Notes: generated by a model not told the origin, from the sequence alone. A DNA stretch of 36,626 bases from Actinomycetota bacterium (GCA_036781065.1 DAIQBQ010000001.1:1-36626), one strand, 5' to 3'; shown: positions 1 to 36,626, numbered from the stretch's first letter. A program made the numbers and translations.

Positions 1-67
1 CGAGCGGACCGTGGACTACCTGCGCGAGCACACCTGGATCCTGGGCCGCGTGGACGTGCGGGCATGA
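1..67 (+). CDS. 3' end of an unidentified upstream gene (partial, start outside window)
   Basis: Frame is open from the window edge and reads ...ERTVDYLREHTWILGRVDVRA then TGA at 65-67. The TGA overlaps the ATG (64-66) of the next gene as ATGA. Too short to assign a function. Confidence 0.3.
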   Translation, partial: ERTVDYLREHTWILGRVDVRA

Positions 68-1026
68 ACGTAGCGGTGGTCGGCTGTGGGCTGATCGGCC
101 GGAAGCGGGTCCAGGCGATGCCCCCGGGGACGCGGGTCGTCGCGCTGGCCGATCTCGACCGCTCCCGGGCGGAGGCGCTGGCCGCCACGCTGCCCTACCC
201 GGCGACGGTCACGGCGGATGCCGCGGAGGCGGTGGCCGGGGCCGACGTAGCGATCGTCGCCACGGTCCACAGCGCGCTCGCCGAGTGCGCGATCGCCGCG
301 CTCAAGGCCGGTTGCCACGTCCTCGTCGAGAAGCCCGGTGGCCGTGACCTGGCCGACCTGCGGGCGATCGCCGATGCTGCCGCCGCCGCCGGCAAAGTGG
401 TCCGGGTGGGGTTCAACCACCGGTTCCACCCGGCGCTGCTCAAGGCGAAAGAGCTTTCGACCAGCTATGGGCCGCTGATCTACGTCCGGGGTCGCTACGG
501 GCACGGGGGGCGGCTGGGCTACGAGAAAGAGTGGCGGGCGGACAAGGCGTCGTCGGGCGGGGGGGAGCTCGTCGACCAGGGGGTGCACCTGATCGATCTC
601 ACCCGCTACCTCGTGGGTGACGTCGACCTGGCCTTCGCCGAAATGCGGACCGACTTCTGGCCGATGGCGGTCGAGGACAACGCCTACCTGGCGCTCCGGC
701 CGCGGGGAGGGGGCTTCGCCTGGCTGCACGCTTCCTGGACGGAGTGGAAGAACATTTTCTCCCTGGAGCTTGCGTTCCGGGAGGCGAAGTTGGAAATCTT
801 CGGCCTCGGTGGGAGCTATGGGACGGAACGGCTGACGCTGTACGAGATGCTCCCCGAGATGGGGCCGCCCCCCACCACGATCTGGGAGTACCCCCGGGGC
901 GATGCCTCGTGGCAGCGAGAGCTGGTGGACGTGCTCGGCGCCATCGCCGGTGCCGAGCCGCTCGGTGCCGGTCTGGAAGACTCGATCGCAGCATTCACCG
1001 TCGTCGAGGAGGCCTACGCCCGATGA
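64..1026 (+). CDS. Gfo/Idh/MocA family NAD(P)-dependent sugar oxidoreductase
   Basis: 320-aa ORF with an ATG start. N-terminal Rossmann motif VAVVGCGLIGRKR and a VLVEKPG motif are typical of the family. The stop overlaps the next start (ATGA at 1023-1026). Confidence 0.85.
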   Translation: MNVAVVGCGLIGRKRVQAMPPGTRVVALADLDRSRAEALAATLPYPATVTADAAEAVAGADVAIVATVHSALAECAIAALKAGCHVLVEKPGGRDLADLRAIADAAAAAGKVVRVGFNHRFHPALLKAKELSTSYGPLIYVRGRYGHGGRLGYEKEWRADKASSGGGELVDQGVHLIDLTRYLVGDVDLAFAEMRTDFWPMAVEDNAYLALRPRGGGFAWLHASWTEWKNIFSLELAFREAKLEIFGLGGSYGTERLTLYEMLPEMGPPPTTIWEYPRGDASWQRELVDVLGAIAGAEPLGAGLEDSIAAFTVVEEAYAR

Positions 1027-2000
1027 TCATCACCAGGACACCGATGCGGATCTCACTCGGGGGAGGGGGCACGGACCTCCCGTCCCACTACCGCGTCGCC
1101 GGGGGATTCCTGGTCGCCGCCGCCATCACCCGGCACGTCTACATCGCCGCCCACCGCAACTTCGAGGACGACATCATGCTCAAGTACTCGCAGATCGAGC
1201 GGGCGCCCCAGCTGGAGGACATCAGGCACCCGCTCCTGCGTGAGGCGCTCCGGGTGACCGGCGTCACCGGGCAGGTCGAGATCACCTCGATGGCGGACAT
1301 CCCGGCGAAAACGGGGCTGGGCTCGTCGGGAAGCTTTACCGTCGGGGTGCTGAAGGCGCTCTACGCCTACCAGCACCGGCTTGTCTCGAACCTTCAGCTC
1401 GCCGAGCAGGCGTGCCACATTGAGATCGAGCGCCTGGGCGAGCCCGTGGGCAAGCAGGACCAGTACATCGCCGCTCTCGGCGGGGTGACCGCCTTCCGCT
1501 TCAACCCGGACGACTCGGTCGAGGTCACGCCGGTGCCGATGGCCGACGATACCCGGTGGCGGCTGGAGGAGAACCTCTTGCTTTTCTACACGGGTATGCG
1601 CCGTTCCGCGCCCCAGGTCCTGGCCGACCAGGACGCCAAATCGAAAGCGGCGGACCCCGACAACGCCAGCAACCTGGAGCGGGTCCGGGAGATCGGCGAG
1701 GAGAGCTTCGAGGCGCTGGCGTCGGGCGACCTGCCGACCTTCGCCAAGCTCATGACCGCCCAATGGGAGTTGAAGCGCCAGCGCTCGCCGAACGCCACCA
1801 ACGCAGAGATCGACCGATGGATCGCCGCGGGCCTGGATGCCGGAGCCCTGGGGGGAAAGCTGGTCGGTGCCGGCGGGGGAGGCTTCCTGCTGTTCTACGC
1901 CGAGTCCAAGGCGGAGGTGCGCAGCGCCATGGCGGGACTCGGCCTGCACGAGGTCCGGTTTGGCTTCGACTACGAGGGGTCGAAGCTGGTCGTCGCCTGA
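1023..2000 (+). CDS. hddA: GHMP sugar kinase, D-glycero-alpha-D-manno-heptose-7-phosphate kinase (HddA)-like
   Basis: ATG at 1023 lies inside the longer ORF 744-2000. N-terminus is MIITRTPMRISLGGGGTDLPSHY. GHMP motif PAKTGLGSSGSF and C-terminal GAGGGGF are present. The upstream extension is Arg/Gly-rich and looks non-coding. Confidence 0.8.
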   Translation: MIITRTPMRISLGGGGTDLPSHYRVAGGFLVAAAITRHVYIAAHRNFEDDIMLKYSQIERAPQLEDIRHPLLREALRVTGVTGQVEITSMADIPAKTGLGSSGSFTVGVLKALYAYQHRLVSNLQLAEQACHIEIERLGEPVGKQDQYIAALGGVTAFRFNPDDSVEVTPVPMADDTRWRLEENLLLFYTGMRRSAPQVLADQDAKSKAADPDNASNLERVREIGEESFEALASGDLPTFAKLMTAQWELKRQRSPNATNAEIDRWIAAGLDAGALGGKLVGAGGGGFLLFYAESKAEVRSAMAGLGLHEVRFGFDYEGSKLVVA

Positions 2001-2004
2001 CCCC

Positions 2005-2724
2005 ATGTACCCGGTCGCCATCCTCGCCGGGGGCAGGGGGACCCGCATGGCGGGCCGGACCGGACCGCTCCTGCCCAAGGCCATGTTGCCGGTGGCCGGC
2101 CGGCCGTTCATCGACCACAAGCTTGAGCAGCTGGCGGCGGAGGGGACCACCCGGGTGGTGCTGCTGCTGGGCCACGGCGCTGGGGCGATCGCCGACCACG
2201 TAGGCGACGGCGCCCGATACGGTCTGGAGGTGGCCGTGGTCCTCGACGGCGAGGTGCTGCTCGGGACCGGCGGGGCGGTGCGCCGGGCGCTTCCCGAGCT
2301 GGGCGAGGTGTTCTGGGTCACCTACGGGGACACCCTGCTGTCGGTGCCGGTGGCGGCGGCCGAGGCCGCCTTCCGGTCCACTCGCCGGCCGGGCCTGATG
2401 ACGGTGCTCGAGAACCACGATGCCTGGGACCTGAGCAACGTCGCCGTCTCCGGGGACCTGGTCGTCGAGTACCGCAAGGGAGCGCCGCCCGGGACCTTCG
2501 CCTTCATCGACTACGGCATGGTCATCCTGACCCGGGCGGCAGTGGCCTCCTTCCCCGAGGGCGCGCCGTTCGACCTGGCCGAGGTCCTGCACGGCCTGGT
2601 CCACGGGCGGCAGCTCACCGCCTTCGCGGTCACGGAACGGTTCCACGAGATCGGCAGCGATGCCGGCTACGTGGAGACTGATCGATGGCTGCGTAGCCGG
2701 CCGGCGGGGGGCCTTACCCCATAG
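2005..2724 (+). CDS. hddC: Sugar-1-phosphate nucleotidyltransferase, HddC (heptose-1-P guanylyltransferase)-like
   Basis: ATG at 2005, 4 nt after the hddA stop. Carries the signature MYPVAILAGGRGTRM...LPKAMLPVAGRPFI of NTP-transferases. About 239 aa. Confidence 0.8.
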   Translation: MYPVAILAGGRGTRMAGRTGPLLPKAMLPVAGRPFIDHKLEQLAAEGTTRVVLLLGHGAGAIADHVGDGARYGLEVAVVLDGEVLLGTGGAVRRALPELGEVFWVTYGDTLLSVPVAAAEAAFRSTRRPGLMTVLENHDAWDLSNVAVSGDLVVEYRKGAPPGTFAFIDYGMVILTRAAVASFPEGAPFDLAEVLHGLVHGRQLTAFAVTERFHEIGSDAGYVETDRWLRSRPAGGLTP

Positions 2725-2818
2725 CCAGCCGTCCTGCCCCCAAGGTCAGTGATCTGTTGCTGCCGAAGGTGCCTGACTCGGCGTGGACTCCCTCAGAAAG
2801 CTCGTCACAGCGTTCTGG

Positions 2819-3703
2819 TTAGTGCGGGGCACCCTCGGCGGCCTCACCGCTGGCGGGGTCGGCAACCGGTGGGAGCGGGAGCGGGACGATCTTTGACGGG
2901 AGCTCAGCGAGGGCGACGTTGGGGTCGCCCGGGGCGGAGCGCAGCGGCGTGAACCGGTACTTCACCAGGGCCACCATCCAGGTCATCGGGTCGCGGAAGA
3001 ACCGGACCTTCTTGCCGCTGTGGAAGTCCCGGGAGATGTAGGTGATGGGGACCTCCACCGGCTTGTTGCCCAGGCGGACGAGCTTGGCCACCAGCTCCCA
3101 GTCGAAGTCGAACCGGTTGGAGGTGAATGGCACCCCGACAATGCACGAGGTGCGGAAGACCTTGTACATGGTGAACGGGTCCCGCAGCTTGGTCCGGTAC
3201 ACCGTGTTGAACATGGTGGTGAACACCCAGTGGGCGCCGTTCATCACCCAGCTGGTGCGATGGGCGGCTTCGAAGTGACGGATCGGCCTCCCCGGGGCAT
3301 GCCGGCAGCCGAGGACGAAGTTGGTCTCCCCGGCGACCAGGGGGGCAAGGACCAGCGGGTACTCGGAGACCCGGTACTCGAGGTCGGCGTCCTGGATCAG
3401 GATGATGTCGCCGCGGGCATGGCCGAAGCCCTCCCGGACGGCGTTGCCCTTGCCGGAGGGGTGGTCCTGGAGGATAAGGCGTACGCGGGGATGTCCGGCA
3501 TAGCGCTGGACAACCTCCCGGCTGCCGTCGGTCGAGTTGCTCTCGACGACGATCACCTCGATCTCGACGCCAGGGATCTCGATCGTGGTCACCTCGTCCA
3601 GGATGGCGGCGACGGTGAGCGCCTCGTTGTAGACGGGAAGAACGACGCTGACGCTCGTGAGCCTGGCCGGGATGGGCGCTCCGTCGCCCACCTCGGCGCT
3701 CAA
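2819..3703 (-). CDS. GT2 glycosyltransferase, DPM1/GtrB-like polyprenyl-phosphate glycosyltransferase
   Basis: Motifs: VSVVLPVYNE, IQDADLEY, DPFTMYKVFR, EVPITYISR..GKK. The longest ORF start (3811) overlaps the upstream SIS gene by 112 nt. Likelier starts are TTG 3703 (TTGA overlap with the gmhA stop) or GTG 3691. ATG 3763 is also possible. Confidence 0.8.
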   Translation of the reverse strand: MSAEVGDGAPIPARLTSVSVVLPVYNEALTVAAILDEVTTIEIPGVEIEVIVVESNSTDGSREVVQRYAGHPRVRLILQDHPSGKGNAVREGFGHARGDIILIQDADLEYRVSEYPLVLAPLVAGETNFVLGCRHAPGRPIRHFEAAHRTSWVMNGAHWVFTTMFNTVYRTKLRDPFTMYKVFRTSCIVGVPFTSNRFDFDWELVAKLVRLGNKPVEVPITYISRDFHSGKKVRFFRDPMTWMVALVKYRFTPLRSAPGDPNVALAELPSKIVPLPLPPVADPASGEAAEGAPH

Positions 3704-4347
3704 ACCGGAGGGGCCGAGGGGGCCGCAGCTACCTGCTGGCCGTCCTCCTCGAGGGACTCCCATTTGGGCGTCGCTTGGGAAAGGTCCGGGTGCATGATCA
3801 TCAGGTGCCACAGCAACGCTTGCATCGCCTCAGTCTGGGCGGTCACGTTGCTGGCGACAACCGTTGGGACGAGGATCGAGCAGTCGGCCAACCGGCGCAG
3901 CGCCCCGCCGTCACGCCCCACGACACCGGTGATCGCCGCTCCGGCGGCCCGGGCTGCCAGCATGGCGTTGACCAGATTCGGGCTGACATTGCGCTGCTCG
4001 TCTCCGCCACCTACCGAAAAGACGACCAGGCAGTCGTCAGGCCCGATGCGCGAGCCGGTCAGCCAGTCCGCATAGGCCCGGTCCCACCCGTCGTCGTTCA
4101 CCCGCGCGGTCAGCTCGGACACATTGTCCGAGACGCAGTAAGCCTCGAAGCCGGCGAGCTTGCGGAAGTCGCAGGTGGCGTGCGACGCGTGTCCGGCGCC
4201 GCCGCCTGAACCGCAAAAGAACAGGCGACCGCGGCGATCCCGGGTCCTGCGCAGGAGGGCCACCGTTGCTTCGATCTCGTCGACCGAAAGCCTGGAAAGG
4301 ATCTCGACCGACTCTCCCAGAAAGCTTGTGGCGAATGCGTCCGGCAT
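3700..4347 (-). CDS. gmhA: SIS-domain sugar-phosphate isomerase, phosphoheptose isomerase (GmhA)-like
   Basis: 215 aa. Contains GRLFFCGSGGGAGHASHATCDF and VVFSVGGG segments typical of SIS isomerases. Sits in an operon with the GT2 and next to hddA/hddC. Confidence 0.8.
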   Translation of the reverse strand: MPDAFATSFLGESVEILSRLSVDEIEATVALLRRTRDRRGRLFFCGSGGGAGHASHATCDFRKLAGFEAYCVSDNVSELTARVNDDGWDRAYADWLTGSRIGPDDCLVVFSVGGGDEQRNVSPNLVNAMLAARAAGAAITGVVGRDGGALRRLADCSILVPTVVASNVTAQTEAMQALLWHLMIMHPDLSQATPKWESLEEDGQQVAAAPSAPPV

Positions 4348-4355
4348 GAACGAGC

Positions 4356-4361
4356 ATTTTA
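4356..4361 (-). promoter_or_regulatory. Candidate -10 box (TAAAAT) giving a leaderless gmhA transcript
   Basis: Minus strand reads ccggTAAAATgctcgttcATG. The hexamer lies 8 nt upstream of the ATG at 4347 and there is no purine-rich SD in between. Confidence 0.3.
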
Positions 4362-4599
4362 CCGGAGCGCGAGCAGGGTACTGCTGGAAATGCGCAGCCG
4401 GAGGGCGGGCTTGCCCGCTCGACCCCCGGCCGTGACCTTTGATCCGATCCGGTTGCGTAGCGTCCCTGGCAGCTTCGGATGGCCAGGTGGCTCAGCGTGT
4501 CCGCGTCGCAAAGCTGACGCCCAGCGAGGCGGTTCGACTACAGTTGGGGGCCGAGTACCAAACGTCCTTTGACCTTGGCGGACCAATCAGGAGCAGTTC

Positions 4600-5793
4600 A
4601 TGGGTTTTGAGCATGACGTAACCGTCATCGGTGGGTGTGGGCATGTCGGGCTGCCGCTCGGGCTGGCGCTGGCGGACCGGAACATGTCCGTGCTGCTCTT
4701 CGACATCAATGGCGCGGCGGTGGATTCGGTCAACGCCGGCCACATGCCGTTCCAGGAGCCCGGTGCCGATCCGGTCCTCAACCGGGTGCTGGCCGACGGC
4801 AGGCTGATCGCCACCACGGATCCGGTGTCGGTCTCAACGGCGGAGAACCTCGTGCTGATCGTGGGGACCCCGATCGACGACCATCTCAACCCGGAACCAC
4901 AGAAGGTGGTCGACGCGGTCGAGGCGCTGGGCGAGTACCTGGTCGACGGCCAGCTGCTGATCCTGCGGAGCACCCTCTATCCCGGTGTGACCGCCCTGGT
5001 CGAGGCGGTGATTTCCCGGTTGGGACGAGACATCGATGTCTGCTTCTGCCCCGAGCGCATCGCCGAGGGTCACGCCCTCACCGAGCTGTACGAACTCCCG
5101 CAGATCGTGTCCGGGCGCACCCCGAGAGCGGTCGAGCGAGCCGACAAGTTCTTCCGGGCGCTCACCGACAAGATCGTCTATCTCGACCCCGAAGAGGCGG
5201 AGCTGGCGAAGCTGTTCGTCAATACCTGGCGCTACATCCGGTTCGCGATCGCCAACCAGCTGTTCATGATCGCCAACGACTTCGGGGTGGACTTCGAACG
5301 GGTCCGCACGGCGCTGAGCGAGGACTACCCCCGCGCTGCGGACATGCCCGGGGCGGGCCTTGCGGCAGGGCCCTGCCTGCTCAAGGACACGATGCAGCTG
5401 GCCGCGTTCAACAACAACAACTTCGTCCTGGGGCACGCCAGCATGATGATCAATGAGGGCCTGCCCTCCTACCTGGTGGCAAGGCTGGAGCGCAGGTTCG
5501 ACCTGTCCGCCATGTGTGTCGGGGTGCTGGGCATGGCCTTCAAGGGGGGCTCGGACGACATCCGCTCCAGCCTGAGCTACAAGCTCAAGCGCATTCTCAA
5601 GCTGAAGGCCAAGTCGGTACTGACGACCGACCCATTCGTGAGCGTGGACCCGGACCTGAGCCCCCTCGATGAGGTCCTCGAACGCAGCGACCTGCTGGTG
5701 ATCGGCGCCCCGCACCGCCAGTACGCCGCCATCGATCCGCCGGTACCCGTGATCGACATCTGGAACCTGCTCGGCCGCGGAGTCCGGGTGTGA
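4600..5793 (+). CDS. UDP-glucose/GDP-mannose dehydrogenase family nucleotide-sugar dehydrogenase
   Basis: 397 aa. N-terminal VTVIGGCGHVGLPLG Rossmann fold and catalytic-Cys motif GLAAGPCLLKDT. SD AGGAG lies 6 nt upstream of the ATG. Confidence 0.9.
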   Translation: MGFEHDVTVIGGCGHVGLPLGLALADRNMSVLLFDINGAAVDSVNAGHMPFQEPGADPVLNRVLADGRLIATTDPVSVSTAENLVLIVGTPIDDHLNPEPQKVVDAVEALGEYLVDGQLLILRSTLYPGVTALVEAVISRLGRDIDVCFCPERIAEGHALTELYELPQIVSGRTPRAVERADKFFRALTDKIVYLDPEEAELAKLFVNTWRYIRFAIANQLFMIANDFGVDFERVRTALSEDYPRAADMPGAGLAAGPCLLKDTMQLAAFNNNNFVLGHASMMINEGLPSYLVARLERRFDLSAMCVGVLGMAFKGGSDDIRSSLSYKLKRILKLKAKSVLTTDPFVSVDPDLSPLDEVLERSDLLVIGAPHRQYAAIDPPVPVIDIWNLLGRGVRV

Positions 5794-6527
5794 CCCCAGC
5801 GGTCTCGGTCGTTGTCCCCGCCTACAACGAGGGGGCGGCGATTGTGCCCTGCCTGGACCGGCTTTTCGCCTCGATCCGCTCCGACTGCGAGGTGCTCGTG
5901 GTCTGCGATTCGGCGGAGGACACGACGATGCCCCACCTCGCTGACTACGCGGTCAGCGAGCCGCGGTTGGTCCCGACGCTGAACACCTACGGCCGCGGGC
6001 CGGCCAACGCGCTCCGGTTCGGCCTGGAGCACGCCCGGGCACCGGTCGCGGTCGTAACCATGGCCGACGGCAGTGACGACACCGACCAGATCGATGAGAT
6101 GACCCGGCTGGTCCAGGGCGGGGCAGCGGTGGTCGCCGCCTCCCGGTACATGCGCGGCGGGCGGCAGGACGGCGGCCCGCTGGTCAAGCGCTCGCTCTCC
6201 AGGGCGGCCGGGCTGTCCCTCTGCTGGTTCGGGCGGGTGGGCACCCATGACGCCACCAACTCGTTCAAGGCATACTCCACGTCCTTCGTGCGGGCGGCCG
6301 GCATCGAATCCGACGCCGGTTTCGAGATCGGCCTCGAACTGGTGAGCAAGGCCAAGGCGATGGGCCTCAGGGTTGCCGAGCTGCCCACGACCTGGACCGA
6401 TCGGACCGAGGGAACGTCGAACTTCAAGCTCAAGAAATGGCTCCCCAAGTACCTGCACTGGTACTGGCTGGCGATGAAGCCGGCCCGGTCGGGGGAACTG
6501 GTTAGCGCACCTGTGGAGGACGGATGA
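5790..6527 (+). CDS. GT2 glycosyltransferase, DPM1/GtrB-like polyprenyl-phosphate glycosyltransferase
   Basis: The GTG start overlaps the previous stop (GTGA at 5790-5793). Motifs: VSVVVPAYNE, MADGSDD, SRY, DATNSFKAY, ELPTTWTDRTEGTSNFK. These resemble dolichyl/polyprenyl-phosphate sugar synthases. Confidence 0.85.
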   Translation: MTPAVSVVVPAYNEGAAIVPCLDRLFASIRSDCEVLVVCDSAEDTTMPHLADYAVSEPRLVPTLNTYGRGPANALRFGLEHARAPVAVVTMADGSDDTDQIDEMTRLVQGGAAVVAASRYMRGGRQDGGPLVKRSLSRAAGLSLCWFGRVGTHDATNSFKAYSTSFVRAAGIESDAGFEIGLELVSKAKAMGLRVAELPTTWTDRTEGTSNFKLKKWLPKYLHWYWLAMKPARSGELVSAPVEDG

Positions 6528-7549
6528 GTACGGTAATGGTTTCCGGGTCGTGCGGGTTCATTGGCGGCTACGTGGTCGAGGAGTTGCTCGCCCAAGGCCA
6601 CGACGTGGTTGGCATCGACAACTACTCCAAGTACGGGAAGGTCGAGAAGTCCTACGACAACCATCCGCGGTACCACTTCACCGAGGGTGACGCCCGCGAC
6701 ACCAAGCTGATGACCGAATTGCTGGCCGACTGCGATCATTTCATCGCCGGGGCGGCGTTGATCGGGGGCATCTCGTACTTCCACACCTACGCCTACGACC
6801 TGCTGGCGGCCAACGAGCGGATCATCGCCTCCTCGTGTGACGCCGCCATCAACGTGCTGCCGGCCGGCCGGCTGAAGAAGATGACCTACATCTCCTCCTC
6901 GATGGTGTTCGAGTCCACCGATATCTGGCCGAGCGTTGAAGGCCAGGAGCGGCAGGTCCCGCCGCCCAAGTCCTCCTACGGATTCCAGAAGCTCGCCGTC
7001 GAATACTTTGCCCGGGCCGCCTACCAGCAGTACGGGCTGCCCTACACGATCCTCCGGCCCTTCAACTGCGTGGGGATTGGCGAGGGCCGTGCGCTCGGCG
7101 GCGTGGAGATCCCGAGCGGCAACATCAAGCTCGCCATGAGCCACGTCGTCCCGGATCTCGCCCAGAAGGTCATCAAGGGGCAGGACCCGCTGCACATCCT
7201 GGGTGACGGGAACCAGATCCGCCACTACACCTACGGCGGCGACCTGGCCAGGGGCATCGTCCTCACCCTCGACCACCCGGCGACGCTCAACGACGACTTC
7301 AACCTGTCGACGCACGAGTCCACGACGGTCCTGGAGTTGGCCCGCCTGATCTGGAGCAAGTTCAAGGGCCCGGACGTGGCGTTCAACTACGTGAGCGACC
7401 CGCCCTTCGAGCACGACGTCCAGCGCCGCGTCCCCTCGGTCGAGAAGGCCAGGACCCTGCTCGGCTACCAGGCGACCACGTCACTCAGCGACATGCTCGA
7501 CGAGGTGCTGCCCTGGGTCGAGCAGGCGGTAGCGGACGGCATTCTGTAA
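6524..7549 (+). CDS. NAD-dependent nucleotide-sugar epimerase/dehydratase (SDR)
   Basis: ATGA overlap with the upstream gene and SD GGAGGA upstream. Motifs: GSCGFIGG (GxxGxxG) and SSYGFQK (YxxxK). 341 aa. Confidence 0.9.
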   Translation: MSTVMVSGSCGFIGGYVVEELLAQGHDVVGIDNYSKYGKVEKSYDNHPRYHFTEGDARDTKLMTELLADCDHFIAGAALIGGISYFHTYAYDLLAANERIIASSCDAAINVLPAGRLKKMTYISSSMVFESTDIWPSVEGQERQVPPPKSSYGFQKLAVEYFARAAYQQYGLPYTILRPFNCVGIGEGRALGGVEIPSGNIKLAMSHVVPDLAQKVIKGQDPLHILGDGNQIRHYTYGGDLARGIVLTLDHPATLNDDFNLSTHESTTVLELARLIWSKFKGPDVAFNYVSDPPFEHDVQRRVPSVEKARTLLGYQATTSLSDMLDEVLPWVEQAVADGIL

Positions 7550-7599
7550 CTGCCGGCGCCCCCCGCGGGCCGGCGTCCTGCCGCCGCTGAGGGCCGTGG

Positions 7600-8997
7600 T
7601 CACCCTGGGGGGTGCTGACCACCCAGCCCGTGGGCGCGAAGGAACTGGAGCAGCGGCCATTCGAATGCCGGGTCAGGGAAGGTCTGGCTGAGGCACGGGT
7701 CCGAGGGGCTCTGGGCATGCGCCAGGCAGGTCTGATTAGCGAGAAAAAGGGCATGGCGGGTGTCCATGTCCTGTGAGCCCAACCTGTAGTTGACCAGGGT
7801 CACGATAGCCACGACTGCGACGACCGCGGCCTCCAGAATGCGCACCCACACCTGCCGTCGCCTGGCGGGAAGGAATGTTCCCGCAACCATTAGCACCAGG
7901 ACGAGCGTCCCGAAAATAAACAGACTCGACAGCGTCGTGTAGCGACTCGATTCGCTCTGGGCGATACCCAGGTTGAGCCGGCCCACATCGGTCACCGCGG
8001 CGCTGAGCAGGGTGTTGAGGCCCACGGCAATCCATACCGCGGCCCGTGCAAACCGCTCCCCGTGCCCGCGGAACAACACCAGGATCGAGCCAACAAAGGC
8101 GATGAGCAGGGCCAAACCCACCCACGGGGTCCACCATCCGGCCGGCACGATGGACGCGGCCAGGTAATCGAGCAGGTATTTGGCGAAGGCCAGCGGGTGG
8201 TGGGCGGCAAACCCGAGGTGAGAGTCGGAGGTGTAGTGGTAGAAGAACAGGCTGATCGAGGCCGCGCCAGCGACGCACCAGACCGGGAGCGCCCGGCGGA
8301 TCGATTTCCTCAAGGCAAAGAACAAGAGGAAGGCGATCCAGACCCCGAGCCCTGAAGCCAGTGAAAAGGAGGCGACCACTGCGGCGCCCGCGGCGAGTGC
8401 CACCCCCAGCCAGGCTGGCCTTTGCTCCGGCCAGTGGGCGAGAAGTGCCGCGGACGTCACGGCTGCCAGGTTGCAGAGGAACCACTCCATCTGCCAGCCC
8501 CAGAGCCAGTTCTCCCACTGGACCGGCGACACCGTCAGCCAGGCCGCCATGATGATCGCGAACGCGGTAAGCCCCCAGCCGTCAACGCCGAGGGTACGCC
8601 GGACGAGCCAGATCAGCACGCCTATGAGCGCGACCGCCAGGACGAAATCTAAGAAGACCTCTGCTCTGATATCCCAGTGGGTCAGCCGAGCCATTTCGAC
8701 AGAGATCGTCACTGGGAAAAAGGGCCGATGCTCGTTGTGTTGCATGAACAAGTCCCGCAAGCCGAGCGTGCCCGCGGCCTGCTTCTCGAGAAGCGGAACC
8801 AGCCCCCACTCATCCCAATAGGGGGTATTGATGGCCATCGTCTTCACGAGCACTGCCATGTACACCACCGGGAGCAGGCATGCCAGGGCGGTGAAAGCCC
8901 GGAGGGCGGGGCTCAGCGCAGTCCGCTCCGCCCAGGATCGGTTGGGCGACGTGGGCTCGGCTGAGGAGGCGGTGGTTCTGGTCTCGCCGGCCTTCAT
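7600..8997 (-). CDS. Polytopic integral membrane protein, putative GT-C-type glycosyltransferase or glycan polymerase
   Basis: 465 aa with many hydrophobic helices. An acidic loop (PYWDEWG) follows the first helix. An HNEHRPFFP segment is present. SD GAGGT precedes the ATG at 8997. Confidence 0.7.
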   Translation of the reverse strand: MKAGETRTTASSAEPTSPNRSWAERTALSPALRAFTALACLLPVVYMAVLVKTMAINTPYWDEWGLVPLLEKQAAGTLGLRDLFMQHNEHRPFFPVTISVEMARLTHWDIRAEVFLDFVLAVALIGVLIWLVRRTLGVDGWGLTAFAIIMAAWLTVSPVQWENWLWGWQMEWFLCNLAAVTSAALLAHWPEQRPAWLGVALAAGAAVVASFSLASGLGVWIAFLLFFALRKSIRRALPVWCVAGAASISLFFYHYTSDSHLGFAAHHPLAFAKYLLDYLAASIVPAGWWTPWVGLALLIAFVGSILVLFRGHGERFARAAVWIAVGLNTLLSAAVTDVGRLNLGIAQSESSRYTTLSSLFIFGTLVLVLMVAGTFLPARRRQVWVRILEAAVVAVVAIVTLVNYRLGSQDMDTRHALFLANQTCLAHAQSPSDPCLSQTFPDPAFEWPLLQFLRAHGLGGQHPPG

Positions 8998-9198
8998 ATG
9001 GACCTCGGGTTGCTTGGCCAGGACGGCCGCGTGGAGCTCATGCCCGATCCGTTTCGTCTGGTGGTTGCGCGCCAGCGCAGTCTGCCATACAGATACTGCA
9101 CGCCGCTTGAACGAAGCAGGAAGTTGATTCCCAACAAACGTCGTAGGAGCGGAGGCTGCTATGGTCGCCCGTCGACGGCTGAACTAGGGGGCTTGAAG

Positions 9199-12171
9199 TC
9201 AGCCCGCCGGGCTGACGCGGATGTGGTAGGCCCGTACGTCATCGAGGTTCGGGTTGTAGTAGGCGTCGATGTACTCGCCGGGCTGGCCCCAACGGCCCCG
9301 GAAGAACTGCTCGTCGGCCGGTGGGTGCAGGCTGCCCCGGGTAGCGCTCTCATCGTGGTACAGCTCGGCGTAGGGCGTGTACACGATGCGGTAGCCGGCG
9401 GCGAGGGCGCGTAGGCAATAGTCGACGTCGTTAAACGCCACCGCGAGGTTCTCCTCCATGCCGTGGAGCCCCTCATACACCTCCATGCGGGTCATCATGC
9501 AGGCGGCCGTGACCGCACTGACGTTGGTAACGGCGCTTCCCTGACCGAAGTACTCGCGGTGGTCGACGTTGTTGGCGGTACCGCCCACCCCCAAGACCAC
9601 CCCTTCGTGCTGGGGGCTGCCGTCGCGGTGGCGCAGCCGGGCGCCGACGGCAGCGATAGGCGGCTGCTGAGCATATTCGAGCATCGCTTCGATCCACCCC
9701 GGGGTGATCACCTCGGTGTCGTTGTTCAGGAACACCAGGTAGTCGGCCCGAGCCTCCCGGGCGGCCTCGTTCATCATCGCGGCGTAGTGGAACCGGTGCG
9801 GGTAGGGGAGCACCCGACCCTTCACCGTCGACAGATATTCGAGCGTCTCCGGGTCGGTGCTCTGGTTGTCGACCACGATCACCTCGTAGTTCCGGTAGGT
9901 CGACAGCGATTGGATGCTCTCCACGGCGGTGCGCAACAGGTCGACCCGGTCCCGGGTCGGGATGATGATCGCCACCCGGGGGTTGTCCTCGATTGCGAAC
10001 CGGACCCGGTAGCTGCCCTTCCACAGACCGGGAGTTACCTCACCCGTCAGCCCCCGGCGATCCAGTGCCTCGGTCAGCGCCCGCCGGCCGGCGGTGTTCG
10101 CCCAGGGCTTGGCCTCGGTCGAGCCGGCTGCCGACCCCGGGATCTTGCGCCAGGTGTACAGCGGCAAGGCGATGTGGGCGGTGCGCTCGGTCTTCTCGCT
10201 GACCCGCAGGATCAGGTCATGGTCTTGGCTGCCATCAAATCCCGGCCGGAGCCCCCCGACCTTGTTGACGATTGACCGCCGGTATACCGAAAAATGCGTG
10301 ACGTAGTTCATGGCGAGCAGTAACTCCGGAGACCAGTCCGGCTTGAAGAAGGCGTCGACCAGTCGCCCGTCGGGCTCCCGCTTGTCCTCGTCCGAGTAGA
10401 TGAAGTCAAGGTCGGGCCTCCGGTTGAGCAGCGAAACCACCTCGAACAGGGCGTTGGGCTTCAGCTCGTCATCATGATCCAGCAGGCCCACGAACTCCCC
10501 CGTTGCCAAGCCAAGCGCTCGGTTCGTCGCCCCGGAGATCCCCCGCCCGGGACTCAGCCGGGCCAGCTTGACCCCGCGCACGAGTTTGAGGCCGCGCATC
10601 GCCTTGCGGGTCTGCGGGTTCGTCGAGCAGTCGTCAACAATGCACAGCTCCCACCGGGGATAGGTCTGGTTCCGGACAGAGGCAACCGCGGCCCTGAGCC
10701 AGGTGGGGTCGGTGTTGTGCACCGGCACCAGGATGCTGATGGTCGGCTGGAAGGAGAGCCGCCGGGCCATCCTTCGCTGCTCCTGCAGGGCCTCAGGGCT
10801 CGGCGTGTGCTGGCGGAGCCAGTGCTGGTACTCCTCGTCGAGCGAAAGTTCCGGCCCGGTGGGCGGGGCGGGGACCAGCTCCGGGACGGTGGCGACCCCA
10901 GACACCCAGTCGCGCACATTCGGGAGCTGCCGGGTGAACCCGACGACGCCCTCGCGGGCGAGCAGCCTGGCCGCCCTGGAACCGCCCAGGAGAACCTGCC
11001 GCCGCTTCGTGGACCACGGTGCGACCTGGTCGACCTGGGCGATCGTCCGCTCGACAATTCGATGGCCCAGGCTGTGCCGCAGCCGCTCGAGCTCCGCGCG
11101 AGCCGACGCCTCCCCTGCCCGGGCCTGACCGACCTCACCCCGCAGCCCGGCCAGCTGGGCCTCCCGCGTCCGTACCGCCGCGTCGAGCTCATCGGCAAGC
11201 GCTCGGACCCGGGCCGCGTGCTCTTCGATGGCCGCGTCTTTCGCCGTTAGGAGCGTGTCCTTGTCGCTGCACGCCTGCCGGAGCACGCCGAGGGCGGCCT
11301 GTTGATCTTGGAGAGCAGCGTGCTGAGCTTGAAGTGCTGCATCCTTCTGGGCTATGAGCTCCTGCTGAGCTGCGAGTGCTTCCCCCTGGGCGGCGACGCT
11401 GGCGTGCTGGCGGTCGAGCATCTCCCGGTGCTCGGTGAGGGCCTGGTCCTTTCGGAGCCCCTCTTCTCTGCTGAGCTGGCCGGACAGCCGCTGCCCGAGC
11501 TCCGAGAAGAGCTTGGGCACCCACGGGGTGGCAAACGCCTCCCGGAACCGTTCCAGCGCCGGCGGCTCGTCCGGGCCGACGGAGGCGACTCCCAGACCGT
11601 GGCCGTGGGCGAACTCGAAGTGCGGGTAGCGCTCGGCAAGCTCCGCCCAGAAACGCCAGACGCCAAAAGTACCCTCGCGGACATTCGTGTCATGGAGGAG
11701 CACGACCGCCTGCCGGCTCAACTTGGGTTCCCAGGTCTCGAAGTCGTGGCGCACCGCCTCGTAGGTGTGCCAGCCGTCAATATGCAGCAGGTCAATCGAC
11801 CCATCGGCGAACTGATTGACGGCGCCGTCGAATCGGGACTGAATTAATGCGGAGAACTCGGCGTAGTGGTGATCGTGGTGAAGCCGCAGATCCTGGAGGA
11901 TCTCGGGCCCGTAGAACCCAGTCTGGTCGTCCCCTTCCCAGGTGTCGACGGCGAAGCACCGGCTTGCCAGCCCCAACTCCTGGACCGCTTGGCAGAATGA
12001 GCAGTAGGAGTCCCCGTTGTGGGTGCCGAGCTCGACGATAAGAGATGGCCGCACCAAGTCGACCACCAACATGCCGAAAGGAATGTGTTCGACCCAGGCC
12101 GATTTGTCGGTCAGCCTCCGGGGGGTAGACAGGGCGACCGGATGGTCGCCCAGATCGAATGTAGCGCTCAT
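9199..12171 (-). CDS. Multidomain protein: class I SAM methyltransferase + coiled coil + two GT2 glycosyltransferase domains
   Basis: Probable start is ATG 12171 (MSATFDLGD...). The 63 codons up to 12360 are Arg/Pro-rich and look non-coding. MTase motifs: VELGTHNGDSY and LLHIDGWHTY...LLHD. A proline-free Ala/Gln/Leu-rich segment lies at about nt 11053-11475. GT2-A: ISILVPVHNT, IVDDCS, LDHDD. GT2-B: VAIIIPTRDR, VVDNQS, LNNDT. Confidence 0.85.
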   Translation of the reverse strand: MSATFDLGDHPVALSTPRRLTDKSAWVEHIPFGMLVVDLVRPSLIVELGTHNGDSYCSFCQAVQELGLASRCFAVDTWEGDDQTGFYGPEILQDLRLHHDHHYAEFSALIQSRFDGAVNQFADGSIDLLHIDGWHTYEAVRHDFETWEPKLSRQAVVLLHDTNVREGTFGVWRFWAELAERYPHFEFAHGHGLGVASVGPDEPPALERFREAFATPWVPKLFSELGQRLSGQLSREEGLRKDQALTEHREMLDRQHASVAAQGEALAAQQELIAQKDAALQAQHAALQDQQAALGVLRQACSDKDTLLTAKDAAIEEHAARVRALADELDAAVRTREAQLAGLRGEVGQARAGEASARAELERLRHSLGHRIVERTIAQVDQVAPWSTKRRQVLLGGSRAARLLAREGVVGFTRQLPNVRDWVSGVATVPELVPAPPTGPELSLDEEYQHWLRQHTPSPEALQEQRRMARRLSFQPTISILVPVHNTDPTWLRAAVASVRNQTYPRWELCIVDDCSTNPQTRKAMRGLKLVRGVKLARLSPGRGISGATNRALGLATGEFVGLLDHDDELKPNALFEVVSLLNRRPDLDFIYSDEDKREPDGRLVDAFFKPDWSPELLLAMNYVTHFSVYRRSIVNKVGGLRPGFDGSQDHDLILRVSEKTERTAHIALPLYTWRKIPGSAAGSTEAKPWANTAGRRALTEALDRRGLTGEVTPGLWKGSYRVRFAIEDNPRVAIIIPTRDRVDLLRTAVESIQSLSTYRNYEVIVVDNQSTDPETLEYLSTVKGRVLPYPHRFHYAAMMNEAAREARADYLVFLNNDTEVITPGWIEAMLEYAQQPPIAAVGARLRHRDGSPQHEGVVLGVGGTANNVDHREYFGQGSAVTNVSAVTAACMMTRMEVYEGLHGMEENLAVAFNDVDYCLRALAAGYRIVYTPYAELYHDESATRGSLHPPADEQFFRGRWGQPGEYIDAYYNPNLDDVRAYHIRVSPAG

Positions 12172-12498
12172 GGTTCCGGCATCACTCCCGAACACGGTAT
12201 CAGAGCAGGGTGCGTCGCCGATGGTCGATCGCTTCCTCCGAGTGCTCCGGGGCCGTGGCCCCACGAATGACGGCGCGGGCCTTCGTTGATGGACCACGTG
12301 CGGTCGAGGCCAGCATGAGCGGACCCTCGATGCCATTCGTTGGGTTGGCGGCGTCTCCAACGGTATGGTCTCCTGGGTTGCGGCCCAGCCAAGCCGACCG
12401 GCGGGGACGTCCGGGAATTGTGCTGATTGTTGTATAGGCCATTTATCAGACGTTAGTTGTGCTAAACCAATTCGCCTAAACAGACTTGCGAGGTATCG

Positions 12499-13773
12499 TT
12501 GGCTGCCATCGACGCTTCAGTAGCGGCGAGGGGTCGGCGGTGGCGGCACGTCATCCCTCCGATCCTCGTTGCCATCGTCGCGGTGGCGACGGTCACGGCC
12601 CGGCGGCCGGACGCTGTTACCAACCCGCAGTTCTGGGCCGAGGACGGCGCCGTCTTCTTTACGCAGGCGCGCCAACTCGGCGGCTTTCACGCCCTCTTCG
12701 TGTCCTACGCCGGCTATCTGCAGACGGCCAGTCGCCTCGTCGCCTGGTTCGCCCAGGCGTTTCCTGCCCGCCAAGCGCCGCTCATCTACAACCTGTTCGG
12801 TCTGGCGGTGCAGTGCCTCCCGGTTGTCTACCTGGCGAGCCGTCGGTACGACCGGCTGTCCTGGCGCATCCGCCTCTTGCTCATCGCCCTGTACCTCCTT
12901 GTGCCTGCCTCCGGCGAGGTCGATGTAACCATCACGAATTCGCTCTGGCACCTGGCGGTGCTGATGCCGGTGATCGTCTTCGCCGCTCCTCCCAAACGCT
13001 GGTACGGGTTACTGACCGACGTCGCCCTGTTTGTTGTGGCGGCCCTGAGCGGGCCGTTTTGCATCTTCCTGCTCCCGTTCCTGGCCTATTACTGGTGGCG
13101 CCAGCATCGCCCCCGCTGGCTGACGGCTCTGCTAATCGTTGATCTGGCTGGCTGCCTGGTTCAGGGGGCTGAGCTGACGCTCGGACCGAACTCCCGGCCG
13201 CCGGCGTTCACCGTCGACATCCATCGGCTCGTTTCCGTCATCGCCGTGCGCGTCTTCCTCAGCCTTGTGGTGGGGCAACGGGCGGCGCCCAGGTTCGCCA
13301 AGTTCTCAGGATCACTGCAGGCGCTCACTGTCTACCCGGTCTTCTTCGCAGGCGCGGCGCTGGTTGTCGCCGCCTGGGTGAAGGGTTCGACCCAGGTCAG
13401 GCTGTTCTTCGGGTACGCCGGCGTCCTGCTGGCGAGTGCCCTCTTCGTACCCAGTTCCGCGTCGACATTGACCAGTTACTGGCAGGGGTTGACCCTAGCC
13501 GATGGAGGGCAACGCTACTTCTTCGTCCCGATGCTGGCCGTCATTGTTGCCGCGGTGGTGTTGATCGCCTCAGGGACGCGCTGGCTCTCCGCGGTCGGCG
13601 TGGTGTTCCTGCTGGCGATCGTGCTGCTGGGCGTGCCAACGGATTTCCGGTACCAGCCCTACCGGGACTTTCGCTTCGGCCAGAACCTGACCAGGTGTCT
13701 TTCTGGCCCCCTCGGCAGCCCGTGCGCTATACCGATCAACCCTCCCGGGTGGGCTTTTACCCTGCCCCGGTAA
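12499..13773 (+). CDS. Polytopic integral membrane protein, putative GT-C-like glycosyltransferase
   Basis: 424 aa with a TTG start preceded by GAGGT. Many hydrophobic helices. An acidic motif (FWAEDG) follows helix 1. Diverges from the large GT gene across an AT-richer spacer. Confidence 0.65.
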   Translation: MAAIDASVAARGRRWRHVIPPILVAIVAVATVTARRPDAVTNPQFWAEDGAVFFTQARQLGGFHALFVSYAGYLQTASRLVAWFAQAFPARQAPLIYNLFGLAVQCLPVVYLASRRYDRLSWRIRLLLIALYLLVPASGEVDVTITNSLWHLAVLMPVIVFAAPPKRWYGLLTDVALFVVAALSGPFCIFLLPFLAYYWWRQHRPRWLTALLIVDLAGCLVQGAELTLGPNSRPPAFTVDIHRLVSVIAVRVFLSLVVGQRAAPRFAKFSGSLQALTVYPVFFAGAALVVAAWVKGSTQVRLFFGYAGVLLASALFVPSSASTLTSYWQGLTLADGGQRYFFVPMLAVIVAAVVLIASGTRWLSAVGVVFLLAIVLLGVPTDFRYQPYRDFRFGQNLTRCLSGPLGSPCAIPINPPGWAFTLPR

Positions 13774-13783
13774 TCGCCTGCCG

Positions 13784-13809
13784 TGCTGCGGGTGAATCCA
13801 CCGGCGGCA
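13784..13809 (+). terminator. Stem-loop just after the membrane-protein stop (possible weak terminator)
   Basis: Positions 13784-13794 pair with 13799-13809: 10 bp including one G-U pair, plus one G/G mismatch. Loop is AATC. No U-tract follows. Confidence 0.25.
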
Positions 13810-13930
13810 GCCACGCCGGCGTCCTTGGCCTGGCCCTGCCAATCGGCGTCCTGCGGGTTCCGCTGGTGGGTGGGCGACCCGGCCGGTGATGGCGTTGATG
13901 TGACGGGCGACGATGTCAGGCCGGCTTCAT

Positions 13931-13984
13931 GCCGTCAAGGCCCCGTCAAGAAGGCTAAGGGTCGCGTCAAAGACCCGTGAAGGG
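13931..13984 (+). promoter_or_regulatory. Five tandem ~11-bp direct repeats (consensus CCCGTCAAGGN) upstream of the kdp operon
   Basis: Units are GCCGTCAAGGC, CCCGTCAAGAA, GGCTAAGGGT, CGCGTCAAAGA, CCCGTGAAGGG. The core CGTCAAG-like heptamers start at 13933, 13944, 13965 and 13976. The array ends about 25 nt before a possible -10 (GATAGT, 14010-14015) and 52 nt before the first kdp-operon start. Confidence 0.45.
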
Positions 13985-14035
13985 GGGTGCCCGGCCCGAT
14001 CCGTCGCTGGATAGTGGCGCAAAAGGAGGTGGCCC

Positions 14036-14188
14036 GTGGCAGACGTCGGGTTCGTGCTGTTCTTAGTAGCCTTCTTCGCCCTCGCCGCCGGCTTCGTTGT
14101 GGCCTGCGACAAGATCATCGGGAGCCCGTCGGCGTTCGAGGGCGGGGAGCCGGAGGCTGAGCGCCCCAGGGAAGAGTCCGCCGCGTGA
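14036..14188 (+). CDS. Small membrane protein (50 aa), first ORF of the kdp operon (not in the ORF track)
   Basis: GTG at 14036 sits 6 nt after a strong SD, AAAGGAGG (14022-14029). Product is [50 protein letters not shown]: one TM helix plus an acidic tail. The stop overlaps the kdpF GTG (GTGA, 14185-14188). Caveat: it contains the rare codons TTA and GTA. Confidence 0.45.
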
Positions 14189-14271
14189 TCGAAAACATCG
14201 TCGGGTTGATCATCGCTGCGCTCCTGACCGCCTTCCTGGTCTTCGCGCTCATCTTTCCGGAAAAACTGTGA
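14185..14271 (+). CDS. kdpF: K+-transporting ATPase subunit F
   Basis: 28-aa [31 protein letters not shown]. The single TM helix and the ...ALIxPEK(L/F) C-terminus are typical of KdpF. Its stop overlaps the kdpA GTG (GTGA, 14268-14271). Confidence 0.7.
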
Positions 14272-15989
14272 CCGCCGCAGCGTGGGCGCAGCTGGGCGCG
14301 CTGATCGTTGCCCTGGCGATCCTGGCGCCCCCGCTCGGGTGGTACCTGGCCAAGGTCTATGGCGGCGGCAGCGCGCCCGGCGACCGGGTCTTCGGCCCGC
14401 TGGAGCGGCTGATCTACCGGCTGTGCGGCATCGACCCCGAGGGCGAGCAGCACTGGAAGGTTTACGCCTTCTCGCTGCTGGCATTCAGCTTCGTCTCAGT
14501 CCTGATCTTGTACGCCCAGCTACGCCTCCAGGGGCACCTGCCACTCAACCCGAACCACTTCAAGGGGGTCACCCCGGCGCTGTCGTTCAACACCGCGGTC
14601 AGCTTCCTGACCAACACCAACTGGCAGAACTACGCCGGCGAGTCGACGATGGCGCAGCTGACCCAGATGGCCGGCCTCGCCTTCCACAACTTCGTGTCGG
14701 CCGCCGCCGGGGCCGCCGTGGCCGTGGCTCTCATCCGGGGCCTGATCCGAAAGCGCACCCAGAACCTCGGCAACTTCTGGGTCGACCTCACCCGCACCTG
14801 CACCCGGGTGCTGCTGCCGATCTGTATCGCGGCGACCATCATCCTGGTCAGCCAGGGGGCGGTCCAGAACTTCCACCACGACACAACCGCCCATACCGTC
14901 CAGGGCGCCACCCAGCAGCTCCCCGGCGGCCCGGTCGCCAGCCAGGAGGCGATCAAGGAGGCCGGCCAGAACGGCGGCGGCCCGTACAACGCCAACTCGG
15001 CGCACCCCTACGAGAACCCCAACCCGATCACCGACATCGTCGAGATCGTCCTCATCCTGCTGATCCCGTTCTCCTTCCCGTTCGCCTACGGGTTCCTGGT
15101 GGGGGACAAGAAGCAGGGGTTCGTGATCGTTGCCACCATGTTCGTCCTGTGGCTGGCGATGGCGCTGGCCGCGATGACCCTGGAGACTCACGGCAGCGTC
15201 AAGCTGGCAGCCGCCGGGGCCAACCAGGCGGTGACCTCCACCCAGTCCGGCGGGAACATGGAGGGCAAGGAGGTCCGCTTCGGCGCTGCCTCGTGCGGGC
15301 TGTTCGCCGCCAGCACCACCGGGACCTCGGCCGGGGCGGTCAACTGCTCCCACGACAGCCTGACCCCGCTCGGGGGGGCGGTCGCGCTCGTCAACATCAT
15401 GTTCGGCGAGGTCGACCCCGGAGGGACCGGTTCCGGCCTCTACGGCATGCTGATCTTCGCCCTGCTGGCGGTGTTCATCGCCGGGCTGATGGTCGGCCGG
15501 ACCCCGGAGTACCTGGGCAAGAAGATCCAGGCCGCGGAGATGAAACTGGTCGTGCTCTACATCCTGGCGGTGCCGTTCGTCATCCTCGTGTTGACCGCCG
15601 CCTCGGTGCTGCTCAAGGGCCCGCTCACGTCGCTGGGCAACACCGGCCCCCACGGCCTGACCGAGATGATCTACGCCTTCACCTCGCAGGCCAACAACAA
15701 CGGCTCCGCCTTCGCCGGCCTCAACGGCAACACGGTGTGGTTCAACACCACCGGTGCGATCGCCGAGCTGGTCGGCCGGTTCTTCCTCATGATCCCGGTG
15801 CTGGCGATCGCCGGCTCGCTGGCGATGAAGCAGCCGGTCCCGCCCTCGGCGGGCACCTTCCCCACCGGCAGCAAGCTGTTCTTCGGCCTGCTGATCGGCG
15901 TGGTGCTGATCGTCGTCGGGCTGACCTTCTTCCCCGTCGTGGCGCTCGGCCCCATCGTCGAGCACCTGGCCGGCCACTTCAGCGTCTGA
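14268..15989 (+). CDS. kdpA: K+-transporting ATPase subunit A
   Basis: GTG at 14268 gives [33 protein letters not shown]...[13 protein letters not shown], a typical KdpA N-terminus. About 573 aa, polytopic. The ORF portion upstream of 14268 is Arg-rich and non-coding-like. Confidence 0.95.
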
Positions 15990-15999
15990 GGAGCCTTTG

Positions 16000-18099
16000 G
16001 TGAATACGCCTACCGAGACCGTCACAAAGCCAGCGGTGCCACCGGAGCGGCACAAGTCGGCCGCCAAGAGGCAGCCGATGTTGAACCCGGCCATTCTCAA
16101 GCGGGGCGTCGTCGATGCCGTACGCAAACTCGACCCCCGCCAGATGGCCAGCAACCCGGTGATGTTCGTGGTCGAGGTGGGCAGCGTGCTCACCACCGTC
16201 CTGTTCTTCACCGGACTGCACTCGTCGACGGCGGCGAGCAGCGTGTTCGTGGCACTGGTGTCGGTCTGGCTGTGGTTCACGGTGCTGTTCGCCAACTTCG
16301 CCGAGGCGGTGGCCGAGGGCCGGGGCAAGGCCCAGGCCGATACCCTGCGCAAGACCCGGTCGGAGACCGTCGCCTACTGCCGGCAGCCGGACGGGACGCT
16401 CGCCGAGAAGCCGTCGTCGCAGCTGACCATCGGCGACCTGTGCGTCGTCAGGCCCGGCCAGTTGATCCCGGGTGACGGCGAGATCGTCGAGGGCATCGCC
16501 TCGGTCGACGAGTCGGCGATCACCGGTGAGTCCGCCCCGGTGATCCGGGAGTCCGGGGGCGACCGCTCCTCGGTGACCGGCGGCACCCGGGTGCTCTCCG
16601 ACGAGATCGTTGTGCGGATCAGCTCGATGCCCGGCGAGAGCTTCCTCGACCGGATGATCTCCCTGGTCGAGGGGGCCAGCCGGCAGAAGACCCCGAACGA
16701 GATCGCCCTCAACATCCTGCTGGCCGGCCTGACGATCGTGTTCCTGCTGGCGGTGGTCACGCTGCAGCCGTTCGCCATGTACTCCCACGCCACCCAGACG
16801 ATCACGGTGCTGGTCGCCCTGCTTGTCTGCCTCATCCCGACGACGATCGGCGGCCTGCTTTCCGCTATCGGCATCGCCGGTATGGACCGTTTGGTGCAGC
16901 GCAACGTGCTGGCGATGAGTGGCCGGGCGGTCGAGGCCGCCGGCGACTGCTCGACGCTGCTGCTCGACAAGACCGGCACGATCACCCTCGGCAACCGGCA
17001 AGCCTGCGAATTCCTGCCGGTCGGCTCCGTCACCGAGGAAGAGCTGGCCGAAGCCTCGCTCATGTCGAGCCTGGCGGACGAGACCCCGGAGGGCCGGTCG
17101 ATCGTGGAGCTTGCCAAGACCGCGTACGGGCTGCAGGCCCAGGAGCTGGCCGACGCCACCCTGGTCGCCTTCACCGCCCAGACCCGGATGAGCGGGGTGG
17201 ACCTCCCGGGGCCGCAGCCGCGATCGATCCGCAAGGGGGCCGCCGACTCGGTCCGTCGCTGGGTCACCGAGCAGGGTGGCCACGTGCCCGATGGGTTGGA
17301 ACCCGTCGTGGCGACGATTGCCACCACCGGAGGGACGCCACTGGTGGTCGCTGACGGGACCCGGGTGCTCGGCGTGATCCACCTGAAGGACGTCGTGAAG
17401 TCGGGGATCTCCGAGCGCTTCGCCCAGCTCCGCAAGATGGGGATCCGCACGGTGATGATCACCGGCGACAACCCGCTGACCGCGGCGGCCATCGCCAAGG
17501 AGGCCGGGGTCGACGACTTTCTCGCCGAGGCCACCCCCGAAGACAAGATGGCCCTCATCAAGAAGGAGCAGCAGGGGGGCTTTCTGGTCGCCATGACCGG
17601 GGACGGGACCAACGATGCTCCGGCCCTCGCTCAGGCCGACGTCGGCGTCGCTATGAACACCGGCACCCAGGCAGCCAAAGAGGCGGGCAACATGGTTGAC
17701 CTCGACTCCAACCCGACCAAGCTGATGGAGATCGTTGAGATCGGCAAGCAGCTGCTGATCACCCGGGGGTCGCTGACGACGTTCTCTATCGCCAACGACG
17801 TCGCCAAGTACTTCGCGATCATCCCGGCGATGTTCCAGGGGGTGTTCCCGGCGTTGAAGACGCTCAACATCATGAAGCTGGCCAACCCGCACTCGGCGAT
17901 CCTGTCGGCGGTGATCTTCAACGCCCTGATCATCGTGGCGCTGATCCCGCTGGCGCTGAAGGGGGTCAAGTTCCGTCCGTTGGGGGCGGCGGCAGTGCTG
18001 CGCCGCAACCTGCTGATCTACGGGGTCGGCGGCGTCATCGCCCCGTTCGTTGGCATCAAGGCCATCGACCTGCTCATCGCCGCCCTGGGGGTGCATTAG
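16000..18099 (+). CDS. kdpB: K+-transporting P-type ATPase subunit B
   Basis: P-type ATPase motifs DKTGTIT, MITGDN and [10 protein letters not shown]. The GTG at 16000 lies 5 nt after GAGGAG. TTG at 15997 is an alternative start. Confidence 0.95.
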
Positions 18100-18101
18100 C
18101 C

Positions 18102-18677
18102 ATGCGCCGCCAGCTACTCCCCGGGCTGCGGATGACCATCGTGCTCACCGTGTTGCTCGGCCTCGTGTACCCGCTCGTGATGACCGGCGTCGCTCAGGGC
18201 CTGTTCCCATCGAAGGCGAACGGGTCGTTGATCACGAAGGGCGGTGTGGTTGTGGGGTCGAGCTTGATCGGCCAGAACTTCACGTCGGCAAAATACTTCC
18301 AGCCCCGGCCGTCGTCGGCGGGCACCAACGGGTACGACCCTACGGGCAGCTCCGCTTCCAACCTCGGCCCGTCCAGCCACACGCTGCTGCGGGCGGTGGC
18401 CCAGCGGGTGGCGGCCTACCGGCAGGAGAACGGGCTGGCTGCGAACGCTCCGGTCCCCGTGGACGCCGTGACCGGCTCCGGGTCGGGCCTGGACCCGGAC
18501 ATCTCGGTGGCCAACGCCGACGACCAGGCGGCCCGGGTGGCCTCCGCGCGGGGCCTGCCGCTGTCGACGGTGATGGCGCTGGTCCGGGCCAACACCCGCG
18601 GCCGCCAGTGGGGGATCTTCGGCGAGACGACGGTCAACGTCCTGGAGCTGAACCTGGCCCTCGACGCCAGGCACTGA
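18102..18677 (+). CDS. kdpC: K+-transporting ATPase subunit C
   Basis: 191 aa. N-terminal TM helix [32 protein letters not shown]. Contains [10 protein letters not shown], the hallmark KdpC motif. Confidence 0.95.
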
Positions 18678-18772
18678 GGCGACCCCGACGAACCCACTGC
18701 CGAGCTGGCGAGGACGGCATCGCTCAGGGCGCTGGTGTCGCGGAGGGGCGTGGGTCCCCAGGGGGGGTTCCT

Positions 18773-18823
18773 AGTTCTGTGCGCGATTGAGGACACTATT
18801 TGTCCCTGGACGCGCACAGAACT
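18773..18823. terminator. 13-bp perfect inverted repeat between convergent kdpC and the lipoprotein gene (bidirectional terminator or protein-binding palindrome)
   Basis: AGTTCTGTGCGCG (18773-18785) pairs with CGCGCACAGAACT (18811-18823) across a 25-nt spacer. The spacer holds an inner GGAC/GTCC pair. The element sits in a locally AT-richer patch. Confidence 0.5.
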
Positions 18824-18841
18824 TAGCTACTGTTCTTAAGG

Positions 18842-19739
18842 TCAGAGCTGGCCGTAGCTTGCGATGAACGCGTTCAGGATCGCTGTGCAGACCGCTCTCT
18901 GCGCCGCCGGGAGGGTGCAGGTCTCCACCCAGCTCCCGTTCCGGTTATCGGGGTAATAGGTCATCACCCCGTTGGCCGGGTTCTGCCCGCCGGACGGCGT
19001 CCCCGTTCCCGCCACCCCGGGCGGGTCCTGGAACGCGACGATCCCGGAGCTGACCGGCGAAGCGGTTTCCCCTGGGGGCGGGGTGGCGCACGGCTTTCCC
19101 AGGTAGCTCCGGTAGCTGCTTGCTGCCGAGGCGAACAGCGGGCACGCCTGGCCGAGGCCGCAGGTGTAGCAGGCCGAGGTCTGCGTCCCAATAACGGCCT
19201 CCGCCGCCGAGTTCGCCGGCACGGAAGCCCCGGGGAGCGGTTGGTCCGCCGGGTACACGGTGATCCCGCCGCTGCCGTCCGCCCCGTACTGTGCCTGGCA
19301 CGACCACCCGGCAGGTGCGAGCAGCTTGATCCGGCCCTGGCTGTCGCTGTAGGCGGCGAGGGTGGTCGACATCGACCCCGGCACCGCCGTCGAGAATGCT
19401 GTCGGTAGCGGGGCAGGGGATCGGATCGGCACTCCGTAGCTGGTCGGGCAGCTGACCAGGCGGAGGCTGACCTTCTTCAGGGCGGGGGGTCCAGGTGACA
19501 CCGTGGCCGCCGGCGACGATGACGGGGCCGGCGAAGGCAACATCACGGGCGACCGCGAAGCCACCGGCGAGGTCGGCCTCGCGCTCGGTGACGTGGTGCT
19601 CGGGGACAGCGGCGCTGCAGCAGGCCTCGACGAGCTGCAGCCGGCGAGGCCCACAAGCGCGACGACGGTTATGGCAAGGCAAACCTGACCCCGGCGCTGT
19701 GCCGGGCCCGCGCCCCGATGGCGACGGCAGGTGCCCCAT
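18842..19739 (-). CDS. Secreted Cys-rich lipoprotein, function unknown (start unresolved; possible frameshift)
   Basis: The reading frame ending at 18842 encodes ...QVCLAITVVALVGLAGCSSS (a lipobox), a Pro/Ser-rich linker and a ~220-aa domain with 10 Cys. No ATG, GTG or TTG lies in frame between the regulator stop (19768) and the signal peptide. The nearest ATG (19739) is in a different frame. Confidence 0.55.
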
Positions 19740-19767
19740 GGGCGTGGTTGTGCGCTCTCGGCGCCGG

Positions 19768-20790
19768 TCAGGACACCGGGCCGTTGCGGGTGAGGTCGTA
19801 CCCACCCAGCACCTCGAGCCGGCGTTTGAAGTTCTCGGAGTAGAACAGCTCCAGTAGCGCCCGGGCGCCGGGATGCTCCTGCCACTCCTGGGCGATCCGA
19901 AGCTCGACGGCGTGCTCCTCCAGCGGGGCGAAGACCAGCCCGTAGGCCAGAGCGGCCGACTCGATGGTCACGCCTACGTCGACCACACCGCTGGCGACCT
20001 GGCGGGCGGCTTCGAGGTGTCCGGCGGCGGACGGGCCCTTGAGCTTGCCGACGCCGCCGTACGGCGCCAGCGCCCGCTCCAGCGCCCGTTGCGATTCGGC
20101 GCCGTTCTCCCGGCGGGCAGCCTTGAGCTTGCCGGCGGCGAGCTGTTCGAGCTCGGCCGGGAGCCCAACCCGGGAGGCGAGTCCGACCCGCCAGCCGGCG
20201 AGGATGAACCGGCGTACCGGGCGGGAGCCCCGCTTGAGATGGCCCGGGCGACCGTGCACGACGGCGGCGTGGATGCGGCCGGCGTTCAAGGCATCGAGGG
20301 CCTCTGTACTGGAGGTGGTGGCGGTGACCAGGCGCTGCGGCCCAGCGGTCGGAAGCAGCGAGGAGGCGAGCCCGAGGGCCGGCTCGCAGCCGGCGACCGC
20401 GAACCCGGAGGGGTCGGCGTCCGCGAACAGCTCCACCCGGCCGTCGGTGAACAGCCCGTCGGCCCGGTCCCATGAGGTGACCGTGGCGCCCCGGTAGGGC
20501 AGCGGGTGGTAGGCGAGGACGTCGCCGACCCGCACCGCCAGGACCGGGACTGTGCCCGAGGGCACGACGCCCAGCATCGGGACCTGCGTCTCCTCGGTGC
20601 CCTCGGAGCCGAAGATCTCCTCGACGCTGGCGCCGAGCACGTCGGCGATGGCGAGGGCGGCTTTGACGCTCGGAACGTGGCGGTCGGTTTCAACGGCGGA
20701 GATCAGGGGCCGCGACAGCCGGCTGGCGGCGGCAAGCTCCGTCTGGGTCAGGCCCAACGCTCGCCTGCGCTCCGCGACCGAGTTACGCAT
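19768..20790 (-). CDS. XRE-family HTH regulator with C-terminal periplasmic-binding-protein-like (PBP-like) ligand domain
   Basis: N-terminus MRNSVAERRRALGLTQTELAAASRLSRPLISAVETDRHVPSVKAALAIADVLG is an HTH_3-type motif. It is followed by a ~250-aa domain resembling molybdate/anion-binding PBP-like domains that are fused to HTH regulators. Confidence 0.75.
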   Translation of the reverse strand: MRNSVAERRRALGLTQTELAAASRLSRPLISAVETDRHVPSVKAALAIADVLGASVEEIFGSEGTEETQVPMLGVVPSGTVPVLAVRVGDVLAYHPLPYRGATVTSWDRADGLFTDGRVELFADADPSGFAVAGCEPALGLASSLLPTAGPQRLVTATTSSTEALDALNAGRIHAAVVHGRPGHLKRGSRPVRRFILAGWRVGLASRVGLPAELEQLAAGKLKAARRENGAESQRALERALAPYGGVGKLKGPSAAGHLEAARQVASGVVDVGVTIESAALAYGLVFAPLEEHAVELRIAQEWQEHPGARALLELFYSENFKRRLEVLGGYDLTRNGPVS

Positions 20791-20797
20791 GTACGGG

Positions 20798-20803
20798 ATT
20801 GTA
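20798..20803 (-). promoter_or_regulatory. Candidate extended -10 box (TGcTACAAT) giving a leaderless regulator transcript
   Basis: Minus strand reads gggcTGCTACAATcccgtacATG. The hexamer lies 7 nt upstream of the ATG at 20790. No SD is present. Confidence 0.35.
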
Positions 20804-20839
20804 GCAGCCCGCTATGAATGCGCCCCGGGATCTACCCCG

Positions 20840-21412
20840 CTAAGTTGGCCGCGAAACCACCAGGTCAGGCGCGGCCGACGCGAAATCCAGCTGGTAGGAG
20901 AGCAGCCCCCAACCGTCGTCGGTGGCCGGGTCCTCCTCTGGGCCGGGGACCCGGCGGAACCCCAGGCCCTCGTACATCCGTTGCGCCGCCTTCATTATCG
21001 CCACGGTGTTGAGGGCGAGGCCGTCACCTCCGGCCTCGCGGGCGCGCTCGATGCAGGCCAGCGTCAGCCCCCGGCCAACACCCATGTGCCGGAAATCGGG
21101 GTGGACGGCCAGCGCCCGGACGTAGCCGTACCTTGGCGGCCACCACACCCAGGCACTCTCCTCGCCCGTCCGTTCCCGGACCGGCGGGTAGTAACTGACC
21201 GCACCGACCAAGCGTTCGCTAGTCTCCGCGACGACGACTGCCCCGCGCTGTGCTCGGCGCGCCACGTTTGCCAGGTCGTCCCGGTAGGAGCCCCAGTGTT
21301 CGTCGCCCAGGTCGGCGGCGTACTCCTGGTAGGCGGCGATGGTCAGTCGCGCCACCTCGGGGTACTCGCCGGCGGTGGCATCCCGGACCTGGAACGGGCC
21401 CGGGTCGCTCAT
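20840..21412 (-). CDS. GNAT family N-acetyltransferase
   Basis: 190 aa. Acetyl-CoA binding motif LAVHPDFRHMGVGRGL and C-terminal YEGLGF. Confidence 0.9.
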   Translation of the reverse strand: MSDPGPFQVRDATAGEYPEVARLTIAAYQEYAADLGDEHWGSYRDDLANVARRAQRGAVVVAETSERLVGAVSYYPPVRERTGEESAWVWWPPRYGYVRALAVHPDFRHMGVGRGLTLACIERAREAGGDGLALNTVAIMKAAQRMYEGLGFRRVPGPEEDPATDDGWGLLSYQLDFASAAPDLVVSRPT

Positions 21413-21473
21413 TCTGGTCCCGCTCCGCCTACGGCTCCGCTCTCGCTCCGTCCGGCCTTGGGCCGGTCTCCGC

Positions 21474-21728
21474 TCACCCCTGCTCCCGCACCGTCAGCTG
21501 GTCGTGGGGTTGGCTGGCGTCGAGGACGCCGGTGATGCCGCTTTCGACGAAGACGATGATGTCGCCGACGATCACGACCTCGTCGCCGGGGGAGGGGTGG
21601 TCGGTAAAGTTGACCTCGATGCGAGTCCCGACCCGGGACACCCGGATCTTCACCGCGGGGTTGAAGCGGACGGCAGCGTCGTAGGCCCGCTCCAGCACGC
21701 CGGCAGCTTCCTCGGTGACGCGTAGCAC
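21474..21728 (-). CDS. Small HesB/IscA-like fold protein lacking the Cys ligands (hypothetical)
   Basis: 84 aa. The GTG start lies 4 nt after a strong SD (GAGGAGG). The N-terminus (LRVTEEAAGVLERAY) resembles the IscA/HesB N-terminus. There is no C-terminal Cys motif. Confidence 0.55.
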   Translation of the reverse strand: MLRVTEEAAGVLERAYDAAVRFNPAVKIRVSRVGTRIEVNFTDHPSPGDEVVIVGDIIVFVESGITGVLDASQPHDQLTVREQG

Positions 21729-21774
21729 GGGGCCTCCTCGAAGTCTCCCTGCCGGAAGGGTCTGCCCGCCACAG

Positions 21775-21780
21775 TATCCT
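21775..21780 (+). promoter_or_regulatory. Candidate -10 box (TATCCT, TANNNT type) for a leaderless ychF-like transcript
   Basis: The hexamer lies 8 nt upstream of the ATG at 21789. No SD-like purine run lies in between. Confidence 0.25.
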
Positions 21781-21788
21781 GCCCGCCC

Positions 21789-22790
21789 ATGAAGTCAATC
21801 GGCATCACCGGCCCGCCGGGCAGCGGCAAGTCGACGCTGTGGCGGGCCATCGCCGGGGGCGCGGAGGGCGGCGCAGGCTCCGGCGGCCGCAAGGGGGAAC
21901 TGGCGGTCGTCGACGTGCCCGATCCGCGGCTCGAGGTACTGGCCGGGATGGAGCACTCGGCCAAGGAGGTGCCGATCCAGATCCAGGTCGTCGACGTCCA
22001 CGCGCTGGCCCGGACCCAGGCCGGCGCCCTCGGCGAGCTGCGGACGATGGATGCGCTCCTGCTGGTGCTTCCGGTCTTCGGCGGGCAGGAGCCTGGCTCC
22101 GAGGTCGCCGCGCTGGCCAGCTTCACGGACGACCTGATCCTGGCCGACCTCGGCCCGTTCGAGAACCGGCTGGCCCGGGCGCGCAAGGACCCGGCGGCGA
22201 GACCGGAGATCCCGGCGCTGGAGGCGGGACTGGCTCACCTCTCGGGTGGCAGCCCGCTCAGGGCAGCGGTGTGGGCGCCCGAGGAGTTGCGGGTCTTCGC
22301 CCCGCTGGCGCCGATCACGCTCAAGCCGCTGCTGGTGGTGCGCAACGCCGACGAGGCCGCCCTGACCTCGGCCCCGCCCGATCTGGGTACCACCTCGTTC
22401 ACCGCCAGCGCGGCGCTGGAGGCGGAGGTCGCCGGGCTCGACCCGGCCGAGGCCCGGGAACTGTTGTCGGCCTACGGGGTCGAGGAGCCGGTGCTCGGCC
22501 GGGTGATCGACGCGCTCTACCGCCTGCTCGACCTGATCACCTTCTTCACCGCCGGGGAGAAGGACTCGCACGCCTGGGAGGTCCGCCGCGGGGCCACCGC
22601 TCCGGAGGCGGCGGGAGTCATCCATAGCGACATCCAGCGGGGTTTTATACGGGCCGAGATCATCGGCTACGACGATCTGGTGGCCGCCGGGTCGTGGAAC
22701 GCGGCCAAGTCGAGCGGCACGCTGCGCCTCGAGGGCAAGGAGTACCGCATGGCCGAAGGCGATGTCTGCCACTTCCGCTTTGCGATCTAA
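21789..22790 (+). CDS. ychF: YchF/OLA1-like P-loop NTPase with degenerate G motifs
   Basis: The C-terminal region FFTAGEKDSHAWEVRRGATAPEAAGVIHSDIQRGFIRAEII...LRLEGKEYRMAEGDVCHFRF is the YchF TGS-like domain. A VPDPRL motif is present. The P-loop is GPPGSGKST. The expected DxxG position reads DVHA. Confidence 0.8.
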   Translation: MKSIGITGPPGSGKSTLWRAIAGGAEGGAGSGGRKGELAVVDVPDPRLEVLAGMEHSAKEVPIQIQVVDVHALARTQAGALGELRTMDALLLVLPVFGGQEPGSEVAALASFTDDLILADLGPFENRLARARKDPAARPEIPALEAGLAHLSGGSPLRAAVWAPEELRVFAPLAPITLKPLLVVRNADEAALTSAPPDLGTTSFTASAALEAEVAGLDPAEARELLSAYGVEEPVLGRVIDALYRLLDLITFFTAGEKDSHAWEVRRGATAPEAAGVIHSDIQRGFIRAEIIGYDDLVAAGSWNAAKSSGTLRLEGKEYRMAEGDVCHFRFAI

Positions 22791-22849
22791 CCGGTCCGCC
22801 TGGGTATGATCCGGCGGTCCAAAGGCCATTCCTTGCTGGGGGAGTTGTG

Positions 22850-23866
22850 ATGAGACGCCGGAACGTTCGCCGGCCGCGGGTCGGCACCATGATCGCCGCG
22901 TTGGCATTCGCGGCCGTCCTGACCGCGGTTGACGCCGTGCTGGTCGCTGGCGCGGGGGCGCAGACGACGCCGGTCACCGTCACGGTCACGTCGTCGCTGA
23001 ACCCGTCAACCTACGGTCAGTCAGTGACCTTCAAGGCTTCAGTGTCGTCGATCGGCGGTTTGCTCGGCCAGGGGACGGTGCAGTTCCAGATCGACGGCGC
23101 CAACGCCGGAGGCGCCCAGGCGGTGGCTCTTGGGTCGGCGAGCTACACCACGTCGGGGCTCGGTGGCGGCAACCATTCGGTGACCGCCAACTACACGTCG
23201 ACGAACGGGAACGGGTCGGGCAGCGTGGCCCAGGTCGTCAACAAGGCGGGGACGGCACTGAAACTGAGCTCTTCGGCCAACCCGGCGCCGGCCGGCGGCT
23301 CGGTGGTCCTGACCGCCACGATCTCGGTGAACGGCCCGGGGGCCGGCTCACCGTCCGGCACCGTGGCGTTTGTCGCTGGGAATACTGCCCTGGGCAGCGT
23401 CAACGCCACCCAGGGCCAGGCCTACCTGACCGTGTCCCCAGGCATGCTTCCGGGCGGGACCAGCTCGATCACCGCCGCCTACGCCGGCAACAGCGACTTC
23501 AACGGAAGCTCCTCGAGCCTGTCGCAGACCATCAGCGGCGCAGGGGCACAGCCGACGCCGTCCAAGACGCCGACGCCGACCAAGACCCCTTCCCCGAAGC
23601 CGACGCCGTCGAAGACGCCGACACCGACCAAGACGCCCACGCCGTCCCCGAGTCCTTCGCCCAGTTTCCTGGTGGCCCCAACGCCGAGCTACACCTTCGC
23701 CACCTCGTACCCCACCGCCTTCCCGGTGGCGGTCAGCCCCTCACCGAAAGCCTCGGCGGCATCGAAGAACTCCAAGCTGCCGCTGGTGGCACTGGTCGTG
23801 CTCATCGTGGTGATCATCGGGGCGGCGGTGGTTGTGTCGCTGCGGCGCCGACGCTTAGGCGTGTAG
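22850..23866 (+). CDS. Surface protein: signal peptide, two Ig-like (Big_3_5-type) repeats, Pro/Thr-rich linker, C-terminal TM anchor
   Basis: The ATG at 22850 lies 5 nt after GGGGGAG. N-terminus is MRRRNVRRPRVGTMIAALAFAAVLTAV. Repeats are of the type SSLNPSTYGQSVTFKASV...GTVQF and SSSANPAPAGGSVVLTATI...GTVAF. The linker reads TPSKTPTPTKTP... The C-terminus is LPLVALVVLIVVIIGAAVVVSLRRRR, with no LPXTG. Confidence 0.85.
   Translation: MRRRNVRRPRVGTMIAALAFAAVLTAVDAVLVAGAGAQTTPVTVTVTSSLNPSTYGQSVTFKASVSSIGGLLGQGTVQFQIDGANAGGAQAVALGSASYTTSGLGGGNHSVTANYTSTNGNGSGSVAQVVNKAGTALKLSSSANPAPAGGSVVLTATISVNGPGAGSPSGTVAFVAGNTALGSVNATQGQAYLTVSPGMLPGGTSSITAAYAGNSDFNGSSSSLSQTISGAGAQPTPSKTPTPTKTPSPKPTPSKTPTPTKTPTPSPSPSPSFLVAPTPSYTFATSYPTAFPVAVSPSPKASAASKNSKLPLVALVVLIVVIIGAAVVVSLRRRRLGV
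23552..23647 (+). repeat. Tandem 48-nt duplication encoding the PT-rich linker
   Basis: Unit 1 (23552-23599, ccgacgccgtccaagacgccgacgccgaccaagacc...) and unit 2 (23600-23647, ccgacgccgtcgaagacgccgacaccgaccaagacg...) are near-identical. Both encode PTPSKTPTPTKTP. Confidence 0.8.
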
Positions 23867-23918
23867 CGGCCTGGGTGTCCGGCCGGCGGCGCCAGCGGCT
23901 TGGCGTTGTAGCCGGGTT

Positions 23919-24209
23919 TCAGCCGGCCAGGCGATCGATCTCGCCGGCCACGGCGAAGTCGTCGGCGGTCAGGCCGCCGGCCGAGTGCGAGGTGAGGGCG
24001 AGGACGACCCGGCCCCAGCCGATCTCGAAATCGGGGTGGTGGTTCTGCCGCTCGGCCAGCAACGCCACCCGGGTGGCGAACCCGAAGGCGTCCCGGAAGT
24101 CACCGAAGCTGAACCGTCGGGTGAGCAGGGCTGTGCCGTCCCGCTCCCAGCCCGGGTGGAGCGAGCGCTGCAGCTCTGCGGCTGCGTCTTCAGTGAGGAG
24201 GTCGCTCAC
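23919..24209 (-). CDS. 4a-hydroxytetrahydrobiopterin (pterin-4a-carbinolamine) dehydratase
   Basis: 96 aa from the GTG at 24209. The sequence ...RRFSFGDFRDAFGFATRVALLAERQNHHPDFEIGWGRVVLALTSH matches the PCD/DCoH signature (HHPD). The GTG overlaps the bpa stop (GTGA, 24206-24209). The longer 184-aa ORF would overlap bpa and is rejected. Confidence 0.85.
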   Translation of the reverse strand: MSDLLTEDAAAELQRSLHPGWERDGTALLTRRFSFGDFRDAFGFATRVALLAERQNHHPDFEIGWGRVVLALTSHSAGGLTADDFAVAGEIDRLAG

Positions 24210-24733
24210 AGGTACTGCCCCGGTCGGGAGTCGGGCGGAGGCGCTCCGGGCTGGCCCTGGCGGCGGAGCGGGTGGGGCACCTGGCCGCCCATCTGCTGGC
24301 CCATCAGGGTGGCCTGCATCCCGTGAAAGAGCCCCTCGAACCAGCCGACCAGCTGGGCCTGGCTCAGCCGTAGCTCCGACTGGGTGGGGACCTCGGCAGC
24401 GAACGGGAGGTTGAGCCGGTCGAGCTCGCCGCCGAGGTCGGGCGAGATCGCCCCTTTCAACTCCTCGATGCACCGGGCGAGCAGCGCCTGCGCCCTCCGC
24501 CGGGCGTCGGCATCCAGCGAGTCGCGGCGGGCCTCGTCGAGCATCTCGCGCAGCATCCCGCCGACGCGCAGCAGCTTGCCCACGTTGTGGACCTGCTCGG
24601 TCACCCCGTCGCTCTCCCGGCCAGCGGCCGCGGTGGACCCGCCGGGGGGAGCGACCGCTCCGAACCTCGGCCCGGACCCGCCCTCGAGCGGCCGTCCCGA
24701 CGCTGGCTCCTGCTCATTCATGGTCTGGCTCAT
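24206..24733 (-). CDS. bpa: Bacterial proteasome activator Bpa/PafE
   Basis: 175 aa. The core LRLSQAQLVGWFEGLFHGMQATLMGQQM closely matches mycobacterial Bpa (Rv3780). The C-terminus ends in GQYL, the 20S-docking motif. Confidence 0.9.
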   Translation of the reverse strand: MSQTMNEQEPASGRPLEGGSGPRFGAVAPPGGSTAAAGRESDGVTEQVHNVGKLLRVGGMLREMLDEARRDSLDADARRRAQALLARCIEELKGAISPDLGGELDRLNLPFAAEVPTQSELRLSQAQLVGWFEGLFHGMQATLMGQQMGGQVPHPLRRQGQPGAPPPDSRPGQYL

Positions 24734-24739
24734 AGTATT

Positions 24740-24774
24740 CCCCTGTCACGGGTAAGAGCTTGGTGCGACAGGGG
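24740..24774. promoter_or_regulatory. 8-bp inverted repeat in the bpa/transglutaminase-like divergent spacer; overlaps the bpa SD
   Basis: CCCCTGTC (24740-24747) pairs with GACAGGGG (24767-24774) across a 19-nt spacer. In the bpa mRNA, the arm GACAGGGG contains the SD-like AGGGGA 5 nt upstream of the ATG at 24733. Confidence 0.35.
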
Positions 24775-24797
24775 CAATCCATCCGGGGAGGGCGGTC

Positions 24798-25580
24798 ATG
24801 GACACAGTGGCCCAGTTCAGCGTGCTGGCAAGCCTACCGGCGGCGGACCTGGACCTTGCCCAGGGCGCCCTGCTGATCGCGCTCGCCGGTGATCCCGCCC
24901 TTGTGCCGGGCCGGTGGCGGGCGGAGCTCGACCGGTGGGCCGAGGGCGTGTCGGGGCTCGACGGCCTGCGCCGGCGGCTGTTCAGCGAGCTCGGCCTCAG
25001 CGGTGACGAGGCCAACTACTACGACCCGCAGAACTCGTTCCTGCACCGGGTTATGGAGCGGCGCAAGGGGATCCCGATCACGTTGTCACTGGTGACGATG
25101 GAGGTCGGCTGGCGGGCTGGGGTCCCGCTGGAGGCGGTCGGCATGCCCGGGCACTTCCTGGTCCGGGTGCCCCATACCGGGATCTACCTGGATGCCTTCG
25201 CTGGCGGCGAGCTCCTCGACGAGGCCGGTTGCGAGCGGCGGTTCCGCATGGCGACGGGCTCGACCGAAGCGGATGCGCCGTTCGGCCCCCACCTGCTGCC
25301 GACGATCAGCCCGCACGGCATCCTGGCCCGGATGCTCGCCAACCTGGCGGTGATCTACGAGCTGCGGCGGTCCGGACCGGACCTGGAGTGGGTCGCCCGG
25401 ATGCGGCTGGCGCTGCCCGGTGCGGCGGCCCCGGAGGTGCTGGCGCTTGCCAACGCCCTGGAGATGCAGGGGCTGTTCCTCGACGCCGCCCGGGAATTGG
25501 AGGGGCGGGCGGAAGGCTTGCCATCGGCGGCGCAGGAGCTGCTTGCCGCCGCGCACGGGCTGCGCGCCCGGTTCAACTGA
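24798..25580 (+). CDS. Transglutaminase-like/SirB1-type protein with C-terminal helical repeats
   Basis: 260 aa with SD GGGGAGGG. The core YYDPQNSFLHRVMERRKGIPITLSLVTMEVGWRAGVPLEAVGMPGHFLVR is typical of SirB1/YchA-like transglutaminase-fold proteins. Confidence 0.75.
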   Translation: MDTVAQFSVLASLPAADLDLAQGALLIALAGDPALVPGRWRAELDRWAEGVSGLDGLRRRLFSELGLSGDEANYYDPQNSFLHRVMERRKGIPITLSLVTMEVGWRAGVPLEAVGMPGHFLVRVPHTGIYLDAFAGGELLDEAGCERRFRMATGSTEADAPFGPHLLPTISPHGILARMLANLAVIYELRRSGPDLEWVARMRLALPGAAAPEVLALANALEMQGLFLDAARELEGRAEGLPSAAQELLAAAHGLRARFN

Positions 25581-25611
25581 ACCAGGCTAGGGCACTTCAG
25601 GAAGGGGTTTT

Positions 25612-26001
25612 ATGGACATCCATGCAAACGACGAGGTCCGCTCGGTTGCCGGTGGTGGTCACTTCACCGGTCGGGTCTTTCTCGACGCGCTGATCGACAA
25701 GCCGGGCGGTGACGGCATGCGCATGTACCGGGTGTGCTTCGAGCCAGGCGCCCGCACCAACTGGCACCGGCACCCCGGAGGGCAGGCGCTGTACATCGTC
25801 GCCGGCCAGGCCCGGCTGGGGGCGGAGGGGGAGAAGGCCCAGACCGTGTCGCCCGGGGATTCGGTCTACACCCCGCCGGGGCAGTGGCACTGGCACGGGG
25901 CGACCCCAGGCGCCTACATGGTCCATCTGGCGGTAAACCCGGGTGGCAAGACCGAGTGGGGGGACGACAAGCCGGTCACCGACGACGAGTACAAGGGGTA
26001 A
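25612..26001 (+). CDS. Cupin-domain protein
   Basis: 129 aa with SD AGGAAGGGG. Cupin motifs: GARTNWHRHPGGQALYIVAG and PGQWHWHGA. Confidence 0.85.
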   Translation: MDIHANDEVRSVAGGGHFTGRVFLDALIDKPGGDGMRMYRVCFEPGARTNWHRHPGGQALYIVAGQARLGAEGEKAQTVSPGDSVYTPPGQWHWHGATPGAYMVHLAVNPGGKTEWGDDKPVTDDEYKG

Positions 26002-26014
26002 GGGCCTACCGCTG

Positions 26015-27664
26015 CTAAGCGGCAGGAGTGCCGGACGCCCCCGAGGGCGGGCTCGGGCTCCCGTTGCCGTTGCCGCAGGTCGACCCGGTCGGGGGCAGAG
26101 TCAGGTTGATCAGGTAGTTGTCCTCGACGTTCTGTACGCAGATGCTGCCCTGCCCGAGCGAGGTGTGGCCCAGGCCGGTGTGGATCAACAGCACGCCCGA
26201 GGACAGCTCGTGGGCCAGGCTGACCCCCTCCTGGTACGGCGTCGCCGGGTCCCCGGTCGTGGCGACCACCAGGATCGGCGGTGCCCCCGGGGCGCTGATC
26301 GGGCCGGGCTTGATCACCGAGGGTACCGGCCAGCCGGCGCAGACGAAGCTGCTCCACACGATCGCCGGGCCGAAGATCGGTGCACCCATCGACACCGCGG
26401 TGTTTGCGGCGGCGGTGTAAGCGGCCGAGGCAGTCGGGTAGGTGCTGTCGACGCAGTTGATCGCCGAGCCGGCCGAGGTCAGCGAGTCGTAGGTCCCGTT
26501 GGAGCTGCGGTCGGTCAGCTCGTCGGCCATCTCCAGGATTTGGTTGCCCGACCCGTTGGACGCGGTCTCGAGGGCCGTCGCCAGCTGTGGCCAGCTGGCC
26601 GGTGAGTACAGCCCATCGGCAACGCCGTCGAGGAACAGCGCCTGCGTCAGCTGCCGGTTGCCGACTTGGATCGGCGACGCGGTGATCTTGGCCTCCAGGC
26701 TGAGGAAGGCGGCACGGGGGTTCCCGCCAGAGGAGAAGGCGCACGACGCGGTGCACTGGTTGAAGAAGTCGGTCAGCTCCTGGTCGAAGCCGACCGCCTG
26801 CTGCTCGTCGAAGGTCAGGCCGTCGAGGGCCGGGTCGATCGCCCCGTCGAGCACCAGCGCCCGCACGTGGGTCGGGAACAGGTTGGCGTACTGGGCGCCG
26901 AGGAAGGTCCCGTAGGAGTAGCCGAGGTAGGTCAGCTTGGCGTCGCCGACGGCCTGCCGGATAAAGTCCATGTCCCGGGCGGCGTCCTGGGTGTCGATGT
27001 GCGACAGGAAGGTCGGCCCGTAGTCGGCGGCACATCCGGCGGCGAACTGTTGGTCTGCCTGTTGCACCTGGGCGATCTGGCTGGGGGTGGCCGGGGCCGG
27101 GTCGATCGCCAGGTAGGCGTCCATGCTCGGCCCGCTCTCGCACGACAGCGGCTGGCTCTTCCCGACCGCTCGGGGGTCGAAGGCGACGACATCGAACCTG
27201 GCCAGCAGCTCGGCCGGGAGGATCGTCTGGATGCTCTGGGCGAACTGGACCGCCGAGGCCCCCGGGCCGCCGGGGTTGACGAACAGCGAGCCGATCCGCT
27301 CGCTCTTCGATCCCGAGGCGGGCAGCCGGATCAGCGCCAGCTTCACAGTCGGGCCGGTGGTGGGGGTCGCCCAGTTGAGCGGAACGGCGACCGTGGCGCA
27401 TTGGAACGGGGCGCCGCAGGTCCGCCAGGAGAGCGCCGGTACGGCGAGCCCGGTTGGCGAGGGCCCGGTGTTGGCTGCGGGCGACGACGGCGTCGCGGAA
27501 GGGGAGGCGGGTCCAGCGGACGAAGGCGAAGCGGCTGCCGAAGGCGAGCCCGACGCCGGCGGGGTGCTCTTGGCGACGGGGTGGTGACTGGGGCCGCACG
27601 AGGCGGCGACGAGGGCGAGGACGGCGAGCACGGAGGCCAGCCGGCCCGCGGAGGTGATGTGCAT
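26015..27664 (-). CDS. Secreted alpha/beta-hydrolase lipoprotein, tripeptidyl aminopeptidase (TAP, S33)-like
   Basis: The ATG at 27664 gives MHITSAGRLASVLAVLALVAASCGPS (lipobox). TTG 27676 is an alternative start. Ser/Pro/Ala-rich linker follows. Nucleophile elbow is GYSYGT. A C-terminal TAP-like region with conserved Cys is present. Confidence 0.85.
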   Translation of the reverse strand: MHITSAGRLASVLAVLALVAASCGPSHHPVAKSTPPASGSPSAAASPSSAGPASPSATPSSPAANTGPSPTGLAVPALSWRTCGAPFQCATVAVPLNWATPTTGPTVKLALIRLPASGSKSERIGSLFVNPGGPGASAVQFAQSIQTILPAELLARFDVVAFDPRAVGKSQPLSCESGPSMDAYLAIDPAPATPSQIAQVQQADQQFAAGCAADYGPTFLSHIDTQDAARDMDFIRQAVGDAKLTYLGYSYGTFLGAQYANLFPTHVRALVLDGAIDPALDGLTFDEQQAVGFDQELTDFFNQCTASCAFSSGGNPRAAFLSLEAKITASPIQVGNRQLTQALFLDGVADGLYSPASWPQLATALETASNGSGNQILEMADELTDRSSNGTYDSLTSAGSAINCVDSTYPTASAAYTAAANTAVSMGAPIFGPAIVWSSFVCAGWPVPSVIKPGPISAPGAPPILVVATTGDPATPYQEGVSLAHELSSGVLLIHTGLGHTSLGQGSICVQNVEDNYLINLTLPPTGSTCGNGNGSPSPPSGASGTPAA

Positions 27665-27753
27665 ACTGGCAGCCAATGTAACGCCCCCGCCCGGCCGGGG
27701 CCCCGGTCTGCTCAGCGGGTCGCCAGCCTCGCCCCGAGCAGGAGCAGCCGAGG

Positions 27754-29210
27754 TCAGCGCAGCGCGGCCGGCGCCCCCCCGGCCACGTCGGTCTCGAACT
27801 CCGAAGTCTGGTTGAGCTGGAGGTCCCGCCAGCCGCGGCGGTGGTCGAGGATCCGGTCGGCCTCGACCGGTCCCCAGCTGCCGCGCAGGTAGGGGTGCAC
27901 GTCGCCAGGGTGATCGAGGGCTGGCTCCACCACCGCCCAGGCGGTCTCGACCGCGTCCTGGCGGGCGAACCGGGCGGCGTTGCCCTCGATGGCGTCGTTC
28001 AGCAGCCGCTCGTAGGCCTCGTGGCGGTGACCGAAGACCTGCTCGAAGTTGACATCAAGGCCCACCGGCTCGCTGATCAGGCCCTCGCCCGGCGCTTTGG
28101 CCTGCAGCCGCACGGTGACGCCGTCGTTGGCACCCAGGCGGAAGCGGATCAGGTTGGGATGGGGCCGGTGGTCGGTCGAGGCGAACAGCATCCGGGGGGG
28201 AGCGGTGAACTCGACGACTGCCTCCAGCGATGTCGCGGTCAGACCCTTCCCAGCCCGCACGTAGAACGGCACGCCGGCCCACCGCCAGCTGTCGATATCG
28301 AGGCGCAGCGCGGCGAAGGTCTCCGTCGTGGAGTCCTGGGCGACCCCCGGCTCGTTCAGGTAGCCGGCGTACTGGCCGCGCACGACGAACTTCGGGTTGA
28401 CCGGGTGCATCGCCTTCAGCACGCGCACCTTCTCGTCCCGGAGCGCCTCGGCGCCGGTGCCGAGCGGCGGCTCCATCGCCAGCAGGGCGACGACGTTCAG
28501 CAGGTGGTTCTGGACGACGTCGCGGATCGCGCCGACGCTGTCGTAAAAGGAGCCGCGGCCCTCAACGCCGAAGTTCTCGGCCATCGTGACCTCGACCCGC
28601 TCGACGTAGCGGCGGTTCCAGATCGGCTCCAGCAGCGTGTTGGCGAAGCGGAAGACCATCAGGTTCTCGATCGGTTCCTTGCCCAGGTAGTGGTCGATGC
28701 GGAAGATGGCTTTCTCGTCGAAGACCTGGTGGAGCACGGCGTTCAGTTCCCTGGCCGATGCGAGGTCGCGGCCGAACGGCTTCTCGACCACGACCCGGGC
28801 CTTCTGGTCGAGGCCAACCCCGGCCAGGCCCTGTGCCACGGTCTCGAACAGCGCCGGCGGGATCGCCAGGTAGTGCATCGGCTTCACCGCCTTGTGGGCG
28901 TTGATCTTGGCCGCGAGGGAGGCGAAGGTAGCCGGGTCCTTGTAGTCGCCGTCGACCATCTCAAGCGCCGCGCACAGCCGGTCGAGCGAGGCCCCGTTGT
29001 AGGTGTCGACGCCGGTGTGGACCGACTCGGCCGCATAGTTGCGCAGCTCGGTGTCCCCCCACCCGGACTTGGCCACGCCGACGACCGGGATCTTGAGCCG
29101 GCCCTCGTCGGCCAGGTGGTACAGGGCGGGGTAGAGCTTCTTCTTCGCCAGGTCGCCGGTGGCCCCGAACAGCACCAGGGCATCGGCCTCGGCCGGGTTG
29201 TGCTTGCCGC

Positions 29211-29214
<4 letters not shown>
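27754..29214 (-). CDS. zwf: Glucose-6-phosphate 1-dehydrogenase
   Basis: The ATG at 29214 gives [34 protein letters not shown]. Active-site motif is RIDHYLGKE. The ATG overlaps the gnd stop (ATGA, 29211-29214). The upstream ORF extension is Arg-rich and rejected. Confidence 0.95.
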
Positions 29215-30233
<1,019 letters not shown>

Positions 30234-30292
30234 ATGGACCTCCCTACGGCGGGGATCAGGCGGATATGGCGTTTGTGCGAACCCAGCCCACT

Positions 30293-30880
30293 CTAGTCCG
30301 TGGCCGGATCGACCTCCGCCCCGGGGTTGCCGGCCGTGCCCGCCGCCGGGTGACGAGCCCGCCACTCCGGCCAGGGAACGGGCGGCTCGCCGCCGATCTG
30401 GCGGACCACCTCGTCGATGAACCAGCGCCGGAAGGCGAGCGCCTCCGGCGGCGTGACCAGGGTCAGCAGGTACTCCCCGCTGGCGCAGAACCGGTCGGCC
30501 TCGTCGAGCAGGTCGCCAAGCTCGGCCGCCGCTCCGGCCACCTCGTGCGGCAGCCGGTAGGTCAGGTCGAGCTCCGCCGTACCGGCCGCCTCGGCGTCGG
30601 CCAGGGCCGCCTCGGCGGCGACGGTGAACCCGGCGTAGTCGGTGCTCAGCCGCTCGGCGAGCTGACCCAGCCGCTTGGGCACGTCGGCCGCCTCCGGGTT
30701 GCCTATGGCGAGCAGCTGGAACTCGCGCATCAGCCCGTCGCTGTGCTCGCGGGCTGCCAGGTAGACGGCCATGGGGAAGGACAGGATCCTGACCTCGGCC
30801 AGGTCCGCTGGCTCCGTGTCAGGCCGCCTTCCGGCGCGTCCGGCAGGCGCGGTCGATTGAGGCCGATCCGCGCTGGCCAT
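30293..30880 (-). CDS. Hypothetical protein, third gene of the partner-switching operon
   Basis: Good GC3 frame. Candidate starts are ATG 30880 (62-nt overlap with the kinase gene) or ATG 30772 (MAVYLAAREH...). The product is predicted helical and acidic. I recognise no family. Confidence 0.5.
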   Translation of the reverse strand: MASADRPQSTAPAGRAGRRPDTEPADLAEVRILSFPMAVYLAAREHSDGLMREFQLLAIGNPEAADVPKRLGQLAERLSTDYAGFTVAAEAALADAEAAGTAELDLTYRLPHEVAGAAAELGDLLDEADRFCASGEYLLTLVTPPEALAFRRWFIDEVVRQIGGEPPVPWPEWRARHPAAGTAGNPGAEVDPATD

Positions 30881-31337
30881 GAGGGCGCAGCGGGGCCGGC
30901 GGAGCGGCCGGGTGCCCTCCGGGCGCGCTGTCCGGCTGTCCCTGGTGCCCCGCCCGGGCAACGGTGACCAGATTCTGCTCGAACCACACCCACTTGCCGT
31001 TGCCGTCCGGGGTGGTGCCCCAGCGGTCGCACAGCGAGTCGACCAGGACCAGACCGCGGCCTGTGGTCGCGGTCGCCGAGTACTTGCGCATGGCCGGCTG
31101 GCCCCGTCCGGAATCGTGGACGGCGACCCGGAGAACCTTGCCCAGTGTCACCCGCACCGTGATGTTGCCCTCGCCGTGCAGGAAGGCATTGGTGACCAGC
31201 TCGCTCAAGGCGAGGATCGCCTCGGCCAGTAGGTCTCGCTCGCCCCACGCCGCCAGTTTCTCGGCGAGGAACTGGCGTGCGTTGCCCGGGGCCTCGGGAC
31301 CCGCTGGGAGGATCCGCTGCGCTAGGCGCTCGTCCAC
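30819..31337 (-). CDS. RsbW/SpoIIAB-like anti-sigma serine kinase (HATPase_c_2)
   Basis: The GTG start is preceded by GGGAGAAGG. N-box is ELVTNAFLHG, G1 is VHDSGRG, G2 is GRGLVLVDSL. A low-complexity C-terminal tail follows. Confidence 0.8.
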   Translation of the reverse strand: MDERLAQRILPAGPEAPGNARQFLAEKLAAWGERDLLAEAILALSELVTNAFLHGEGNITVRVTLGKVLRVAVHDSGRGQPAMRKYSATATTGRGLVLVDSLCDRWGTTPDGNGKWVWFEQNLVTVARAGHQGQPDSAPGGHPAAPPAPLRPHGQRGSASIDRACRTRRKAA

Positions 31338-31404
31338 ACCTTCTCCCAGCGGGAGGAGGGCAAGCCGTCTTGAAAATGAGCCGGCGTAATTGAGAGACGG
31401 GCCA

Positions 31405-31773
31405 TTAGCGGGGGGAGGGGGAGCGGAGGTGTTCGAGGGTGTCGGCCTCCGTCGGGCAGATCGTAATGATGTTGTCCAGCCCGCAGATCTCCAGGGTCCG
31501 GCGGACCGCCGGCTGGGGGGCGCAGAGGATGAGGTTGAGGCTGTGCTCGCGCAGCCGCTTCAGGGCGGCGATGATCACCGACAGGCCGGTGGAGTCCATG
31601 AACGCCAGGTCGCCCATGTCGAGGACCACGTTGCGCCCGCCGTGGGCGACCTCGGTCAGTTCCTCCCGCAACGCCGGGCTCGAAGCGATGTCGAGCTCTC
31701 CGCTGACGCGGACCACCTCGGCCTCGGGGAGCGATTCCCGGACGATGTTGAGCTGCACCGACTTTCCGACCAT
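31405..31773 (-). CDS. STAS-domain anti-sigma-factor antagonist
   Basis: 122 aa from the ATG at 31773. The sequence VVRVSGELDIASSPALREEL...VVLDMGDLAFMDSTGLSVIIAAL carries a conserved phosphorylatable Ser in the DST motif. Confidence 0.85.
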   Translation of the reverse strand: MVGKSVQLNIVRESLPEAEVVRVSGELDIASSPALREELTEVAHGGRNVVLDMGDLAFMDSTGLSVIIAALKRLREHSLNLILCAPQPAVRRTLEICGLDNIITICPTEADTLEHLRSPSPR

Positions 31774-31841
31774 CCACCGCCCCGGCGTGGCCCGATTGAA
31801 CGTAGCGAGACGACAGGTTACCGCGGGCGGTAGTCCCCGGC

Positions 31842-32774
31842 TTAGACCGCGCCCGGCGGGTTGTCGCCCACCGGCCCTCCGAAGACGTACACGGTCATGC
31901 CGACCGGGTCGAGCTTGGCCATCGTATCGGCGAAGGCCAGCGGGACGCGGATGCACCCGTGCGAGGCGGGCTGCGGCGGGACCGAGGAGTAGCCGTGGAT
32001 GGCGATGCCGAGCGTGTCGTCGATGAACGCCGGCTTGTACATCTGCCCGAGCGGCGAGGTCCACCACCCGCTGTATTTCCAAAGGACGCTGAACATCCCG
32101 TTCGGGGTGATGGCGTGGTGCTTGCCCGGGGAATTCTTCTCGTAGAAGGTTTCGCCCGACCCGGTCGATACCGCCACCGTGGTTGTCACCTGCCCACCCG
32201 AGACCACCAGCAGCACCTGGCGGGCGATGTCGACCTCGATGTGGTCCGGCGGGGAGAGGTAGGTGGCGGTGGGGATCTGTGCCGTCGCCAGCGCCGCGGC
32301 GGTGGCCCCGTCGATCACCCCGGTTCGGGGCAGGCCGGTGACCTTCTGGAAGGCGGTGACCGCGAAGCCGGTGTCCGAGCCGTAGACGCCGTTGACCGGG
32401 CCGATCATGTAGGTGAGTTGGGCGAGGCGTTGCTGGAAGGCGCTGACGGTGGGCCCTGACGCCCCGGGGCCCACCGGCGCGACGATGGTGGGCAGCGAGA
32501 CGCCGGGCGGGGTCGGCGACGCCGTCTCCGTTGGTTCGGGGGGCGGAGGGACGTAGACCGTCGGGGGTGGGATCGCCGAACCTCTGGTCGCGGCCGGGAT
32601 GTCAGCGGCCGAGATGCCGTGGGCCAGCAGGTCGCCCAGCAAGGCCAGAAGCATCAGCGCCACAAAGCCGGCCAGTGCGATCATCCAGGTGGGATACGTC
32701 CGCTTCGGCGGATACGCAGGGGGTCCAGGGTACCTGCGGGAGCCGGTGGGACCGGCGGGACTCTGCCAGGCCAT
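31842..32774 (-). CDS. L,D-transpeptidase (YkuD) with peptidoglycan-binding domain and N-terminal TM anchor
   Basis: The TM helix is WMIALAGFVALMLLALLGDLL. The PG_binding_1-like segment reads VSAFQQRLAQLTYMIGPVNGVYGSDTGFAVTAFQKVTGLPRTGVID. The catalytic motif is SHGCIRVP. Confidence 0.9.
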   Translation of the reverse strand: MAWQSPAGPTGSRRYPGPPAYPPKRTYPTWMIALAGFVALMLLALLGDLLAHGISAADIPAATRGSAIPPPTVYVPPPPEPTETASPTPPGVSLPTIVAPVGPGASGPTVSAFQQRLAQLTYMIGPVNGVYGSDTGFAVTAFQKVTGLPRTGVIDGATAAALATAQIPTATYLSPPDHIEVDIARQVLLVVSGGQVTTTVAVSTGSGETFYEKNSPGKHHAITPNGMFSVLWKYSGWWTSPLGQMYKPAFIDDTLGIAIHGYSSVPPQPASHGCIRVPLAFADTMAKLDPVGMTVYVFGGPVGDNPPGAV

Positions 32775-32862
32775 AGCTCACCGTAGCATCGTTCCTTCAG
32801 GAAGGAGCAACCGCGACAACGCGGGCGCGACCGGGATCCCGGGGCTGCAGCGGGGGCGGGGG
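32775..32862. promoter_or_regulatory. Divergent intergenic region with two palindromes
   Basis: TCCTTCagGAAGGA lies at 32793-32806. A perfect 12-bp palindrome, CCGGGATCCCGG, lies at 32831-32842. Both sit between the ldt gene (-) and the flippase-like gene (+). Confidence 0.3.
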
Positions 32863-33981
32863 ATGATGATGTCCATGAACGCCCCACTCGAGGAGGCTGC
32901 TGGGCGGGACCCCCGCCGCGACGGCGCCGCGGACGTGCGCCCAGCGGGCACCCGCCAACGCCGGCGGTTCTGGATGGCGGTGCGCTACGGGATCGGGGTC
33001 GTCGCCGCCGCCGCCGCCCTCGACGTCGTGTTCGGGCGGCGGGACGAGCTGTCCGGGGCGGTCACCACACTCGGCCACGTCTCCTGGCTGTGGGCGGTGA
33101 CCGGGGTCGTGGCCGAGCTCGGCTCGATCATGTGCTACGCCGGGCTCCAGGGGTGCCTCCTCGAGGCCGGGGGGGTCGACGTCGGCCTCGGCCTGCTGAC
33201 CGGGATCACGCTGGCGGCGAATGCCGTTCAGAACTCGTTGCCGGTCGGGCCTGCCTGGTCAACGATCTACGTCTACCGGCAGTTCCGCGGCCGTGACGCC
33301 GACTCTGTCCTGGCCGGGTGGACGATCATCGCCTCGTTCGTCCTGGCCTTCGCCGCGCTGGCGGTGCTCGCCCTCGTCGGCCTGGCCCTGGCCCAGGGGC
33401 AGGCGGCATCGTTCGACCTGGTCGAAGGCATGCTGGGATCGGCGGTCGTCGCCGGGCTGCTGGTCGTCGCCGCCCATAAGGGGGTGCTCGTCGGGCGGGC
33501 ACGCCGGTTCGCCGTGGGGGCCGTCCGGTTGATCCAGCGAGTGGTCCGGCGGCCCCGGGGCGACCCGGGGCAGGTCGTTGCCGAGGCGATGCACCGGGTA
33601 CGGGTGGTGCGGTTGTCCCGAGCGAGGCTGCTTCGGGCCTTCGCCTGGGCTTCCGGGAACTGGCTGCTCGATCTGTCCTGCCTGGCGATGGCGTTCCTCG
33701 CCGTGCACTCGGCGATCCCGTGGCGTGGCCTGCTGCTGGCCTACACCGCCGGGCAGCTCGCCGCCAACCTCCCGCTGACGCTGGGGGGCCTGGGCGTCGT
33801 CGAGGGCAGCCTGACGATCGCCCTGGTGTTCTACGGCGGGGCTCAGGCGCCTACCGTGGCAGCGGTGCTGTTGTACCGCATCATCAGCTTCTGGCTGCTG
33901 TTGCCGGCAGGCTGGATCGCCGCGCTGGTCGTGCGGGTACGCCGGGACGTCGAGGAAGTGATGGAGGTGGAGTCTTCGTGA
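32863..33981 (+). CDS. Flippase-like membrane protein (UPF0104 / lysyl-PG synthase TM-region family)
   Basis: The ATG at 32863 begins MMMSMNAPLEE.... There are about 8 hydrophobic helices. The C-terminal GQLAANLPLTLGGLGVVEGSL motif is typical of this family. The earlier part of ORF 32599-33981 is antisense to ldt and rejected. Confidence 0.75.
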   Translation: MMMSMNAPLEEAAGRDPRRDGAADVRPAGTRQRRRFWMAVRYGIGVVAAAAALDVVFGRRDELSGAVTTLGHVSWLWAVTGVVAELGSIMCYAGLQGCLLEAGGVDVGLGLLTGITLAANAVQNSLPVGPAWSTIYVYRQFRGRDADSVLAGWTIIASFVLAFAALAVLALVGLALAQGQAASFDLVEGMLGSAVVAGLLVVAAHKGVLVGRARRFAVGAVRLIQRVVRRPRGDPGQVVAEAMHRVRVVRLSRARLLRAFAWASGNWLLDLSCLAMAFLAVHSAIPWRGLLLAYTAGQLAANLPLTLGGLGVVEGSLTIALVFYGGAQAPTVAAVLLYRIISFWLLLPAGWIAALVVRVRRDVEEVMEVESS

Positions 33982-34388
33982 GCCATCGGCGGTTGGGGGC
34001 GGTCGCCGCTGCAGCACTCGCGCTGGTTTCGGTCCTCGGGCTAAGCGGCTGTGCCGGGCCGAGGAACTCGCTGGGGCCGAGCTCGACTGCCTGTTTCAAG
34101 GCACTGCCTCCGGCCTTCGACGCCGTCGGCCGGCAGGGCCACTATGCAGGTGTCCGGCAGGTCTCGGCGGCGACGCTGGCGAAGCGGCGGCCGGAGTTCG
34201 CTGGCCTGGGCAAGGAGACGATCTGCGTAGTGGCGTTCCGGGGAAACTACCCGCCGGGCTCGGTGAAGGGGGCGCCAGCAAACCGCTCGGGGGAGTACGC
34301 GCTGGTGGCCATCGACGCTAAGACCGACAAGGAAGTGGGGGCCACAATCGTGGCGAAGCTGCCGCTGCGGTTCCAACACCCGATTTAA
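33978..34388 (+). CDS. Small lipoprotein, function unknown
   Basis: The GTG overlaps the upstream stop (GTGA, 33978-33981). The signal peptide is SHRRLGAVAAAALALVSVLGLSGC, ending in a lipobox. 136 aa. Confidence 0.65.
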   Translation: MSHRRLGAVAAAALALVSVLGLSGCAGPRNSLGPSSTACFKALPPAFDAVGRQGHYAGVRQVSAATLAKRRPEFAGLGKETICVVAFRGNYPPGSVKGAPANRSGEYALVAIDAKTDKEVGATIVAKLPLRFQHPI

Positions 34389-34411
34389 CTTTAACGCTCG
34401 CGCCCTGGGCA

Positions 34412-34458
34412 AGGTTTGAAGCGTGACCCACACTCTGCGTAGGTGAACCTTCAAACCT
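34412..34458. terminator. 10-bp inverted repeat between convergent genes (candidate bidirectional terminator)
   Basis: AGGTTTGAAG (34412-34421) pairs with CTTCAAACCT (34449-34458) across a 27-nt loop. The right arm overlaps the stop codon of the small minus-strand ORF. Confidence 0.4.
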
Positions 34459-34591
34459 CGCTGAAAGGACGGGCGGCGACCTCCTTGGCCCGGTCCCCGT
34501 ACCGGCCTGACTCCTCGGCGGATTCCTTGATGTGCTCGTACTGGCGCTGCTCTTTGTCGCTGACACCGGGCAGGTGTTTGCCTTTTGGCAT
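34451..34591 (-). CDS. Small conserved basic/acidic protein (46 aa), not in the ORF track
   Basis: The ATG at 34591 lies 6 nt after GAAGGA. Product is MPKGKHLPGVSDKEQRQYEHIKESAEESGRYGDRAKEVAARPFSEV. It resembles a widespread small actinobacterial protein family (MP(K/R)G..., ...KQxRxxEHIxE...). GC3 is high. Confidence 0.55.
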   Translation of the reverse strand: MPKGKHLPGVSDKEQRQYEHIKESAEESGRYGDRAKEVAARPFSEV

Positions 34592-34711
34592 GGCTGTCCT
34601 TCTTCCGGTCCTCTTCGCCGGTCTTCTTCGCGGGTCTACCCGGCGCGGTCCGGAGCGGAAACCTGGAGCCGGCTCGGTGCCGGAGCGGCCGACGGCCGGG
34701 TAGCGGCGCCG

Positions 34712-35266
34712 CTAGCGAGCGGCGGGCAACTGCAGGACCAGCTCGGCGCCCCCGGGCTGGTGCCAGGCAAGCCGGTCGCTCTGGACCAGGTCCGGGGTCC
34801 CGTAACGTCGGATCAGCTCGATGGCAGCTTCCCGGGGCCCATCGGGCCAGGCGGCGAGTCCTTCCGGCCAGCGGCTGAGGGCCAGCTCGGCTGGCAGGTC
34901 GGCCTCGAACCATACCCGGGTGACGCCGTCGCGCTCGATGCCCCAGCGGCTGGAGATCTTGTCGAGCAGCCACAGCCCCGAACGGGCCTCGGGCGGGGCG
35001 TCGTCCGGCGGGCGCTGCAGGAACCCCCGGCCCGGGTCGGACACCTCCACCCGTACCGACGCGCTGCCGATCCGTGCCCACACATCGATGTGGTCGTCCC
35101 CGCTGAGCTCGGCGTGACGCACGCTGTTGGCGACCAGCTCGCTCACCAGGAGCTGCAGGTCGCCCATGAGGGTCGGCGGGAGGTCGGCGGCGAGCGCTGC
35201 AACCTGCCGGCGAGCTTCGCCCGGTGCCTGGCAGCTTGCGGGCAGGCGAATGTCGAGGTCCCTCAT
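34712..35266 (-). CDS. RsbW-like serine kinase (HATPase_c_2) with an extra ~70-aa C-terminal domain
   Basis: The ATG at 35266 begins MRDLDIRLPAS.... N-box is ELVANSVRHA, G1 is VSDPGRGF, G2 is SGLWLLDKIS. The C-terminal extension reads ELALSRWPEGLAAWPDGPREAAIELIRRYGTPDL.... Confidence 0.75.
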   Translation of the reverse strand: MRDLDIRLPASCQAPGEARRQVAALAADLPPTLMGDLQLLVSELVANSVRHAELSGDDHIDVWARIGSASVRVEVSDPGRGFLQRPPDDAPPEARSGLWLLDKISSRWGIERDGVTRVWFEADLPAELALSRWPEGLAAWPDGPREAAIELIRRYGTPDLVQSDRLAWHQPGGAELVLQLPAAR

Positions 35267-35449
35267 CTCGCAGACTGCTATACCCACCGGGGAGCGGGGC
35301 GAAGTCCGTGGCCGGCCTGGGGAGGCATACCGGTGGGGATTCGGGTCTCGGTTCGCCGGGTAGATCGCCAGTGAAAGGGGTGAAGAGCCATACCGCAACG
35401 CCCGCCCACCGACGGCAACGGGGTCAACAAGGGCCCCACCGTCGAGCAC

Positions 35450-35650
35450 ATGCGCCGGATCGTCGGCCTCTTCGCTGCCCTGGCCCGAGGCGACCGGCGG
35501 AGTATCTCCCAGCTGACCGGGGACATGACTCTGGAGCAGGGCGCGTATGCCTGCTTCGCGGTTGGGGAGTTGTTGATGCGCAGGCTGGTGGTGGCGTCAG
35601 GCAAGACGATCGAGGATGTCGCTGCCCAGCTGGCGCTTGAGATCCGCTGA
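35450..35650 (+). CDS. Hypothetical 66-aa protein
   Basis: ATG start and high GC3 across the ORF. The SD is weak. It lies on the opposite strand between the kinase and STAS genes. Confidence 0.4.
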   Translation: MRRIVGLFAALARGDRRSISQLTGDMTLEQGAYACFAVGELLMRRLVVASGKTIEDVAAQLALEIR

Positions 35651-35668
35651 CCGGGGCTGGCCCGCCAG

Positions 35669-36037
35669 TTAAGTCTCTCCTACCTCGATGTTGCTGACCT
35701 TCTCCAGGCCAACCAGTTCGAAGGTCCGGGCGACTGCCCGCTGCGGGCCGTGGAGGACGAGTCGGCCGTCTTCGCCCAGCGCGGCGGCGGCCCGGAGCAG
35801 GCTACGTAGGCCCATACTGTCAATGAAGCTGAGGTCGGTCAGGTCGAGGGTCAAGGTTGCGCCCTGAGACAGGTCGGGCCCGAGGTCGTCGAGCAGCGCC
35901 TCGGCATTGGAGGCGTCAAGCTCGCCGACCAGCCGCACCGTCCGGGCGTCGTTGTTCCGAATCACTTGCAGCAGACCGTCCACTTCGATGCGCCCTCCCC
36001 GTTCGCACAAGACCATATTCGATCGATGGACCGGCAC
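35669..36037 (-). CDS. STAS-domain anti-sigma-factor antagonist
   Basis: Contains VRLVGELDASNAEALLDDL...LDLTDLSFIDSMGLRSLLRAA, with a conserved Ser. The start is GTG 36037 or ATG 36016. Confidence 0.8.
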   Translation of the reverse strand: MPVHRSNMVLCERGGRIEVDGLLQVIRNNDARTVRLVGELDASNAEALLDDLGPDLSQGATLTLDLTDLSFIDSMGLRSLLRAAAALGEDGRLVLHGPQRAVARTFELVGLEKVSNIEVGET

Positions 36038-36127
36038 CCTTCGTACCGGGGGGTACCGGTCGGGCCAAATTCTAGAGGATGAGCCGCCCAGCTGGTCGCT
36101 CGCCGGGCCGCTGAGGGCACCCGAGGT

Positions 36128-36626
36128 TCACAGGCTGCGCGCGATCAGCTCGGCGTACGCCTGGCCTCCGGCCCCCCCGATCGCCATGTGGACGCCATCG
36201 CCGCCGAACCAATCGGGATTCTCGTCGGCGAGAGTGTTCCAATCGGCGACGGCGCAGTTCCGGTCCGCCGTGCATCCGGCCTCGATGACGGCGTTGTTGC
36301 CGGCGACCCAGGAACAGTACGGGCAGTGATTCGTGACCATGACCAGGTGGCGACCGGCGGCGATCGACACGATCTGGTCCAGCTCGCCCGAGCTGAAGGT
36401 CCCGTTGGTCCCCAGCGCGACCACCAGGTTGGCCCCGAGCGTGCCGCTGCCGGCCAGGCTCTGAATCTCGACGATGCCCTGGGACACGTGCCGGCTGACC
36501 GCGGCGTCGACGTCGATACCCGGGATCAGTGCCCGGAGGTTGGGGGCGGCGTCCAGCATCACCGAGTCACCGATCGCCGTGACGCTCCCGTCCGGGGGCG
36601 GGGCGGGGCTGGTTGGTGGGGGCGGG
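36128..36626 (-). CDS. SGNH/GDSL hydrolase domain protein (5'-truncated at the window edge)
   Basis: The frame stays open to the window end and reads ...APPPTSPAPPPDGSVTAIGDSVMLDAAPNL. Block I is GDS, followed by GTNG and block V DGVH. The Pro-rich linker upstream suggests either a C-terminal domain of a larger protein (for example an AT3-SGNH acyltransferase) or a secreted esterase. Confidence 0.7.
   Translation of the reverse strand, partial: PPPPTSPAPPPDGSVTAIGDSVMLDAAPNLRALIPGIDVDAAVSRHVSQGIVEIQSLAGSGTLGANLVVALGTNGTFSSGELDQIVSIAAGRHLVMVTNHCPYCSWVAGNNAVIEAGCTADRNCAVADWNTLADENPDWFGGDGVHMAIGGAGGQAYAELIARSL

Follow-up and report, generated by a model that had tools for sequence, protein, structure and literature searches.

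A 990-residue methyltransferase, coiled-coil, and dual GT2 protein of soil Actinomycetota as a plausible self-terminating glycan polymerase

Can a single polypeptide polymerize a glycan, measure its length, and end its growth, and would such an enzyme be new? This question is raised by a complete gene in a DNA stretch of 36,626 nucleotides (the whole stretch analyzed, hereafter the window), the product of which joins four parts: an O-methyltransferase, a long helix, a basic amphipathic segment, and two GT2 modules (Table 1). The source of the gene is an uncultured soil Actinomycetota bacterium. Metagenome gene callers (ENA and Logan assemblies) also predict the 990 amino acid product, and the N-termini of about 20 aligned homologues match the ATG at 12171. 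A longer reading frame from an upstream TTG at 12360 was rejected because the homologue N-termini and the independent gene calls favor this ATG. A promoter and terminator scan of the regions flanking the gene gave nothing beyond expectation.

Table 1. Coordinates of the 990-residue protein gene, its parts, and neighboring genes in the window
Feature	Residues	Nucleotides	Strand	Basis
Methyltransferase / coiled-coil / GT2 / GT2 gene, complete	1-990	9199..12171	-	translation without stops
Start ATG of this gene		12169-12171	-	
Stop of this gene		9199-9201	-	
Class I SAM-dependent O-methyltransferase domain	1-216	11524..12171	-	Pfam, AF2, fold search
Coiled-coil spacer, single predicted helix (149 residues)	217-365	11077..11523	-	AF2, heptad tests
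Post-coiled-coil segment, net charge +6	366-424	10900..11076	-	alignment, AF2
Proline-rich linker, low confidence	425-443	10843..10899	-	AF2, composition
First GT2 (GT-A fold) module	444-725	9997..10842	-	Pfam PF00535, AF2
Second GT2 module	726-990	9202..9996	-	Pfam
465-aa polytopic membrane protein, uncharacterized family, downstream, co-directional		7600..8997	-	gene context
424-aa polytopic membrane protein, second uncharacterized family, upstream, divergent		12499..13773	+	~10 hydrophobic segments
NDP-sugar dehydrogenase, GtrB/Dpm1-like GT2 (245 aa), NAD-dependent epimerase/dehydratase		4600..7549	+	Pfam, NCBIfam
Sugar-nucleotide block		64..4347	both	Pfam, NCBIfam
GFO/IDH/MocA oxidoreductase		64-1026	+	sugar-nucleotide block
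HddA-like GHMP kinase		1023-2000	+	sugar-nucleotide block
Sugar-1-P nucleotidyltransferase		ending 2724	+	sugar-nucleotide block
AglJ/Dpm1-like GT2		2819-3811	-	sugar-nucleotide block
GmhA-like SIS_2		3700-4347	-	sugar-nucleotide block

Catalytic domains at the two ends of the protein

The first-pass annotation had proposed a methyltransferase and two GT2 modules. Profile searches of each domain with Pfam agree with this assignment, and every motif that it quoted lies where it had been placed in the translation. The AF2 model of the full-length protein has a pLDDT of 86. The N-terminal domain matches Methyltransf_24 (PF13578) at aa 46-162 (E 2.5e-25) and contains VELGTHNGDSY at aa 46-56, of which VELGTHNGDS is motif I, LLHIDGWHTYEAV at aa 128-140, and LLHD at aa 158-161. 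The SAM-motif residues E47, G49, and G53 are invariant across homologues. D76, H130/D132, and H160-D161 are invariant or almost so in the whole family, and N163 is almost invariant in the closer homologues. This domain is modeled as a confident class I O-methyltransferase fold (pLDDT 94.5) and is a putative chain-capping terminator. Pfam found no kinase domain in the protein.

The top PDB fold match of the methyltransferase domain is MeT1 of M. hassiacum (6G80/6G7D, E 7.6e-11, TM ~0.65), followed by Mg-dependent O-methyltransferases of the CCoAOMT/COMT type, while a PDB sequence search with this domain alone, at E up to 10, returned a spurious His-tag hit and no genuine match. MeT1 is a 1-O-methyltransferase that acts on the reducing-end 1-OH of the intracellular mycobacterial methylmannose polysaccharide. 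It is thus an actinobacterial sugar O-methyltransferase with an oligosaccharide end as substrate; it is, however, a stand-alone enzyme without a coiled coil or a fused glycosyltransferase, and its identity to the methyltransferase domain is ~19%. The match prompted a reading in which the product is an intracellular polymethylated polysaccharide (MMP/MGLP-like). This was judged unlikely because the locus is well stocked with enzymes characteristic of envelope glycans (polyprenyl-phosphate GT2s and GT-Cs), and because MMP is made with a GT-B mannosyltransferase.

Glycos_transf_2 (PF00535) is found in two stretches of the protein, the better at aa 479-638 (E 3.2e-48). The first module carries ISILVPVHNT (aa 478-487), IVDDCS (aa 511-516), and a DXDD motif in the form LDHDD (aa 564-568, nt 10468-10482), of which D565, D567, and D568 are invariant in 57 homologues. 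It is modeled with a pLDDT >90, and it has a PDB sequence match to chondroitin synthase 2z87 (E 5e-20). The second module matches Glyco_tranf_2_3 at aa 731-941 (E 5e-22) and carries VAIIIPTRDR (aa 733-742), VVDNQS (aa 766-771), and an NXD motif in the form LNNDT (aa 815-819, nt 9715-9729), with N816 and D818 almost invariant. Both GT-A modules are confident in the AF2 model, and the top Foldseek matches of the C-terminal half are the bifunctional dual-GT-A polymerases PmHS2 and K4CP.

The heptad spacer and the basic segment behind it

The two ends are separated by a long run without proline. It had been put at ~140 residues and is in fact longer, with 165 residues (aa 220-384; 21% Ala, 13% Leu, 11% Gln). 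From aa 245 to 370 the heptad register is unbroken: of the 18 consecutive heptads in this region, 14 have L/I/V/M at one and the same phase. This number was reached by none of 20,000 shuffles, the best of which gave 11. In the same region, Fourier power at period 3.5 is ~14 times the null (p<0.0005), with no excess periodicity at 3.6 in the spacer. These phase-specific and Fourier tests supersede a cruder score from a 28-residue heptad window, which was ~2.3 SD above shuffles. The check by coiled-coil prediction that had been proposed gave a significant heptad signal and a continuous AF2 helix, which would measure ~220 Å if straight. The spacer is a real heptad repeat and not an accident of composition, and by analogy it may serve in oligomerization.

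The monomer model gives the helix a confidence of 50-74 only. Heptads in its middle third have just a single strongly hydrophobic residue, with a polar one at the classical 'a' position. The sequence is weakly conserved among homologues, its length is variable, and a PDB search with the helical segment returned non-significant coiled-coil proteins alone. The poor conservation, the lack of a significant PDB match, and the modest crude score would be expected of a flexible or compositionally biased linker (Ala/Arg/Gln-rich) that arose from high GC and has no structural role. Such an origin is highly improbable, because it does not account for a phase kept over 18 heptads, a period of 3.5 rather than 3.6, the long absence of proline, or the single predicted helix, and because 81% of 117 homologues, which differ widely in composition and phylum, have a heptad z-score >2.

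The segment that follows the coiled coil is modeled as two helices (aa 368-383 and 389-424) and contains a block conserved in the homologue alignment (...APWSTRRRQ..LAG..AAR...). Its aa 391-408, RQVLLGGSRAARLLAREG, are basic, and no other 18-mer of the protein is as amphipathic (hydrophobic moment 0.64, the maximum). No transmembrane segment is predicted in the protein, and these residues are a candidate for anchoring the polymerase end peripherally to the membrane. The linker to the first GT2 module has prolines at 430, 434, 436, 437, and 440, and shows no secondary structure and a pLDDT <50 over aa 426-435.

Homologues, known systems, and the proposed mechanism

PF13578 and PF00535 occur together in all of the best 120 database homologues, which belong to many phyla. 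The survey of coiled-coil length that had been proposed found spacers of 85 to 800 residues among homologues. Such a natural series would lend itself to a test of the ruler model beyond Enterobacteriaceae. Five distant homologues with the same architecture (L013, L030, L082, L018, and L020) have wzm/wzt directly upstream, and a Wzt_C cap-binding module is present in some such loci. From this gene order and the Wzt_C module, the family at large can be placed in the ABC-transporter chain-terminator pathway. The GT2 tandem also has Firmicute homologues (L057, L077, and L082). The Paenibacillus one (L057) has a Methyltransf_23 N-terminus, in contrast to Methyltransf_24 in the 990-residue protein.

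The type of enzyme is not new and is already explained by known systems. In K. pneumoniae O7, the single chain of ORF6 starts with a methyltransferase(-kinase) and continues with a coiled coil and two GT2 modules, the first with DXDD and the second with NXD (Kelly et al. 2024, PMC11231755). The 990-residue protein shares this order, with an N-terminal methyltransferase distal to the polymerase. Compared by description, only ORF6, with 1414 aa, has a kinase domain, a CBM-like Ig fold, and a methyl-phosphate cap; its methyltransferase is closest to CgnL, whereas that of the 990-residue protein is a Methyltransf_24 domain nearest to MeT1/CCoAOMT. ORF6 also uses dTDP-Rha and adjoins wzm/wzt (PMC11231755), while the window contains no rml genes by Pfam/NCBIfam. 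An Enterobacteriaceae locus (L046) was considered as an ORF6 orthologue and rejected, since its reading frame has 1164 aa and no wzt was flagged.

WsaE of Geobacillus stearothermophilus NRS 2004/3a, which acts on the S-layer glycan, is a trifunctional protein in which two rhamnosyltransferase domains are preceded by a 2-O-methyltransferase at the N-terminus. It is soluble and cytoplasmic, and its methyltransferase forms a 2-O-methyl cap at the non-reducing end without phosphate (PMC2943079). By description, the two proteins are alike in being Gram-positive enzymes, predicted to be soluble in the case of the 990-residue protein, that unite an N-terminal O-methyltransferase with two glycosyltransferase domains. 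However, wsaE overlaps wzm/wzt in a cluster with rmlABCD (PMC2943079), and neither set of genes is present at the locus described here. The first-pass annotation had known of no described ruler system in a high-GC Gram-positive context; this claim of novelty falls, because WsaE is a characterized Gram-positive example and the layout itself is that of ORF6.

WbbB and WbdD had been named as the models for the protein. In WbbB of Klebsiella O12 / Raoultella terrigena, a terminator, a coiled-coil ruler, and two polymerizing glycosyltransferases are likewise fused, but its terminator is a GT99 beta-Kdo transferase and its other modules belong to GT102/GT103 (PMC11231755), in place of a methyltransferase and GT2. 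WbbB-like logic stands with respect to domain order (terminator-type methyltransferase, coiled coil, two GT2 modules) and dual-GT-A resemblance, not with respect to novelty. The PDB sequence matches of the protein include no chain of WbbB. WbdD (E. coli O8 and O9a; K. pneumoniae O3 and O5) has a methyl or methyl-phosphate cap, a coiled-coil ruler, and an amphipathic, polymerase-proximal membrane-binding region (PMC11231755), which the predicted basic helix at aa 391-408 mirrors. Its polymerase WbdA is separate and recruited to the C-terminal region of WbdD, whereas the modules are fused in the 990-residue protein. The WbdD-like methyl cap holds for the logic and fails for the methyltransferase itself, which has no detectable relation to the WbdD catalytic domain; WbdD is absent from its top 50 fold matches.

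The terminator/ruler/polymerase reading is plausible, and the protein is probably a self-terminating glycan polymerase of the WsaE / O7 ORF6 type that is cytoplasmic and, it seems, peripherally associated with the membrane. The two C-terminal GT2 modules would alternate in elongating a polyprenol-linked glycan, probably from an NDP-heptose-type donor or another sugar made by the locus. The N-terminal Mg-dependent-type O-methyltransferase would then add a methyl group at the non-reducing end, and elongation would stop. The coiled coil (~130-150 residues, ~200 Å) would keep the capping site apart from the polymerizing sites, and the rod would act as a ruler because capping would be possible solely above a minimum chain length. 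A strategy known from Klebsiella and E. coli O-antigens and from one Geobacillus S-layer glycan would thus reach soil Actinomycetota and many other phyla.

The methyltransferase may instead decorate the glycan at internal repeats, at the lipid-linked primer, or at the reducing end, with the coiled coil as a dimerizer or scaffold that does not set length. The reducing-end specificity of MeT1, which does not methylate a growing tip, agrees with this reading, as does the lack of the cap-reading Wzt_C near the close clade. On the other hand, the terminator is the domain distal to the glycosyltransferases in every characterized coiled-coil protein of the pathway (PMC11231755), a modifier of each repeat would gain nothing from a position ~200 Å away from the polymerase, and close-clade loci contain separate stand-alone methyltransferases for other methylations. 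A decorating role is accordingly given about one chance in five, and terminal capping by a self-terminating polymerase is preferred.

Neighboring genes and the exporter question

The missing exporter had been noted as a caveat for the window, and it is now reinforced, as wzm/wzt are absent from the flanks of all eight independent close-clade loci. Within the window, no ABC-transporter genes were detected by Pfam on plausible genes, a Walker/signature motif scan, or Wzt/Wzm HMMs, and no wzm/wzt, Wzt_C, or initiating phosphoglycosyl transferase was found. The same three were absent within ~10 kb in the seven other loci. A cap would therefore have no visible reader at the locus, because neither wzm/wzt nor Wzt_C is nearby. 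Close-clade loci are instead set among heptose-pathway genes, GtrB-like GT2s, GT-C-type proteins, and two families of uncharacterized membrane proteins. The oddity that remains is a clade that lacks a linked cap-reading ABC exporter and has recurring uncharacterized membrane partners.

Neither flanking membrane protein matches Pfam or NCBIfam, even at E<5. In cyanobacterial, Chloroflexia, Acidobacteriota, and other loci, the gene directly behind a polymerase homologue encodes a homologue of the 465-residue protein; among the database matches listed, all are 'hypothetical', and all except one GT2 fusion are free of Pfam domains. This protein is a probable partner of the polymerase. Homologues of the 424-residue protein adjoin both close-clade and distant polymerase genes. 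The idea that these proteins simply replace the exporter was rejected, since they are also present in a locus with wzm/wzt (L020). Their assignment to a known GT-C family is likewise unsupported, given the lack of profile matches and the 'hypothetical' label of their homologues.

Close-clade loci contain one to four YfhO-like/PMT_2-like membrane proteins and one or two GtrB/Dpm1-like GT2s. With no long-polymer exporter at hand, this gene content would suit a non-processive enzyme, in which the GT2 modules add a few fixed sugars (an adaptor or short oligosaccharide on lipid or protein) and GT-C enzymes such as YfhO and PMT_2-like proteins build the polymer outside. Counted additions do occur in the family, as one GT2 module of ORF6 adds exactly two rhamnoses (PMC11231755). 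However, the nearest relatives by fold and sequence are true dual-GT polymerases, homologues of the same architecture occupy polymer-export loci with wzm/wzt, and a 150-residue rod of family-variable length would have no evident use for a fixed oligosaccharide. This reading is considered unlikely, at about one chance in eight.

A further, rather improbable reading is that in this clade a methyl-capping ruler-polymerase has been uncoupled from Wzm/Wzt and works with the 465- and 424-residue families and the YfhO/PMT_2 GT-Cs. If this is true, it would represent an undescribed export or assembly route for a length-controlled, heptose-containing envelope glycan in a Gram-positive organism.

The remaining neighbors concern sugar supply. 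Judging from the gene families, the dehydrogenase, GtrB-like GT2, and epimerase trio probably makes a sugar donor linked to polyprenyl phosphate, for use in extracytoplasmic glycosylation, and it also accompanies the polymerase gene in other close-clade loci (L003, L088, and L089). The sugar-nucleotide block likely supplies an NDP-heptose-type donor, and its gene set also flanks the close homologues L084 and L087.

Gene model and catalytic domains

Translation of the minus-strand ORF at 9199-12171 gives a protein of 990 amino acids, and independent metagenome gene callers returned the identical product. A TTG-initiated extension up to 12360 was ruled out as the start because 20 homologues share the same N-terminus in the alignment. 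Several ORFs of 110-270 aa overlap the polymerase gene at 9463-11847, either in another frame or antisense to it; none has family support, and they are typical high-GC artefacts, not genes. Every motif quoted in the first-pass annotation occurs in the 990-aa protein where it had been placed, and Pfam agrees with its methyltransferase and two GT2 domains. In an NCBIfam scan the protein matched various GT2 enzymes, always below threshold.

Features of the glycan locus (nucleotide positions) and Pfam domains of the 990-aa protein (aa)
Feature	Location	Strand	Remark
GmhA-like SIS_2, HddA-like GHMP kinase, sugar-1-P nucleotidyltransferase, GFO/IDH/MocA oxidoreductase	64-4347		
NDP-sugar dehydrogenase, small GtrB/Dpm1-like GT2, epimerase/dehydratase	4600-7549	+	trio conserved in homologue loci L003, L088, L089
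465-aa polytopic membrane protein	7600-8997	-	flanks polymerase gene
424-aa polytopic membrane protein	12499-13773	+	flanks polymerase gene
Second Dpm1/AglJ-like GT2	near polymerase gene		
Methyltransf_24	aa 46-162		Pfam, E 2.5e-25
Glycos_transf_2	two stretches, best aa 479-638		Pfam, E 3.2e-48
Glyco_tranf_2_3	aa 731-941		Pfam

A full-length AlphaFold2 model was built on a 57-sequence alignment (mean pLDDT 86). Its best matches are solved dual-GT-A polymerases, Pasteurella heparosan synthase 2 and E. coli K4 chondroitin polymerase (E ~1e-20), and chondroitin synthase is also the sequence-level PDB match. The aspartates D565, D567 and D568 of LDHDD are unchanged in each of 57 homologues, and in LNNDT the residues N816 and D818 are almost invariant. 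The methyltransferase domain, modelled separately (pLDDT 94.5), is closest in fold to Mycobacterium hassiacum MeT1, the sugar 1-O-methyltransferase of methylmannose polysaccharide, followed by SafC and CCoAOMT/COMT-type Mg-dependent O-methyltransferases. WbdD is absent from its top 50 fold matches, and a PDB sequence search with the domain matched no chain. Therefore, the WbdD-like methyl-cap chemistry suggested earlier holds as a concept and fails as a relationship.

Heptad repeat and candidate membrane anchor

The Ala/Leu/Gln/Glu/Arg-rich segment noticed at first reading was recovered as a proline-free run of 165 residues (aa 220-384). AlphaFold2 predicts a single uninterrupted helix at aa 217-365 with pLDDT 50-74, the range expected when a coiled coil is modelled as a monomer. 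It is followed by helices at 368-383 and 389-424, a disordered Pro-rich linker and two confident GT-A modules. A first, crude window heptad score lay ~2.3 SD over shuffles. When aa 245-370 were set in rows of seven, L/I/V/M fell at one and the same position in 14 of the 18 successive heptads, a number reached by none of 20,000 shuffles (maximum 11). Fourier power at period 3.5 was ~14-fold over the null, and there was no excess at 3.6. Both the phase and the periodicity support the proposed coiled coil, and aa 245-370 are a genuine heptad repeat with unbroken register. The idea that the helical segment is a meaningless biased linker, as its skewed composition might suggest, is largely excluded by these heptad statistics and is very improbable. 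Canonical a/d hydrophobic positions occupy the last third of the coiled coil, while each heptad of the middle third has one Leu/Ile with flanking Ala. At ~1.5 A per residue, the coiled coil, perhaps oligomeric, would span ~200 A.

The conserved block behind the coiled coil (aa 366-424) has a net charge of +6, and of all 18-mers in the protein its aa 391-408 are the most amphipathic; no transmembrane segment was found in the 990 residues. WbdD has an amphipathic membrane-binding region at its polymerase-proximal end, and by this likeness the block with its helix could be a membrane anchor.

Proposed capping, rod length and known systems

This layout is already known from two characterised proteins. 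In ORF6 of K. pneumoniae O7 an N-terminal methyltransferase, accompanied by kinase and CBM-like domains, precedes a coiled coil and a pair of C-terminal GT2 rhamnosyltransferase modules, with DXDD in the first and NXD in the second (PMC11231755). This one protein both polymerises the O7 antigen and terminates it, and its authors describe the strategy as widespread, with the coiled coil as its marker (PMC11231755). By this published description, ORF6 and the window protein share the DXDD-then-NXD order. WsaE of the Gram-positive Geobacillus stearothermophilus has two rhamnosyltransferase domains and an N-terminal 2-O-methyltransferase that makes the chain-ending methyl cap, and its gene overlaps wzm/wzt (PMC2943079). 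The first-pass annotation had presented the high-GC Gram-positive context as one with no known ruler system; for Gram-positives at large, WsaE contradicts this.

A word-indexed search found at least 3,739 proteins at E<=1e-10 among 8,000 scored candidates, and PF13578 and PF00535 occurred together in all 120 of the best. Named sources include Actinomycetota, Chloroflexota, Vicinamibacterales, Rhodospirillaceae, Mesorhizobium and a Nitrososphaerota archaeon; a genome scan added Paenibacillus, Bifidobacterium, Pseudomonas, Methanosarcina, candidate phyla radiation (CPR) lineages and others. The window protein is thus an uncharacterised member of a known, very widespread enzyme kind and not a new ruler system. 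Spacer length varies across the family: in 117 homologues, 85-800 residues (median 241) separate the methyltransferase end from the point where the first GT2 module starts. The longest proline-free run was 39-321 residues, and the heptad score exceeded shuffles by more than 2 SD in 81% of these proteins. In the closest clade the spacer is held tightly at 232-260 residues. The close homologue P0008 carries a 14-residue unit of two heptads, QQEALAEKDRGLGI, four times in tandem within the coiled coil (homologue alignment, columns ~280-345), which shows that a duplication in register can lengthen the rod. All this is compatible with a length-setting spacer without proving it. GT2-GT2 tandem homologues with wzt directly upstream have an N-terminal Methyltransf_23 in two Paenibacillus loci (L057, L077) and a third GT2 as N-terminal module in Bifidobacterium callitrichos (L081). 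The terminator module appears to be swapped among lineages.

Together, these data make a single mechanism probable, in which the tandem GT2 modules would polymerise a lipid-linked glycan and the N-terminal O-methyltransferase would cap its non-reducing end. The coiled coil would space the two activities, so that capping occurs only above a set chain length. In a rival reading, which is unlikely, the enzyme would methylate internal residues or the reducing end, and the coiled coil would be no more than a scaffold. The observation of the fused protein in the first-pass annotation stands, and its ruler, terminator and polymerase interpretation is partly supported.

Exporter linkage and neighbouring genes

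The window, an entire 36.6-kb contig from a soil metagenome, has no ABC transporter by Pfam scans, a motif scan or Wzt and Wzm HMMs made from retrieved loci, which upholds the earlier caveat on wzm/wzt. Seven other independent close-clade loci have the same gene set plus 1-4 YfhO-like or PMT_2-like GT-C proteins, and wzm/wzt is missing from the flanks of all seven (as much as 10 kb on either side, contig permitting). Among 170 scanned sequences (169 fetched loci and the window), 98 have Wzt-like and 94 Wzm-like genes. An ABC ATPase lies immediately upstream in 5 of 6 distant loci with a full methyltransferase-GT2-GT2 ORF and an upstream flank; in L013 and L030 it bears a Wzt_C cap-binding module. 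From these counts and upstream ATPases, the family at large is tied to a cap-and-export pathway whose genomic linkage is lost in the window clade. Either the close clade encodes its exporter elsewhere, or it uses a different route. This lost linkage is the sole feature that the literature leaves unexplained.

The four genes of the first table row together look like an NDP-heptose-type pathway; the GmhA-like, HddA-like and nucleotidyltransferase genes among them resemble one of the GDP-D-glycero-D-manno-heptose type. Similar genes occur in two homologue loci, L084 and L087, the latter adding a HAD phosphatase and a transaldolase, and oxidoreductase, epimerase and reductase genes accompany them. 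Hence a modified heptose may take the place of rhamnose in the glycan. In the close clade the conserved trio lies next to YfhO and PMT_2/DUF2142-like proteins of GT-C type, and it resembles systems that supply lipid-linked donors for extracytoplasmic glycosylation after polymerisation (PMC11127046). No flippase was found. Alternatively, the protein could add a short glycan non-processively, with GT-C enzymes building on it outside the membrane, which is improbable given its match to dual-GT-A polymerases.

Searches of Pfam and NCBIfam relaxed to E<5 matched neither of the two flanking membrane proteins, and all their listed database homologues are annotated as hypothetical. Homologues of both lie directly beside polymerase homologues in many phyla, the two families are neighbours in some loci (L020, L014), and P0215 represents a homologue fused with a GT2. 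The main interest of the locus lies in the missing exporter and these recurrent uncharacterised membrane partners in an actinobacterial clade.

The window (~68% GC) also encodes the proteasome activator Bpa and KdpABC, features that point to an actinobacterium. The kdpA, kdpB and kdpC potassium-pump operon (14097-18790, plus strand) immediately adjoins the glycan locus, a synteny shared by the ENA assembly of this sample. In the retrieved locus L001, a 50-aa ORF lying upstream of kdpA may be kdpF.
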